Below are positions 1 through 64,000 of a stretch of 64,000 bases of DNA, piece by piece. The notes below the pieces were generated by a model. That model was not told the origin of the DNA. It saw nothing but the letters and a program-made list of their open reading frames with translations, and ran no database searches. Every line of letters begins with the position of its first letter. Within the stretch, counting starts at the first letter, position 1. The DNA comes from a virus (Duplodnaviria; Heunggongvirae; Uroviricota; Caudoviricetes), in the IMG/VR virus record IMGVR_UViG_2681813233_000007; one strand, written 5' to 3'. The position numbers were made by a program, and so were the translations under genes.

Positions 1-3
1 GAG

Positions 4-29
4 TTCTCTTAAACCAAGGTTTAGGATTG
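4..29. other. cix/gix-family crossover site (TTCTCTTAAACC-AA-GGTTTAGGATTG) overlapping the invertase 3-prime end
   Basis: Dyad AAACC-nn-GGTTT with TTC...GAA-like flanks, as in Gin/Cin/Hin crossover sites; sits at the stop of the invertase gene. Confidence 0.5.
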
Positions 30-581
30 AAATGATGACGCCGGAAACTTCTTATAAAGCGTGGAAACAGCCACATCATAGATGATTGCAACCTGCTTAC
101 GGGGGATGCCCTTCTCGAGCAATCGCCGCATTTGCTGCCATGTTTCTTCTTGGTATTTAGGCCGACGCCCACCTATACGACCTTCTGCGCGAGCTGCATC
201 AAGTCCAGCGCGTGTACGTTCAACGATAAGCTCACGTTCCATTTCTGCCAGCGCCCCCATTACGTGAAAGAAAAAGCGCCCCATTGGTGTACTGGTGTCG
301 ATGGAGTCAGTGAGACTCCGGAAGTTAATGCCTCTGTCACGCAGCTCTTCCACCAGCACAACTAAGTGACGCATGCTGCGCCCAAGACGATCTAACTTCC
401 ATACGACTAGGGTGTCACCTCTGGAAAGCATACGGAGAACCTTTTTTAACCCTGGGCGTTCAGCCTTTTTGCCGCTCGCCTTATCCTCAAAAATTAGCTC
501 ACATCCTGCGCTTTCAAGGGCGTTTCGTTGTAAAGCGGTGTTTTGGTCATTAGTTGATACGCGAATGTATCCAATAAGCAT
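21..581 (-). CDS. cin: Serine recombinase, DNA invertase (Cin/Gin/Pin family)
   Basis: 186 aa; N-terminal MLIGYIRVSTNDQ with catalytic Ser, C-terminal HTH, C-terminus ...YKKFPASSFQS typical of Cin-type invertases. Confidence 0.9.
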   Translation of the reverse strand: MLIGYIRVSTNDQNTALQRNALESAGCELIFEDKASGKKAERPGLKKVLRMLSRGDTLVVWKLDRLGRSMRHLVVLVEELRDRGINFRSLTDSIDTSTPMGRFFFHVMGALAEMERELIVERTRAGLDAARAEGRIGGRRPKYQEETWQQMRRLLEKGIPRKQVAIIYDVAVSTLYKKFPASSFQS

Positions 582-686
582 ATGTCCCCCCTTGTATGTT
601 AAGGGGGGAGATTTTAGAAGATGTCCTGTAAGGAAATAACAAACTGACTAAGTTAGTGGCGCATTAGATGTTATTTCTGGAGGGGT

Positions 687-1013
687 ATGTTTGCAGATTA
701 TGAAAATCTGGCTGTAGTAGTCATAACATCCCTACTAAGTGGAACCGGCGTATTCCTTCTCGGAGTTAGAGACGGGCGCATTTCTGCGTCCCTGCTCAAT
801 CTTGCGAGTGAATTGTTTACTGCGGTAACAGCCGGGCTTGCGGGGTATGGGGTGGCGGTTAGCCAAGAATGGCCTGAAGGTATCATTTTCTGCGTTGTTC
901 TGATTGCCAGTAACAACGGTAGTGAAATTTTACAGGGCTTGAAGTCCAGAGCTAGTAACGTCTTGAATCTCTTAAGCGTAATAGCGAATGGGGGAAAAGG
1001 TGGAGAGAAATAA
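687..1013 (+). CDS. Small membrane protein, holin-like (LydA-like by size and position)
   Basis: 108 aa with hydrophobic helices; first gene of a rightward operon; assignment by context only. Confidence 0.35.
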   Translation: MFADYENLAVVVITSLLSGTGVFLLGVRDGRISASLLNLASELFTAVTAGLAGYGVAVSQEWPEGIIFCVVLIASNNGSEILQGLKSRASNVLNLLSVIANGGKGGEK

Positions 1014-1459
1014 TGGGTAACTTTGGAAATTATTTCATTTTTATCATGGCATTTGTTGCCATCATTGACCGTTTCATTTTTCGTCGCAAGAGTGTTGAGA
1101 TTTTGAGTATTGGTGACGCTGTAGTGAAAGAATCCGCTATAGCATTTCCTGTTTCGCTACGTGTTAAGCGAAGCTGGGTCAGCAATGCTCAAATCGAATA
1201 TTGGTTGCAAGACCTGAAAAATCCATCTGTGGTTATTTCAGGGAAAACGCGACCAGTTGACGCCTCAAAACGCGGTGAGAGAGAAGAGTATTTGCTCATC
1301 GATACGAAATATCTTGAGCCAACGAAGTGGGATCTGAAAGTCACATTGACTAACGGTAACTGCCGACTGAATCCGCTTTATCGCATTTTCCCTATCAATG
1401 ACTGCATAGAGCGCCAGTTTACGATCGAAAAGCGTGAAGGAGACTGGGATGTCAAATAA
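1013..1459 (+). CDS. Hypothetical protein with N-terminal TM segment (LydB-like position)
   Basis: 148 aa; start overlaps the stop of the upstream ORF. Confidence 0.3.
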   Translation: MGNFGNYFIFIMAFVAIIDRFIFRRKSVEILSIGDAVVKESAIAFPVSLRVKRSWVSNAQIEYWLQDLKNPSVVISGKTRPVDASKRGEREEYLLIDTKYLEPTKWDLKVTLTNGNCRLNPLYRIFPINDCIERQFTIEKREGDWDVK

Positions 1460-2069
1460 GAATAATTATGTTCTTCTTAATTATGCTGAATTAAACGAAA
1501 AGGGGCTGGCAAAACTCGTCAAAGAAATCAGCAAAGGTGGTTACAAGATAGCGAGGGTGATCCCTGCAAGTAATGGCAGGAAGAAAGATGGGATCATGAC
1601 GCGCACGTTTACCCTTATTGGTATTGATGAACAGACAATGGAAGTTCAGGTTAACGATACCGGCGATATATCTGGGATCAAACTGAATGGTAAAACAGTA
1701 CCGTTCAAGCCAGTAAAAACAATGTCGGCTTTGGGGCAATCTCTTGCGGCTTTATTTAATCGCGGAGCAACTTCTTTCCAGAAGTCATTAGCTCGAAAAC
1801 TTGCTCGTGCAGCAAAAAATATTGATGACGGAAATAAGAAGCGGCAGGGAGTTAAATCTAACGCTCAGAAATTAGCTGAAGCGAAAGAATCACGTGATGC
1901 ACTCCGTGAAGATATCGCTAATGCTAACGACAAACTGTCTAAACTCCAGAGCAAGTCAGACAAAGTAATGCAAGATACGGGTAACGTTAAAGCTGCCTTG
2001 TCTCAGGAAGTAGCTAAGACACGTGCTCTTAAAGAAGAAATCGCGCGTCTGGAGGATGAGCATGATTAA
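1449..2069 (+). CDS. Hypothetical coiled-coil protein, likely head-associated
   Basis: AAGGAG RBS before ATG at 1449; Lys/Ala-rich coiled-coil C-terminus; sits just upstream of the DarA-like gene. Confidence 0.4.
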   Translation: MSNKNNYVLLNYAELNEKGLAKLVKEISKGGYKIARVIPASNGRKKDGIMTRTFTLIGIDEQTMEVQVNDTGDISGIKLNGKTVPFKPVKTMSALGQSLAALFNRGATSFQKSLARKLARAAKNIDDGNKKRQGVKSNAQKLAEAKESRDALREDIANANDKLSKLQSKSDKVMQDTGNVKAALSQEVAKTRALKEEIARLEDEHD

Positions 2070-4017
2070 CAATCCTTTACGAATTAATATTCAGTCTACT
2101 TTTGCTGATACGATCCCCGGCTATATGCCAAGTCGCTGGTCTTCAGAAGAATTAAGCGAAGATGACCTGATTTTTGAGGCGGCGACCTTAGAAGATATTG
2201 AGCTTGCCTATATGGGCAATGAAATTCTGGTTGTGTCTGACGAAGCTATGTTTGAGTCCATAACTACAACCAGAATTCGGTTAGCTCAAACAATGCGAGC
2301 TTTCGTCCGTGCGCTGAATCGTGGCCTGAATGGTACGAATATTATGGCAGGGACTGATGAAGCTGGGACCGATGAAAATGGACGTAATTGTATTGGTGGT
2401 GCGATTATCGGTCGTGTACGTCGGGTAGCTAATATCCCTGTTTTGACCGCGCAGATACCGCTTACTGACGGGCAGAGTACAAGCATAATTTTCCACTCTC
2501 CAACAGCTGACGGGGCAAAAATAAAGAGTAACGACGAGCTTGTTGCATTTCAGTTTTTACTTAATAAGCGTAACGTAACTCACGTTGTCGCCCCGATTGG
2601 TGGGAGAGATGTTTCTTTAAGCCAGGTATGCCAGGCGCTATCTAATTTGATTGAGCGTAACAGCGAAAAATTTAAGAAAGCAAAAGAGCGCCAGGACAAA
2701 ATGAAGGCAGATATTGAGAGTTATCTCAATGAAGCAGATAAACTGGCAGAAGAACGGTCAATAATGATTGATCAGGTGGACGTTGCGCAACGTGGGCTGA
2801 CTGAAAAGCGTGCTGCTCTTACGGAGATGCAAAAAAAACTTGATGCCCAGAAAGCTATCAATGAGGAATTACAAGCAAAACGCGATAAATTGTTGTCTGC
2901 TAAAGGTGAAAAAACGAAAGAACGAGCGTTTAGTGACCAGCTGCGACATGTAAAACATAATCTTGCCATTGACGGAAAAACAGTGCTTGATAATGGCGCT
3001 GAAGTTAATTATGTCACGTCCGGCAGTGACAATTTCGTTACGATAGTAGCACCTGAAGGTAAATTCAGTATTGATGCCAGTGCTGTCAAAGGAGGCAGTT
3101 TGGCAGATGCTGCAACCAAATTACTTAAAGCCTACCGAGAGCATAACGCAGATAAATATAAAGTTGATGTGTTACCAGGCCAGTTGGAAGACTCCGAACC
3201 ACCACAGACAGACCCCGAAACGAACCCAGTATTACAACCAGAGAGCCAAGATGTAGGTGAATACCACTATGCACTTCAATCTCGCCCGGCTGGTGTTGGT
3301 GCTGTTCCGGATGGAAATAAAGCCGTGCTTGATCGTCCTGACCAGGCTGATCAGTATTACGAATATGCTCGTCACGGTATCATTACGTATGACCGTAAAC
3401 TGACAGATGAAGAAGTCAGCCAGTACGAGTTGCTTTATCTTCCTGATGAAGATGAGCTGAAAGATTTTGCAGGCCAATTGGTTGCGTCCAGCATGTCGAA
3501 ACATATTGATGGCTATGTGGACCTGTTTGGCAGTGACCTGAAAACATTCAAGGCGCAAGTGAAAATTCTTTTCCGCAAAGCGTTTCCAAACGTGGCGTAT
3601 CCACTTAGTGATGGGGAGAACCTTTTCATTATGGACGTGTATAACGCCCTTCAAAATCATTCAAGCGAAGTAAAAACAGAGCATGTGGTTGAGCCAGAAT
3701 CACAACCACAACCACAACCACAACCACAACCACAACCACAACCAGCACCAGAACAGGAGTCGGAGCCAGAAGAAGCGGGTGAATCAGCAAGTGAAGCTGA
3801 TCAGGAAGCAGATAAAGCGCTGGAGTACCTGAAATCCGTGCCGGAGCAGTTTACATCCCGCGATCTGACGGTCATCAGTGCTGAACTTGATCATGTGCAG
3901 GAAGCAGCAAACGCTCTAATCAGTGCAGGTCGATACGACGAGAACGAAGCCACTGTGGGTGCAGCAGTTGACTACCTGATCAATATTCTGGCTGAAATTC
4001 AGCAGGGAGGTGTTTAA
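2059..4017 (+). CDS. Large head-associated protein with (PQ)n linker, DarA-like by size and context
   Basis: ~650 aa ORF with GGAGGA RBS; size and position match the P1 darA operon; no catalytic motif recognised. Confidence 0.45.
   Translation, partial: SMINNPLRINIQSTFADTIPGYMPSRWSSEELSEDDLIFEAATLEDIELAYMGNEILVVSDEAMFESITTTRIRLAQTMRAFVRALNRGLNGTNIMAGTDEAGTDENGRNCIGGAIIGRVRRVANIPVLTAQIPLTDGQSTSIIFHSPTADGAKIKSNDELVAFQFLLNKRNVTHVVAPIGGRDVSLSQVCQALSNLIERNSEKFKKAKERQDKMKADIESYLNEADKLAEERSIMIDQVDVAQRGLTEKRAALTEMQKKLDAQKAINEELQAKRDKLLSAKGEKTKERAFSDQLRHVKHNLAIDGKTVLDNGAEVNYVTSGSDNFVTIVAPEGKFSIDASAVKGGSLADAATKLLKAYREHNADKYKVDVLPGQLEDSEPPQTDPETNPVLQPESQDVGEYHYALQSRPAGVGAVPDGNKAVLDRPDQADQYYEYARHGIITYDRKLTDEEVSQYELLYLPDEDELKDFAGQLVASSMSKHIDGYVDLFGSDLKTFKAQVKILFRKAFPNVAYPLSDGENLFIMDVYNALQNHSSEVKTEHVVEPESQPQPQPQPQPQPQPAPEQESEPEEAGESASEADQEADKALEYLKSVPEQFTSRDLTVISAELDHVQEAANALISAGRYDENEATVGAAVDYLINILAEIQQGGV
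3701..3742 (+). repeat. (CACAAC)x7 hexanucleotide tandem repeat encoding a PQPQ linker
   Basis: Seven perfect CACAAC units inside the DarA-like ORF. Confidence 0.9.
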
Positions 4018-4385
4018 TGACCATCTCTGTTTTAGACCGCCTGAAATTAGGTAAAGAGCTATCAGATCTAATGCAGGCGCAGAAAACTGCGCCAGTATTG
4101 CAACGCGTCACCATTGGTAAGCAGATTGTTGATGTGATGCTGAAATTGGGCCTGGGGACTGCCGCGCAACCGGCAGCGGAACCGCAACAACAGGCTGATC
4201 CTGTTGTAGATGAAGTCCCTAAGATAGTGACTGACTTCCTGGGCGGTGTGTTCACAAAGTCCACACAAATGGAATTTATTGATGCGCTGCGTGGGATCTC
4301 AAACTATGTTGGCGAGTTCCTTACGTTGGAGCAGGCTAAAGAGCAGACCATAAGCTGGGTGAAAGCTAACGGTTATGCCGGGTAA
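4017..4385 (+). CDS. Hypothetical protein (DdrA-like position)
   Basis: 122 aa; ATG overlaps the upstream stop. Confidence 0.4.
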   Translation: MTISVLDRLKLGKELSDLMQAQKTAPVLQRVTIGKQIVDVMLKLGLGTAAQPAAEPQQQADPVVDEVPKIVTDFLGGVFTKSTQMEFIDALRGISNYVGEFLTLEQAKEQTISWVKANGYAG

Positions 4386-4467
4386 TCAAAAGGGGCTGAA
4401 ATGCCCCTTTCACTTATCTGTTCTCACATAAATCACACACTTTTTACACTCACAGCTTTCTCTATAG

Positions 4468-5865
4468 TTGGAGTGTATTTTGAACAAATCAGTTACTTCT
4501 GCGCTTTCCGAGGCCGCAGATATTAACAGCGTCATTGCTCTGGTTTCTTCATTAGAGAGGAAAGAAACACGCCTGGGGCGAAGTAGCTACGTAGTCACCA
4601 GCAAAGGTGCAGAGGTAAAGACGGCTTTTAAGGTCGTTGATGCCAGCAGTCTGATCATTTCGAACAACCTTGACGGTACGATTAACCCGGCCTTCCCGGA
4701 AGAACTCCAACCACGAGATCGTACCCGGCTATCCAGCAAACTCCAGGTTAACCGTATTGCCTCCAATTTACGCCCGGCACAATTAACGGATTCCGGTATG
4801 AGCAGCCACGGAGCGCCTATAGTTGGTCCGGACAACGTTGTTGAATCCGGCAACGGAAGGAGTATGGGTATCTGGCGTGCCTATGAGCAAGGACAGGCGG
4901 ATGAGTATCGCCAGTACCTGATCGACCATGCGAAAGAGTTTGGTCTGAATCCTGACGAAATTTCGCAAATGTCTATGCCCGTACTGGTGCGAGAAAGACT
5001 CACAGATGTAGACCGCGCTCAATTTGCCCGCGATTCAAACATTAGCGATCTGCAAGAGATGGCAGCAAGTGAAAAAGCGTATGCGGATGCGCAATTTCTC
5101 ACTGAGAGCGTCATGGCGCTATTTAATCCTTCAGATGATGGAAATCTGCTGGCGCGGTCCAATGATGCGTTTATTCGTGCGTTTTTGCGCGAAATTGGCG
5201 ATACAGCGACGGCAGGCTTGCTTACTGCCGATGGGCGTCCCACGAAACAGCTTATCGATCGCATCCAGAATGCAATTTTTGCCAAAGCGTACAAGGATGA
5301 AAGGCTTGTTCGGCTGGTGTCGGAAGAGCCAGATCCGGAAATGCGTAATATCCTGACCGCATTAAATACGGCAGCCAGCGATTTTGCGCAAATGCAGTCG
5401 CTGTCTGGCGACGCTCACCATGACGCAGTAACAGGCTTAGTGGACGGTATAGAGCAGGTTAATGGCCTGGATACACAGGCGATAGCAGCACTCCAGGAAG
5501 CAATTAATCTTGTACGTGAAGCCAAAGACAACGGTCAGGCCGTTGAAGAAGTGATCGCCCAAAGGGGGTTATTCGGCGACAGTACACCGGAAGCTGAGGC
5601 ATTGGCGCTATTCATCGTAGCAAATAATCGCAGTGCGAAGCGTATGGGGGCAGCATTCAAAAAAATGGCGCAAAAAATCAACGACGAGCTGACTCATAAA
5701 CAACAGGCATTGGGCGATATGTTCGGCGGTGGCGATGTTGATCTGCGTCGTATTTTGTCTGCTGTATCTGATGAAATTGAGGGTGAATTTGGCGAAGGGA
5801 AAGGTCTGAACTTTGCTATGTTTGAAAATTCTACGGATCTAAATAATTGCCGTACGGAAAACTAA
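4468..5865 (+). CDS. Hypothetical protein, probably virion/antirestriction-associated
   Basis: 465 aa ORF; track start is TTG, true start uncertain (possible TTG at 4480 after GGAG). Confidence 0.4.
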   Translation: MECILNKSVTSALSEAADINSVIALVSSLERKETRLGRSSYVVTSKGAEVKTAFKVVDASSLIISNNLDGTINPAFPEELQPRDRTRLSSKLQVNRIASNLRPAQLTDSGMSSHGAPIVGPDNVVESGNGRSMGIWRAYEQGQADEYRQYLIDHAKEFGLNPDEISQMSMPVLVRERLTDVDRAQFARDSNISDLQEMAASEKAYADAQFLTESVMALFNPSDDGNLLARSNDAFIRAFLREIGDTATAGLLTADGRPTKQLIDRIQNAIFAKAYKDERLVRLVSEEPDPEMRNILTALNTAASDFAQMQSLSGDAHHDAVTGLVDGIEQVNGLDTQAIAALQEAINLVREAKDNGQAVEEVIAQRGLFGDSTPEAEALALFIVANNRSAKRMGAAFKKMAQKINDELTHKQQALGDMFGGGDVDLRRILSAVSDEIEGEFGEGKGLNFAMFENSTDLNNCRTEN

Positions 5866-5929
5866 ACCAACCGCTGAAATCACATACTGATTATGCTGCC
5901 GCAAAACTGGAAACGATTTGCGGTGATTC

Positions 5930-7612
5930 ATGGCAACGAAAGACAAAAACAAAGGCTTTCTGTCAGCATTGAAGAAAGCCTTCAACGGTGGTGATGTTAC
6001 GCCCGCCGATCCGGTCGTTTTTACGAGCGGACATAGTGTCGTTGCTCGTTCCGGCCTGTCTGCTTTACGTCCAGGCATCCTGGGGAGCAATAGCGATGGC
6101 ATGACGAGTGAGGCAGATTCAATTTCTTTATCCGCTGAACTGCCCGGCGAGCGCCTGCAAAAGTACAACATCCTGGAAACGATGGCTAAAAGCCCGACTA
6201 TCTCGACGGCTTTAAACATTCACATTGCACATGCGCTTGCGCCTTCAAAAAAAACCGGACAGGCATTCATCCTTTCGCCAAAGGATGGTTCCGATGCCGA
6301 GGCAGTAAGTAGATGTGAAGAGTTAACCGCTGATTTGGGGGCGATGATTAATGACGGACTTCCTTCATGGGCCATGATCATGGCGATCTTTGGGGTGTCT
6401 TATGTCCGACCTTATGCTGAACAGGGCAGGGGGATAACAGGCATTGAGTCCAGTTATTACACTCTGCCACATTTCGTCCAGGAATTTTATCGCGGTAGCC
6501 AGCTGGTTGGATTCAGTGGTGATTACATCCTGGATACGCATAGTTTGCGCAGAGTAATAACCGAACCGTGGAATCTGGTTTCCATGAAAAATCCCTATTG
6601 GACGCCACAGCATAAAGTTATTCCGGTTAGCTACGGCACAAAAGGGTACTCACTGTTAAGTGAGCAGGCTGATAAGCCGTTAATGGAGACGCAGAATTAC
6701 GGAACTTCATTCCTGGAATACAGCTATGAACCTTACCTTAATTTATGTGCTTCGCTCGCCGCGCTGAAATCAACGCGAAATAATGCAGCCAAAATTGACC
6801 GCCTGATTGCTCTTACGACGAACACACTGGACCCGGTTAATGCGGCGAACTATACGCGTGGCGTCAGCCAGGCATTGAAGCGTCATAGTGACCTGGTGGC
6901 GCAAAGGTCGATTAATGCCAACGCTATTCCGACTGTGCTTAACCATCTGATACCTGTTATGGGAGACGGGAAGAACGGCATCACCATTGATACGCAATCC
7001 ATACCCGCAGATATCAGTGGTATCGAAGACGTTATGTTTCACCTCCGGCAGCTTGCTGCAAGCCTCGGCATTGACGCAACAATGCTTGGCTGGGCTGATC
7101 AGATGAGCGGAGGGCTTGGAGAAGGCGGCTGGCAGCAAACTGCTATCCAGGCTGCATTGCGTGCGAACTGGATCAGACAGGCCGCCCAGCGAACTATTTA
7201 TCGGCTTCTGGACATTCACCTCGCTTATAAATACGGCAAGGTTTACACCGAAACAAACCGCCCTTATGACGTGCAATTCAACTCAATGAACACTGCTATC
7301 CAGGAAGAGGAAAACCGGGAACTGGATGCACGCGCCAACTTTGTTGCTGTCATCTCCCAAATTATGGACCAGATCCAGAACAACCCGAAACTGGCTGGTA
7401 GTGACGCGTTTATGCGTTATCTGTTCACTGAGCAGTTGCACATCGACGATGACACTCTCAACACCATGATCAAAGAGTTTAAGGCGAATGAATCAGAGCA
7501 AAACAACGAGCATGGTATGTACGAATCCGCGCCGTTGTCGTCCGGTGACGATCCGGAAAACTGGACGCCAGAACAGTTAATAAACTTTGCAAAATTTGTG
7601 ATGAGCAATTAA
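5930..7612 (+). CDS. Putative portal protein (Prt-like)
   Basis: 560 aa, portal-sized, immediately followed by a protease-sized ORF; assignment by size and synteny. Confidence 0.4.
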   Translation: MATKDKNKGFLSALKKAFNGGDVTPADPVVFTSGHSVVARSGLSALRPGILGSNSDGMTSEADSISLSAELPGERLQKYNILETMAKSPTISTALNIHIAHALAPSKKTGQAFILSPKDGSDAEAVSRCEELTADLGAMINDGLPSWAMIMAIFGVSYVRPYAEQGRGITGIESSYYTLPHFVQEFYRGSQLVGFSGDYILDTHSLRRVITEPWNLVSMKNPYWTPQHKVIPVSYGTKGYSLLSEQADKPLMETQNYGTSFLEYSYEPYLNLCASLAALKSTRNNAAKIDRLIALTTNTLDPVNAANYTRGVSQALKRHSDLVAQRSINANAIPTVLNHLIPVMGDGKNGITIDTQSIPADISGIEDVMFHLRQLAASLGIDATMLGWADQMSGGLGEGGWQQTAIQAALRANWIRQAAQRTIYRLLDIHLAYKYGKVYTETNRPYDVQFNSMNTAIQEEENRELDARANFVAVISQIMDQIQNNPKLAGSDAFMRYLFTEQLHIDDDTLNTMIKEFKANESEQNNEHGMYESAPLSSGDDPENWTPEQLINFAKFVMSN

Positions 7613-7625
7613 CCGGAGGGAAATA

Positions 7626-8624
7626 ATGCAATCACTGAATACTGTTACGGATCGCTTCTCCCTGGTAGAGAAAATCCGCAAACACACACCGCAGAACAAC
7701 CGAAATTATGTCATTCAGTCGGTACGAGACACATTCAACTCGCCAGAAACAAAAGAGCGTATCGCGCTGGGTGAGATGTATGGTTATTACGGTCATGGTC
7801 GCCGGGCGATGCACTATAACAAAACGAAAAGCCTGAACTTGCCGGAAGTCTCTGTTGTGATGGTAGATGGGAAGCCTGTTGTATTGGAGAACGTGCCGTC
7901 AAACAGGACTATCGACATTTCGATTGACGACAACGGCATTGTTACGCATACGCAGGAAATACTGGATACAGACACCGGGCGTATTGTTCAGGGCATGATT
8001 AATTCTGGTGCTGGTGGTTGGTCGTGGGCTACATCTGGTCCAGATTCATCGGTATCCCTGGTAAAGTCTTTCCACGGCTTTGATTACGTAACTGTGCCTA
8101 ACTATATCAGCCTCGACAAGAAAAGCCTGATGCTTGAATCAGCAGAAGAGCGCGATGCGGCTATTCATGCAGCACTTATCGAACAAGGTTTTACCGATAA
8201 CGCTGCTACGGATCTGGTTCACCACTTTTCAGCAATGAAAAATCAGCAAGCCATGCTCGAATCTGCACATCGTGAAGCCCTGGAATCAGAATTGATGCTC
8301 CTTGAAGTGGAAAACATACAGCTTCGAGATAAGCTGCGCGCTCAAACAGCGATGATGGAAAGCCAGGGGGAAAATGCAAAGCAATGCCGCCGGATTTTGC
8401 GTGACGCTATCCAGGAAATGCCTGTTTTTATCAGCGCAGAACAGCGCCGGGCGCTCTGCCGTATGCAGTCTGAAGATGATGCCCGCATAGTGGCTGCGAT
8501 GCTTGAATCTCTTGGGGCAAATGCTACTTATGGCTTACCGGTATCAGGCAAGAAAGAACCAGAGTTATCACCGAAGGAGAACAAAAACACCACCCCGTTA
8601 CTCTTCGTTTCTAGAAGGGGGTAA
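7626..8624 (+). CDS. Putative prohead protease/scaffold (Pro-like)
   Basis: 332 aa directly after the portal-like ORF; coiled-coil C-terminal half. Confidence 0.35.
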   Translation: MQSLNTVTDRFSLVEKIRKHTPQNNRNYVIQSVRDTFNSPETKERIALGEMYGYYGHGRRAMHYNKTKSLNLPEVSVVMVDGKPVVLENVPSNRTIDISIDDNGIVTHTQEILDTDTGRIVQGMINSGAGGWSWATSGPDSSVSLVKSFHGFDYVTVPNYISLDKKSLMLESAEERDAAIHAALIEQGFTDNAATDLVHHFSAMKNQQAMLESAHREALESELMLLEVENIQLRDKLRAQTAMMESQGENAKQCRRILRDAIQEMPVFISAEQRRALCRMQSEDDARIVAAMLESLGANATYGLPVSGKKEPELSPKENKNTTPLLFVSRRG

Positions 8625-8634
8625 TCGCCTTGTT

Positions 8635-8652
8635 AAGTTAAATTTCTAACAT
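8635..8652 (-). promoter_or_regulatory. Operator-like motif ATGTTAGAAATTTAACTT
   Basis: Member of the dispersed TGTTAGAAA motif family; upstream of the 8825 ORF. Confidence 0.45.
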
Positions 8653-8737
8653 AGTGTATTTATATACACTGTTGATCCTGGTGGATGGGATCGAGTAGGA
8701 TCGCGGTCACTGCTCCGGTAGCGACTGCCAAAAAAGC

Positions 8738-8764
8738 AAAAGCCGCTGAGAAGCGGCTTTTTGG
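8738..8764 (+). terminator. Rho-independent terminator
   Basis: GC hairpin AGCCGC-tgagaa-GCGGCT followed by a T-run after the 7626-8624 ORF. Confidence 0.6.
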
Positions 8765-8824
8765 GTGTATAAATCCACTGCCATAGATTTATACGGTAGA
8801 TAGATTTTTTCACGGAACTATCTG

Positions 8825-9787
8825 GTGAGTATTTTAAATTCAGTTTCAGTAACTTTCAACACTTCTGAGTATAAAAACAACACTGAATACCACAAAAAAA
8901 TCAAAGGTCATCAGTTGAGTTTTTTTGCTCGTCATAGCGGTCTTCTTTCCCCTTCACATAGCGCCATTATTGCCGAGTTCGCCAACCTGGCAGGGTCTAC
9001 CGATGAATACATGATCCGTCGCTCATATGCTGATATGTCCGAGATTACAGGACGCAGCATTTCTACTGTGCGCCGGGCATTTGCTGAAGCGACGAAGTGC
9101 GGAATGCTTGTTAAGCAACATCAGGTAGCGAATAACAATGCCCAGGTGTGTAACGTATATCGGTTTACGACACAATTTCTCCACTTCATTCATGTAGCAA
9201 TGGAGATAGGGGGTAAGCAGGGCATCAAATTTGCCAACGCCACAAAGCTGGTTAAGCAATTGATTTCAAAGGTACGTTATTTTTTTGAAACTGGGACCCC
9301 CCTGTTCAAATTGAACAAGTCCCCCCATGTTCAATTTGAACAGCCAATAGAAAATAAGAGTCACTCTATAGCCAAAAGAAGAGAAAGATCATGCGCGGTT
9401 CAGCCAAAGGCTTCACCAGCAGATAGTTCTCAAGCGGATAATGGGGGACTGGATAAAAAAACAGTAATCAGGGAAGAACATACCAACCACTGCCTGGCGG
9501 CGGCAAAAGCGAGAGCTGCAAAGCGTCGTTCAGACGAGGGGCACGCAAAACGGCAGGCTCTGTATCGTACCGCTGAAAAGCTGGCAAAAAAATTTGCATG
9601 GATACGTAGTGCCGCTACCGCAGTGAATAAGCCTAAACAATCCAGTGCCCTGGATTTCTCAATGGATTATTCTGGCTCCCAGGGGTGTGCAACCATTGGT
9701 GAAGCCTTTGACCTGATGAAACAGCGTGGCTATCTGTCTGAATTTGACCGTGAGGATTGGTCAATCCCTGCGGGATTTAGGGGATGA
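8825..9787 (+). CDS. HTH DNA-binding protein, possible KilA/RepL-region homolog (lytic replicon candidate)
   Basis: 320 aa; HTH-like segment MSEITGRSISTVRRAFAEA; internal inverted palindrome pair at 9304-9343; GTG start uncertain. Confidence 0.35.
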   Translation: MSILNSVSVTFNTSEYKNNTEYHKKIKGHQLSFFARHSGLLSPSHSAIIAEFANLAGSTDEYMIRRSYADMSEITGRSISTVRRAFAEATKCGMLVKQHQVANNNAQVCNVYRFTTQFLHFIHVAMEIGGKQGIKFANATKLVKQLISKVRYFFETGTPLFKLNKSPHVQFEQPIENKSHSIAKRRERSCAVQPKASPADSSQADNGGLDKKTVIREEHTNHCLAAAKARAAKRRSDEGHAKRQALYRTAEKLAKKFAWIRSAATAVNKPKQSSALDFSMDYSGSQGCATIGEAFDLMKQRGYLSEFDREDWSIPAGFRG

Positions 9788-9840
9788 CCTGTGTGTCTAC
9801 AAAACATCCCAATGATCGGAAAATGCTCGCTCGATAATTT

Positions 9841-9858
9841 GTGTTAGAAAATTAATTT
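9841..9858 (+). promoter_or_regulatory. Operator-like motif GTGTTAGAAAATTAATTT with inverted partial partner at 9861-9873
   Basis: Motif family member upstream of the first icd-ant module. Confidence 0.5.
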
Positions 9859-10200
9859 GCTGTTTCTAAATCGGAATGTATGATCTGCATCATCGTCTGA
9901 AGTCATCCATTGCTGAAATTTTTAGTTGATCTTCCATGTTTTCAGGCTTATATTCATGCCGTCGTAGCAAATTCTGCGACCGGGTTTGACAGCCTGAATA
10001 CTTACGCGGACAACCGCACATTTCCGATATTGCGGTATTTTTGTGTCCGTAAAACCACGTTACGCCCGAATTATGGTGGGGCGTGATGGGGAGGCTTCGG
10101 CCTGCTGGTTTCGTAAGTGCCAGTCTGTCAACCCTGTCACGTCCTGCCACCTGTTTGACAGCGGGTCGCAGGTTGTTTATCAACTTACGAGGCCGTAACT

Positions 10201-10425
10201 ATGGTTAATGCCAATCCTTGCTCACGTCCAGAATTCATCTGGCGTTTCCACTCCCTGCAAAAACACTGCGATCACTTCGCAATTGCCGCAACCGAAAAAG
10301 AAGCCCGTTCTCTGATCCCTGATCAGTATGGTGTTCTTACTGGTCGTTTCTCTACTTCCCCACAACCAAACACTAATCCCTGGTATCGCAATATTACCAA
10401 TCCCGGAATTGCGGAGGCACACTGA
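10201..10425 (+). CDS. Icd-like small protein (copy 1)
   Basis: 74 aa, motif EFIWRF(H/Y)S.QKH shared with the paralog at 49445; directly upstream of the Ant-like gene as in P1 immI. Confidence 0.5.
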   Translation: MVNANPCSRPEFIWRFHSLQKHCDHFAIAATEKEARSLIPDQYGVLTGRFSTSPQPNTNPWYRNITNPGIAEAH

Positions 10426-11132
10426 TGGAAATCTGCATTCTTGAAAAGCCATCAATGACCAGCATTGAGATCGCGGAGCTGGTGGGAAGTCGCCCGGATA
10501 ACGTTAAACGCACTATTGAACGCTTGAGTAAATCAGGTGTTATTCCACTTCCTCCAATGGAGGTTTCCGAAAATATCAATAACTTAGGATTTAAAGTTAA
10601 AAATTCACACTACGTCTTCGAAGGCGAGCAAGGCAAGCGTGACAGTATCATTGTCGTTGCGCAGCTTTCTCCCGAATTCACCGCCCGGCTGGTGGACCGC
10701 TGGCGCGAACTGGAAGAACAAGTACGCCAGCCGTTGACCGAAATAGAGATGATCGCCGCAATGGCTGCAAATGCAGTTCAGCAGCAAAAGCGGCTTCATG
10801 TTGTTGAGTCAAAGGTTAGCCAGGTGGTAGAAACCGTCGAGCAAATCAAGAAGGGCAACATGCCGGAAGGCTACATTGGCTACCGCCAGCTGGCGGCGAA
10901 ATGTGGCCTGACTGAAGCCAAATGCCGAAACCTGGTCAACGCTTACCGGATTCCCACCGATACACATGAGTTTTTAACTCCAGAGGGGGTATTGTCGCGT
11001 CGTTCCATCGTGGCCTTATCTCCCTTCATGAATGCTTTTAACCGGATGATGTCGGAGGCTGAACACCGAGGAAAACGCTGGTATCACCCCAAAATGGGGC
11101 AATTCCAGGTGATCGGTTGGGGAGGTGAGTGA
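10425..11132 (+). CDS. Antirepressor-like protein (Ant/KilA-type), copy 1
   Basis: 235 aa; N-terminal MTSIEIAELVG..DNVKRTIE shared with the 313-aa paralog at 49660. Confidence 0.55.
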   Translation: MEICILEKPSMTSIEIAELVGSRPDNVKRTIERLSKSGVIPLPPMEVSENINNLGFKVKNSHYVFEGEQGKRDSIIVVAQLSPEFTARLVDRWRELEEQVRQPLTEIEMIAAMAANAVQQQKRLHVVESKVSQVVETVEQIKKGNMPEGYIGYRQLAAKCGLTEAKCRNLVNAYRIPTDTHEFLTPEGVLSRRSIVALSPFMNAFNRMMSEAEHRGKRWYHPKMGQFQVIGWGGE

Positions 11133-11329
11133 TGGACATCATGCAGGCGGTAAAAAAAATCAGGGAAGGACATGCTGAAGTGTGCCGCCGTAAAGCATGG
11201 AGTGTTGGTGTATGGGCCTGGCCTGATAATTACTCTACTACCGGATGGTTTTGTATTAATGGACTCCAGATCCGGGAAGTTGATTTATCGACGGCTGATA
11301 TAGTCGGTAATGATTGGATCGTGACTTGA
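11129..11329 (+). CDS. Small hypothetical protein
   Basis: 66 aa ORF overlapping the ant stop; weak. Confidence 0.25.
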   Translation: MMDIMQAVKKIREGHAEVCRRKAWSVGVWAWPDNYSTTGWFCINGLQIREVDLSTADIVGNDWIVT

Positions 11330-11337
11330 AGCGTGAT

Positions 11338-11362
11338 GCCCCGGCCTGGCCGGGGCTTTTTT
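11338..11362. terminator. Bidirectional terminator hairpin GCCCCGGCC-TGG-CCGGGGC plus T-run
   Basis: Perfect 9/7-bp GC stem with TTTTTT; nearly the same hairpin recurs after the second ant copy. Confidence 0.6.
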
Positions 11363-11847
11363 CATGCCTCATTAGTTGAGGTTGCTGCGTCTCCGACTGG
11401 TAACAGAGCGGTATTGCGTGGTTCGCCAGCAGGCCAGCGATAGCCAGACACTCTTGATGTTGGGAATGCGCGAATATTAACCGCATCCCCCTGGTTCCCA
11501 CCCAGGACAAGCAGATCGCCATTGGCGCGGCGTCCGACAACGAAGCCTACGTGCCCACCGCCTACGCGGGTAAATACAACGATACATCCGTATGCCGGTG
11601 TATCTAATTTCTCGCCCCAATCCAGATAGGATTTTGCCGACTCAAATCTTGTTGAGCGGATGCCTACACGTTCCAGCATTGCACCGACAAATGCTGCGCA
11701 CCACGGCGTTTCATCGTCTTTAATTCCGCCGCGCTTGATGTCGCGCCAGAACTGAACGATTTCAGGGTTGTGTTTAGCGCCTTTTATTTCAGTCAGGCCA
11801 ATGTGCTTACGGGCTTCAATTAGCCAGCGAGGTTCAATGTTTGCCAT
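11362..11847 (-). CDS. Cell-wall peptidase-like protein (NlpC/P60- or CHAP-like Cys/His hydrolase)
   Basis: 161 aa; conserved Cys (TPWCAAFV) and His (GGHVGFVVG) in the typical spacing. Confidence 0.5.
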   Translation of the reverse strand: MANIEPRWLIEARKHIGLTEIKGAKHNPEIVQFWRDIKRGGIKDDETPWCAAFVGAMLERVGIRSTRFESAKSYLDWGEKLDTPAYGCIVVFTRVGGGHVGFVVGRRANGDLLVLGGNQGDAVNIRAFPTSRVSGYRWPAGEPRNTALLPVGDAATSTNEA

Positions 11848-11996
11848 ATTTTTCTCCCGGTCATGGGTTAATAAGTAGGCAAACTATGGGGAGTATGTGA
11901 TTTTGACGGTAGTATCGTCCCCTGAAAATAACATTCTCCATACCCTCTCAACCGTACCGCATAGCGGAATTTTTACGGTTTAGAGGGGGAAATCCT

Positions 11997-14900
11997 TTGG
12001 ACAAACTACTTTATTCAATCAGTGAAGCCTCCAGCTTAGGCGAACTGATTGAAATTGTTAGTCGGTTGCATAAATTACGTGCTGTTGCGACCTTTGGCGT
12101 CAGGAAAGCCGATGGCGTCAGTATTCAGAAAACACGTCGTGCAGCAAACAATGCCGCAGTAAATCTTCTTAATTCCCTTCCGCCCGGCTTCGATGGGGCG
12201 AAATTAACTGACGAACAACGTCAGATTCTTGCCGGGTATACCGGTGAAGGCGGCCTGACAGATGGTGAGGGCAGCCAATACGAATACTACACGCCACAGT
12301 TTATGGCTGAAGGTATATGGGATCTGTTTGCTGACTACGGTATTGATGGCGGGCACGTACTGGAACCATCAGCGGGCACAGGTATTTTCCAGGAGACAAA
12401 ACGGCAGGGCATGATAATGACCAGCGCCGAACTGTCTCCGATTTCTGGTCGAATAAACCAGCTTTTGCACCCGGAAGACGATGTGAATATCGGGGCGTTT
12501 GAGGCGCTGGCGGCGAAAGATGCAATGTATGACCACGCTGTTGGTAACGTACCGTTTGGTGAAGGGCGTTCCGGCGTCGCCGGTCTTGATCCGGCATATG
12601 CAAACGAGAAGAACGTTGGCAATTACTTTGTGCTGCGCACGATCGACAAGGTTAAGCCTGGTGGGCTTATCGTATTGGTGGTGCCGAATGGCATGACTGA
12701 TGGTACGAAATACAAAAAATTGCGCGATAAAGTCAGCCGTAAAGCGGAATTTTTGGGCGCGCATCGTATGCCTTCCGGTACGTTCAGTGAATCAGGTACA
12801 GATACCGTGGTGGACGTATGGGTATTGCGTAAACACCCGGAAGCCTTCCTGGAGATGATCCCCGATACGGATGATTCGACGCTCAAATCGGCAAACGTCC
12901 TTTGGGATACCTTCCTCAAAGGAAAATGGTTTACAACCGAAGGGAAGCGATTTGTTTACGGCGACATGGAACGTACCAGCTTCCGCAATACCCTGGTGGT
13001 GAAAAAAGACGGTCGTGTATCCAATGAGTCGATGAAAACCGCGCTATCTCGTCGCTTTGATAGTCGCATCAATTGGGATTTGCTCGGCGTAACTACTCAG
13101 GCATGGCAGGGCGCGAAAGTGGGCGATAAACGCCTTGTAGGCGGTATCTGGCATGAGTTTGATGGTCTGAAATGGGTTAAGGACACGACAACCAAATCCT
13201 CCGCGCTTGATGTAAGTCGATATGGTGTTTCGACGTTTGGCGATCTGCAGATCGCGTTCCAGTCAACAAACGGGATTCTGGCTTTGTCATGGGACCAGAT
13301 ATCGGCGATCGCGTCCGACTATCCATCGGTTGTCAGTGATGAAGTGGCAGCAATGATTCGCTTTGCTGGCAAGCAGCGAGAAAAAGACAGGGAGCGCGTT
13401 ATGCGCGGTGCACTGATAGGTCAGTTGATCAACAAGGCACTTGATTTGCGTAACCTGGGGGTGAACGTTGATGACAAACTGGCAGATGCATCCCGCCTGG
13501 CGGCAGCAGAAGTTGCGAAGTATGGACCACCGCACGCGATTAAGCTGAATGGGCTTGCTGAAGCTGGCGCTAAAAACTGGATGACGTTCACTGGCAATGT
13601 GAAACAGGATGGTTCCACTTCTGACCTTCTGGCAGGGCGACTTGATGTAACGGATGGTGCTGCCGGTATTGACTTTACGCGTCCTGAACAAGTGATAGCA
13701 CATCTTTTTAGTGATGTAGCCCTTAATCCTATAACGCTGGGCGACTTTCGTGAGGCGTTTGCTGGTGAACTGCCAGAGGACGACGACGCGGCCCTTGAAT
13801 ACCTGGCGAAATTTGATGATATCGCTATTGATGGGTATGGCTGTCTGCTGCCGATGGACCGCGCCACCAGCGGCGATGTTGCAACCAAAACAGCACTGCT
13901 GGTGGGTTGGCGTGATGCGTCAACAGGTGAGCAGAAAGCGAACTTTGAGCGTCAGTTGGCGAAAATCGAAGAGAAACGCATTTTCACGCCACTAAATAAA
14001 GTCACCGTTAATCTGAACGCCCGCTGGCTGGATCGCCGCTTGATAAAAGAGTTCCTGGCAGAGCAGGGCTATGACGAGTTTAAGTACACTGAACCTGATC
14101 TGAAGGTCGTCGATGGCATTCTGGTATCTCCGGACGATTACGAAGGTAAGGACGGGGTATTTACCGGCTATCAGCTACGAACCGTAAACGGCAAAAACGG
14201 GAATGAGTTCAAGAAGGCCAACAATAAAGACGGCTTCCTGAACCAGTTAGAAAACTACCTGAACGGTGTTAAACCGCGTGGGCAGAACGCTAACGAGTAC
14301 CTGGATAAAATTGCTCAACTGGAAGTTAGCTTTAACGACTGGTTACGCACTCACCCGCAGGCTGATCAGATAGCCCGCGAGTATAACGACGCATTCAATG
14401 GTTTCATTCCGTTCACGCATTCTGACGCACCGCTTGGCCTGGAAGGGATTAGTGGAAAGCGCATTCCTCTGACTTATCAGAATGAAGAAGTTCGGCGCTT
14501 GTCAGAAGATGGGCGCGGCATCATGGGATTTGGTACCGGGCTGGGTAAAACCACGACCGCGCTTGCGCTTGAGGCGTATAACTTCGAAACAGGTCGCACT
14601 AAACGCACGTGTATTGTTGTTCCGAAGGCGGTTTATCAGAACTGGTATCACGAGGCACAGAGTTTCTACAGTGCTGATGCCTTCGCCAATATGATGTTTA
14701 TCGGTTTGGATGAAGTTCGTGATGACAGCGGAAATATTCTGACCGCGCCGGTGCTTGATGAAAATGGCGAACCACGCCTCGACAGTAACGGGCAGCCTCT
14801 TACCAGAAATGTTGTGAAAGAGTCCGCCAGCGCCGTTATCGTTCAGCGCATGAACATGATCCCGTCGTCAAATTGGCGAACGGTCATCATGACAAAAGAA

Positions 14901-17900
14901 CAATTCGCGTCTATCCCGCTACGAGAAAAAACCATCGAGGAGAACTCACAGCAAGCTGTCTTTAATGCTGTGGAAATGGGGCGTCTTGACCTGGCGTCTG
15001 GCAAACACCGTGATGCACAGAAGAAGAACAAGATTAAGGATCAGGCCGCGAATACCGGTACAACGAAGAAGCAGAATATCCCGTACTTTGAGGATATGAA
15101 CTTCGATAGCGTGATTGCCGACGAGGGGCATAACTACCGCAACTCCTTTAATGCCGGGCGTGAAGCGGGACAACTGGCATATTTGCCTAACCCGGCAGTA
15201 TCCAAGATGGCCCGCGACATGGCTGTAAAAGCTGCGTACATGATGAAACGCAACAACGGACGTGGTGTAGTCATGCTGACGGCAACTCCGCTGGTGAACA
15301 GTCCGATTGATGCCTTCAACATGCTGTCTACTGTCATTCCGCAGGAAGAGTGGATGCGCATGGGCATCATTACGCCTGATGATTTCGTTCGTGTGTTTGG
15401 CAAAACAGCCACAGTTCAGGTCCAGAAAATTTCCGGGGAAGTGGAAGAGAAGCAGGGGCTGGTGGGCTTCCAGAACCTTGACGGCCTGCGTGGTATTTTC
15501 CATCGTTGGACCACTCTGAAGACTGCTGCAGATGTCGGAGCGACGGTTAAAATTCCCGACATCATTGAGAACACCTTGCAGATCCCGATGACAGGGGAGC
15601 AGGAGACTGCTTATGAAGAGCTTCGTAAGCGTGCTCAGGAGTTAAGTCGCAATGATGAGCTGACAGTCGATGAAAACGGGCATATCACTAACGACAAACC
15701 AGATGATTTCATCTTCTCCATCATCCGTGACATGGACAAGGTTGCTATAGACCCGGATCTGTATGCCAGTGCGATTACATTCCAGTTCCCCGTTGAGCTT
15801 GCAGACCAGGTAAAAGCTATTGCTGATGCCTTGCCAAAAGTAGCTGGCGGTAAAGTGGCAGATGATGTTGATGAGGCCGAGGAAGACGGCGCTGGCGGGC
15901 TGGTCAGTACGCGTACCAGCAAGGTAGTGAAGACCGCTTTTAGTGAACATCCGACGCATGTTGAAATACGTGCCAGCATTGAACTGGAAGCTGAAATACT
16001 GAAGGCCATTGCGGCTGCCGGTATTGATATGCAGCAGGTATCGCACCCCATCCCGCCGAAGTATGCCGCGCTGATCGAAAATCTTCGTGAAGGTCTGAAG
16101 AACGGTAAGCAGATCGTCTTTATTGATGAAAAAGCCCAGCACCAGAAGCTGCGCCGTATTATCGCCAGTGCACTGCAAATGCCGGAGCAGGAGATTGGCA
16201 TTATCAATGCGACGACAGTTAGCCAGGCTGGCGGCATCAAGCTGAAGAAGGTGAATAAGCCGACCGAACCTACTCCAAACAAAAACGGTGAATACAAAGA
16301 AGGGGCATGGGAAACCTACTACAGCAAACTTGCACAATATGAGGATTATCTCTCAGCTAAAAATGATGCTGGCCTTGAGGGCATGGAAGGTATTGCCGCC
16401 GACTATAACGAAGGTCGCACGCGCATCATAATCTGTAACAAGAAGGCTGAAGTAGGTATTAACCTGCACATCGGGACAACCGATATCCATCACCTGACAC
16501 TACCCTGGACACCAGCCAGTATCGACCAACGAAATGGGCGCGGTGCGCGCGTAGGTTCACCGCAAGAAAAGGTCAATGTTCACTACTATTGTGGCAAAGG
16601 CACATTCGATGACTTCCGTCTGGATACGCTGAAACGTAAGAAAGACTGGATCAAGATGGTGATGACATCCGACATGTCAGAGATCGCCAATGGTGATGCG
16701 GATGATGCTGATGAACGCGCCATTATGCTGGCGGCAAACCCGGAAGAACGCCGCGCAATCATGGCTCGCCAGGCGCAAGTGCGTGAAGAACGTCTGAAAC
16801 TGAAAGCACAGCGCGAGGCCAACAATGCTCTCGATATCTACCTGAAAGCGGCAAACGCCGCCGGAAAAGATATCGGCATGATGGAGACAGAACTGAAAAG
16901 CGCGATGGAACAGATAGAGTATTACCAGCGCAATCTTGACGACCTGATAAAAGCGGGTACGAACAGGAATGGGCAAAAATACGCGCTTGAGCAGTTGAGT
17001 AGCTACAGAAAACGTGCGCGGGTGCTGCGGTTTGCGATCACCAGGGCAAAAGACGCGGATACCATAATGAAACGCTCTCGTGGTGATGTGGAGCGCGCTA
17101 TTAAGTCTGGTGTGCTGGATATCAGTATCGATGTTATTCAGAACCCACAGGAATATATGCGCACTGACAAGAATATCCTGTTGCATAAAGGTAGTTATTA
17201 CCGTGCAGTCATTGATGATCGCGAAACAACAGCGATTGTCCGGGTGGAAAAAATTGACGGTGAAAAAGCACAATACATCTGTCGTATCGCCTGGCTGGAT
17301 AGAGCAAGTCGTTACGCTCGATCACCGGGGTCAATCGTTACATTGCCGTTTGACTCTGTGATTGAAGCGGTAACTTTTGAAGAGGGGGTTGCTGAATCGC
17401 GCGCAACGGCTGCGCGTGGTGTTCAGTGCCACCAGCTATCAACAATACTTACTCGCGATCAGTTCTATGATGCTATTCGCAATGGGGTAATGAATGTTAT
17501 TGCTGGTAAACCTGGTAATGCATGGGGCGGTGGATCAGCTATTAAATACTGGGCATATCGCACAGAAGATGGTCAGATCGCGCTGTCATCGGCCTATGAT
17601 GGCGTGATAGGCCAAAAAATCGGGCGAGCATCGGATATAGCACCTGAACGATGGATATATCCTGATGGCAACGACGAGGCGCTGAAGCGTGAAGTGGCAA
17701 AAATACAAGCCAGTGATAACCCGCTGAATATCGTGGACGGAGAGGGATTCCTCCAGGCATTGTATGGGTATGATTACATCCAGGGAATGCAGGCATGGGG
17801 CGCACAGGCAACGATGGATGATGTTGCCAAGGAGTTCGAAAACTGGATGGCTGGGCGTGGTCTGTCAGGTCGTTCGCTTAATAAAGTCACTTCTGAAGAT

Positions 17901-18833
17901 ATTCTTAGCTTGTTCCGTAAACCGTCCGGAGAAGGTCTGGAATCATTCTGGAGGACCGTGCTGGCATACCGTTTATTCCAGGGCAGGATGAAAGCCTTTA
18001 GCAATATCGATGATATTGAACGGATGTTTAATCAGGTCAAGATCGCGAAAATTAAGGCGAAGATCGAAAAAACACGTTCTGCGCTGGTGGCCTGGCGCGA
18101 TGCATTGTTTGAGCAATATAAATCACTCAGTGATGCAGATGGATGGGCGGCGCTGGAACAGTTGACGAATAATGGGGTAGATGGGGCGAAACTCGCCATT
18201 GTCCAGGCTGATAACCCCCTGGAATCACCGGCAGCACAGTGGATTAAGGTGGGGGCTGTCATCAATGCATTTGATGAAAAACACATTAGTAAGGACGATT
18301 TTGCTGATGCTGTTTCTGTTAATCGCCTGGTAGAAATGGCTACCCGCCGCGCCCGTGAGTTGAAAGATGGCGACTATGTGAATGAGTTGCCGGATACGCT
18401 CAAATCGGCAACGTGGCAGGACTATGTATCGCTGAAAAACGGCGGGGCCACTGAATCAGAGATCGCGGAAAGGCTTGAGCAGGCTGAAAGCAAAAGAGAA
18501 GAGCAGGCGGCAGTGGCTGAAGCCAGAGCTGATGAAGCGGCAAATGATGACTATATCATTGTGGTTAATGATAAGCCTATTCGCGCTAAGGCGCGTGTTC
18601 GCGGGCGCTGGTGGAGCGTCAGCGAGGACGTTGGCGCGGTTTATCTCATTGCCGACCAACCAGGTTCCTCGACAATACGGAACGCCAAAGACGCGATTAA
18701 GAAGATTGGCGGGCGTTTCTGGAATTTTGAAGTGAATCCGGTCGCGGATGTGGACTTTGACCGTCCGGCGTGGATGGTATCTACGCGTTACTCGGTAGAT
18801 GAACTGCGTAAAATAATCGCCGATGCGGCTTAA
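11997..18833 (+). CDS. darB: DarB-like giant antirestriction protein: N6-adenine methyltransferase fused to SF2 helicase
   Basis: 2278 aa; SAM motif VLEPSAGTGIF, NVPFG (NPPF-like), helicase Walker A GFGTGLGKTT and DEGH box; size matches P1 DarB. Confidence 0.85.
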   Translation: MDKLLYSISEASSLGELIEIVSRLHKLRAVATFGVRKADGVSIQKTRRAANNAAVNLLNSLPPGFDGAKLTDEQRQILAGYTGEGGLTDGEGSQYEYYTPQFMAEGIWDLFADYGIDGGHVLEPSAGTGIFQETKRQGMIMTSAELSPISGRINQLLHPEDDVNIGAFEALAAKDAMYDHAVGNVPFGEGRSGVAGLDPAYANEKNVGNYFVLRTIDKVKPGGLIVLVVPNGMTDGTKYKKLRDKVSRKAEFLGAHRMPSGTFSESGTDTVVDVWVLRKHPEAFLEMIPDTDDSTLKSANVLWDTFLKGKWFTTEGKRFVYGDMERTSFRNTLVVKKDGRVSNESMKTALSRRFDSRINWDLLGVTTQAWQGAKVGDKRLVGGIWHEFDGLKWVKDTTTKSSALDVSRYGVSTFGDLQIAFQSTNGILALSWDQISAIASDYPSVVSDEVAAMIRFAGKQREKDRERVMRGALIGQLINKALDLRNLGVNVDDKLADASRLAAAEVAKYGPPHAIKLNGLAEAGAKNWMTFTGNVKQDGSTSDLLAGRLDVTDGAAGIDFTRPEQVIAHLFSDVALNPITLGDFREAFAGELPEDDDAALEYLAKFDDIAIDGYGCLLPMDRATSGDVATKTALLVGWRDASTGEQKANFERQLAKIEEKRIFTPLNKVTVNLNARWLDRRLIKEFLAEQGYDEFKYTEPDLKVVDGILVSPDDYEGKDGVFTGYQLRTVNGKNGNEFKKANNKDGFLNQLENYLNGVKPRGQNANEYLDKIAQLEVSFNDWLRTHPQADQIAREYNDAFNGFIPFTHSDAPLGLEGISGKRIPLTYQNEEVRRLSEDGRGIMGFGTGLGKTTTALALEAYNFETGRTKRTCIVVPKAVYQNWYHEAQSFYSADAFANMMFIGLDEVRDDSGNILTAPVLDENGEPRLDSNGQPLTRNVVKESASAVIVQRMNMIPSSNWRTVIMTKEQFASIPLREKTIEENSQQAVFNAVEMGRLDLASGKHRDAQKKNKIKDQAANTGTTKKQNIPYFEDMNFDSVIADEGHNYRNSFNAGREAGQLAYLPNPAVSKMARDMAVKAAYMMKRNNGRGVVMLTATPLVNSPIDAFNMLSTVIPQEEWMRMGIITPDDFVRVFGKTATVQVQKISGEVEEKQGLVGFQNLDGLRGIFHRWTTLKTAADVGATVKIPDIIENTLQIPMTGEQETAYEELRKRAQELSRNDELTVDENGHITNDKPDDFIFSIIRDMDKVAIDPDLYASAITFQFPVELADQVKAIADALPKVAGGKVADDVDEAEEDGAGGLVSTRTSKVVKTAFSEHPTHVEIRASIELEAEILKAIAAAGIDMQQVSHPIPPKYAALIENLREGLKNGKQIVFIDEKAQHQKLRRIIASALQMPEQEIGIINATTVSQAGGIKLKKVNKPTEPTPNKNGEYKEGAWETYYSKLAQYEDYLSAKNDAGLEGMEGIAADYNEGRTRIIICNKKAEVGINLHIGTTDIHHLTLPWTPASIDQRNGRGARVGSPQEKVNVHYYCGKGTFDDFRLDTLKRKKDWIKMVMTSDMSEIANGDADDADERAIMLAANPEERRAIMARQAQVREERLKLKAQREANNALDIYLKAANAAGKDIGMMETELKSAMEQIEYYQRNLDDLIKAGTNRNGQKYALEQLSSYRKRARVLRFAITRAKDADTIMKRSRGDVERAIKSGVLDISIDVIQNPQEYMRTDKNILLHKGSYYRAVIDDRETTAIVRVEKIDGEKAQYICRIAWLDRASRYARSPGSIVTLPFDSVIEAVTFEEGVAESRATAARGVQCHQLSTILTRDQFYDAIRNGVMNVIAGKPGNAWGGGSAIKYWAYRTEDGQIALSSAYDGVIGQKIGRASDIAPERWIYPDGNDEALKREVAKIQASDNPLNIVDGEGFLQALYGYDYIQGMQAWGAQATMDDVAKEFENWMAGRGLSGRSLNKVTSEDILSLFRKPSGEGLESFWRTVLAYRLFQGRMKAFSNIDDIERMFNQVKIAKIKAKIEKTRSALVAWRDALFEQYKSLSDADGWAALEQLTNNGVDGAKLAIVQADNPLESPAAQWIKVGAVINAFDEKHISKDDFADAVSVNRLVEMATRRARELKDGDYVNELPDTLKSATWQDYVSLKNGGATESEIAERLEQAESKREEQAAVAEARADEAANDDYIIVVNDKPIRAKARVRGRWWSVSEDVGAVYLIADQPGSSTIRNAKDAIKKIGGRFWNFEVNPVADVDFDRPAWMVSTRYSVDELRKIIADAA

Positions 18834-18869
18834 CAGATAAGGAGCGGCCCCAACCGGGGCCGAATTTGA

Positions 18870-19304
18870 ATGACGACACTAATTGACACTGTAAAACCGA
18901 CGGAATCCTACCTTGAGGACATTTTGCCGCAGGCGCTCAATGGCAGGAGTGAAGAGGCGTTTCTGGATGCATATCTGAATGGCATGGTGGAAAGGCTGAA
19001 ACGAGATCCACAGCTTTATCACCTTTATGGGCCGTGGTGGCCTGCGCTTAAAACGTTATTGCTGGAGCGCGGCGACATATCATTTGGACAAGTTGTAGAT
19101 AGTGATGTGGCAGAGATCTACAAAATGAGTCGCCCGGCGCTTACGGTTTTGGCTGGGCATCTGTATTCGAGCGATCGCCTGGAAAATGACGCGGTATACA
19201 ATCCTGTTCATGCTCTGGAAGTCGCACCTTATGCCGATGATACAGAGCCATACGTGTACACAAGTTACGACGAGTCTATAGAGAAATATCGAATCATGGG
19301 GTAG
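18870..19304 (+). CDS. Hypothetical protein
   Basis: 144 aa ORF 36 bp after darB. Confidence 0.4.
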   Translation: MTTLIDTVKPTESYLEDILPQALNGRSEEAFLDAYLNGMVERLKRDPQLYHLYGPWWPALKTLLLERGDISFGQVVDSDVAEIYKMSRPALTVLAGHLYSSDRLENDAVYNPVHALEVAPYADDTEPYVYTSYDESIEKYRIMG

Positions 19305-19306
19305 CC

Positions 19307-19567
19307 ATGCGAAAGAATCGTAGGTTTACGGTCGAAGACCTAAAGGAATATTCCATATCGAAGGGGTATGTCCTTGAGTTCCACCGATACAAGAAGGTTT
19401 TTACGCTGCGAAAAGCAGAAAACCCCGCGAACTGGAGCTGGGTATACTTTCCTCACACCGATGATAAGTTGGTAGAACTTGTTGATGATTTAACCTATGA
19501 AGGTTGGTTGATCGCAATCGACAAGACAATCAAAGAATTATCCGAACAGGATAAAATAACCCTTTAA
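19307..19567 (+). CDS. Hypothetical protein
   Basis: 86 aa ORF, ATG 3 bp after the upstream stop. Confidence 0.4.
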   Translation: MRKNRRFTVEDLKEYSISKGYVLEFHRYKKVFTLRKAENPANWSWVYFPHTDDKLVELVDDLTYEGWLIAIDKTIKELSEQDKITL

Positions 19568-19703
19568 AAATAACAGGTTGGGTAAATGCCATGCGATTTA
19601 CCCTCCTTGTTGATTAAGGTCACTCTTTACTCTAAAAGCAAATCCGACCTGTTGCATATAGACCATCCTTGAGTAGTATCTCTCTTGTTTTATAAATCTA
19701 ACG

Positions 19704-20198
19704 TTGTTGTTATTATTTCGCATATTTACTATCAATAGGTGTGTTAGAAAAATAGCGCGAAAGAGAAGGCGTCGCAGTGAATATTCTGAAACATCCCCAC
19801 ATGCCGCAGCTCTTAGAGAACTGGAGAAAAACCCAGATCTAATCAAAAGGAACCATGAGCATTACGAGCAGGTTCGCGTCCTGGACTGGTTGTATCGCAA
19901 TATGCGTTATGTGTATGAGCATACTCACGCCACTCCAAACGGTGGCCTGCGAGGCATAAGGACGGCAATAAAAATGGTGGCAGAGGGCCAAAAGAAGGGA
20001 TATCCCGATCTTTCTATAGACCTTGCTTGTGGGGGATACCACGGAATGCGCATTGAGATGAAACATGGGAGAAATCGCCTGACTCCCGAACAACTCGTCT
20101 GGATGACCCGCCTCACTGAAGCCGGTTACTACTGCTTTGAGGCGCGCAGTGCCGCTGAAGCCATAAAAGCTATCACGGAGTATGTTTGTCTTGATTAA
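19704..20198 (+). CDS. VRR-NUC-like (PD-(D/E)xK) nuclease domain protein
   Basis: C-terminal GYPDLSI...GGYHGMRIEMK resembles the VRR-NUC signature; track start is TTG, start uncertain. Confidence 0.45.
   Translation: MLLLFRIFTINRCVRKIARKRRRRSEYSETSPHAAALRELEKNPDLIKRNHEHYEQVRVLDWLYRNMRYVYEHTHATPNGGLRGIRTAIKMVAEGQKKGYPDLSIDLACGGYHGMRIEMKHGRNRLTPEQLVWMTRLTEAGYYCFEARSAAEAIKAITEYVCLD
19741..19758 (+). promoter_or_regulatory. Operator-like motif GTGTTAGAAAAATAGCGC
   Basis: Motif family member; lies inside the track ORF 19704, so the true start of that gene is probably downstream. Confidence 0.4.
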
Positions 20199-20212
20199 AC
20201 GGAGAAATCGTT

Positions 20213-20413
20213 TTGCGTTTACTTAACGTGGCAGAACTTATCCCTGCAGGAACTAATGCTATCGCTCGTCGTCGCTCATGGCAGCAGGCTCTATGTATTG
20301 AGATCTCGAAACGTATCAATGGAAGTTTTGAAGCTCGCAATATTGTTACTGGCGATAAGGTTCACATAACCCCGGAAAGTGCAAGCGCTGATGATTGGGA
20401 GTTTGTGCATTGA
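20213..20413 (+). CDS. Small hypothetical protein
   Basis: 66 aa ORF in operon context. Confidence 0.3.
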   Translation: MRLLNVAELIPAGTNAIARRRSWQQALCIEISKRINGSFEARNIVTGDKVHITPESASADDWEFVH

Positions 20414-20709
20414 GCAAAAAATATCATGTGAGTCTGGCGTTCGCTGACGATGCGGGGAGGACGCGGAGTATCACGTTGAGCACGCCGGTTAAGGCTGTGA
20501 CAGCGCCGTTAATCCGTGAAGCTCTCAGAGAGCTGGAATTGGGGGAAAACTCGGCACTGTTGTCGGTTAGTTGGTTAGGGAAAATGTCAGAGAAACAATA
20601 CGTGGATGGAGTTACCCCAATAACAGTAATGAGGCTACTTTCATTGCTGCAATGGGCCATCGTACCTGTATTTATCGCGTATCTTATTTATCAGGCTGCA
20701 ACACAGTAA
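20395..20709 (+). CDS. Hypothetical protein with C-terminal TM helix
   Basis: 104 aa; hydrophobic C-terminus; followed by a terminator. Confidence 0.3.
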   Translation: MGVCALSKKYHVSLAFADDAGRTRSITLSTPVKAVTAPLIREALRELELGENSALLSVSWLGKMSEKQYVDGVTPITVMRLLSLLQWAIVPVFIAYLIYQAATQ

Positions 20710-20715
20710 TTGCAT

Positions 20716-20745
20716 AAAAACCCGCCAATTAGCGGGTTTTTTGTT
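20716..20745 (+). terminator. Rho-independent terminator
   Basis: CCCGC-caatta-GCGGG hairpin followed by TTTTTT. Confidence 0.7.
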
Positions 20746-20783
20746 TATTGCATCTTCCGATACCGTCATCAAACTAATAAAAT

Positions 20784-20801
20784 ATGTTAGAAAACTAATT
20801 T
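20784..20801 (+). promoter_or_regulatory. Operator-like motif ATGTTAGAAAACTAATTT
   Basis: Identical 18-mer recurs inverted at 48627-48644; immediately upstream of the 20808 gene. Confidence 0.55.
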
Positions 20802-20807
20802 AACAAA

Positions 20808-22031
20808 GTGACGGGAACAGCAATGAGTCAACACACTGATACTTCTAATCTGGAAATTATCTCGACAGCAATTGAAACGCTGCGCACACAAATCGCTCTT
20901 ATACAGAAACGGAATCCGGGTGATGACCTGTCAAAGCGACTGCACGAGAGTGTCATTGCCACTACAGATAACCTGGTGGCGGAAATCAACAAGCTGCTTG
21001 ATGATGGGGCAGTTGATTACAATAAGCTGGTGGATCAGTTTGAGGAATACCAACAAGCCGTTAATGATGGCTTGATCCGTTTTTCACAAGTCACAGGCGT
21101 ATCAGCGACAGTTGAAAGCCTAGGTGATGCAGTTAATCAATTTGCCGCGAATATGCGTAATGAGATCGGCAATCTGGAAGCGCGTCTTGAACAGGCAAAT
21201 ACACTGCGTAAATCTGCCGAAGCCGATTTGAACCGTTACAAAAAAGACTATCCGCCAAGCCTGACAAAGCGGCTGGATGTTGCGGAGAAGGATAACCGCA
21301 CGCTGAAAAGAGAGCGCAGGGAACTAAAAGAGCGTTTAACCAAGCTCAATCAGCAATGCATTGATTATCAAGGCGAAGGCGTCACACTGCGTAAAAAGTT
21401 GGCTACAGCGCAGAGCATTATCGAAACATTAAAGCGAGAGTGCTCACAGCTTGGTCACGATCTGAACCGTGCTTGTGGCATGGGACAAAGACCAGAGACA
21501 TTTCCACTCATGTATGATGGAAGGGATGCCATTGCCTACATCCATGAGTATCCGCACGGCCTGGTTGCGGAAACAGGGCAGCGTGGCGAAGCACTGTTGA
21601 CGGCTAATTACCATCAACAAATCAGAACCAATCGCCTGTTAACGATGGATGTGATCCCATCGGTATGGGGAACGCCGCTTTACTATCGCCTGCCGGGCTT
21701 CGAAAAGGACTGGAATACCGACATAGACGAATGTCTCGCAGATAAAATTATGGCGTACCTGGAGACGGATTTTCCGCGCTTATATCGCCGGATTATGGAC
21801 TCTAAGGATGCGCCAATCGATGAATTAAAAATGCGTCCGGAGACGCTGGAGGCAATCAAGCAGACGGAGTTTGATACTGTATTCAGTGTGGCCTGCATTC
21901 CAAGCTGTTTCCATGAAAGCATCCCGTTCATGCAAGGAGATCGTCGTCAGGAAATCATTGACGCTTGCCGGGTATGGGCGAACGAATGGGATAAGAAGAA
22001 TGGGGGTGTAGAAGATCTTTATGGGAAATAA
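20808..22031 (+). CDS. Hypothetical protein, N-terminal coiled coil
   Basis: 407 aa ORF downstream of an operator-like motif; no recognised domain. Confidence 0.45.
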   Translation: MTGTAMSQHTDTSNLEIISTAIETLRTQIALIQKRNPGDDLSKRLHESVIATTDNLVAEINKLLDDGAVDYNKLVDQFEEYQQAVNDGLIRFSQVTGVSATVESLGDAVNQFAANMRNEIGNLEARLEQANTLRKSAEADLNRYKKDYPPSLTKRLDVAEKDNRTLKRERRELKERLTKLNQQCIDYQGEGVTLRKKLATAQSIIETLKRECSQLGHDLNRACGMGQRPETFPLMYDGRDAIAYIHEYPHGLVAETGQRGEALLTANYHQQIRTNRLLTMDVIPSVWGTPLYYRLPGFEKDWNTDIDECLADKIMAYLETDFPRLYRRIMDSKDAPIDELKMRPETLEAIKQTEFDTVFSVACIPSCFHESIPFMQGDRRQEIIDACRVWANEWDKKNGGVEDLYGK

Positions 22032-22032
22032 T

Positions 22033-22050
22033 GTGTTAGAAATCTAAAAT
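22033..22050 (+). promoter_or_regulatory. Operator-like motif GTGTTAGAAATCTAAAAT
   Basis: Motif family member at the start of the non-coding/tRNA region. Confidence 0.45.
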
Positions 22051-22188
22051 CACAATTCGAATGTATTGATTGTGGAGATAACTTAACATAGAATTTTCCT
22101 TGCTGGTGGGCAGTACCCACGTTTCGCTTGCTGGGCTTGATAGTCACTTATTGGTTATTGTTTGCCCACCAGCATTTAACAAATTAAA

Positions 22189-22206
22189 GTGTTAGAAAAG
22201 TATGGT
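22189..22206 (+). promoter_or_regulatory. Operator-like motif GTGTTAGAAAAGTATGGT
   Basis: Motif family member 155 bp after the previous one. Confidence 0.4.
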
Positions 22207-22685
22207 AATGCAAGAGCACGCTTTGGCACCGTGCAGGCCAAAGTTCAGCAGGTTTAGTGCGGAAAGTGGTTTCAGAGAGAGCACTTTGCGGAGTAAACGA
22301 CAATACATGTTGAGCCACGGAAGGTCTTTTTAAGGTGTTCATTGATGATGGTCCGGCAGAGAGTAACGGTACATGCTGCATCTAATCATCAATGCACATC
22401 TTCAACATTAAGGAGGCATAGGGATTTTTGTGGCGGTTACCTTTTGCCCTGAGTCTCCTTAATGTTGCGGTAATGCACCTATGCGGATGTGGCCTTGCAT
22501 TGTGTCTTGAAAGAATGGGGTAAGGCCGGGGATATCCCCAGGGGGAGGCACCCCCGCTGCAACGAACAGCCACAGACGGCAGTCGAGTGATGGAAACGTG
22601 TAAAGACTTTAAACCTCGTTACGGCTGGCGTGGCAAACGCGACAACCGAGACAGAGCGGTGACGGGCGGAGAGAGTGCCGCATCA

Positions 22686-22805
22686 AGAAAGAAGCCGACT
22701 TGTGATCCCTTTCTGCGGGCATTTGAAAGTGAATCCAGCTCAGGCAGTCGGCTTCTTTCTTGTGTGAGATGTAGCGTATTTGCCCATCTTCGGGTGGGCT
22801 TTTTT
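22686..22805 (+). ncRNA. Candidate structured RNA 3-prime end: 15-bp perfect inverted repeat hairpin plus rho-independent terminator
   Basis: AGAAAGAAGCCGACT (22686-22700) pairs with 22746-22760; then GCCCATC-TTCG-GGTGGGC and T-run at 22782-22805. Confidence 0.4.
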
Positions 22806-23265
22806 AGGGTTTTCGTCATGGTTAGCGACTTTGCGGCGGTTTAGAAACCGACCATTAAAGTAAATGCAAACGATGATCTGATGATGGTAGCGGCCTAAGA
22901 AGCCAGACGCCACGGGGTATGAGTCGTCCCCCGTCAAAAAATCGACCGCAGAGTGTCCCCGTCTGTGTATTAGGGAACGGGGAGGCATAACAGGCAAGGG
23001 CGCTGGTGTGATTAACCAGATGAATGAGAAGGGTCAGGTCTTTCTGGTCAGCGCCCTTACCTGTTACGTCCCTCCCGCGTAACAGCCATTGGTTAATGGC
23101 TTTCTGGGATAATGTCTTGTAACGGGTATATCCCGTCATGCTGAAGGCGCTAATCACGCTGGAAGCCAGGGTTATGCATCCCCTGTTACCGAATTGCAGC
23201 CAGGGCGCGGTGCGCCGAAAAGCATACGGAGGTGGAAGCCCTCGCCGGAGACGTACCCGGCAAGT

Positions 23266-23342
23266 GATGGTGTAGCTCAGTAGGATAGAGCAGCAGCCTT
23301 CTAAGCTGTCGGTCGGTGGTTCGAATCCATCCACCATCGCCA
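23266..23342 (+). tRNA. tRNA-Arg (anticodon UCU)
   Basis: Cloverleaf by hand: acceptor GATGGTG/CACCATC, D-arm GCTC/GAGC, anticodon loop CTTCTAA, T-loop TTCGAAT, encoded CCA. Confidence 0.75.
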
Positions 23343-23344
23343 AT

Positions 23345-23417
23345 GCCGGTTTAGCTCAGTTGGTAGAGCGCCTGCCTTGTAAGCAGGATGTCAGCGGTTC
23401 GAGTCCGTTAACCGGCA
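23345..23417 (+). tRNA. tRNA-Thr (anticodon UGU)
   Basis: Acceptor GCCGGTT/AACCGGC, D-loop AGTTGGTA, anticodon loop CTTGTAA, T-loop TTCGAGT. Confidence 0.8.
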
Positions 23418-23428
23418 CCGACACAACA

Positions 23429-23502
23429 GGTAAGGGTATTTTGCGACGTCGGAGATCGCCGTGCTTGGCAGAGGGTTCGAATCCCTACGAAGTACCCTTA
23501 CC
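23429..23502 (+). ncRNA. Atypical tRNA-like element (possible degenerate tRNA)
   Basis: Has GGTTCGAATCC T-loop and paired termini GGTAAGGG/CCCTTACC, but D and anticodon arms do not fold canonically by hand. Confidence 0.3.
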
Positions 23503-23649
23503 GTTGTGATGAAGTGCAGCTCTTTGAAGCAACCAGAAGATAAGCATCTGGCTTCACAACATAAACCGCATGAACGACCAATAAACGGTAGTCCGTATGG
23601 AGAACACCCCGTTGAGGAAGAGGCCTGGCCGGAACCGTAACCGGCACTA

Positions 23650-23739
23650 CAACGTTGAGAACACTGGCGTAACGGGGTCATATCCCAATCTATGAATAAA
23701 TGTTGCGTTGCAGCGTGACAACCAGTGTTCTCAACATTG
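23650..23739. repeat. 18-bp inverted repeat (one mismatch) with 54-nt loop
   Basis: CAACGTTGAGAACACTGG at 23650-23667 pairs with CCAGTGTTCTCAACATTG at 23722-23739. Confidence 0.7.
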
Positions 23740-23874
23740 TGGTGAATGCGCAGGCTGATGCGCGAAAGACATTGCAGCTATTGCGGAAAAGAGCTGTTCG
23801 GCGGGGCAATTAAACGCCCGTGAGAGTCTGAAATAACCGCAAGCCGGAGATCAGCACCGGTCGCCACAATCAGC

Positions 23875-23961
23875 GGAGAGTAGGGGGCATGGTGCTCAAG
23901 CGGTCTTGAAAACCGTCCCATTGCGCAAGCGATGATGGTTCGATTCCATTACTCTCCGCCA
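23875..23961 (+). tRNA. Long-variable-arm tRNA-like gene, Ser-like (anticodon UGA), atypical D-arm
   Basis: Acceptor GGAGAGT/ACTCTCC, anticodon arm GCGGT-CTTGAAA-ACCGT, T-arm GATGG-TTCGATT-CCATT, encoded CCA; D-stem weak. Confidence 0.45.
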
Positions 23962-24211
23962 TCGCAACGTTAAGAGTATTTGGCTAATTAAGCGAATGCC
24001 GGAAGCAGAACCGGATCATCAAATGCGTACAGGCGTCATCGCCGCCCAGCCAGCCAAGTGCTCTTACCATTGCGGTGAATGCGGCTAAGCGCACGCGGAA
24101 CAGTTAAAACAATCCTCCTTAGTGGTTAAGTCAAACATCCCGGCGTTAATTGTTAACTGGTTAACGTCACCTGGAGGCACCAGGCACCGCAATCTAATAA
24201 AGTTTCAAGCA

Positions 24212-24445
24212 ATGGGGTTTTTGTTGTCAGACTTCAGATATAGATGGTTGTGGAAGGAGAGCCTGTACATAGTGCAGTTATTTCTTCCGCTATTTGTCTG
24301 CTTTGTCATGCTTCCTGAGCTGAAATACGCAATTTCAGACACTTTAAGCACTATCGTTACTTTTGTGTTTTATCTTTACTTTGATTACTTATTGAGCACT
24401 AAAATCAATGAATTATCCGCGGAAATGCAAGGTGGCTGTAAGTGA
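24212..24445 (+). CDS. Small hydrophobic membrane protein (hypothetical)
   Basis: 78 aa from ATG at 24212, in an AT-rich patch; highly hydrophobic. Confidence 0.3.
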   Translation: MGFLLSDFRYRWLWKESLYIVQLFLPLFVCFVMLPELKYAISDTLSTIVTFVFYLYFDYLLSTKINELSAEMQGGCK

Positions 24446-24573
24446 TGGATTTTTGGGCGTTTGCCGATAAGAACCCTGGTTGGACATTTTTATTTTTGCT
24501 GGTGGTTGCATATGGGGTAGAGCAAGCGGCTAAAGCCTTACGCGGTTCTGGCAAAAAGCGTAAGCGGAATTAA
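24445..24573 (+). CDS. 42-aa peptide with a TM segment and basic C-terminus (hypothetical)
   Basis: ATG overlaps the upstream stop (ATGA); MDFWAF...GWTFLFLLVVAYGV...KKRKRN; below the ORF-track size cutoff. Confidence 0.3.
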   Translation: MDFWAFADKNPGWTFLFLLVVAYGVEQAAKALRGSGKKRKRN

Positions 24574-24582
24574 CAGTAATCT

Positions 24583-24658
24583 GGCCCTTTAGCTCAGTGG
24601 TTAGAGCAGGCGACTCATAATCGCACGGTCACCGGTTCAAATCCGGTAGGGGCCACCA
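24583..24658 (+). tRNA. tRNA-Ile2 type (anticodon CAU, lysidine-type AUA reader) or tRNA-Met
   Basis: Near-identical to the E. coli ileX-type sequence as I recall it; anticodon loop CTCATAA, encoded CCA. Confidence 0.8.
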
Positions 24659-25112
24659 TATTTGGTTGTAACACGGCGTATGGCACATGCGTCGTTAGCG
24701 GTCTGGTGTAGCTGTTAGGTACCTTACTAACACTGCATGGGCACATCAGGTAGCCGGAATGTGCAAGTCACCGCTGGAGGGATAGCGGACTCAGGGACTC
24801 ACCATCCTGGCGATTCGGTGTGACAGCCGGAATAGCACGGCGCACAACAGGAAAAGGCGTTTAATTAACGCGAGCGCCGTTTCCGTTGTGGTAATTGCGG
24901 CTATGCGCTCGTGACGAAGCCATTTTCATTCACTACGTTCTGATAAGTGACGTCGCCGGGAGTGGCTAACCTGGCAGGTGGAGGCACCACCGCCACAACT
25001 CCTCTCAATTCATCATATAGCCGCTCAGGCTGTACCTCTTAATTAATACGAAGTTACGACATCACTACCGGTACTTCCGGGGGATAGTCGCGCGTGTAAA
25101 AAAGGAGACGTT

Positions 25113-25688
25113 ATGTTAATGGCGAACGATAACGCATATGCAGAAGAAGATCTCATTTTGAGTGACTTCATAGGGAAGCGGGAACGCTGGACCCAAAAGC
25201 GAGAGGAACTTTACGCCTCATTAGTTCGCAAAGGCGTCAATATCGAAACCGCACAGAGCGGCGATATGACAGTGGTAAGCGTTGGATTGCACGGTGTAAG
25301 CGTGTCAGCAATCAATCATGAGCCATACGTTGCGTTATCCGAGTCAATGGTAAGGTTAGTTAAGTTCCTGAAGTACACAGAAGCGAATAATGTAATCATT
25401 GGCAAAAAGAATATCCCTTTTTCCTCGGCTTTTTACTGGATGATGAAAGGGCTTGATGCCCGGCGGACATCATGGCCTAAAGGGAGCTATATATCGATGT
25501 TCCGTGGCAGCATTGGCAGCAAAGAAAAGCTCTTCGAATTCTTGCCGGAAGAGGCATTCGATATTGTGGAAGGGTGCGATGTGATGGTGATGCCTCGCCT
25601 GGTAATGATGAATGGGGATTTACAGGCGCAGACAGACTGGTTTGCAACTGGTGTGGATATTATCGCGACTGACTGGGAGGCTTTCTGA
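25113..25688 (+). CDS. Hypothetical protein with C-terminal DUF2829-like segment
   Basis: 191 aa; C-terminus ...FYWMMKGLDARRTSWPKG...DWFATGVDIIATDWEAF resembles the DUF2829 pattern seen in the 33335 ORF. Confidence 0.4.
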   Translation: MLMANDNAYAEEDLILSDFIGKRERWTQKREELYASLVRKGVNIETAQSGDMTVVSVGLHGVSVSAINHEPYVALSESMVRLVKFLKYTEANNVIIGKKNIPFSSAFYWMMKGLDARRTSWPKGSYISMFRGSIGSKEKLFEFLPEEAFDIVEGCDVMVMPRLVMMNGDLQAQTDWFATGVDIIATDWEAF

Positions 25689-26080
25689 TGTACGGGACTA
25701 CCAAATTAAGCACTCAACAGGCCACCAATATGGAGTGGTCTATCGCTAACTGTAAGATCGTGTCATGCAATGCCACGCGTACTGATGTGGGCCATAAAAG
25801 CACTATAACAGGCTATCTAGTAATGACCACCAGGGGGATGAGGGTTAGATTTCGCTGGAAAGCAGAGCAAGTAACGCCATTCAGAGAGCCATCAATGCCG
25901 CTGCAGGTTGAGCAGGATTATCTATGTTTACCAGAAATAGATGGAGGAATGCTGGTGGAGTCTGATGGTAGTAAGGCTGATTTTGAAGCCAATTTGAAGC
26001 TGGCACAGGCCGTAATCAATAGTTATCGCGGAAAGTGGATCGCAAAAGTGAAACATGTTGTTCGTTTGTCTCGCTGGTAG
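25688..26080 (+). CDS. Hypothetical protein
   Basis: 130 aa; ATG overlaps the upstream stop. Confidence 0.4.
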   Translation: MYGTTKLSTQQATNMEWSIANCKIVSCNATRTDVGHKSTITGYLVMTTRGMRVRFRWKAEQVTPFREPSMPLQVEQDYLCLPEIDGGMLVESDGSKADFEANLKLAQAVINSYRGKWIAKVKHVVRLSRW

Positions 26081-26094
26081 CGTTAGATATTTAA

Positions 26095-26111
26095 TATTAA
26101 TTTTCTAATAT
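26095..26111 (-). promoter_or_regulatory. Variant operator-like motif ATATTAGAAAATTAATA
   Basis: T instead of G at position 3 of the core; upstream of the Lpa-like gene. Confidence 0.3.
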
Positions 26112-26188
26112 AATCATCTTTTTACCAGTCTATACAGTTTTAACATTCTCATTATCATCCCCTCGGTCATTTCCTGCCCGGGGGATTA

Positions 26189-26581
26189 ATGGAACAAATC
26201 AGCAGCGCAGAAATTGCGGATATCATGATCAGGGCTGACTGCTATCTGACAGTCACTGAAATTACCACTCTCGCCAAAGAAAAATACCCTCATCTCCATG
26301 TTTCACGAGTAAGTGTAACTAACATCATTCGTCATTTTGTTCGTTCAAGCAGGGCAATCTGTGAGCTGGATGATCGTGTGTATCCACGAAAATACTGGCT
26401 ACATGGTCTGAACGGATATCAGTTCAAGGTGCGCGGGCGCACGCCTGAATACGGTAGCTTACTGGTTAAAAACTGTAGCAGGAAATCAGTCGAACAGGCG
26501 CGAAAAGAGCAACGAGAGCTGGTGGACATGGCGAATAAGCTGTGGAATGCCGCCGTTAAAAAGCGTGGTGTTGCTTTATGA
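26189..26581 (+). CDS. Putative late-gene activator (Lpa-like by position)
   Basis: 130 aa, immediately upstream of pacA-like as lpa is in P1; stop overlaps the pacA start. Confidence 0.35.
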   Translation: MEQISSAEIADIMIRADCYLTVTEITTLAKEKYPHLHVSRVSVTNIIRHFVRSSRAICELDDRVYPRKYWLHGLNGYQFKVRGRTPEYGSLLVKNCSRKSVEQARKEQRELVDMANKLWNAAVKKRGVAL

Positions 26582-27942
26582 GTCTGGTTAATTGGGAGGA
26601 GCACCGCGCCCGCTTTATAGCGTTGCGTGAAGAAAAAGGGATCACTGTAAAGGAATACTGTGAGGAGCATGGCCTTAGCTTCAATACAGCCAGAAAGCAT
26701 CTCAATATGAAAAAAAATGAGGTGCGGTCGCAGGTAAAGACAACAAAAAAAAGCACCAAATCACCTGAAAAAAAACGGGCGGGAAGAGCAACAAAAAAGC
26801 TGGAAGAGGGCGCAGAAAAAACAAAATTTACAGAAATTGACAATTCGCAGGGTGCAGGTTCTTTCCGAAGTATGCCAAGAAAGAAAACTCCGGATCATGA
26901 AAGTAATACCAATAATAACAATGAGATAAAAGAATCTGTCAGGAGATCATTGCGCGAAAAAATGGCGAAAATGATCCCCGAAGAAGATAAAAGCGCCCCA
27001 AAAATTGAGGGATCTTCAGCAATGATCCCTGGCGGTGCTGTGCAACGTGCCACATTGCCCACTACGAATGTGGCTCGCGACATGATGAAGAACGGCGCAG
27101 AAGAACACCTGCGGTTAGCAATTCAAATGGCGCAAGAGCGCGCACTTCAGTATCAAAGCATTGTTGATCAGGAGGCCGAACGTCTACAGGCGGAAATAGA
27201 CGCCTTGGGCGATAAAGAGCCAGAAGGAATGCACCCTGGGCAGCGCCTTCTCGGTCTAATCAGTGACGCGGCCTACTACATGAATGATTTTATCAGTAGG
27301 TTGGCAGCTATATATCAGTCCGAACAAAAGCTGCGACAGGGGGATGAAAAGCTTCGTCAGAGCGCTCGCCAGCAAGCATTCAAAGAGGCTGAGGCCAGAG
27401 AAAAACTCGAATTAGCACGCCTACAGGCCGAACAGCGTGGCAAAGAGATTGAATATCGCATTGGCGCTGACGCACGCGCAGCCAGAGTTATCGCCGCCGC
27501 TATACGTATGCGTGAGCGCGAGGAACTGGATGATATCGGTGTTGCTGAATACATCGAGCGCCAGGGGGTCAGCGTCCCGGCTATCCTCGCGGCGCGCGCG
27601 GCGAAAGCTATCACTCTTCTCGAACCACCTGTTTCTGACGTCAATGATGTTGATGATGAACAGCTGGACAAAGAGGCAAGGGAGTTTGCGACGCTTCAGG
27701 CTAACCATCCGCAATGGCTGGCAGAGCGCCGGGCGGATGTGGCAACCATTGTTGAAGAATTGGGGTGCGGAGATTACGACCGCAATGGCGAGCGTAAAGC
27801 TGGAGAATTCGAGGCCAACGACGAAGAGCTGGATATTGACCCTTCGGCAACGGCTGAAATTTACGGTGATTATGATGCATCTGATGCAGGGTATGACGCC
27901 GGAGATGATGATATCGCGATAGAACCGCCGGAGGATGATTAA
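26578..27942 (+). CDS. Terminase small/recognition subunit (PacA-like)
   Basis: 454 aa, translationally coupled to the large subunit; contains a GATC cluster; Lys/Glu-rich. Confidence 0.55.
   Translation: MSLVNWEEHRARFIALREEKGITVKEYCEEHGLSFNTARKHLNMKKNEVRSQVKTTKKSTKSPEKKRAGRATKKLEEGAEKTKFTEIDNSQGAGSFRSMPRKKTPDHESNTNNNNEIKESVRRSLREKMAKMIPEEDKSAPKIEGSSAMIPGGAVQRATLPTTNVARDMMKNGAEEHLRLAIQMAQERALQYQSIVDQEAERLQAEIDALGDKEPEGMHPGQRLLGLISDAAYYMNDFISRLAAIYQSEQKLRQGDEKLRQSARQQAFKEAEAREKLELARLQAEQRGKEIEYRIGADARAARVIAAAIRMREREELDDIGVAEYIERQGVSVPAILAARAAKAITLLEPPVSDVNDVDDEQLDKEAREFATLQANHPQWLAERRADVATIVEELGCGDYDRNGERKAGEFEANDEELDIDPSATAEIYGDYDASDAGYDAGDDDIAIEPPEDD
26893..27027. other. Candidate pac site: cluster of five GATC within 135 bp inside the pacA-like gene
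   Basis: GATC at 26893, 26945, 26973, 27011, 27024; P1 pac is a Dam-regulated cluster of TGATCA/G elements inside pacA. Confidence 0.4.
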
Positions 27943-29450
27943 TGGCTGGAGGGCGCAAGATTAAATGCGTCACCAGCGATCCACGCTGGCGCGATATGGT
28001 AATCAAATACCGCTACAACTTTACCCAGGCTGTTGTCGATATTTTTGGGATGTTCCCCTCCCACCAGCAGCAGCAGATCATTCAGTCCGTGCAGGAAACG
28101 GGGAGTAGGACGACCGTCACGTCCGGACACGGAACGGGGAAGTCGTCCCTTACCGCGATGTTGCTGTTGATTTTCATGATCCTGTTCCCCGATGCCCGTG
28201 TCATCATTGTTGCTAACAAGATAGGCCAGGTAAAAACAGGCGTATTCAAATACGTTAAACAGTATTGGGCGAATGCAGTTAAGCGTCATGGGTGGTTGCA
28301 GACCTATTTTGTCCTCTCTGACACCATGTTTTATGAGCGCTCCCGTAAGGGGATTTGGGAAGTTCTCTGCAAAGGTTATCGACTCGGCAACGAAGAAGCG
28401 CTGGCGGGGGAACACGCGGCACATTTGCTTCTAATTCTGGATGAAGCATCTGGTATATCTGATAAGGCGATCGGCGTAATGACCGGTGCTCTTACTGAAG
28501 AAGATAACCGGATGTTGATGCTATCCCAGCCAACAAGGCCAAGTGGTTATTTTTACGATTCGCACCATTCTCAAGCAAAAACCCCAGACAACCCGAAAGG
28601 GATCTGGACAGCAATTGTTCTTAACTCGGAAGAATCACCGTTCGTCACACCACAATTCATCAAGCAGAAGCTTCTGGAATATGGGGGGCGCGATTCTATT
28701 GAGTACATGGTCAAGGTGCTTGGTCAGTTCCCACGAGAAATTAACGGCTATTTGCTTGGTCGTGATGAATGCGATCGCGCTGCTCGCCGCAAGGTGCTGT
28801 TGGAGAAAAACTGGGGATGGGTGGCAACGGCTGACGTTGGTAATGGGCGAGATAAGTCGGTCCTCAACATCTGCAAGGTATCTGGTCACAGGGATAAGCG
28901 GCGCGTTGTTAACTTTAAGGTAATGGAGATGCCTGGCACTATGGACCCATTGGCCTTTGCTGACTTCATATATAACGAATGTACGCCGGAAAAATACCCG
29001 AATATAACAATCGCGGTTGATGCTGATGGTTTTGGTTCTGATACGTGTGCGCAGTTGGTGCGTCGTGGTGCGAACCCGGTACGTATTCGGTGGGGAAAAC
29101 CCATGTTTGCGAACAAAGACAGGGAGCGATTTGTTAATCAGCGTGCCTACGCAAATATTATGGCGCGAGATGCCATAAAGTCAGGGCGTATGCGGATAGA
29201 CAGTGACCCTAAAACGGCAGAGCAAGCGTCAAAAATCCCCTTTTTACTGAATGAAGAAGGGAAAATGGCGATGATGCGCAAAGAGCACATGCGGCAAAAG
29301 CTAAACATCAAATCGCCTGACCGATGGGATACCTACTGCTTCACTATGCTGGTGGACTATGTGCCTGCTAATGAAGATATTGGTGCCGAAATGGCAACTT
29401 TCCGAGATCAGGTTCTGGCGGATATCGAAATGCCGGATCTGGATATATAA
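27942..29450 (+). CDS. pacB: Terminase large subunit (PacB-like)
   Basis: 502 aa; Walker A SGHGTGKSS, Walker B LLLILDEAS. Confidence 0.8.
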   Translation: MAGGRKIKCVTSDPRWRDMVIKYRYNFTQAVVDIFGMFPSHQQQQIIQSVQETGSRTTVTSGHGTGKSSLTAMLLLIFMILFPDARVIIVANKIGQVKTGVFKYVKQYWANAVKRHGWLQTYFVLSDTMFYERSRKGIWEVLCKGYRLGNEEALAGEHAAHLLLILDEASGISDKAIGVMTGALTEEDNRMLMLSQPTRPSGYFYDSHHSQAKTPDNPKGIWTAIVLNSEESPFVTPQFIKQKLLEYGGRDSIEYMVKVLGQFPREINGYLLGRDECDRAARRKVLLEKNWGWVATADVGNGRDKSVLNICKVSGHRDKRRVVNFKVMEMPGTMDPLAFADFIYNECTPEKYPNITIAVDADGFGSDTCAQLVRRGANPVRIRWGKPMFANKDRERFVNQRAYANIMARDAIKSGRMRIDSDPKTAEQASKIPFLLNEEGKMAMMRKEHMRQKLNIKSPDRWDTYCFTMLVDYVPANEDIGAEMATFRDQVLADIEMPDLDI

Positions 29451-29451
29451 A

Positions 29452-29468
29452 GCCCCGCGATGCGGGGC
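29452..29468. terminator. Bidirectional terminator-like hairpin GCCCCGC-GAT-GCGGGGC
   Basis: Perfect GC stem between convergent pacB and the c1-like gene; weak T-run. Confidence 0.45.
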
Positions 29469-29477
29469 CGGTTGTGA

Positions 29478-30515
29478 TTACCAGAGCTTCGCGGCGTACT
29501 GCGTTTGGGGGAATGTGTATCCGTAACGTTCTTCGATTGCTTTGCCGTATTTTTTACGAGCTTCATTCAGTTTAATGCCGGTCAGGTCGTCTCCAGAGGC
29601 CATCATTACGTCTAACAATTCCAGATCCATTTTATCCAGCCTTGCCATTGCTTCACGTGATGTACGTATCTTACGTTCAATGATATGGCGAATAGCCGGA
29701 TCGGCATCCTCCAGCATCTTAGCGGATTTCTGCTTAAGGCTTTCATTGCGAATATCGATGTTCCTTAAGATGTACGACTTCGCAACGTAGCTTGGCTGGT
29801 GTTTTTCCAGGTCACGAACACGATATAAGTTAAAATCGCCGAGAAGGCTGCAAGGTACCGATTCGACGCCAGAATAAATTGTAATGCTCCGGCGTTCACC
29901 AACATTATTGACAACGGGGATCGTTGTCTTCGGTAGTCTTGCGAAAACCAATGCGCCATGTGCGCCAACTCTAAAGCGAGAAAGGGCATTGCTGCCTTCG
30001 ATGTTTGTTGTCAGCACAACATCTGTATATGCCTCTTTACGCGCCCGGTAGATCTCGCCTTCAGGCTCAGCTTCAAAGAAGCGCTGTTCTTCTTCAAGAG
30101 CACCTACGATTTGAGAAAAAACCCTATTTTTCAGGCTTTTCTTTATGATTTTGTCGTATTTTTTTAGCAATTGTTCACGTGTAAATGTACGTGTTGTTGT
30201 AGCGCTTTGCACAACGACATGCGTGCTTTGATTGGTGTCCTCAATGATGAATGGGATCGGAGAATATACAGACTCAACAATGTTCGACGCTTTGCCGTCG
30301 GCATCGCGGCACATGTCAACGAAGGCTTTCCATTCAGCAAGACATTTTTCAGCTTCTTCTAATATGTTTTGGTCATGCGTTAATGCAACATGGCGGAATT
30401 CCTCGCCAGCATAACTGGTATCATGGAAAACAGAGTTTGCGACCACCAGCTCTTTCCACCGTTCAGCGGTTTGCAGGAACCGTTTGTACTCTTTCTCGAT
30501 CGACTTCTTACTCAT
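29478..30515 (-). CDS. Putative primary repressor (C1-like, by position)
   Basis: 345 aa, convergent with pacB and next to the lox-type site as c1 is in P1; operator-like motif 12 bp upstream of its start. Confidence 0.4.
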   Translation of the reverse strand: MSKKSIEKEYKRFLQTAERWKELVVANSVFHDTSYAGEEFRHVALTHDQNILEEAEKCLAEWKAFVDMCRDADGKASNIVESVYSPIPFIIEDTNQSTHVVVQSATTTRTFTREQLLKKYDKIIKKSLKNRVFSQIVGALEEEQRFFEAEPEGEIYRARKEAYTDVVLTTNIEGSNALSRFRVGAHGALVFARLPKTTIPVVNNVGERRSITIYSGVESVPCSLLGDFNLYRVRDLEKHQPSYVAKSYILRNIDIRNESLKQKSAKMLEDADPAIRHIIERKIRTSREAMARLDKMDLELLDVMMASGDDLTGIKLNEARKKYGKAIEERYGYTFPQTQYAAKLW

Positions 30516-30526
30516 TATTCCTACTC

Positions 30527-30544
30527 GATTTAGTTTTCTAACAT
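30527..30544 (-). promoter_or_regulatory. Operator-like motif ATGTTAGAAAACTAAATC at the c1-like start
   Basis: Motif family member overlapping the presumed promoter/RBS of the c1-like gene, suggesting autoregulation. Confidence 0.5.
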
Positions 30545-30725
30545 AAAATTACTATGACAAATTTATGTCGAATAACAGAGTGAGTAAAGGATCGAACTGT
30601 GATTTTTTGTCATCAATTTTAGAAAACCAACCGTAGAAACCACACTTCGCAAATTAAAGACCATGAAGGCAACGTGTTACTGGTCATCATCAATCTATGA
30701 TGGATTTAAAAAAATCGGCATTTTA

Positions 30726-30757
30726 TAACTTTAAATAATTGGCATTATTTAAAGTTA
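30726..30757. other. rox recombination site (14-bp inverted repeats, 4-bp spacer)
   Basis: TAACTTTAAATAAT-TGGC-ATTATTTAAAGTTA; reverse complement of the rox sequence as I recall it; 150 bp upstream of the Cre-like gene. Confidence 0.85.
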
Positions 30758-30909
30758 GGCTATAATCATGTGTAGATGAACAGTGTTGACATCACTGAAA
30801 ATACGTGCCTCGAATCAAAGGCTTGTATTTTGAAAATTAACTTATAGCTACCCTGTCATTTTTATATTTTTCGCGTAGCGTCATCTGTATATAGAGGTGT
30901 AATAGTTTC

Positions 30910-31938
30910 ATGAGTGAATTAATTATCTCTGGCAGTTCCGGTGGTTTTCTGCGCAACATTGGCAAAGAGTACCAGGAAGCCGCAGAAAACTTTATGCGGT
31001 TCATGAATGACCAGGGGGCTTATGCGCCGAATACTCTGCGCGACCTCCGGTTGGTGTTTCATTCCTGGGCGCGCTGGTGTCACGCTCGCCAGCTTGCCTG
31101 GTTTCCGATCTCACCAGAAATGGCCCGCGAGTATTTTCTTCAGCTGCATGATGCCGATCTGGCTTCGACCACCATTGATAAGCACTACGCCATGCTGAAC
31201 ATGCTGCTTTCGCATTGTGGCCTTCCGCCACTTTCGGATGATAAAAGTGTTTCTCTGGCTATGCGGCGCATCCGGCGCGAAGCGGCAACTGAAAAAGGCG
31301 AACGAACAGGCCAGGCTATACCGCTTCGGTGGGACGATCTGAAACTGCTCGACGTCCTGTTGTCCAGGTCAGAACGGCTGGTGGACCTGCGCAACCTGGC
31401 TTTTCTCTTTGTTGCATACAATACGCTGATGCGTATGTCGGAAATATCGCGTATTCGTGTAGGTGATCTGGACCAAACAGGTGACACTGTCACGCTACAT
31501 ATTTCACACACGAAGACAATAACGACCGCCGCCGGGCTTGATAAGGTGCTTTCCCGTCGCACTACCGCTGTGCTGAATGACTGGCTGGATGTTTCCGGGC
31601 TTCGCGAGCATCCTGACGCTGTGCTGTTCCCGCCGATACACCGTAGCAATAAGGCCAGGATCACGATAACGCCCCTTACTGCACCTGCAATGGAGAAAAT
31701 ATTCAGCGACGCCTGGGTGTTGCTGAATAAAAGAGATGCTACGCCAAACAAAGGAAGATACCGGACGTGGACCGGGCATAGTGCACGCGTCGGGGCCGCT
31801 ATTGATATGGCTGAAAAGCAGGTGTCTATGGTGGAGATCATGCAGGAAGGAACCTGGAAGAAACCGGAAACACTTATGCGGTATCTTCGCCGTGGCGGCG
31901 TGTCTGTGGGGGCTAATAGCCGCCTGATGGATTTGTAA
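30910..31938 (+). CDS. dre: Tyrosine site-specific recombinase Dre (Cre family)
   Basis: 342 aa; collinear with Cre (WFP..PE, SVSLAMRRIRRE, IRNLAFL..YNTL.R..EI.RIRV.D, W.GHSARVGAA.DMA). Confidence 0.9.
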   Translation: MSELIISGSSGGFLRNIGKEYQEAAENFMRFMNDQGAYAPNTLRDLRLVFHSWARWCHARQLAWFPISPEMAREYFLQLHDADLASTTIDKHYAMLNMLLSHCGLPPLSDDKSVSLAMRRIRREAATEKGERTGQAIPLRWDDLKLLDVLLSRSERLVDLRNLAFLFVAYNTLMRMSEISRIRVGDLDQTGDTVTLHISHTKTITTAAGLDKVLSRRTTAVLNDWLDVSGLREHPDAVLFPPIHRSNKARITITPLTAPAMEKIFSDAWVLLNKRDATPNKGRYRTWTGHSARVGAAIDMAEKQVSMVEIMQEGTWKKPETLMRYLRRGGVSVGANSRLMDL

Positions 31939-31955
31939 ATTAAATTTCTAACACA
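31938..31955 (-). promoter_or_regulatory. Operator-like motif GTGTTAGAAATTTAATTT
   Basis: Motif family member immediately after the dre stop, upstream of the 32012 operon. Confidence 0.5.
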
Positions 31956-32011
31956 TCTTTTTAGATTAACATCTTTGCTGTAAAGTACCCTCGCCTATTT
32001 AGGAGGGTGCT

Positions 32012-32356
32012 TTGCAGAGTCAAATCACGGAATCAAGACGCTTCAAGGTGGATGGTTACACCGTAACCTTCGCCGCTGGTGTTAAGAACAGTCATGCTGT
32101 CGTTGTGTTCGGCATCATGACCGGGCTTGAGGCCGTCCCTGTGTTTACCCTCGAAAAAAACTGGCGAAATCTGGAGGAAGCAGAAAGCTACGTCCGGAAA
32201 GTAACCATCATTGCCGCCGAAAAACTCCTGGCCCACTATCAGGAAAATTATCGCACTATGGTCGAGAAGATTAATCTCGCTTTCACTCGCCCCACTACCG
32301 GCTTTATTGCACCGGATACTAATGCAGGTCGATATCCTGCAAGGGGGCGTCGGTGA
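32012..32356 (+). CDS. Hypothetical protein
   Basis: 114 aa, first gene of a tightly coupled 6-gene operon. Confidence 0.4.
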   Translation: MQSQITESRRFKVDGYTVTFAAGVKNSHAVVVFGIMTGLEAVPVFTLEKNWRNLEEAESYVRKVTIIAAEKLLAHYQENYRTMVEKINLAFTRPTTGFIAPDTNAGRYPARGRR

Positions 32357-32829
32357 AAACTTATTACCCATCTCTGAATTGTTACCCGTCTTCCTATCCA
32401 GAATTATCCGGGAAGCTGTTAGCTCTATTAGCTAAAGCACCTACGGAATGGTTTAAGCCAGTCGTTATCAATCCACACTTCCTGGATTACGGAACTGTTC
32501 GCACTCGTAACGAACTCAAAAACCTACTGGCGCATGGATTCATTCGACACCGTGCCGGGAAAGGCTATCAGTTAGCGATTGCGCCAGAAGAGGCCGTGCG
32601 GCTATTCGCATATCGTGACAGCCAGACAAAAGCTCGGGTAATAGCTCAAATACTTCATAACGGCAGCACCTATGCCCGCCAGTTTGGCGGCGACACGTCG
32701 CAGTTCTTGCGGGCGGTGCGATCGCTGGAGGAGCAAGGAGTTATTGAAAGTTCCTGTCTTCCTGTTCCTACCGTTCCACATATCAAACGTCGGGTTTACA
32801 CCTTCACGCAGAGAGCTAAAAAACAATGA
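32353..32829 (+). CDS. Hypothetical protein, possible winged-helix
   Basis: 158 aa; 4-bp overlap with the upstream ORF. Confidence 0.4.
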   Translation: MKTYYPSLNCYPSSYPELSGKLLALLAKAPTEWFKPVVINPHFLDYGTVRTRNELKNLLAHGFIRHRAGKGYQLAIAPEEAVRLFAYRDSQTKARVIAQILHNGSTYARQFGGDTSQFLRAVRSLEEQGVIESSCLPVPTVPHIKRRVYTFTQRAKKQ

Positions 32830-33320
32830 TTTACGTAAAAGTGAAACGCCTACATCCGGCAGCAAAACTTCCAGCTTATGCCACCTCCGGATCGGCGGCG
32901 ATGGATTTTGAGGCTGTTGAAATAAAACCATGCGTCGATAGCAATGGTGCAATTTCCTCAAGCTGGTGGGTGTACACCGGACTGGCTATGGAGATCCCGC
33001 CCGGCTGGTGTCTGAAACTCTATCCGCGCTCCGGATTGGGCTGCAAAAAACATACTCGCCTGGCTAACTGCGTAGGAATTATCGACTCCGATTATCGCGG
33101 TGAAATCATGGCAAAACTGATTACTGATCCCGGCGGGGAAGGCGTTTGTCTCAAGCCTGGAATGGCTGTCATGCAAGGCATTTTTGAGCGTGTTGAACAA
33201 GTCTCACTAGTCGAGGTTGAGGAACTCAACGAAACGGAACGTGGTGCTGGTGGCTTTGGTAGCACATCGGAAGACCACTTTGAAATCAAGCGCACACCGC
33301 TTCAGTACGCAAAGTTTTAA
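32826..33320 (+). CDS. dut: dUTPase (trimeric dUTP diphosphatase family)
   Basis: Motifs PRSGLG, GIIDSDYRGE and C-terminal RGAGGFGSTS. Confidence 0.75.
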   Translation: MIYVKVKRLHPAAKLPAYATSGSAAMDFEAVEIKPCVDSNGAISSSWWVYTGLAMEIPPGWCLKLYPRSGLGCKKHTRLANCVGIIDSDYRGEIMAKLITDPGGEGVCLKPGMAVMQGIFERVEQVSLVEVEELNETERGAGGFGSTSEDHFEIKRTPLQYAKF

Positions 33321-33334
33321 GCAGAGGAAAGGCT

Positions 33335-34036
33335 ATGAATTACATGACAACGAAAGAGCTTTTTAAGTTCCTTCCCAAATACAAAGCTCACAAAAACGTT
33401 AGTGCATCGAAAATCAAAAATGTTGTTATTTTCGGAGTAACTGCTTCCCCACTTTGGGGCTGCATCGAACTCGTTGAACCAAAAGGGGCAACAGTTTGTG
33501 TTGACGCAATTTTTTTACAAAAACACCGACCAAAAACTGGCGGGTATCTGATCGTTTATGAAAACGGTTATCTGTTCTATGCCCCGGAGAAACCATTTGA
33601 GCAATGCTATGGCCTGGTTAACGACGCCTCCGAAAATGGGGTATCGCTCAGCATTGAAGGTCACAATGGGGTGACATTCATTACAGCCAGGGACGTAACT
33701 ATTTCTGCTGGCGGTATCGCTACTCTACAAGAAGAAATCGACCTTGAAGCAGCCGACTTTTCTGACGCGCTGATGTGGCTGAAGGATGGCAAGAAAGTTG
33801 CTCGACGCGGGTGGAACGGCGAAAACCAATTCTGCTGGCTGGTTCCTGACAAACAGGGTGCTTCAAGACTAACCCCTATAAAACATGCCGCAAACGGAGA
33901 GCTTGAAATCAATTTCGACTCTCCTCTTGCTCCTTATGGTGCGCATTTCGTTTTGAAAAATGCACAAGGTGTAGTTGTTCCATGGATGCCTTCTGTAGGT
34001 GACCTGCTGGCATGTGACTGGTTTGTAGTGGAGTGA
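33335..34036 (+). CDS. Two-domain protein with C-terminal DUF2829 (Tad2-like) domain
   Basis: C-terminal ~90 aa ALMWLKDGKKVARRGWNG...VPWMPSVGDLLACDWFVVE fits the DUF2829 pattern as I recall it; N-terminal ~140 aa unknown. Confidence 0.5.
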   Translation: MNYMTTKELFKFLPKYKAHKNVSASKIKNVVIFGVTASPLWGCIELVEPKGATVCVDAIFLQKHRPKTGGYLIVYENGYLFYAPEKPFEQCYGLVNDASENGVSLSIEGHNGVTFITARDVTISAGGIATLQEEIDLEAADFSDALMWLKDGKKVARRGWNGENQFCWLVPDKQGASRLTPIKHAANGELEINFDSPLAPYGAHFVLKNAQGVVVPWMPSVGDLLACDWFVVE

Positions 34037-34042
34037 TTTAAC

Positions 34043-34849
34043 GTGGAAAATACTAAAGCAATTCAATACCGCTTGCGTAATGGCCTGCTGGTGGCTGTTA
34101 ACGCCGACATGTCACTGCCGTTTGACACGATTGAACGCACCATAATGACGTATCTCGGCTTTAATGAAGAACTGAATGAAGAGCATGGCGTAGCTATATG
34201 GAGTGATGCAGACAGCGGCGTTCGTCGTTACATCACCGCCAGGGGCAAAGACTACTCTCTGGAAGAACTGTTTGCCCTTGCGCAGTCTTTCGAATGTGTA
34301 GCATTAGACCTGTTTAATGATCCTGCTATAGCGCAACGACTTATACGCGAGCTTGGGCTATCCGTTACACCAATTATCTTTAAAAATGGCAGCCTGACTG
34401 GCACATGGCGCGTAGAACGCATATCAAACTACCTTCCATATAACCGACAGTTAAATGGAGTAATCTCCGGCGTTAATCAGCCCGTAGCATGTGAAAATGT
34501 AAACCTGGTTGTCGCTGTTTTGGCAACCGCATGTCGTGTTATCGGTTTGGCTAAACAGGCATTTATTCATTTCCCAAATGGTGCAGAAGGTAGCGCAGAG
34601 ATTATCGCGTGTGATTTCGAATTTACCTGGATGCTACGCGAATATCTGGACCAAACAGTATTCCGTGCCGAAGAACTGGATATGTATATCACGTCAACGA
34701 TTCCAGACGATGTGCGAGCTGAAGCAATCGCTACAGCCAGGGCGAAATGCCGTGCGGCGATTGCAGAACAGGCCAAAGAAGAACAGTCCGATGAAGTCGC
34801 GGCAGATGTGGAGGCAGAGGTAGCGGAGGATGCTGATGCTGACGCCTAA
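34043..34849 (+). CDS. Hypothetical protein with acidic C-terminal tail
   Basis: 268 aa; C-terminus EEQSDEVAADVEAEVAEDADADA. Confidence 0.4.
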   Translation: MENTKAIQYRLRNGLLVAVNADMSLPFDTIERTIMTYLGFNEELNEEHGVAIWSDADSGVRRYITARGKDYSLEELFALAQSFECVALDLFNDPAIAQRLIRELGLSVTPIIFKNGSLTGTWRVERISNYLPYNRQLNGVISGVNQPVACENVNLVVAVLATACRVIGLAKQAFIHFPNGAEGSAEIIACDFEFTWMLREYLDQTVFRAEELDMYITSTIPDDVRAEAIATARAKCRAAIAEQAKEEQSDEVAADVEAEVAEDADADA

Positions 34850-35936
34850 AAACATCACCGAATTACCAGAGTGGAGAGAGCTGGTAAGCAAATATAGCCA
34901 TGACTGGGCATTAGCAGCAGAAGAGTTGATGGGTGTTAAGTTAACCCACCAGCAAAAGCTAATTGTTGAGGCGATTCAACAAAAAGGTTCAGCAGTCAGC
35001 GTCACCACTCCTGAAGGGATAGGCCAAAAGACGGTTATCGCTATAATTAGTATTCTTTATACAATCCTGATGCCTGAGTCTAAAACGGTTATTGTTTCCC
35101 CAAAGTTCTATAATTGTCGCAGGCAAGTTATCCAATACATAAGTACGTATTGGGATAGAGTCAGTAACAGAATCCCATTGCTGGGAGAATATTTTAAAGT
35201 CGATGGAAACGGCATCAATCATCGTTACCGGGAATATTGGGGCTGCGAAATTAAGCCATATCACCGAAATTATGAGGAAGGTTTCGGTGGATATTATGCT
35301 GAACATCTTTTAATCATTGTTACGGAGGCGGCTCTTGCTGGCGATCGGCTATTCAGCATGTTAAGAGCATCGTTAGTAAGTGACGATTCACGTATACTTT
35401 TAATGTCCGCTCCTTCAGAGGAGGAGCATGGACACTTTTACGATTCCCATCATGGTCGTGCTAAATCAGAAGAAAATCCATGTGGTATTTATACAGCCAT
35501 CAAGCTGAACGCAGAAGATACCCCCATTATTTCTCAAGGTTATCTTGATAACATTGCAGAAATATATGGTGGTAAAAACAGCGATTACTACCGTCGTATG
35601 ATTCTTGGTGAGTTTCCTGGTATTAGGGAGGCTGTTCTTGAATCAGATATGCCGAAGACAATGCGCTTTTCGATGCCTGATGGTAGTGAATGGATAATGC
35701 CATTACGAGTGATAGCCCGGCATCATGCACAGCACCACGCCAAAAAACATGGCGTTACAACATTGGAGTGGTTGAAATCGCACACCATTCCACTCTTCAC
35801 TGCAGATCACAATGCTATCGTTGAGTGGGCAAAAACAATTCCGTGGGAGAATGTTGCTGAATACGCCCACATGCTAAAACCGCCGAAAGACAGGCAAGAA
35901 ATTAGCTGGCTGACAGCAGAAAAAATCATTGAGTGA
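34830..35936 (+). CDS. Terminase large-subunit ATPase-domain paralog, truncated, degenerate Walker motifs
   Basis: Collinear with the PacB-like N-terminal ~360 aa (GHFYDSHHGRAK vs GYFYDSHHSQAK) but Walker A is GIGQKT and Walker B is LLIIVTEAA; no C-terminal nuclease domain. Confidence 0.6.
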   Translation: MLMLTPKNITELPEWRELVSKYSHDWALAAEELMGVKLTHQQKLIVEAIQQKGSAVSVTTPEGIGQKTVIAIISILYTILMPESKTVIVSPKFYNCRRQVIQYISTYWDRVSNRIPLLGEYFKVDGNGINHRYREYWGCEIKPYHRNYEEGFGGYYAEHLLIIVTEAALAGDRLFSMLRASLVSDDSRILLMSAPSEEEHGHFYDSHHGRAKSEENPCGIYTAIKLNAEDTPIISQGYLDNIAEIYGGKNSDYYRRMILGEFPGIREAVLESDMPKTMRFSMPDGSEWIMPLRVIARHHAQHHAKKHGVTTLEWLKSHTIPLFTADHNAIVEWAKTIPWENVAEYAHMLKPPKDRQEISWLTAEKIIE

Positions 35937-35943
35937 TAGTAGG

Positions 35944-35974
35944 AAGCCCGCCTGGTTGAGCGGGCTTCTTTTCA
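35944..35974. terminator. Bidirectional rho-independent terminator
   Basis: GAAGCCCGC-ctggttga-GCGGGCTTC followed by TTTT, between the terminase paralog and convergent doc. Confidence 0.65.
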
Positions 35975-36352
35975 AATATTGGAACCATATAGTTCACGTA
36001 GTTTTTCCGCTACTGAAGATACGGGGATTTCACCAGTTGCAGCCCCCACCGCAAGTTCCACCAGCACGGGAGAATCATATACCTGTATACCGTTACGGCG
36101 TAGAAATAGCAGCGCACTGTTTAGCGCGGTACGCTTATTGGCATCATTGAATATATGCCCTCTCGCAGTAGCCACCAGGTAGGTTGCGGAGACTTCGAAA
36201 AGGTCGGTGATCTCTTCGTAGGCAACTCTGGCCTGAACTCTCCCGATAATGGCCTCTGCCCTACCCGGATCTGACATTCCCGGCAGGCCGCCGTAGCGGC
36301 TTATATTCGCATCATGAAGCGCAATAAGTTCTTCCGGTGATATATGCCTCAT
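35972..36352 (-). CDS. doc: Doc toxin (Fic-family kinase)
   Basis: 126 aa, near-identical to P1 Doc as I recall it ([22 protein letters not shown]...). Confidence 0.95.
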
Positions 36353-36573
36353 TATCGGTTAACCAGTTCCTTGTTGGTGGAGTCCAGGGTGTCAAACAGG
36401 GATGCAAATTCAGCATCCAGCGCCGCCTTTTTGTAGGCTTCGAAAGTAGCCTTGCTGACAATTACTGCTGGTTCACGGCCTCTGCGGGTGATTTCAACCT
36501 CTTCCCCGGCTTCAACATTGTTGAGCAATTCAGAAAGGTTGCCGCGCGCGGTACGGAAGTTAATGGACTGCAT
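36352..36573 (-). CDS. phd: Phd antitoxin
   Basis: [15 protein letters not shown]... matches P1 Phd as I recall it; overlaps the doc start. Confidence 0.9.
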
Positions 36574-36645
36574 AAACACCTCGTGTACTCGTTATGTGTA
36601 CACAATCATAAACTTCACAGGCATAAAGCACCAGCACTTTGCAGC

Positions 36646-37035
36646 TTAAATGACCGGACAATCATCAAACTCCCCACTTCGGGCATCATTGATGACATGA
36701 GTGATCACACCAAAAACAGCATTACTACCCGTGTAACCATCGTCATCTACTGGTAACGCCTCTTTCTTCCCGGTGCTTAAATCCTCCAGGTGCTGGCGCG
36801 GATACTTTCGGTATCTCTTTATGCGATATTCACCCTCCATAGCGCACACAAGCAGCGAACCATCAACTGGAGTAAGCGAAGAATCAACCACCAGCAAAGC
36901 ACCCTGCAATATTCCCTCACGGTGATGGCTGTCTGCCGCCCGCATGAAGTATGTCGCTGATGGATGCCTGATTAGTTGCTGATCAAGAGAAATTCTGCTT
37001 TCAACATAGTCCGCCGCAGGAGAAGGGAAGCCCAT
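36646..37035 (-). CDS. humD: HumD (UmuD-prime homolog, S24 peptidase fold)
   Basis: 129 aa; gene order humD-phd-doc as in P1. Confidence 0.8.
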   Translation of the reverse strand: MGFPSPAADYVESRISLDQQLIRHPSATYFMRAADSHHREGILQGALLVVDSSLTPVDGSLLVCAMEGEYRIKRYRKYPRQHLEDLSTGKKEALPVDDDGYTGSNAVFGVITHVINDARSGEFDDCPVI

Positions 37036-37122
37036 AGCGTTTTCACCTCAATAATACTGTTCATTTATACAGTATACATTAAAGAGACACCTTTGGTGCA
37101 AACGCGTTATCGCCGGTCATCA

Positions 37123-37407
37123 TTAACTCCTACATTCAGGGCAAGAGTTCCCTTCCGCAAAATAGGGGAAACTGCTATCAAGCTCATCACACCATCTGCG
37201 ATGGTCGTAGCACCAAAACGCCTCCCACGGTGCACGGAAATACTTCATCCACCAGGACACTCGATCAGGTATATCTGCTGGTGGCAGCTCTTCTGGCAAT
37301 AATTTGCCTGATAATTCCCTTTCCGCCCGCGCCAGCATTCCTTTTAGACTCGCATTCTCTTTTTCAAGAATCTCTATGCGCGCCTGTAACTCAGCTTTCG
37401 TTGGCAT
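37123..37407 (-). CDS. Hypothetical protein with coiled coil and Cys-rich C-terminus
   Basis: ORF-track 37123..37479 trimmed to the internal Met (MPTKAELQ...) to limit overlap with the upstream gene. Confidence 0.3.
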   Translation of the reverse strand: MPTKAELQARIEILEKENASLKGMLARAERELSGKLLPEELPPADIPDRVSWWMKYFRAPWEAFWCYDHRRWCDELDSSFPYFAEGNSCPECRS

Positions 37408-38158
37408 GGTCCGCCTCATGTTTATCAGCCACCAGCGGCAATAAAGCCTTCGCCATTTCATGAACCAACATGGCATCAATGACGCCTAGCGTATGGCCCG
37501 GCTTAATCTTTAATGCGGCCTCAAGATAGCCTCTTTCCAGAGTGGTTTTTACGCTTTTCCTGGGCGCTTGTTGGGAACTATCCGGAAAATCCGGATGGTT
37601 CCCAGCCTCATAAGCTACCCGCAACCAGTGCATGAATGTTTCCGCAGACACACAACCGCAGTCCACATCGATTTTCCCGCGTTGCTGTTCCAGCCATTGC
37701 TCAAAATCTAACTTGTAAGCCTTACTTTCAGACTTAACTTTCTGAGACGCTATGCGAGCTGCTTCATACTGTTCACGAGTGACAACCGATGTAAACGCAC
37801 TGCGATCAAGGTCACTGATATCGCAAATAATGCCATCAATGGAATAATTCTTTGATGATTGGTAATTTTTATGGCGCGTACCAAAAAGAACCGTAGCGCG
37901 ACTACTACCTGGCATCGTAATGGATAGATGGCAAAAATCTTTTCCATCAGGCCATCCACGCCCCTTAGATAATTCCTTCACTAACAAGTCAATCAGTGTC
38001 ATAGCTTTACCATCCTTGCAAGGCGCTAAAGCTATTTTGGCAAGCTCCAATACTTCATCTGCTGTGTATCCAGCACCGTGACCATACATTTCGATACGGG
38101 AAATAATATCTGAAATACGCTCTTTAGTGATTCTTGTCATAGTTTTATTTCCTTGCAT
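37391..38158 (-). CDS. Hypothetical protein
   Basis: 255 aa ORF in the leftward operon. Confidence 0.45.
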   Translation of the reverse strand: MQGNKTMTRITKERISDIISRIEMYGHGAGYTADEVLELAKIALAPCKDGKAMTLIDLLVKELSKGRGWPDGKDFCHLSITMPGSSRATVLFGTRHKNYQSSKNYSIDGIICDISDLDRSAFTSVVTREQYEAARIASQKVKSESKAYKLDFEQWLEQQRGKIDVDCGCVSAETFMHWLRVAYEAGNHPDFPDSSQQAPRKSVKTTLERGYLEAALKIKPGHTLGVIDAMLVHEMAKALLPLVADKHEADHANES

Positions 38159-38346
38159 GGTTCGCCTTTACGGCAAACAGCTACACGGTCATTTCTTACA
38201 TTAACCACAGTCACCGTTCCGTCATCGCATTGAATAACGATGAAAGGGTGTTCATTCTCTTTTGTGCAATGTTGCTGTTCCCCTGCTGTAACAGTGAGGG
38301 GAATTAATAAAATAATAATTACTGCGAATTTACTAAATGTTGCCAT
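38137..38346 (-). CDS. Small secreted protein (signal peptide)
   Basis: 69 aa; N-terminal hydrophobic signal-like segment, 4 Cys in the mature part. Confidence 0.4.
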   Translation of the reverse strand: MATFSKFAVIIILLIPLTVTAGEQQHCTKENEHPFIVIQCDDGTVTVVNVRNDRVAVCRKGEPCKEIKL

Positions 38347-38370
38347 AGCAATCTTTCTTTCTGTTTTTCA

Positions 38371-38664
38371 TTATGGTTGAATCCAGTTATCTTCAATAGC
38401 AATGCTCAATCTTTGTAACCATTCTGCTAATTTCAGCATTGCTTCTCTTTCGCTTAAACCACGAGGAAAATCATCAAGCGATATTGTTGGCTTGAAGTTT
38501 CCCAAATTATCCATTTCAACGGTCAGATTTTGCTCCAGCACGGTATTCCTTACGCGGCTATTGTGCCGAAGCAAATATACTGAACGTGATTTATTGGTTT
38601 TGTGGTCGAACGTATATTCGGTAAGTATCATCTGGCTTCCGCCATGATTATTACCGCGCCACAT
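38371..38664 (-). CDS. Hypothetical protein
   Basis: 97 aa ORF. Confidence 0.35.
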   Translation of the reverse strand: MWRGNNHGGSQMILTEYTFDHKTNKSRSVYLLRHNSRVRNTVLEQNLTVEMDNLGNFKPTISLDDFPRGLSEREAMLKLAEWLQRLSIAIEDNWIQP

Positions 38665-38971
38665 AATTACTCCGTGTTAATTTTACCTTTATCGCGAACA
38701 CCTTTACCGGTTTATCGCCGAAGTGCGGGTGTGTGATTATCTTGATTTCATAGCCGTCATACGGAACATCAATTCTGCGGCTGGAATCGTCGCGCTTCGG
38801 ATATCCCTTTGTGATAATCAGGCGGTCATACTTACGGTTAACGAGGCGCTTATTCCAGTAGTCATTACACAGGCGATACTCTTCCGTTTTCTCCCCGCGA
38901 ATCATGGCATCGAAGTATTCACCTTTAACGGCAAGTTGCAGGTTAGCCATTACCTCACCTCCAGTCTCCAT
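38651..38971 (-). CDS. ASCH/PUA-like small protein (hypothetical)
   Basis: 106 aa; GEYFDAMIRGEKTEEYR resembles an ASCH-type N-terminus. Confidence 0.35.
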   Translation of the reverse strand: METGGEVMANLQLAVKGEYFDAMIRGEKTEEYRLCNDYWNKRLVNRKYDRLIITKGYPKRDDSSRRIDVPYDGYEIKIITHPHFGDKPVKVFAIKVKLTRSNYVAR

Positions 38972-39210
38972 ACCGCCTGACCAATCCGGCTGGCATGGGT
39001 ATCTTTGGATACTGTTCCGTCTTTAGCCAGCTCCATAAGAATTTTGCGCAAATCTGCCGAACGCCATTCTTCATCAGGAAATTCCTTCTCCATTGCCAAC
39101 CGCAGATTCCAGGTTGCCATCCTGAATGGATATTCCCCGCCGAGAGCTTTATCTTGCAGGGCAGCCCGGGAACGCATCACCTGCAAAACCTTCTCTTTTA
39201 CATCCATCAT
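38950..39210 (-). CDS. Hypothetical protein
   Basis: 86 aa ORF. Confidence 0.35.
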   Translation of the reverse strand: MMDVKEKVLQVMRSRAALQDKALGGEYPFRMATWNLRLAMEKEFPDEEWRSADLRKILMELAKDGTVSKDTHASRIGQAVWRLEVR

Positions 39211-39836
39211 TCCGCCTCCTGCGGCGGTTCTGGTAGCGGCATCCAGTGAGTTACTTTCGATGCCGGTTCTTCCCCATCGTCAGTAACTGCCCACCATTTG
39301 TTTCTCGACCAATCGTAATACCCTTCGAAGGTATTGCACTCAGTCCAGCCGTAAGACTTACCCCAACACCAAACATACTGTTTATCGTTCGGCATTCGCT
39401 CACTACAGCTTATCCAACTATCCGGAATTACCGGAGAGTTGCCATTTACATCGAAGTTTGGTTCTGCGTCCTGAACTAGGAGGATGTAACCATTCTTGGC
39501 TGTATCAAGTTCTAACGCCTCGGTTACGGTACCGAAATAGCGATTACCTAAATCCGCATCACAAGTGCTTACATCAATGGAAACCTCCATGCCTTCGATT
39601 AATTCTGGCAAGTTGTAAGTTTGGCTTACAGGCTCTGCTTCCAGTGATGCCAGTGCAATTCGTGCCAGCTCACGCACAACTTCAGGGGGCGCGTAACGGT
39701 CATTCAGGTCATCCCACAGGCGTAGCATGTTATCGCTACCAGGGTGAACATCCTCGTTAGTTCCGGCAAGCGCACTAATAACCTCATCGGCTGCTTCAAT
39801 AATTTTCTGTGCCTGTTCTCTGGTAATAGTGGTCAT
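39207..39836 (-). CDS. Hypothetical protein with C-terminal DUF551-like Trp-rich segment
   Basis: 209 aa; C-terminus ...WCWGKSYGW...KVTHWMPLPEPP. Confidence 0.4.
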   Translation of the reverse strand: MTTITREQAQKIIEAADEVISALAGTNEDVHPGSDNMLRLWDDLNDRYAPPEVVRELARIALASLEAEPVSQTYNLPELIEGMEVSIDVSTCDADLGNRYFGTVTEALELDTAKNGYILLVQDAEPNFDVNGNSPVIPDSWISCSERMPNDKQYVWCWGKSYGWTECNTFEGYYDWSRNKWWAVTDDGEEPASKVTHWMPLPEPPQEAE

Positions 39837-40042
39837 TTGTTAATCCTTAAAACTTTATGCCCTGGCGCAAAAGCACGTGTTTTGTCTTTGCTTATTCGCC
39901 AGCCATCCTTACGTGCCTCTTTTGCACAGCCAGCCCATGACGTACCGATATATTCACCGAAGTCTGGTACTGGATATACACCTTCCGTACACTGGCGGCA
40001 GTCACAATAGAGATGCATGGTGTAACTTGCGGCAATAGCCAT
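39833..40042 (-). CDS. Small Cys-rich protein (hypothetical)
   Basis: ORF-track 39833..40114 trimmed to the internal Met (MAIAASY...); CxC...C.C pattern. Confidence 0.3.
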   Translation of the reverse strand: MAIAASYTMHLYCDCRQCTEGVYPVPDFGEYIGTSWAGCAKEARKDGWRISKDKTRAFAPGHKVLRINK

Positions 40043-40404
40043 ATCACTCTCCTTTAGTACGCAAGTGGTTTTTCCAGCGGTTTTGCGCCGCGCTGGGCTT
40101 TTTGCAAAAACCACAATCCATCATCCCGTAATGTTTCATTAACCCCATCCGTCGGTTGCTGAGTCTCACCCACTGCCAGACGCCAGGACCGTTTCTGCGA
40201 ACTAATAGGATTTTTGCTTTACGGTTTTTCATCGCTTTGCTCTCCTGCGTTTCTTTGCTGCTCGTCGTGCCGCCGCAATACCTGTATGGCGGCGCTTTGG
40301 TGCCGGGATGATGTTGTCAGCCATCAGGACATGCGGCTTTGTAATTAGCGCAGAAGCCCAAAAACGAGTCGGATACGGTAACAAGCCGATACATGCCACA
40401 CGCA

Positions 40405-40884
40405 TTACTCACCTTCTTTGATGCGAATGCCTGCGGCGCGTGGCACATTAACTTCCACGATGCGCACTGTTGGTTTGTACATCTCAATCGCTGTCAGCCA
40501 GTCAGCGCCGGTCATACGCTTTTCTGCATCGCCATTAGTCCACTTAACCGGTACACCAATAGCCTTCATCGCAATTTCTATTTCCCCGGCAATGGCGCTT
40601 TTCCCGCAACCAGTAAAACCAGATACAACGACAAGAACTTCGCCTTTTGCTGGTTTTATTTCCCGCGCCTCCACCTCTGCAATTCGGCACATAGCATCGA
40701 TATTTGTGTCTTCCTGGCGTTTAACTTCATCCAATAATGCCAACGCGATATCTGGCGAAAAGTGCTTCATAAAATCGTTAAGCGCATTAATTCGCTGATC
40801 GAAAGGCATTACAGGCGCTTCACCAGCAATTTTTGTTTTTTCAGCAATTTCACGAAGCTTTTGATAGTCAATTTTGTTTGTCAT
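40405..40884 (-). CDS. Small P-loop NTPase (hypothetical)
   Basis: 159 aa; Walker A-like VVVSGFTGCGKSA. Confidence 0.45.
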   Translation of the reverse strand: MTNKIDYQKLREIAEKTKIAGEAPVMPFDQRINALNDFMKHFSPDIALALLDEVKRQEDTNIDAMCRIAEVEAREIKPAKGEVLVVVSGFTGCGKSAIAGEIEIAMKAIGVPVKWTNGDAEKRMTGADWLTAIEMYKPTVRIVEVNVPRAAGIRIKEGE

Positions 40885-41759
40885 GCCACTACCTCTTCGA
40901 ATTTCAACTCCAATTGGTCACCCCAGATTTCACATGATTCGGAACACGAACCAGTATCAAACCGCTTGGCCTGCACCATCGCCTGATACAAATTTCTGTA
41001 GTCGCTGTCGGCATACATTCTGGCAATCCCGTCAAGCGTCAGGTGACCACGGTACATAACGTCTTTACCTGTTCTGCGATGACCATCCCTGACGTGTTTG
41101 CCTGTAACCAGTTCATTAAAAACCCGCATCAGACCTGGTTCGTCTTTACATGCAAGCCCCAGCTTTTGCGTTGACTTTTTGATGCAAAAAACACAGTTCC
41201 CGAGGTGCTCCGGGATTTGCAAATCAAAAGGTTGTTTTCGCCACCACCGGATAACATCCGACTTATCAAAATCTGACAGCTCGGCAAGATACCGGACGCC
41301 CGGTTTCGGTTTCAGCCTACGGGGTTCGTCCGCACGAATACCCAGCCATGTGATGTAATTCCCTCGCCCAAAATGGTCATCGCAATATTTCGTGAAAGGG
41401 GTGAGTTTTAGCCTGTCAGTACAGAACGCGCCGCCGATGTATGGCGTACCGTACTTTTTAACCATGTCCATAAACGGTTTAAGCACCGGCATTCGCGTCT
41501 GAATATCCTTTGGTTCCCATTCCGTATAACCATTTGGCTGCCCAAGTTCTGGATTTATATCGACCTGCAACACCGTTAGCGGTACATTCCAGAACTTCAC
41601 AACCTCACGAATAAAGCGATACGTCAGAGGATGTTCACAGCCGGTATCCATAAAAATGAAATGGACGCTAGCGCCAGCTTTTCGCTGTGCTTCCATCAGA
41701 TGAACGAGATAAGCCGATGTTCGTCCACCTGAAAAGCTGACGACTTGATGCATACTCAC
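40881..41759 (-). CDS. PAPS-reductase-like PP-loop ATPase family protein
   Basis: 292 aa; N-terminal PP-loop SFSGGRTS; stop/start coupled with neighbours. Confidence 0.6.
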   Translation of the reverse strand: MSMHQVVSFSGGRTSAYLVHLMEAQRKAGASVHFIFMDTGCEHPLTYRFIREVVKFWNVPLTVLQVDINPELGQPNGYTEWEPKDIQTRMPVLKPFMDMVKKYGTPYIGGAFCTDRLKLTPFTKYCDDHFGRGNYITWLGIRADEPRRLKPKPGVRYLAELSDFDKSDVIRWWRKQPFDLQIPEHLGNCVFCIKKSTQKLGLACKDEPGLMRVFNELVTGKHVRDGHRRTGKDVMYRGHLTLDGIARMYADSDYRNLYQAMVQAKRFDTGSCSESCEIWGDQLELKFEEVVA

Positions 41760-41762
41760 GGT

Positions 41763-42455
41763 TTATTCCTGAACGCGCTTAAACTCGATTACCCATACCC
41801 ACGGGTTAGATAGCCAGTTATCCTGCCCGTAAATACTGCGCCAGATATCACCAAAACCAACGCGATAAACAGCTTCCGGCGGCGTAATTTTGTACATCGC
41901 CGGAGATGCGCCTTCTGCTTTAGCATCTGCCTCGCTCATATCACGCAGCCGTTCCACACGCACGTCGGTAATTTCCAGCAAAATGCGCGATGCCCAGCGC
42001 GGCATGTGAATTGATGGACGCCACCCGCCATCAAATTTTTCATTCACAGTGTGAGGTTTCCAGTCGGCATCATCGGGTATCGACCACAAGCCGTAATCAC
42101 CCGGCTTTTGCTCACAACTGGCCCGATAAATCCTTGCTGCGTTCTTCTCATCGCCACGACAAAGGTTGTCGTTCCAGTCCACACTGCAACCATCCTCATT
42201 GCCTAATATCGCCCACGCCTCACGGACCCATATGCGATCACCAACGTTACCGAACGGGCATAAACCATGTTCAGGTGCATCCATAACGTGGGTATAGACA
42301 CCATTGCGTTTCTTGGTCGGTTTACGGATAACCAGGCAGTTATCGGCCCTGACATTTTTTACAGGTCGGCGAGTCTGCGTCTTCCTTCCTTCGAGGATGG
42401 CCCTGACCATCTCATCGTTAAAAATCATCCCGCGTTCTTTCATTTTTTGATCCAC
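41763..42455 (-). CDS. Hypothetical protein with ASCH-like N-terminus
   Basis: 230 aa; MIFNDEMVRAILEGRKTQTRRP. Confidence 0.35.
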   Translation of the reverse strand: MDQKMKERGMIFNDEMVRAILEGRKTQTRRPVKNVRADNCLVIRKPTKKRNGVYTHVMDAPEHGLCPFGNVGDRIWVREAWAILGNEDGCSVDWNDNLCRGDEKNAARIYRASCEQKPGDYGLWSIPDDADWKPHTVNEKFDGGWRPSIHMPRWASRILLEITDVRVERLRDMSEADAKAEGASPAMYKITPPEAVYRVGFGDIWRSIYGQDNWLSNPWVWVIEFKRVQE

Positions 42456-42459
42456 CTCA

Positions 42460-43455
42460 TCAGTTATTGAACGTGATCACTCCGCGCTCGATGGCGAAGT
42501 CGAAAAGCTGGTTAGCTGCTACGTAAAGGCGTATGCCATGTGCTTTTTCCCATGCCCGGACATCGTTTTCTGCGCTTCTGGCGCAGTCATCGCAAAGAGG
42601 AACAGCCCAGCGGTCGTGTTCGTTTAACGAGCGGGCGCGGTACATGAATGGGTGATTAACCTTGCCGCCGCAGCCTACACACGGGCGAGACACCACAAAC
42701 CGGAGATAAGCCGGGCTTTTTCCGAGTAAGGTTTTTGGACGGCGCATATATAGGAGGCCAGAATCTTCATCGACGGACAGATTGACGATCTGCTCTGCGG
42801 AAATATCCACCAGCTCGCGGGTACTATGCTCCCAGGTAATATCCGACTCTTTCAGAGTGCCGGTAGGGATTTCAGTTTTTGGCTGACAAAATGCAATGCG
42901 ACCAGCTTCATCAGGCAGTTCGTCTTTAAGATTCCGGCGAATGGCCCAAAAGGTGAGTTCAACCATGCTCAGATCGCGATCTGGCGGAAGTTTTAACTCG
43001 CTGGCAGCCCAGTTCATAATCCAGTTGGCGCGATTCAGTGACAGTTGGTCTTCCAGCTTGCCGTATCCCTTCATCATGTATTCCGCATCATGCTTCCAGC
43101 ACAGGCGAACGGCAGAACCGTTATAGAAATGGGTGGTTAACTGGTGGCTGCAATCGCGCTTATCATGCGCCTGGCAATCGTGAATGTTGGTGCTAACCCA
43201 GTGAACGAGAGAATCCTCACCACCTAACGCGTTAAATACGCGCTCACTTTGAAAAAAGGGTGCCAGTGACTGGTTGGTAACCAGTGAATAATTCAGGTCA
43301 ACGACACCATCAGGGGTGTTTTCAGCCTGTTCACGCGGCAATGGGGATATAAGAAAACGACGTCCTGCGCCGATGTAATTGCTGGTGGGCTTATCTACAG
43401 GAAAGACAGCCACACCAGTTTCATTTACGACATATGGGGTGATTATTGCACTCAT
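42460..43455 (-). CDS. Hypothetical protein with C-terminal Cys-cluster (DUF968-like)
   Basis: 331 aa; CVGCGGK...CDDC near the C-terminus. Confidence 0.4.
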   Translation of the reverse strand: MSAIITPYVVNETGVAVFPVDKPTSNYIGAGRRFLISPLPREQAENTPDGVVDLNYSLVTNQSLAPFFQSERVFNALGGEDSLVHWVSTNIHDCQAHDKRDCSHQLTTHFYNGSAVRLCWKHDAEYMMKGYGKLEDQLSLNRANWIMNWAASELKLPPDRDLSMVELTFWAIRRNLKDELPDEAGRIAFCQPKTEIPTGTLKESDITWEHSTRELVDISAEQIVNLSVDEDSGLLYMRRPKTLLGKSPAYLRFVVSRPCVGCGGKVNHPFMYRARSLNEHDRWAVPLCDDCARSAENDVRAWEKAHGIRLYVAANQLFDFAIERGVITFNN

Positions 43456-43496
43456 AATGCATACCGACTCTGTTTTGTTCCGAGCGGTAAAATAAT

Positions 43497-43514
43497 ATGT
43501 TAGAAAACTAAAAT
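43497..43514 (+). promoter_or_regulatory. Operator-like motif ATGTTAGAAAACTAAAAT with inverted partial partner at 43520-43532
   Basis: Motif family member in the intergenic region upstream of the leftward 43455 operon. Confidence 0.5.
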
Positions 43515-43553
43515 CAATGTTCTAACGCATTTTTGAGTGCGTAAGTGATTTGA

Positions 43554-44246
43554 TCAGACTTTAAGCTGCCCTCCCTTCACCTGCATTAGCGTCAGATTTC
43601 CGCAAAAAACCGCGCCCGTGTCTATGTAGTGCTGATTCCAGTATGCTTTTGGTCTTCGTACCGGTGTGTGCCCAAAGATAAAGCGATCTGCGCCTGTAAT
43701 TTCTCCACCAATGCCATCTATCGAATCACCGACGCGACTGCGCGACCAGACAACATCAAAAAGCGACACATCCTTACCGAACTGGTACTCTCCACCTGGA
43801 TAGTCGGCATGGGCTATAACGATAGTTTCATGCCCGGTGTTCAACTCAATGATATATGGCAGACGCTTTACCAGCTCCACCAGCGCCCTGGCTAATATTT
43901 CCTGATCAGCGTCCAGCATGAAGAACCATTGTCCGCCATTCATTAGCCAGTTATTCACGTTGCCATCAGGACTTAACGCATCGATCATTAATCGCTCGTG
44001 GTTTCCCATAACCGACCGAAACCAGGGCATCTGCAATAGCTCCAGGCATTCAACATTTTCGGTGCCGCGATCGATAAGGTCGCCAACCGATATCAGTAAA
44101 TCCTGCGCCGGGTCAAAATCCACACGATGGAGTTCGGACATCAGTCTGGTGTAGCAACCATGCAGATCACCAACAACCCATATGTTTCTGTAGCCAGAAC
44201 CATCAATACGGCTATATAAATTCACTTCATGCATAGCCTGTGTCAT
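43554..44246 (-). CDS. ppp: Ser/Thr protein phosphatase (lambda PPase-like metallophosphatase)
   Basis: Motifs GDLHGC, GDLIDRG, GNHE. Confidence 0.8.
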
Positions 44247-44554
44247 GCGGCAACCTTCTCACGCAGCCAGATACAAACCGGACCATCTTCAGTGTCATGA
44301 ATAGAGCCAACAAACCAGCCTTCACCCTCTGGTCGCTCAGGTTCCCAGGCGGCAATATCGGGACCAGCTGCGTCCAGATCAAAATCATCTTCATCCATAC
44401 TGCGAATAGTCCACTGAAGATTATTTCCCTTCATCCAGGCGTCAAATTCCTCAGTGGAAATATATTCACGGCCTGCGCAAAACTTTTCATACTCCGGATG
44501 TGTCCAGCAGCCATATTCATCACGTTCTACCGGCATTTCTTTAATTGTGCTCAC
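44243..44554 (-). CDS. Hypothetical protein
   Basis: 103 aa ORF, coupled. Confidence 0.35.
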
Positions 44555-44775
44555 TCTTCATCCTCCAAATCGGCAACGGCCTCCATCACATCAGAACCGC
44601 GAATAAACTCAAAAGCACGGCAAGCCATTTCAAACACCTGTTGTTCTTGCGGATGCGGTGACTCCCAATACTTAAAACCAGGTCGATGCTCGTAACCCAT
44701 CATGGAATAAAAATCGCCAGCAAGTTCAATCGCGGCATCAACAAGTTCGCGATTTGTCATCGTCTGTTCTGTCAT
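44551..44775 (-). CDS. Hypothetical protein
   Basis: 74 aa ORF, coupled. Confidence 0.3.
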   Translation of the reverse strand: MTEQTMTNRELVDAAIELAGDFYSMMGYEHRPGFKYWESPHPQEQQVFEMACRAFEFIRGSDVMEAVADLEDEE

Positions 44776-45047
44776 TTTGTTTTCTCCTGTCTGAACATCA
44801 CTATCATCAGGTCGCCTTTTGTCGCTATCCTGGCTGTTGTGCCTGGTTCTATGCGGCTAAGTTCAAATGCGTCATAGAACGCTTCTAATGCCTTCTGGCG
44901 TAGTTCCTGTTTGCGCCGTTTTTTCCACTGTTTTAGGAAAATGGAACCCAGCCATCGCCATGTACTGGACATGATGTAAAGCCAACCGAGAAGTGCCAGT
45001 CCGGTATTTAGGGCCGTATCGATCGTTATCGTGGTGTCGATATTCAC
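44772..45047 (-). CDS. Small membrane protein (hypothetical)
   Basis: 91 aa with a hydrophobic helix. Confidence 0.3.
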   Translation of the reverse strand: MNIDTTITIDTALNTGLALLGWLYIMSSTWRWLGSIFLKQWKKRRKQELRQKALEAFYDAFELSRIEPGTTARIATKGDLMIVMFRQEKTK

Positions 45048-45292
45048 TGTGGAGGCTCCTGCTTTTCTGCCTTCAATACCATGCGAGAACCATCATCCAG
45101 CTCCCAATTAATTTCACCGCCTTCAGCCATGACTAGATGCCAAACGAGTTGTGCGGCCTCGTTGGTTACATCGCGACCGCGATCATTGCCGACACGACGT
45201 TTTGTTCCATCCCCTAAGTCACGCATTTTTGCCAACACGATTGTTTTTGATAGCGGTGAAAAACCAAGCTGTAGTCGTGCTGAATTGCTCAC
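45044..45292 (-). CDS. Hypothetical protein
   Basis: 82 aa ORF, coupled. Confidence 0.3.
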   Translation of the reverse strand: MSNSARLQLGFSPLSKTIVLAKMRDLGDGTKRRVGNDRGRDVTNEAAQLVWHLVMAEGGEINWELDDGSRMVLKAEKQEPPQ

Positions 45293-45960
45293 TGTTTGCC
45301 TCCTTTGCGAATCCGGGCGGCTAACTCGTCACATATGTGCGTCAAAGAGAAAAGTTTGATTGATGGGTGTTCGCGCATCATCTCCAATCCCTGCGCCCGG
45401 ACTTCAGCTAGGAAAGCATCAGTGGTTGGCGTTTCAGGTATCTGTCTCCTCATCCGTTCTACTGCATGATTGAACCCGAAGTCTTCCGCGAGAGATACGT
45501 CATCCATATTGTCATTGTCATCCTCAATATCCAGTGGTTCTGGAATTGCAGACTTTATTCCCGCATTCTCCGCCGCCAGCGCCGCGCGATTACCCTCCAG
45601 CTCTGCAATGCGCTGTTTTGCGGTATCAAGTTCAATCGATAATTTTTCCAACTGCTCTTTATGCTTCTTGTATTCCTGATATGCGTGCCAGGACTGACCT
45701 TTGCGCACACTATCAGTAATATCAGTAATCTGTTCTGGTGTTAGCGTAGTCAGTGGCTGTGCTGGGAAAATCAGCACTTTCCCGGAATCCCAATCAAAAC
45801 CAGCGTGAATTGACTGAACCTCAATTGAAGGTGTTGAACCAACGCTGCCAGGCGAATGAACAACGATCGTTACATCCATATCGCGACGATGGCTGTGGTT
45901 ATTGGACAAAATACGATTCACCAACTCAGAAAATTTGGAGAATTTCATGCGGAGCCTCAA
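45289..45960 (-). CDS. Coiled-coil protein, paralog of the 46364 ORF (Ead/Ea22-like)
   Basis: Shares AAENA and TDAFLAE(V/I)RA segments with 46364..46867. Confidence 0.4.
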   Translation of the reverse strand: MRLRMKFSKFSELVNRILSNNHSHRRDMDVTIVVHSPGSVGSTPSIEVQSIHAGFDWDSGKVLIFPAQPLTTLTPEQITDITDSVRKGQSWHAYQEYKKHKEQLEKLSIELDTAKQRIAELEGNRAALAAENAGIKSAIPEPLDIEDDNDNMDDVSLAEDFGFNHAVERMRRQIPETPTTDAFLAEVRAQGLEMMREHPSIKLFSLTHICDELAARIRKGGKQ

Positions 45961-46367
45961 TATGCAAAATAGACAGTTGCCACACCGTTATAGTGATCAA
46001 ACGATACGGCGTTTACTTCATAGCTGGCAGGAAGCTTCGAGCCGAGAACGTATCCGGGCCACGTTTTCCATGGAATTTCTCTACTCTCACTATCCCCATA
46101 TACCGTACATCCAAGCGAACCTACAGCCTCGTCAGAACGTTTGCCGCATGTTATGAAACCTATATTTTTCTTGCTGGCCTTAATGGCGATTGGGTGAACA
46201 CTGGCTGATGCATTGGCAGCACGCTGTGACTGTTGGTTTGCGATATTCGCAGAGTTCGCAGCAGCTACAGCAGCCGTGGTCGCGGCGGTAGATGCCACAA
46301 TAACTGCTGAAGCCTGCGCCTGTTGGGTAATGGTCAGCAATGCCGCCACAAAAATCATCTTCTTCAC
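45957..46367 (-). CDS. Secreted periplasmic protein with Ala/Thr-rich linker
   Basis: Signal peptide MKKMIFVAALLTITQQAQA then low-complexity linker and a globular domain with 2 Cys. Confidence 0.45.
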   Translation of the reverse strand: MKKMIFVAALLTITQQAQASAVIVASTAATTAAVAAANSANIANQQSQRAANASASVHPIAIKASKKNIGFITCGKRSDEAVGSLGCTVYGDSESREIPWKTWPGYVLGSKLPASYEVNAVSFDHYNGVATVYFAY

Positions 46368-46867
46368 TTGTCAGCTCCTTTGCGAATCTGTTCCGCCCAT
46401 TCTTCAAGGGATTTCTCCGCATATTCACCGGACAGGCCATCAATCGGGTGCGATTCATTAGCCAACTCTTCTTTCGCTGACAGAATCATGCGCGTAACGT
46501 CGAAAACTTCACGTAAAGACTTATTGATAAATCCGTGGTTGAAAGCAGCAGCAAGACGGCTTGCGGTATAGTTAATCCCCTCGTTGCGAGCCTCCGCACG
46601 AATTTCAGCCAGGAAAGCATCGGTGACTGGCATATTTCCTGTTGCCTTCATGGCCTCCAAAATAACCAGAACGCCATCTCTCCCTACCTCCTCGCAGATA
46701 ACCTCGGTGTTGTCGCCAACAACATCGCAGAATGCCTGAACTGCTTTACGAGCAAGTGCATTCTCCGCCGCCAGCGCAGCACACGCTTTCTCAAGTCGGG
46801 AAATTTCCGTTACATACTCAGCGTTACGCTCTGCCAGTTGTGCGGGCGTTAAACCTTCAGACTTCAT
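46364..46867 (-). CDS. Coiled-coil protein, paralog of the 45289 ORF
   Basis: 167 aa; shared motifs with 45289..45960. Confidence 0.4.
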   Translation of the reverse strand: MKSEGLTPAQLAERNAEYVTEISRLEKACAALAAENALARKAVQAFCDVVGDNTEVICEEVGRDGVLVILEAMKATGNMPVTDAFLAEIRAEARNEGINYTASRLAAAFNHGFINKSLREVFDVTRMILSAKEELANESHPIDGLSGEYAEKSLEEWAEQIRKGADK

Positions 46868-47174
46868 ACACTCTCCTTTCGAAATAAACGTACTGATTAA
46901 TCATGCCCAGGGGCATTTCGAGTTTTTCCGCGATCTCACGGCGGGGAACGCCACACTGATGAAGCTGCCGCGCCAGCTCTATATCGCTCTGCCGGTATTT
47001 GGCTGACTGGTGAAAGTCACCTTTCAGAATCATGCTGATCCCAAGCTCTCGCGCTTTAGTCCTGACGGCATCACCGGTACGACCGATCAGCTTCCCAATA
47101 CTCTCGACCGTCATAGTTCCGGCGCACTGGCGGAGTATCATGATTTCTGCCCTTCCCCATCCCCGCCAGCTCAC
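46857..47174 (-). CDS. Putative HTH DNA-binding protein
   Basis: 105 aa with two HTH-like segments; start uncertain. Confidence 0.3.
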   Translation of the reverse strand: MSWRGWGRAEIMILRQCAGTMTVESIGKLIGRTGDAVRTKARELGISMILKGDFHQSAKYRQSDIELARQLHQCGVPRREIAEKLEMPLGMINQYVYFERRVYEV

Positions 47175-47809
47175 GCAGAACTCCTTCTAACCAAAAGAAC
47201 GCCATCTTCAGAAACAACGTTGCAGGACTTCAGGTAATTCATTGCCTCTTTCGGTAATGGATTCTTTGGATCGGCGTTTGCCAGGGATTTCGATAACCTC
47301 ATGATAAATTTGATCATTACCTTCTGGCGGAGCTTGTGCTCATGAGATAAAGAAAGGTAATAGGAAATGGTATGGGCTAAACGCTCACGAAGCTGTTCTG
47401 TGCCGTGATATACAGCAGCGATATCACGCAGTGCATTGACCAGTTCCCGGTAAATATGCGGAGCAACCTGGCATTCAATGTTGGTTGGTGACTCATAAAT
47501 TACAGTCAGCCCCAGCTTTTCAGCCAGCGCGTGCTCTGCACGAGCACCAACCGATTCTTCCCATCGATTGAGCAAATAAATCGCATCAGCAGAACGCACC
47601 ATTGCCAGGCAAATATCCATGTATTCACTCTGGCAAAGGCCACCAGGTAACACCGCTGGATTCAGAACGATATGCCCTTCAGCCATCAGCTCGCTCGCTT
47701 TCGCATTAAACGCCGCACGGTTGTAATCTGGATAACCAGTCATCGGCCCCGCGATGTAAATTTTCAAAATACGTTTCACCATCAAAATTTCCCCAAAATC
47801 GTGACGCAA
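47171..47809 (-). CDS. DUF4406-like (nucleoside 2-deoxyribosyltransferase-like fold) protein with C-terminal extension
   Basis: IYIAGPMTGYPDYNRAAF...HIVLNP resembles DUF4406 proteins. Confidence 0.45.
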   Translation of the reverse strand: MRHDFGEILMVKRILKIYIAGPMTGYPDYNRAAFNAKASELMAEGHIVLNPAVLPGGLCQSEYMDICLAMVRSADAIYLLNRWEESVGARAEHALAEKLGLTVIYESPTNIECQVAPHIYRELVNALRDIAAVYHGTEQLRERLAHTISYYLSLSHEHKLRQKVMIKFIMRLSKSLANADPKNPLPKEAMNYLKSCNVVSEDGVLLVRRSSA

Positions 47810-47975
47810 AACATAAGCACTGCGAAAAGCTCAATACCAAGCTCAAGTAGCGCCAACGCCCCGAAAAACAACACATAGAACAGGCCAATCTCATTCACAG
47901 ATGGCTGGTGGATCGCACTTAAAGCTATAAGCATCATGTCCTCCAAACAGTTATCAGGAATGATATTAATGTTTT

Positions 47976-47993
47976 GTGTTAGAAAATCAATTT
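47976..47993 (+). promoter_or_regulatory. Operator-like motif GTGTTAGAAAATCAATTT with inverted partner at about 47995-48010
   Basis: Divergent promoter region between the leftward 47809 operon and ref. Confidence 0.55.
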
Positions 47994-48054
47994 TGAATAT
48001 CTAACCATTTTGATCAATCATAGAAAAATCGCTGAAAAGTAAGAGGCAGCCATC

Positions 48055-48633
48055 ATGCAGAAACAGAGCTACTGGGAGAAACAGAGACAAAAAGCCATGC
48101 AAAGATTGGCTGACCCGGCCTGGCGAGAGGAACAAAGGGCAAAGCGCCTTCAACAAGCTCAACGCCAGCAGCAGCGAGCGAGAGAAAAAGCCGCATCGCC
48201 TGAATATCGGCAAAAGAGAATTGAAAAAGCAAAGCAATATGACCAGCGGAGAAAAGAGAAAGCTGTATCCGCTCCGTCCAAAAAAACACGCACGTCACGC
48301 GGCCTGAAGGGCAGATCACTCACAGCCGATGAACGCCGGATACAGACCGCTATCGGTACTCTCCCCTGCATTGCCTGCCATATTCACGGGCAACATAGCC
48401 CAGTGGTATCCCTGCACCATATCTTCGGGAGAACGGCAGAGAACGCGCATAAATATGTCCTCCCTTTGTGTAAATGGCACCACCAGTACGCAGCGCCAGC
48501 CGAGGTCCGAGAACAATATCCCTGGCTGGTCCCTGTTCATGCTGATGGAAAAATAGGCGGAAAAGCAGATTTCATACGGCACAATGCCGATGAAATGGCG
48601 TTGTATCAGATGGCAATTGAATTGATAAATTAG
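48055..48633 (+). CDS. ref: Ref recombination enhancement function (HNH endonuclease)
   Basis: 192 aa; C-terminal half near-identical to P1 Ref as I recall it (LPCIAC..H...VSLHHI.GRTA...PLC.WHHQ.AAPAEVRE.YPWLVPVHADG). Confidence 0.85.
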   Translation: MQKQSYWEKQRQKAMQRLADPAWREEQRAKRLQQAQRQQQRAREKAASPEYRQKRIEKAKQYDQRRKEKAVSAPSKKTRTSRGLKGRSLTADERRIQTAIGTLPCIACHIHGQHSPVVSLHHIFGRTAENAHKYVLPLCKWHHQYAAPAEVREQYPWLVPVHADGKIGGKADFIRHNADEMALYQMAIELIN

Positions 48634-48644
48634 TTTTCTAACAT
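48627..48644 (-). promoter_or_regulatory. Operator-like motif ATGTTAGAAAACTAATTT
   Basis: Identical 18-mer to 20784-20801; downstream of ref, upstream of the second icd-ant leader. Confidence 0.5.
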
Positions 48645-48965
48645 TTTAAGTTGAATTGGAAATTTCTCCGATGTACATTCACTACCGATTGGCACACCGG
48701 TCAACTTTTTGAGACAAACTGTTTAGTTTTTCGTATTATTGCCGCCGCCATACCTATGGCGGTGCAATATAGGTGGCTGAAAAGCCCCCGTTGACTCACG
48801 GTGTTCCAGCCTTTATTGCGCCGCCACCAGACCGTGGAACAGTCGATGGCGGCTCCGAAAGCAAGGAGTCACTACACTATGAACAACTACAGTCTTTTCC
48901 CATCACTCGTCGTCCACCACTCACGCGATAATCTGCATTCTTTACTCGCGCTGGGGGTGTCAAAA

Positions 48966-49133
48966 TGACTGTTCGCTACCTCAACTTTCAAATCAAGAAC
49001 ATTACTGGCGGTTGCTATGACTGGTTTGTCACTCTCGGAAAAGAAGTGATCACCGGGAAGCTGGATGAAGTGAAAGCTAAAGCAATGGCCTACGCCTGCA
49101 AGCAAGCCCGGAAAAAATCCGCCAAAGCATAAA
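48966..49133 (+). CDS. Small basic protein (55 aa, hypothetical)
   Basis: ATG with upstream GGGGGTG; below the ORF-track cutoff; 100 bp upstream of a terminator. Confidence 0.3.
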
Positions 49134-49237
49134 ATACTGACTGTTGCGCCCTGGCATTATCGTGGGGTATATTTCTACGGCACCTTAGAAAAACGGGTGC
49201 CGGGATTGGAACCCCGGATAATGTCAAAGGCGACACA

Positions 49238-49259
49238 GACGCCGAAAGCGTCTTTTTTT
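49238..49259 (+). terminator. Rho-independent terminator
   Basis: GACGC-cgaaa-GCGTC followed by TTTTTTT. Confidence 0.7.
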
Positions 49260-49444
49260 GTGTCATGCCATCGCACAGCCATACGTAGCGTTTAGCTCAG
49301 AGATCAATGGTAGTGCTGGCTGGGCTGCCGAAAGGCAGGCCGGTTCCCTTTGACGCCGGTAGTTCCAACCCAGTCAGTGCTACCGCCATTGAGATTGGAA
49401 CCTCACGCGGTAGCTCCTTAACTTAGTCAAAGGAGGCTGCCAAT

Positions 49445-49660
49445 ATGGCTACTATCCCCACCCCAACTCATTCTGAATTTATCTGGCGTTTCTATTCCTG
49501 CCAAAAACACCTCTATATCTGCGTCATGGCTGCTACCGAAGCAGAAGCGCGCTCATGCATTCCCGAAGAACCCTGCATTTTTGCTGCTCGCTTCACTCTT
49601 GATGCGATGGAGATCCTCAATTACTGGAATCTGCCGATGAACTGCGTGGAGGTGCACTGA
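49445..49660 (+). CDS. Icd-like small protein (copy 2)
   Basis: 71 aa; EFIWRFYSCQKH motif; paralog of 10201..10425. Confidence 0.5.
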   Translation: MATIPTPTHSEFIWRFYSCQKHLYICVMAATEAEARSCIPEEPCIFAARFTLDAMEILNYWNLPMNCVEVH

Positions 49661-50601
49661 TGAATCTGTCCATCTCTCAAAAAGCGACAATGACCAGTAT
49701 TGAGATCGCGGAACTGGTAGGTAAGCGTCATGATAATGTGAAGCGTACCATTGAAGTATTAACTAAAGGTGGTGTCATTCAATTTCCTCAAATTGAGGAA
49801 ATTGAAAATAAACAATCAGTTGGCCCTCGTCGATTTTCCAAGGCTTACATCTTTGAAGGCGAACAAGGCAAGCGTGACAGTATCATTGTCGTCGCACAGC
49901 TTTCTCCCGAATTTACCGCCCGGCTGGTGGACCGCTGGCGCGAACTGGAGAATGCCCGGGTACAGTTAAAATCAAAAGCCGAAATCCTAGCTGAAATGGC
50001 GCAAATGCATCTTGAGCATGAACGCCGGATCAACGCCGTTAATGCCCAGGTAGCCGAAGTATCGGCACAAGTGTCCAAAGTCGCTGAAACCGTCGAGCAA
50101 ATCAAGAAAGGCAATATGCCGGAAGGCTACATTGGCTACCGCCAGCTGGCGGCGAAATGCGGCCTGACTGAAGCCAAATGTCGCAACCTTGTCAACGCTT
50201 ACCGGATTCCCACCGATACACATGAGTTTTTGACCCCCGATGGCTTGCTTGCGCGACGCTCCATTGTGGCCCTGGCCCCCTTCCGGAAAGCCTTTAAGCA
50301 GGTGATGTCGGAGGCAGAACCACGCAATAAACGCTGGTATCATCCAAAGATGGGGATGTTTCAGGCAATCCACCATCCTGTGCCTGAAAGTCCAAAGGCA
50401 AACCTGTCGTTGCATACCGCCAGAGAGAGGATTAAAACAGGGTATGCAATCGTATGCCGTCGAGCATCTTGGCCTGAAGGTGTATGGGTATGGCCCGAAG
50501 GTGGATCACGAAAGCACTGGCGCACTATCCGGGATGGGAAAATCCATGCGATTGATTTAGCTCCAGAGGATGTTGTTGCTACGGACTGGATTGTTAGTTA
50601 A
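49660..50601 (+). CDS. Antirepressor-like protein (Ant/KilA-type), copy 2
   Basis: 313 aa; N-terminal and central blocks shared with copy 1, including near-identical nucleotide stretches. Confidence 0.55.
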   Translation: MNLSISQKATMTSIEIAELVGKRHDNVKRTIEVLTKGGVIQFPQIEEIENKQSVGPRRFSKAYIFEGEQGKRDSIIVVAQLSPEFTARLVDRWRELENARVQLKSKAEILAEMAQMHLEHERRINAVNAQVAEVSAQVSKVAETVEQIKKGNMPEGYIGYRQLAAKCGLTEAKCRNLVNAYRIPTDTHEFLTPDGLLARRSIVALAPFRKAFKQVMSEAEPRNKRWYHPKMGMFQAIHHPVPESPKANLSLHTARERIKTGYAIVCRRASWPEGVWVWPEGGSRKHWRTIRDGKIHAIDLAPEDVVATDWIVS

Positions 50602-50609
50602 TTACTGTT

Positions 50610-50628
50610 GCCCCGGCCTGTCCGGGGC
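50610..50628 (+). terminator. Hairpin GCCCCGGCC-TGT-CCGGGGC (terminator-like)
   Basis: Same stem as the hairpin after ant copy 1; weaker T-run. Confidence 0.45.
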
Positions 50629-51081
50629 TTTAACTACTAAATAACCGGATTCTCCGCACGATGAAGAAAATAGATTTCACTTACTCTGCTGCCACAATCC
50701 AGCGACGTTTCAGTCTCATAAGGGAAGTGGAACTATCAAAAAACTGGTATCAAATTCTACTGGATGAAGAGTTTTCACTGATGGTTATAGCATAAAAATT
50801 GGCTATGCCGAATGACCGGCACAAGGTCATAGCCAGCCTGGATCTGGTGACAAACAGATACTGGGAATCCGAGGAACTACTTGAAGTTGGCTTGATACGC
50901 GAGATGATAGAACAGGCTGTTCCCCTCCACTTACAGCAACCATAATTGAAAGGTCTTAACGATAGTCTGCCACGAATAGTTACTTTCACTGCCTAAAGTT
51001 ATTTAATTGCATTACAAAGTGTAAATTAGTAACATTAGAATCTCACACAGCACTATAACTATATGTTTTTTATGTAAAAGG

Positions 51082-51441
51082 ATGATAATCGTGGCTACTA
51101 AAATTAAACTTGAAAACCCTCAAACTGGCGAATCAATCACCGGTTTTTATGGTTTTTCCTGGACTACATTCTTGTTTGGTGCTTTTCCAGCTTTGTTCAG
51201 GAAAGACTTTATAACTTTTATTGGGGTATTCGTAGTGATGCTGATACTGGCATTCCTCACAGCCGGAATTGGCCCGTGGATTGCCTCATTTATCTGGGCG
51301 TTCATGTATAATAAATATTTCACCGTAAATAAGATAAAACAAGGCTTCATTTTTGCTGGTTCTCACACAGAAAATGAGTTGGCTGCTAGCAAGCTAGGAT
51401 TGTCATTAAATCAAAACAACTGCAAAACTATTACCGAGTAA
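51082..51441 (+). CDS. Small integral membrane protein (DUF2628-like)
   Basis: NPQTGE...GFSWTTFLFGAF...LFRK pattern with two TM helices; start may be the GTG near 51091. Confidence 0.4.
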   Translation: MIIVATKIKLENPQTGESITGFYGFSWTTFLFGAFPALFRKDFITFIGVFVVMLILAFLTAGIGPWIASFIWAFMYNKYFTVNKIKQGFIFAGSHTENELAASKLGLSLNQNNCKTITE

Positions 51442-51481
51442 TAGCCAAAAAGCAGGCTTAATAGTAAGCCTGCTATGTCAA

Positions 51482-52366
51482 TCACGAATCTCTCTGACAA
51501 TTCAGAAACATAAACGCCCGCTTGTCTGTTAAATCCGTAACATAATACTCTCTCATGCCTGTAGGTTTTATTCTACGAGCATATACAAACTTATGAACTG
51601 GTTGTTTTTCCCCATAACTTACATCAGTCCTAAATTCATCAACCACGCTACCATCTTTTTCGACTTCCTTCCTCACCAGCTTATTTTCTAATGCTGGCTT
51701 TAATTCGTCCATGCCACTAAAAGCATCCTGGCCTGTACTATTGCCTCGATTTCCGCGCGGCAAATCCCAGGAGAAATAAGTGCCATAGTCAGTAATCACA
51801 CGATCCCAGACTCCGGTATCCCCCATATAGTTAGAGCGCTTTCCATTGTAGGTTACAGCCACTTTACAGGAGTACGTTTCTTCATTCCCTCCAGCCTTAG
51901 TCGCTGTGGTTGCAGGGATATTTTGGATAGATGCGCTTACGTCATCTTGCGTTAATTCCTCAACTGGAGCAAATTCATATATGGGTGTGCCGAGGCTATT
52001 TAAATATAACTTATATCTAACCCTAAGCGCACTTCCATCTGAGAATTCATACGTTCCCAGGCATTGGAGCTTATTTTTTTCTCTTATCTCATTGATCTGA
52101 TTATAAGCATCAATTACAGAGATTGCTTCCTGATCGTCCTTCAGCAGTTCATTATAATCATCAATTAACATCTGTCTGGTTTTAGGGGCATTGCAGTCAA
52201 TTTTGCTAAAATCATAAGCAAAGGCAAATGTGGGAACAGAGAGAGCAACAACAGTAGCAAGTATTGTTGAGGAACATCTTTTTCCATTTTTTATAAAAAA
52301 CATTTCATTAACTCCATACTTTACCATCTTAGCCGCGAGCGCGGTCCCTAAAACCATTAACTTCAC
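51482..52366 (-). CDS. Secreted/periplasmic protein (hypothetical), low-GC
   Basis: Signal-peptide-like N-terminus; AT-rich coding sequence; start uncertain. Confidence 0.45.
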   Translation of the reverse strand: MKLMVLGTALAAKMVKYGVNEMFFIKNGKRCSSTILATVVALSVPTFAFAYDFSKIDCNAPKTRQMLIDDYNELLKDDQEAISVIDAYNQINEIREKNKLQCLGTYEFSDGSALRVRYKLYLNSLGTPIYEFAPVEELTQDDVSASIQNIPATTATKAGGNEETYSCKVAVTYNGKRSNYMGDTGVWDRVITDYGTYFSWDLPRGNRGNSTGQDAFSGMDELKPALENKLVRKEVEKDGSVVDEFRTDVSYGEKQPVHKFVYARRIKPTGMREYYVTDLTDKRAFMFLNCQRDS

Positions 52367-52649
52367 TGCACCGTTCCTTCATGCAATCAAAATGACTTTT
52401 ATGTTATAAAAATAATCAGCCAAATCAACATGATTTAGGCCAAATTTCTGTCAAAAAATAAAATCCACAAAAAGTGGTTGACACTATTTTGGAAATCACA
52501 AACTGCACATAATCCATCGCGCTAACGGCTCCCGTTGAAGGTTCTTTTGACGATTAACTTTCAGCCGAAGCGCGGTAGGGAGTCATAACGCCAAAGCAGG
52601 CCGCCATGTGCGGCCTTTTTTTGTATCCGTCATCCGTGGAGGAAGGACA

Positions 52650-53303
52650 ATGGAAAAGATCGCAATATTCAGCCTGACCACCAGCAAGCCTCAAATGCTC
52701 ACTGCAATACTGAAAGACGGTGCTCTCATTATTAACGAAGTAAAACCCCTTCCCGCGTCAGCATTGGAGCAAAAGCAAAAAATTCCTCCAGCTATAGCAG
52801 CCCTGCGGAAAAGCAAATTTAAGGTACTGGTAGACGAAATTACGCCAACGATCTCCGCTGGCACCGGAGCAAGCCAGGTGACTCTCAAGACCCGTCATGC
52901 CGATGGCAGAGCAGCAATCATCGTCGGGATGGAGAGATACAGAGAGTTAAAACTCCAGAAGCTATTATCCCTGCCGCAAAATAACAAAGGTGCTTTCGAA
53001 ATCCCCGACTCCATCGTTGACACCGAATACAACGGTAACGGAGAAGAAGTCTACCGGGTGAACTGGCAGGATATCAGGCCGGAACATATTCTGATGATCC
53101 TGTGTTGCTACGCGACCGTATACCACAACGTTGCCAGTGCAGATTACGTAGAGCAGATGACCGGTACAGTCGAGAAAGAGCAAAAAACAGGCATACTCGC
53201 TTCGTTCCTTTCCATTATTGGGCATGAAAAAGTTAAAGCAGGCACCTCCCAGCCAAAGTCACTGGCCGGGAAAGAAGTTGATGAAGATACCGTGATACTT
53301 TGA
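52650..53303 (+). CDS. Hypothetical protein
   Basis: ORF-track 52608..53303 trimmed to MEKIAIF; no recognised domain. Confidence 0.4.
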   Translation: MEKIAIFSLTTSKPQMLTAILKDGALIINEVKPLPASALEQKQKIPPAIAALRKSKFKVLVDEITPTISAGTGASQVTLKTRHADGRAAIIVGMERYRELKLQKLLSLPQNNKGAFEIPDSIVDTEYNGNGEEVYRVNWQDIRPEHILMILCCYATVYHNVASADYVEQMTGTVEKEQKTGILASFLSIIGHEKVKAGTSQPKSLAGKEVDEDTVIL

Positions 53304-53631
53304 TCACATTAGTAGCTTTGTTAACTCCCTCAATACCAGGTAGAAGAGTAACAAAAATATTGACGCAAGTATTTGCGTGGTCAATGAGGCGTTCATAAAC
53401 AGATCAATAAGCTTTAACAATTCTAGAATAACATCCATGTCATTCACTCCGTTTAATTTTTAATCTAATGCCAGCAAATGAAGCTGGCCCCCGCATAAAG
53501 ATTAATGAAAGTCACTTGTCACCAGTGAGGGGATTTATGAACCACATCCCCCTGAACTGGTGGCCTGTCTGTTTCTCGCATTTCACACCCTGCATACAGT
53601 TTCCCCCAGGTTATGACTGAGAGGCTTTGTT

Positions 53632-53961
53632 ATGGGCTATAGCAGACTCGACGATAGGTACATTGAAGACGATATTTTTCGTGCGCTGTTTCACCAGGAA
53701 ATGATTAAGCGGGTATCGGAGTATCACTCTGATAATTTCCAGTACACGATAAAGATTGATGAAGTATATCGTTCAGACCTTGCAGCCTACAGGGCGTATG
53801 GCAATGCAGATTTGCGCTGGGTATTCCGGGTGCTGGTGGGCCATGAGTCAGAAATGGAAGAAATGCCCGCAGGGACCACGTTAACTCTTCCTGATGTGGC
53901 ATGGCTGAGGAACAAGATCCGTGATTACGCAAGCGCGAAACCGGAGATAGAAAATGCCTGA
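53632..53961 (+). CDS. Hypothetical protein
   Basis: 109 aa; stop overlaps the start of the next ORF. Confidence 0.4.
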   Translation: MGYSRLDDRYIEDDIFRALFHQEMIKRVSEYHSDNFQYTIKIDEVYRSDLAAYRAYGNADLRWVFRVLVGHESEMEEMPAGTTLTLPDVAWLRNKIRDYASAKPEIENA

Positions 53962-55147
53962 TTTCCTGAAAAACCAGGACGGGCGCTATATCACTGACGG
54001 CCTGTCCTCTAAGGACTTCACGCGTTTATTCGACCTTATCAGGAAAGAACAAACCCGTAAGCGCCGACAAGCTCACCGGACGCTGACGCCAGGTAGACTG
54101 AGGAACAAATCCGCCGAAGATATTCTCAAGTTAGGGAAGAAAAAAGGCGGCACGTTCTTCACGCGAGACGACCTGAAAGGTTTCGAAAAGCTACGGAGTA
54201 AAACGCGCGAAAAATATGACAGCAAGACGGCTGGCATCACATACGCCCAGCTGGTGGCATCCAGCCAGGCAATCGATATTAAGCGTGCAAATAACGCCGT
54301 GGATGACGGATCTGGTATCAAAAGAGCTACACCCGTATCTCTTCGCCACAATGTGATTAATATCCGCGTAGAAGCATCGGATATATCCGTCCACCAGCAC
54401 CATATCGTCCGGATACGCTTTGAAGAATGGGATCAGATGGTTGATGACATCGCAGAAGACGATAAATCAGCTCTCAAAATCACTAAATCACTGTGCGCCG
54501 GGCGAGTGTCTTTCGATTGTGACTGTGGTCGTCATCAATACTGGTATCGTTACATCGCCACTGCGGGTAACTTTGCCCTGGCACCGCCAAAAGAATACGC
54601 CTATCCAAAAGTTCGCAACCCGAAGCTGCAAGGCGTCGCCTGTAAACACGTGATCCACTCAATGACGCGGTTACAGTCCGCCAGTTGGCAAATGAGTATT
54701 GCTCGTGCGCTACAAAAGGCTGCAACGCAAATTGCATTTGGTGACGATCGCCGCCGTACAACTAAACACTTCTCAAAAGAAGACGAGAAGGAGTTTAATC
54801 GCAATCGTAGCAGTAAAACGAACGTTGAAGCCGCCAAACGCGAATGGAGGCTCTATCAGAAGCGCCAGGCAGCTTTAAGTACAAAACTGGCAAAGGACAA
54901 CGGCAAGATCGACAAACTACGTGACCAATTGACCAAGGCCAGAAAGTTGTCAGATGCACAGAAAAAACGGGCGGCAGCAAAAGAAGCGGCCTTGCAACGT
55001 GAGAAACAGAAAAACAAGGAGCTTCAGCAACGCCTTGCCGATCAGTTCGCACTGAAGAAGCAGGCGTTCATTGATGCGCTTGTCATGGCTGGAACACCAC
55101 CAGCACAAGCTGAAAAAATGTTCATGGAGTATGTAAAAAAAGCATAA
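53954..55147 (+). CDS. Hypothetical protein with SWIM-like zinc-finger pattern and basic coiled-coil C-terminus
   Basis: 397 aa; FDCDCGRH...VACKH (CxC...CxH); Lys/Ala/Gln-rich C-terminal 100 aa. Confidence 0.45.
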   Translation: MPDFLKNQDGRYITDGLSSKDFTRLFDLIRKEQTRKRRQAHRTLTPGRLRNKSAEDILKLGKKKGGTFFTRDDLKGFEKLRSKTREKYDSKTAGITYAQLVASSQAIDIKRANNAVDDGSGIKRATPVSLRHNVINIRVEASDISVHQHHIVRIRFEEWDQMVDDIAEDDKSALKITKSLCAGRVSFDCDCGRHQYWYRYIATAGNFALAPPKEYAYPKVRNPKLQGVACKHVIHSMTRLQSASWQMSIARALQKAATQIAFGDDRRRTTKHFSKEDEKEFNRNRSSKTNVEAAKREWRLYQKRQAALSTKLAKDNGKIDKLRDQLTKARKLSDAQKKRAAAKEAALQREKQKNKELQQRLADQFALKKQAFIDALVMAGTPPAQAEKMFMEYVKKA

Positions 55148-55180
55148 ACCACACATAGCCTAGTAGTTTATGCTGGGCTT

Positions 55181-55909
55181 TCATTTTTTTGAAAGATCAA
55201 CTCCAGTATTATCAAACAAACTGGAAATATCAGACACCAATTTATTAAAATGCTTGTCATCATTATAGAATGATGTGCTTTTTATAGCGACTATAAAATC
55301 ACATAAATCTTGCGGAGATTCAATGCTAACCCCCTTATTTTTATATAGTTCAATAATACTGCCAACATCAGTATGCAATAGTTTTATCGCGCCACAAATT
55401 TCTCGCTGTTTCGTAACCAAGTCATTAAGTTTATTTTCATTTTCATCTAAGATTTGTTTTGAATATTTAGCGTCATTGGTTGCTTGATTTAACTTTGTTT
55501 TCTTTCTTTGCAATTCTATTCTTTTATCATAATCAGCAACTTCATCTAAATATCTTATTTCAGTGTATAATTTACTTGTTAGCTTAGATATCGTCAGTGT
55601 GAGAATAGGAGCTAATACAGATGCAAATACTCCATAAATAAATGGGATTACAACGTGACAAACCCACGGGGGTACAATCCAATTATCAAAGAACGGTACA
55701 TTACCACCAACAAAAACAATAGATAATGTATATAGGATGTCGTCCTTTGACTTTAATATAATTAAAATATCCTTCCAGTTAAGGATTAGAAAAGAAATGA
55801 CAACATATGCAAAAACCTTGTTAAATATTTTATCTTTTATTATTTCAGAAAATGATTTTAGTTCTGTTTCATTTATAGACGAATTATCTTTAACTTTTTC
55901 TGACATCAT
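55181..55909 (-). CDS. Membrane protein with cytoplasmic coiled coil; candidate exclusion/abortive-infection effector
   Basis: 242 aa; 2-3 N-terminal TM helices then coiled coil; very AT-rich gene; last gene of the higB-higA-orf66 leftward string. Confidence 0.5.
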   Translation of the reverse strand: MMSEKVKDNSSINETELKSFSEIIKDKIFNKVFAYVVISFLILNWKDILIILKSKDDILYTLSIVFVGGNVPFFDNWIVPPWVCHVVIPFIYGVFASVLAPILTLTISKLTSKLYTEIRYLDEVADYDKRIELQRKKTKLNQATNDAKYSKQILDENENKLNDLVTKQREICGAIKLLHTDVGSIIELYKNKGVSIESPQDLCDFIVAIKSTSFYNDDKHFNKLVSDISSLFDNTGVDLSKK

Positions 55910-55930
55910 AGCTTATCCTGATTACTTTTA

Positions 55931-56131
55931 TTATGGATAGTTAAAAGATTCAACAGGTGATGGTGGCTGAATTGGGTAATGTTTCTTCTCGTACTCCTCA
56001 ATGAGAAGACTCATAACCTCAAAGAAATCACCTTCCGGAGTATTCATTTCCGGTTCGTTATCGAACATCGGTTCGACCGCACGCAGTGCGGCCTCATAAT
56101 CTTGTTCTGTACGGATAGGTTTAATGTTCAT
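55931..56131 (-). CDS. Orphan antitoxin-like small acidic protein
   Basis: 66 aa; MNIKPIRTEQDYEAALRAVEPMFD resembles the N-terminal segment of HTH-XRE antitoxins but has no HTH. Confidence 0.4.
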   Translation of the reverse strand: MNIKPIRTEQDYEAALRAVEPMFDNEPEMNTPEGDFFEVMSLLIEEYEKKHYPIQPPSPVESFNYP

Positions 56132-56187
56132 TAATTACAAAGGAAAGCCCACTTGCTAAGTGGGCTTTTTGTATGTGTTTTACTATA

Positions 56188-56526
56188 TCAGGCTGCTTTT
56201 TTATTCAGGTTCCGCTGAGAAATAAATTTTTCAGCAGTATTGATACGACTTAACTCTTCCTGAACGCGCATATCATTTTCGACTTCCCACAGATCTACTG
56301 CGGTCTGAAGATTAATCCAAAAATCTACAGAAGTATCGAATGCTTTTGCCAGGCGATATGCCATATCCATCGTTAGCTTACGATTATTATTAACAAGAGC
56401 ACTTACGGTGTTACGATGAACATGAAGTATTTCTGCTAACTCGTTGATCTTCAGCTCTAACGGCTCCAGGTATTCGTACAGCAGGATATCACCTACGGTC
56501 GTCGGTTTTCTGGTTGCCTGTTTCAT
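56188..56526 (-). CDS. higA: HigA antitoxin (HTH-XRE)
   Basis: VGDILLYEYLEPLELKINELAEILHVHRNTVSALVNN HTH motif; downstream of higB. Confidence 0.85.
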   Translation of the reverse strand: MKQATRKPTTVGDILLYEYLEPLELKINELAEILHVHRNTVSALVNNNRKLTMDMAYRLAKAFDTSVDFWINLQTAVDLWEVENDMRVQEELSRINTAEKFISQRNLNKKAA

Positions 56527-56596
56527 TTTTTGCCCTTACTAGCGTGCGTATTAAGTGGACTCTGGTCAGAACCCGGTCCGTAACCGGGTATCTGTT

Positions 56597-56899
56597 TTAG
56601 TATTTGTGAGGGTCGAGATACAAGTCCTCGGCCTTTCCGTTAACCCACTTAAAAATTAACCTATATTGCTTATTCACCCTTACTGATGAATAGCCATTTA
56701 GCTTCCCTGACAGTTCCTCATACCGATTACCTGGTGGTGATCTTAAATCCTTACAGGTAGTTGCGGCATTGATAATGTCCAACTTCCGTGACAATGTCAT
56801 ATGAATATCAGGAGGTATCTTTCTATGTGGTGTTGAAAATTCAAAAAAATCATCAAGCCACGCATCCCTGAAATCCTTTATGTTAATTTTTTTGGTCAT
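56597..56899 (-). CDS. higB: HigB toxin (RelE/ParE-fold killer protein)
   Basis: 100 aa; ...PPGNRYEELSGKLNGYSSVRVNKQYRLIFKW... typical of the HigB family; toxin-first order. Confidence 0.85.
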   Translation of the reverse strand: MTKKINIKDFRDAWLDDFFEFSTPHRKIPPDIHMTLSRKLDIINAATTCKDLRSPPGNRYEELSGKLNGYSSVRVNKQYRLIFKWVNGKAEDLYLDPHKY

Positions 56900-57049
56900 T
56901 AGTCATTTGATCCTCCGTGATGATTACCGAATGCCATAACTATAGCGCACCGTTGCACTGTGCGCAAGTGCATTTTATGAATTCCCCCTCCTTCATCCAA
57001 AATCACAATCTCCCGAAAATCTTCCTTTCGATACCTGACAGATCGACCT

Positions 57050-57853
57050 TTGAGGATGCTTATGGGCCGTTTTGACGAATGGTTTGCTGACGATGCAAAC
57101 CTGGCAAGTAAGGAGTCAGAACATGACAGCACGCAGAGAGAAACGCCAGCGCCGATTGAAGCGAATGCAGGAGGCGCGCCGGAACATGGCAATACCGGTT
57201 CGGATTCATTCAGCATTCTGGAAGAGCAACCCGCCGCCAAAGCTGATAGCCATGATAATTTTGCTGATAGCAACGGTGGCCTTACTCCGGATGCTGGCGA
57301 ATCAGATATAGCCATACTTCCATCTTCCCTGGCTGGCAGAGAACCGACTCCACAGTTAAAAGCACGCTATAACGGGCATAAAGCCTTTAACGACCAAATC
57401 CGCGCAGACTGGATGCTGATTATTGAATCCAGCCCAGACGCGTTTCAGGCTCTCTTATATCGACCAGATGTTGGCACATATGGGGTAGTCAGCGACGAAA
57501 CAGGAGAAGAGTCATTCACTGAACTGGATAACAACCAACGCGAACTGACTTACCAGGAACCTGAAATCGTTTATGTGCTGGATAACCCTGACGGGCGTGA
57601 CTCTTTCCATGCGATTGACGCAGACGGTGAGCAGGATGGCTTAACCGATGATGTTCTGATTCTGCGTATTGCAGCAAATAACGTCCCCGTCGGCTCAATT
57701 CTTGAATGGAATGAAGAGATGGTAAACGGCGTAGCGCGCCGCTGGTGGTACGTGCACCGTATTTTTAGCTACGGCACACAGCATGTTGGTTCGCTTTACT
57801 ACTGCATACCTGCCAGGAATTTTGATACGACTCAAAACGGAGTGATCGAATGA
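57050..57853 (+). CDS. Hypothetical virion-morphogenesis protein
   Basis: 267 aa; first of four translationally coupled ORFs ending in a spike-like protein. Confidence 0.4.
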   Translation: MRMLMGRFDEWFADDANLASKESEHDSTQRETPAPIEANAGGAPEHGNTGSDSFSILEEQPAAKADSHDNFADSNGGLTPDAGESDIAILPSSLAGREPTPQLKARYNGHKAFNDQIRADWMLIIESSPDAFQALLYRPDVGTYGVVSDETGEESFTELDNNQRELTYQEPEIVYVLDNPDGRDSFHAIDADGEQDGLTDDVLILRIAANNVPVGSILEWNEEMVNGVARRWWYVHRIFSYGTQHVGSLYYCIPARNFDTTQNGVIE

Positions 57854-58617
57854 CTTCAAATAAAACCCTCCTGGCGCGAACAGGTGAATGGCAAACCTCA
57901 CGCACAGGAAAATTCCAGACCACGGGCTTTGAAAACGTGGATAACGCGTTTGCGACGCTAATCAGCAACATTTTTTCTGATATCTTACTGGTGGCCCCCG
58001 CGCCGGAAGAAAAACGCTTTGCGTCATTCCTGAATCGTCCACCAGCAGAGCGTGTCTATGTGGCCCGTTTCGACAATGCGATCGAGTTTCTTAAAGCAGT
58101 TCGTCGCGCAAATGCCGGGCAAGGGAGAAAACCTGAAAACCAGAACATTAACCGGGATGCTCTCCCCCTGGTCAATATCTCACGCACTATGGATATCAAT
58201 TATATCAACGATGATCAGCAGATTGACCGCAAAAAAGTAGCCAGTTTTTGCGAACCGGATACCGGAATGCCTTTAGCAGAACTGGAATACACCCAGGCCA
58301 TTCTGACGTATGACGTTACGTTAATGGCAACTGATAAAGCGACCATGAGTCTGATGTGTAATTCGCTGGGCGCACGGCTTCGCCTGATGACAGGTACACA
58401 ATTTGAAGCAACCACTCACCTTGTTCGTGTCCCGGTCCCGCTGATTTGCTCGATACAGGATGCCAAAGAAGTCGGCTTTACGGATGTTTCAGCACCAATT
58501 GGAGAAGAGCGTATTTATGCCACACAAGCGCCGATAAGTGTGATTGCAGACGTGATCACAACATGGGAGTTGGACGCAAAACGTATTATTACCGAAACCT
58601 CGATATCTATGGGGTGA
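57850..58617 (+). CDS. Hypothetical baseplate/tail-assembly protein
   Basis: 255 aa, coupled. Confidence 0.4.
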   Translation: MTSNKTLLARTGEWQTSRTGKFQTTGFENVDNAFATLISNIFSDILLVAPAPEEKRFASFLNRPPAERVYVARFDNAIEFLKAVRRANAGQGRKPENQNINRDALPLVNISRTMDINYINDDQQIDRKKVASFCEPDTGMPLAELEYTQAILTYDVTLMATDKATMSLMCNSLGARLRLMTGTQFEATTHLVRVPVPLICSIQDAKEVGFTDVSAPIGEERIYATQAPISVIADVITTWELDAKRIITETSISMG

Positions 58618-58620
58618 TAA

Positions 58621-59601
58621 GTGGCCCAGGAGTTACAACAATATTTTCTACAGTCAGTGCTCATTAACGATAACAAAGTGCCACGAGACTGGATTTTTAC
58701 CGCAGTATATGTAGAAAAAACCAGCCTCAAAGCCCCTTTGCTAAAACTGGAAATTCATGACGCTACCGGCACCGTAATTGATGACTGGAAAGCCAAATAC
58801 GGTGCATCGCTGGTGGCTGAAATGGGCGATCCAAACGGTAATGCAGGCACTTTTAAAACAGATTTCTTTGTTACGTCTGCAATGCTGGCTGGTGATGTTG
58901 TTACCGTTATTGCTGTCAGTGAAGACGTGCGCAGGTTTAAGATCCCCTCCCCGCGCACAAATTTACATACCAACAAAACACCAGACGCTATATTCAAGGC
59001 ATATTCCGGCAAACTTAAAATTACCAGCAGCGTGCTAAAACGCGCAGTTACATATCATCTGAATGCCGGTGACAAACCGTCAAAAATGCTTTCTGAGATA
59101 GCGCGAGACAAAGGTGCATTGTGTTGGGTATGTCGGGGGGAATTTAACTTTTACACCCTGGCTGATCTGATGAAGCAAACGCCATCATTTACCTACGAGG
59201 GGAATAACCCTAAAGCAGAATACACTTTGTCAAAAATGCGCCTACTCCAACAGGAACATGCGACAACAGCAAAGAATCAATATCGTTTTGTTGGGTATTC
59301 CATGACCGATGGCTACGTCGAATATGGCGATAGCTCACTCCCAGTGCGTTATATATCCGACTCTGATATGGAAACTCTTCGCAATATGCAGCTGTCTCTC
59401 GTCCCCAAAATGGATATAGAAGTCGCAGGCAATCCTGATATAAAACCGGGGATGGTGATAGAGATTATCGTATACCGCTATGACCAGGAAAACCGCATTG
59501 ATGAATCAATGCCCCGTAAGCTGATAGTAAAAAATGTTGCGCACTTTGAAGACCGCGTAGGCTACACAACACGAATGATATTGGGAGTGCCGAACAAATG
59601 A
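58621..59601 (+). CDS. Hypothetical baseplate/tail-assembly protein
   Basis: 326 aa, coupled. Confidence 0.4.
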   Translation: MAQELQQYFLQSVLINDNKVPRDWIFTAVYVEKTSLKAPLLKLEIHDATGTVIDDWKAKYGASLVAEMGDPNGNAGTFKTDFFVTSAMLAGDVVTVIAVSEDVRRFKIPSPRTNLHTNKTPDAIFKAYSGKLKITSSVLKRAVTYHLNAGDKPSKMLSEIARDKGALCWVCRGEFNFYTLADLMKQTPSFTYEGNNPKAEYTLSKMRLLQQEHATTAKNQYRFVGYSMTDGYVEYGDSSLPVRYISDSDMETLRNMQLSLVPKMDIEVAGNPDIKPGMVIEIIVYRYDQENRIDESMPRKLIVKNVAHFEDRVGYTTRMILGVPNK

Positions 59602-60251
59602 AGCGTAGAGCGCAAATTGTTGGAACTGTGCACCCGGCAGGGCTTATGCGTGCTCAAGTCCGTGTTTTACCTGACTGGAATGGCGTTCCTGATGACGATC
59701 TACCCTGGGCGGAATACCTGTTACCCATCGGAAACGCTTTTGTACCCACAGTCAAAGGTGACCTGGTTTGGGTAGAGTTTCCTTATTTAGATGTTAACGG
59801 TCGAATAGACACCAGACGCCCAATGATAGTTGGTGCCGCTCAGGATGCACCGGGAGGAATTCCAAACGTTGCACCAGAAGCATCTGGCAAAGGCAACGGC
59901 TGGACGCCGCCGGAAGTAGATGGAGCACCTCCCCGCCCCCAAATCTCAGCAACGAAAGACTTCGTTATTCACCGCAACAATATTCTTGAAGTACGAACTG
60001 CTGGTGGCGGCTATGAAATTGCCAATACGGCAGCAGGCTCAAGGATTGGCATGAATGAGTCCGGGCAGATATATATCATTGGTCCGGCTGATGTAATCGT
60101 GAATGCAGGAGGGAGTGTTAACGTCAAATCAGCCAACAACATCAATGTTAAAGGGGAAAATATTGCTGTCACCGCTAACGGAGACATAGCTTTCAAGGCA
60201 GGAGGAACCTTTCAGGCCACTGCTAGCAACTTCGATTTCAAGAAAGGATAG
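59598..60251 (+). CDS. Baseplate central spike (gpV/gp45-like)
   Basis: N-terminal OB-fold-like segment (VGTV...VRV...W..P.VGD.VWV) and C-terminal beta-helical repeats (GGSVNVKSANNINVKGENIAVTANG). Confidence 0.55.
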   Translation: MKRRAQIVGTVHPAGLMRAQVRVLPDWNGVPDDDLPWAEYLLPIGNAFVPTVKGDLVWVEFPYLDVNGRIDTRRPMIVGAAQDAPGGIPNVAPEASGKGNGWTPPEVDGAPPRPQISATKDFVIHRNNILEVRTAGGGYEIANTAAGSRIGMNESGQIYIIGPADVIVNAGGSVNVKSANNINVKGENIAVTANGDIAFKAGGTFQATASNFDFKKG

Positions 60252-60266
60252 AAAATGCACCAGTTT

Positions 60267-60298
60267 GTGTTAGATAATTAATATGTATTTTCTAACAC
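60267..60298. promoter_or_regulatory. Overlapping inverted pair of operator-like motifs
   Basis: GTGTTAGATAATTAATAT on plus and GTGTTAGAAAATACATAT on minus, just upstream of rdgC-dmt. Confidence 0.55.
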
Positions 60299-60310
60299 AA
60301 ATGGTGAGAC

Positions 60311-61216
60311 ATGAGATCAGTCGCTTTCAAAAATATCTTCATCTATCGTCTTTCACGCGAAGTTAGCTGGGATACTGCAGAAGTAAATGCAGCCCTTAGC
60401 AAGTTTGTGTTTACCCCATGCGGTTCTCAGGATATGGCTAAAGCTGGTTGGACCCCCGTTCTTGGCGACAACCTCACCCATGAATACCAGGGTTTTCTTC
60501 TGATACAGCATAAACGAGAGGAAAAAATCCTACCCTCTCAAGTGCTCAAAGAAGAGTTACAGAAAAAAATCCTGACACTTGAAGAAGAGCAAGACAGAAA
60601 GCTGAAGAAGACTGAAAAAGATTCGCTGAAGGATGAAGTGCTTCACTCTCTTCTTCCTCGTGCTTTCACGAGAAAATCAGTCGCTAAAATCCTGATAGAC
60701 CGAAGCAATCATCTGGTTTTTGTCGAGGCCAGCAGTGCTAAAAAAGCAGAGGATCAGCTGGCTTTGTTACGGAAATCGCTTGGCAGCTTGCCCGTTGTCC
60801 CCTTCTCTCCGAAAGACCCATTAGAACTGACCATCACTGGCTGGATTAAAAATGGCTTCCCGAACGGTTTCCGTGCCGGTGAGGAAGCGACCTTAAAAGC
60901 ATTGCTTGATGATGGCGGCGCGGTCCGCTGCAAAAAAGTGGACCTGCTATCCGACGAGATCATGAGTCATATAGAAGCTGGTAAGGTTGCAACCACAGTT
61001 GCGGTTAACTGGCAAGACCGTGCATTTTTCAGACTGAATGACGATATGAGTATCAAGGCTTTGTCGTTCAGCGACGAATTGTACGACCAGAACGACGATA
61101 TTGATCGAGAGGATGTTGCGCAACGATTTGACGCTGACTTTATCCTATTTACTGCTGAATTATCAGCGATGTTCACCTCGCTAGTGGAGGCCGTTGGTGG
61201 TGAAGCAGAACGTTAA
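60311..61216 (+). CDS. rdgC: RdgC-like recombination-associated protein
   Basis: 301 aa, collinear with E. coli RdgC as I recall it (FKN...[59 protein letters not shown]). Confidence 0.8.
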
Positions 61217-63488
61217 CCTTCGATATGGTTCAGTTTGCAGTGGAATTGAAGCCGCGAGCATTGCCTGGGAACCGTTGGGTATGCGTCCGGCGTGGTTTGC
61301 TGAAATTGAGCCTTTTCCATCTGCCGTTCTTGCGCACCGCTGGCCTCATGTCGCCAACCTTGGCGATATGACAAAACTTGCCAAAAAAGTCCTGGCTGGG
61401 GAAATCGAATCCCCTGATGTGCTCGTCGGGGGAACACCTTGTCAGGCATTCAGTATCGCGGGATTACGTGGTGGGCTTGATGATGAGCGTGGCGCGCTAA
61501 CTTTAAAGTATGTGGAGCTTGCAAATGCAATTGACGACAAACGGGCTGAGTCATTTCTCAAACCAGCCGTTATCGTCTGGGAAAATGTCCCAGGAGTCTT
61601 GTCATCGGCAGATAACGCCTTCGGATGTTTCCTTGCCGGATTGGCTGGAGAAGATGCGCCATTTGAACCAGGTGATCGACCTGAATCAGGAAAAAGTAAC
61701 ACGTTCTGGCGGTGGGATGGCAAAACCGGTTGCCATGCTCCAAAGTGGCCGCAGTGTGGTTGTATTTATGGACCGCAGCGAAAAGTGGCCTGGAGAATCC
61801 TTGATGCCCAATACTTCGGAGTGGCACAACGACGCCGACGCGTGTTTGTTGTCGCAAGTGCTCGAACAGACCTCGATCCCGCAACGGTACTTTTTGAGTT
61901 CGAAGGCGTGCGCCGGAATATTGCGCCGAGCCGAAAAAAGAAGGAAATCGCTTCCGCCATTATTGCAAATGGCGCTGCAATCAGTGGCGAAAGCCTAAAT
62001 CCATGCCTACACGCTGACATGCCACCCGGTATGAAATCGACGAAAGCCGTAAACGCTTTCAGGATGGCAGCATTTGGGGAATATATTGACGATGAAACCG
62101 CATCGACAGTAAAGGCAAGAGATTTTAAAGATGCCACTGACCTTGCCGTTTTTAGCAGCACAGGAGCAGGTTTTTGGTCAGAAGGGCATGGTACATTGCG
62201 GGCACGTGAGCAAGAAAGCCATGAGCATCTTGTTACATTGGCTTTTCCTGAGCGTATGAGCGGTACACAACATGCTGCAACTAAGAATACTTCACCATCT
62301 CTAATGGCTAAAAATCCAACAGCTGTTTGCTATGAAGTAAGAAACGCAGAAGTAGCTGTCCGCCGTCTTACCCCTGTCGAATGTGAAAGGCTGCAAGGTT
62401 TTCCTGAGGGGCATACGTTGATCCCGACGGAAAAGCGTAAAAAAGTTTCTTCAGATGAACTGGCATACCTTCGCAATCACTATCCAGATTTAAGCGAAGA
62501 AGAGGCCGCGATGCTTGCAGCTGACGGACCGCGTTACAAAGCGATCGGCAACAGCATGGCAGTTCCTGTTATGCAATGGATAGGGTGTCGCATTCTTGCG
62601 ACCGTAGCGGATAAACAGCAAAAAACAATAAATACCATTACCTACACAAGAAAACTCCGGACTCCGGATGAATATGAACGCCCAATATTCAAATGGGTAG
62701 GCGGTAAATTCTCAGAGTTGCCTACAGTGCTTGAGCATCTACCACACGGCAAGCGGTTAATAGAACCATTCGTTGGTGGCGGTTCCGTATTTACGAATGC
62801 AGGATTTCGCCACAACCTGCTTAATGATATTAACGGTGACCTGATTAACTTCTATCAGACATTGCAGCGAGAGGGACATTCGCTCGTCACGCTGGCATAT
62901 AGTTTTTTCAAAAATTACAACAACGCTGACGCTTACCTCGAAGTGCGTGAGGCATTTAACAGAGGAAAGTATGACCAACTACATCATGCTGCTGCCTTTT
63001 TGTACCTTAATCGGCACTGTTTTAATGGCGTAACGCGGTACAACCAAAATGGCGAGTTCAACGTAGGGTATGGCAAATACAAAGCGCCCTACTTCCCACA
63101 TGCAGAGATGGAGGCATTTTTGGCTGATGACGTACTCAAAAACACTTCCTTTGTATCAGGTGACTTTGCTAGCGTCATTGAGGCGGCTGGTGAAGACGAT
63201 GTGATTTTTTGTGATCCGCCGTATGAACCGCTTCCGGATACAGAGGGATTTACCAGCTATTCAGGAAATAGCTTCCGTTTCGACGAACAGAAACGGCTTG
63301 TATCACTGTTGGTGGATGCCCACCAGCGCGGCGCTAAGGTAGTGATAACAAATAGTGGTGCTCCAAACATCCGTGAACTATATGAAGGAAACGGGTTTAA
63401 AGTACATCATATGGCAGCCAGACGGTCGGTTTCCTGCAAGGCGTCAACACGTGTAGTTGCTAACGATATAATTGCAATAATGAAGTAA
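61194..63488 (+). CDS. dmt: Bifunctional DNA methyltransferase: N-terminal C5-cytosine MTase fused to C-terminal Dam-like N6-adenine MTase
   Basis: [12 protein letters not shown] (PCQ) and ENVPG in the N-half; KWVGGK and DPPY in the C-half; start overlaps the rdgC stop. Confidence 0.85.
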
Positions 63489-63512
63489 AAAACGCCGCAG
63501 TAGCGGCGTTTA
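63489..63512. terminator. Bidirectional rho-independent terminator
   Basis: AAAA-CGCCGC-agta-GCGGCG-TTT between dmt and the convergent glnS-like gene. Confidence 0.7.
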
Positions 63513-63536
63513 CTTTTTCATGTGGCGAAATACCTA

Positions 63537-64000
63537 TTAACCTAACTTCGCCCAGGTATCACGCAGCCCAACGGTGCGGTTAAATACCGGTTTTTCCGCC
63601 GTAGAATGGCGGCTGTCGAGGCAGAAATAACCTTCACGCTCAAACTGGAATGCTTTACCCGCTACCGCTTCTTTCAGCGACGGTTCAGCAAAGCCCTGTT
63701 TGATCACCAGCGATTCCGGGTTAATCACCGACAGGAAATCATCCGCAGCACCTGGGTTCGGCACGTTGAACAGACGATCGTACAGGCGGATTTCAACCGG
63801 CAGCGCATGTGCCGCGCTCACCCAGTGAATAACGCCTTTCACTTTACGACCATCTGCCGGATCTTTGCTTAAGGTGTCGGCGTCATAAGTACAGAAGATG
63901 GTGGTGATATTGCCTTCGGCATCTTTCTCCACGCGTTCAGCCTTAATGACGTAAGCATTACGCAGACGCACTTCTTTACCCAGCACCAGACGTTTGTACT
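63537..64000 (-). CDS. glnS: Glutaminyl-tRNA synthetase C-terminal (anticodon-binding) region, truncated by the window edge
   Basis: 149 aa called plus open frame to the window end; matches the E. coli GlnRS C-terminus as I recall it (...[13 protein letters not shown]..). Confidence 0.6.

Follow-up and report, generated by a model that had tools for sequence, protein, structure and literature searches.

Evidence that a glnS fragment at the end of a viral sequence belongs to a complete glutaminyl-tRNA synthetase gene carried by a D6-like plasmid prophage

Introduction

The window analysed here is a 64,000-nucleotide stretch of Caudoviricetes DNA (IMG/VR record IMGVR_UViG_2681813233_000007) that ends inside an open reading frame resembling the C-terminus of a glutaminyl-tRNA synthetase (GlnRS). 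The locus raises the question of whose gene this is. A sequence-only reading of the window had left three alternatives, namely: a glnS gene of the element's own; integration of the element into a host chromosome; and a pickup or assembly join. The first of these stands and the other two fall, as judged by the genes on either flank, the restriction of the adjacent backbone to plasmids, and the separate location of the chromosomal glnS locus.

That elements of this type carry glnS was already known, because the gene is annotated both in phage D6 (orf62, ‘glutaminyl-tRNA synthetase, similar to E. coli GlnS’) and in plasmids in RefSeq, and was described in 2019 as present in all D6-like genomes, with its function unknown (PMC6799933). 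What is added here is the resolution of the ambiguity at the window edge, the comparison with an empty site, the origin of the apparently shared terminator, the retention of a putatively Dam-sensitive promoter, and the case for a donor outside E. coli and for gene conversion that has recurred since the capture.

The end of the window

The features at the end of the window are listed below, with the evidence for each in brackets; an asterisk in a peptide marks the stop codon.

61194..63488, plus strand: dmt, a fused C5-cytosine and Dam-like N6-adenine DNA methyltransferase gene of the phage backbone (PF00145, PF02086, annotations)
63490..63511, no strand assigned: bidirectional intrinsic-terminator hairpin AAACGCCGC-AGTA-GCGGCGTTT (terminator scan, BLAST, downstream sequences of 19 chromosomal glnS genes)
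63512..63536, no strand assigned: 25-nt spacer from the glnS stop to the hairpin, without counterpart in E. coli chromosomes (alignments)
63537..63545, minus strand: element-specific glnS tail, Leu552-Gly553-stop (alignment, C-termini, megablast boundaries)
63537..64000, minus strand: 3′ end of glnS, glutamine--tRNA ligase (ORF, Pfam, match to the pE2863-2 glnS without differences)

The glnS fragment consists of 153 sense codons and a TAA stop (63537-63539); its frame is open through the window end, and its C-terminus reads ...RDTWAKLG*. Pfam finds PF20974 (E=1.5e-26) and PF03950 (E=1.1e-8) in it, both above their gathering thresholds, and these are the two class-I Glu/Gln anticodon-binding beta-barrel domains. 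The ORF and the two domains bear out the sequence-only reading, which had recognized the C-terminal anticodon-binding region of a GlnRS on the minus strand. The annotated glnS of plasmid pE2863-2 has a 3′ end identical in sequence to the fragment. Some 1.2 kb at the 5′ end of the gene falls outside the window and was read in relatives, where the full gene encodes 553 aa.

The dmt gene, which combines a D12 N6-adenine methylase domain with a C5-methylase domain, is convergent with glnS. The stop codons of the two genes are separated by 48 nt, in which the terminator scan finds a single hairpin with a 9-bp stem and a T-run on either strand (63490-63511); the earlier description of the two genes as converging on a shared terminator was therefore accurate. 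In the window, dmt is one fused ORF of 764 aa, and the phage D6 record splits the same region into orf64 and orf63. The idea that glnS adjoins a rare-codon tRNA set had to be dropped: the tRNA cluster (Arg-tct, Thr-tgt, Ser-tga and Met-cat, at 23266-24658) lies ~40 kb away and contains no tRNA-Gln. The published D6-like plasmid pYU39_89 was reported with Asn, Thr, Ser and Met tRNAs; the first tRNA of the window is Arg(tct), so that it differs or was called differently.

Identity of the replicon

The window is collinear with the circular plasmid pE2863-2 (92,925 bp) at ~99% identity over most of its length and at 95-97% in three short segments. Its last 601 nt are 96.8% identical to phage D6 and up to 100% identical to 112 plasmid records, the matching plasmids being mostly circular, non-mobilisable and ~90 kb in size, from E. 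coli, Salmonella and Shigella hosts. The end of glnS together with its flank is found at 95-100% identity in about 100 plasmids. Both marks of a D6-like plasmid prophage, namely a collinear genome and matching records that are circular extrachromosomal replicons, are present. The element had earlier been called P1-like; the relationship to P1 holds, with the refinement that this is a D6-type relative of P1 and not P1 itself.

Two further observations concern the body of the window. At 33845-35436 and 38949-39391, collinearity with pE2863-2 is broken or identity falls to 95-97%, and these segments look like variable accessory spots. The segments 10413-11099 and 49648-50355, which are Icd-like/antirepressor-type regions, each cross-match the other's counterpart in pE2863-2 at 77-87%; this suggests duplicated immunity modules, as in P1.

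We then considered what lies on the two sides of glnS. Upstream of the gene, the D6 annotation lists homologues of P1 genes 5, 6, 7 and 24 (tail/baseplate type), hrdC and dmt. Past it, the order in D6 and pE2863-2 is orf61, a ParA-like ATPase gene, StbB/StbA (ParM), homologues of P1 upfC/upfB, and the major capsid gene. Inspection of the flank past glnS, which had been proposed as a check, thus finds, in D6 and in about 100 D6-like plasmids, the orf61/ParA-like/StbAB partition genes rather than nagE or chiP.

In order to see where this backbone occurs, we used the 511 nt just past glnS as a probe against the full set of 5,426 complete E. coli genomes. It is present in 94 of the 5,426, on a plasmid in 94/94 and on a chromosome in none. 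Of the elements with this backbone, 75/94 (~80%) carry glnS and ~19/94 do not. A full-length chromosomal glnS match was found in 5425 of the 5426 genomes, at 5428 chromosomal places. Strain E2863, the host of pE2863-2, has an intact chromosomal glnS in the nagE-glnS-chiP context; the product matches the K-12 enzyme at every residue, and 48 nt separate this gene from the pE2863-2 copy. A host glnS locus with normal neighbours would have spoken for chromosomal DNA at the window end; in this carrier, that locus is separate from the element.

The gene body is 96-97% identical to the chromosomal glnS of E. coli, as would be expected if the window had entered the chromosome next to an integrated prophage, or if the junction between dmt and glnS were an assembly artefact. 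We give such an explanation next to no weight. The same junction is present in phage D6, a virion-derived sequence, and in circular plasmids from about 100 independent assemblies; phage-plasmid DNA lies on either flank of glnS; the adjacent backbone is never chromosomal; the chromosomal homology stops within the last three codons and ~65-88 nt 5′ of the ATG; and the chromosomal glnS of the carrier strain is elsewhere. An integrated-prophage or chromosome junction would have nagE/chiP flanks, and the actual flanks are dmt and orf61/ParA-like. Integration and an assembly join were rejected because the flanks are those of a phage-plasmid, the backbone is confined to plasmids, and the chromosomal glnS is separate and intact. 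Taken together, these results make it highly probable that we are dealing with a D6-like (P1-related) plasmid prophage that has a complete glnS of its own, carried as ~1.9 kb of chromosome-derived cargo between dmt and the orf61/ParA-like operon.

The full-length gene and its product

The full glnS of pE2863-2 and D6 is 1662 nt long. Its 553-aa product shows HIGH at residue 41 and VMSK at residue 268, the latter being the GlnRS form of the KMSKS motif. The Rossmann-fold catalytic domain PF00749 is found in the pE2863-2 gene with E=6e-130, and the full-length plasmid GlnRS contains all three Pfam domains. Whether the ORF is intact and has its catalytic motifs had been named as a check, and the gene read in pE2863-2 passes it. 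The protein can be aligned over its whole length with structures of E. coli GlnRS (1o0b, 1gtr and others), which identifies it as GlnRS and not GluRS. With respect to PDB 1o0b, it carries V97I, Q106K, I112V, S478N, D509E and V552L and lacks the last residue. All six substitutions are conservative, and amino-acid identity to the housekeeping enzyme is ~99%. A diverged, inhibitor-resistant second synthetase of the mupA or agnB2 type was considered and rejected on these grounds.

Of the 43 listed plasmids that cover the locus completely, 41 have an intact annotated glnS. The two exceptions are pF16EC0589-1, which has a 1-nt insertion, and pSa1423, which has a stop at codon 56 and 95 alignment gaps; since the annotation surrounding the latter is fragmentary, its disruption may be a sequencing error or real decay. 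Pairwise dN/dS is 0.01-0.04 for the D6-type copies among themselves and against chromosomes, compared to 0.007-0.009 for chromosome-chromosome pairs; the low plasmid values overstate selection on the plasmid copy, because part of the variation was imported from chromosomal alleles that had already been under selection.

The gene described here is that of phage D6 (orf62 in MF356679 / NC_050154) and of pYU39_89-type plasmids: it occupies the same position, converges with dmt, lies upstream of orf61 and the ParA-like gene, and encodes 553 aa ending in AKLG*. The D6 gene and that of our element are 98.1% identical in nucleotide sequence, and the differences are allelic only, the 3′ third of the D6 gene being a K-12-like allele and the window having the pE2863-2 allele. 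The chromosomal GlnRS of E. coli (glnS, b0680; PDB 1o0b, 1gtr, 1qtq) has the same domains, the HIGH and VMSK motifs, and the same core promoter including the −10 GATC. The plasmid copy differs from it in being one residue shorter with another tail, in having an ancestral hairpin instead of a REP sequence, in its sequence upstream of −65, and in its location, the chromosomal gene lying between nagE and chiP and the plasmid copy on a phage-plasmid. A further parallel is CysRS of Salmonella Typhimurium pBT1, likewise a full-length housekeeping synthetase duplicated on a large low-copy enteric plasmid. However, the pBT1 enzyme is diverged, less active, and essential with the chromosomal copy down-regulated, whereas the plasmid GlnRS is near-identical to that of the host and there is no sign of chromosomal loss.

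Complete glnS genes with the conserved terminator hairpin are also found on plasmids of Citrobacter cronae (NZ_CP060445) and Enterobacter ludwigii (NZ_CP116349, 133 kb). These are independent captures, with 86-87% nucleotide identity, other flanks, and 555-aa products ending in AKAGE* or TKSGE*. The C. cronae plasmid is conjugative (MOBP/MPF_I) and has full-length glnS and cysS side by side near HigB (locus 5985-9809); the E. ludwigii glnS (locus 5989-7656) adjoins dinQ and two integrases.

Anatomy of the insert

Three phage-plasmids without glnS (E. coli NZ_CP085065 and CP042620; E. marmotae NZ_CP099353) have dmt and a hairpin followed directly by orf61, with 113-138 bp between the two genes. 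Their dmt-orf61 adjacency identifies the glnS segment as an insert of ~1.9 kb. The hairpin after dmt in these relatives is a different one (AAAAGCCCC...GGGGCTTTT).

Within the insert, homology to the chromosomal glnS of E. coli (96-97%) runs from ~65-88 nt 5′ of the ATG to codon 551. Beyond that codon the C-termini diverge, the host chromosome encoding AKVGE* and the element AKLG*. The homologous region includes the promoter, which a promoter scan reads as sigma-70 TTGTCA-17-GATCAT with a GATC within the −10 hexamer; the GATC at −44 is also kept. In E. coli, both loss of dam and mutation of its Dam sites derepress the glnS promoter (Plumbridge & Soll 1987, as reported in PMC12369378); the same paper reports confirmation by RNA-seq, at +1.08 log2. 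By its identity with the host promoter, the plasmid glnS promoter is presumably native and Dam-sensitive, that is, Dam-repressed.

The other end of the insert points away from E. coli. We compared the sequences downstream of 19 chromosomal glnS genes and ran BLAST against enterobacterial glnS loci. The hairpin, in the form AAACGCCGC-loop-GCGGCGTTTTTT, lies 14-35 nt past the chromosomal glnS stop in Citrobacter, Salmonella, Enterobacter, Kluyvera, Atlantibacter, Cedecea and others, with near variants in the chromosomes of Klebsiella and Trabulsiella; in those of E. coli and E. ruysiae, a REP-like sequence replaces it. On this comparison, the hairpin that dmt and glnS appear to share is identified as the native enterobacterial glnS terminator. 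A terminator of foreign type, together with the retained promoter and the ORF, argues that the module was captured whole, from a donor other than E. coli.

The 5′ flank of the insert (pE2863-2 locus 9888-9960) and the 25-nt spacer had no match among 80 enterobacterial glnS loci. The flank contains, upstream of the glnS promoter, a minus-strand ORF of 14 codons (MKKLIIEITIESNF*; pE2863-2 locus 9905-9949), for which no homologue was found and which may be meaningless. Between the promoter and the orf61 stop there is a 13-nt inverted repeat, AAAGGTGCACCAA/TTGGTACACCTTT, with ACCA-N-GGT-like motifs (pE2863-2 locus 9989-10026); similar motifs occupy the short dmt-orf61 spacer of the relatives without glnS. 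The repeat may be a partition site or an operator of the orf60/orf61 ParA-like module.

Donor and gene conversion

Partitioned distances show that the parts of the gene have different histories. Over nt 1-600, five D6-type copies are 0.5-1.8% apart and 4.0-5.0% from E. coli chromosomal alleles; as yardsticks, E. coli chromosomal alleles are 1.5% apart in this part and E. ruysiae, at 4.3-4.5%, is about as far from them as the plasmid copies are. Over nt 601-1100, the plasmid copies fall inside E. coli's own diversity. Over nt 1101-1650, the ptetA and D6 copies are 0.4-0.7% from K-12, and the distances of the pE2863 copy are 4.0% to K-12 and 1.8% to another E. coli allele. In the pF16EC0589-1 gene, a block of chromosomal type spans about nt 250-700. 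There are 10 internal sites at which the five D6-type copies are alike and differ from both E. coli and E. ruysiae, and at 9 of these they have the state of most outgroup genera.

The presence of different E. coli alleles in the 3′ two-thirds of different plasmids indicates repeated gene conversion. The simplest reading of these alignments is a single old capture, probably from a basal Escherichia-like lineage outside E. coli, followed by recurrent conversion by the resident chromosomal glnS, which would have left the non-homologous ends of the module untouched. E. coli itself was rejected as the direct donor of the whole module, because a type foreign to it is seen in the terminator, in the tail codons and in the 5′ third.

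A D6-like plasmid of E. fergusonii (NZ_CP099330) has a glnS at the same site with a third tail, AKVEG*, encoding 554 aa and diverged by 5% (locus 1826-3490). It could represent either a conversion that reached the terminator hairpin or a separate capture.

Discussion

The module would have arrived on the element with its own promoter, its 5′ leader, the entire ORF and its native terminator hairpin. The plasmid GlnRS is predicted to charge host tRNA-Gln just as the host enzyme does, which is expected because the protein is nearly identical to E. coli GlnRS and has all the catalytic and anticodon-binding domains. Each lysogen would then hold a second, plasmid-borne GlnRS gene and a doubled glnS dosage, which would climb much further in lytic phage replication. 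Expression would be driven by the native, Dam-repressed promoter, and output could perhaps be modulated by GATC methylation, with a gene next door (dmt) that encodes a Dam-like domain. The gene may be retained because an extra or host-independent supply of GlnRS benefits the element or the lysogen. These proposals on expression, tRNA-Gln charging and benefit to element or host are drawn from sequence comparison.

A tRNA-Gln gene was found neither on the whole 92.9-kb element nor beside the other plasmid glnS genes. Nor did an unusual demand for glutamine emerge among the 30 large proteins of the element, which contain 4.0% Gln with 60% CAG codons; the average Gln content of E. coli is about 4.4%. 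Published suggestions for the D6-like glnS are that it is a fitness moron, or that it serves plasmid maintenance by analogy with the cysS of pBT1 (PMC6799933).

A serious rival to a selected role is that glnS is a neutral hitchhiker, captured once by illegitimate recombination, cheap to carry, continually repaired by conversion from the essential copy of the host and without a selected function on the element. The mosaic tracts prove that conversion is frequent, the protein is virtually that of the host, the element shows no Gln-related need, related plasmids without the gene exist, and the dN/dS values that involve plasmid copies (plasmid-chromosome and plasmid-plasmid) mostly exceed those between chromosomes. 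We nevertheless hold this explanation to be unlikely overall, since the unconverted 5′ third, although 4-5% away from E. coli, differs in protein by only three conservative substitutions and is nowhere disrupted; copies borne by Salmonella plasmids are intact too, although an identity of 84.5% to the chromosomal gene should make repair difficult there; promoter and terminator have been kept; and about four-fifths of the elements with this backbone carry the gene. If the plasmid enzyme instead became the main or only source of GlnRS, loss of the plasmid would lead to death or poor growth, and glnS would act as a retention device. There is precedent in the pBT1 CysRS, which is essential with chromosomal cysS down-regulated (PMC6785131), and the same idea was raised for glnS in PMC6799933; moreover, phd-doc, higBA and two partition loci already provide D6-like plasmids with several layers of retention, and the Citrobacter plasmid has glnS and cysS together near a HigB toxin. 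Such a takeover should show as a lost, disrupted or silenced chromosomal copy in carriers, but at the DNA level the chromosomal gene is full length in all but one of the complete E. coli genomes, and in the carrier E2863 it is an intact ORF in its normal context with a K-12-identical product. We therefore regard a takeover as improbable, more so than the hitchhiker.

Phages commonly carry tRNAs as counter-defence. By extension, extra GlnRS might buffer lysogens or infected cells against toxins or nucleases that hit tRNA-Gln or GlnRS. One such agent is CdiA-CT(EC869), a contact-dependent inhibition toxin of enterohaemorrhagic E. coli that cleaves acceptor stems including that of tRNA-Gln (PMC9071432), and it is in Shiga-toxin-producing E. 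coli clonal complexes that D6-like elements reach their highest numbers (bioRxiv 10.1101/2025.09.12.675607). However, this link is purely circumstantial and speculative; a tRNA once cleaved is beyond repair by a synthetase, tRNA-Gln is not among the tRNAs of the element, and the enzyme is not a diverged, resistant variant. Of the roles considered, we find this one the most far-fetched. It is somewhat easier to imagine, though still doubtful in our view, that D6-like phage-plasmids act, by means of ~1.7 kb of near-perfect homology to an essential chromosomal gene, as a two-way shuttle of glnS alleles between strains and species, and that the Dam-repressed promoter, lying beside a Dam-like methylase, couples GlnRS output to the state of methylation or replication; this ranks above the takeover and a little below the hitchhiker. 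The exchange observed so far runs in one direction, with chromosome-like tracts seen in plasmids only.

For the annotation of such sequences, the glnS fragment at the window edge is no sign of integration, chimerism or misassembly, and is unfit for calling a host-phage junction. Roughly 1-2% of complete E. coli genomes contain D6-like phage-plasmids, which also occur in Salmonella and Shigella; their glnS provides a natural example of a mobile element that carries a second copy of an essential translation gene. The mosaic alleles indicate that the plasmid duplicate recombines with the chromosomal gene, which matters for glnS-based typing and phylogeny and for our understanding of DNA exchange between phage-plasmids and their hosts.
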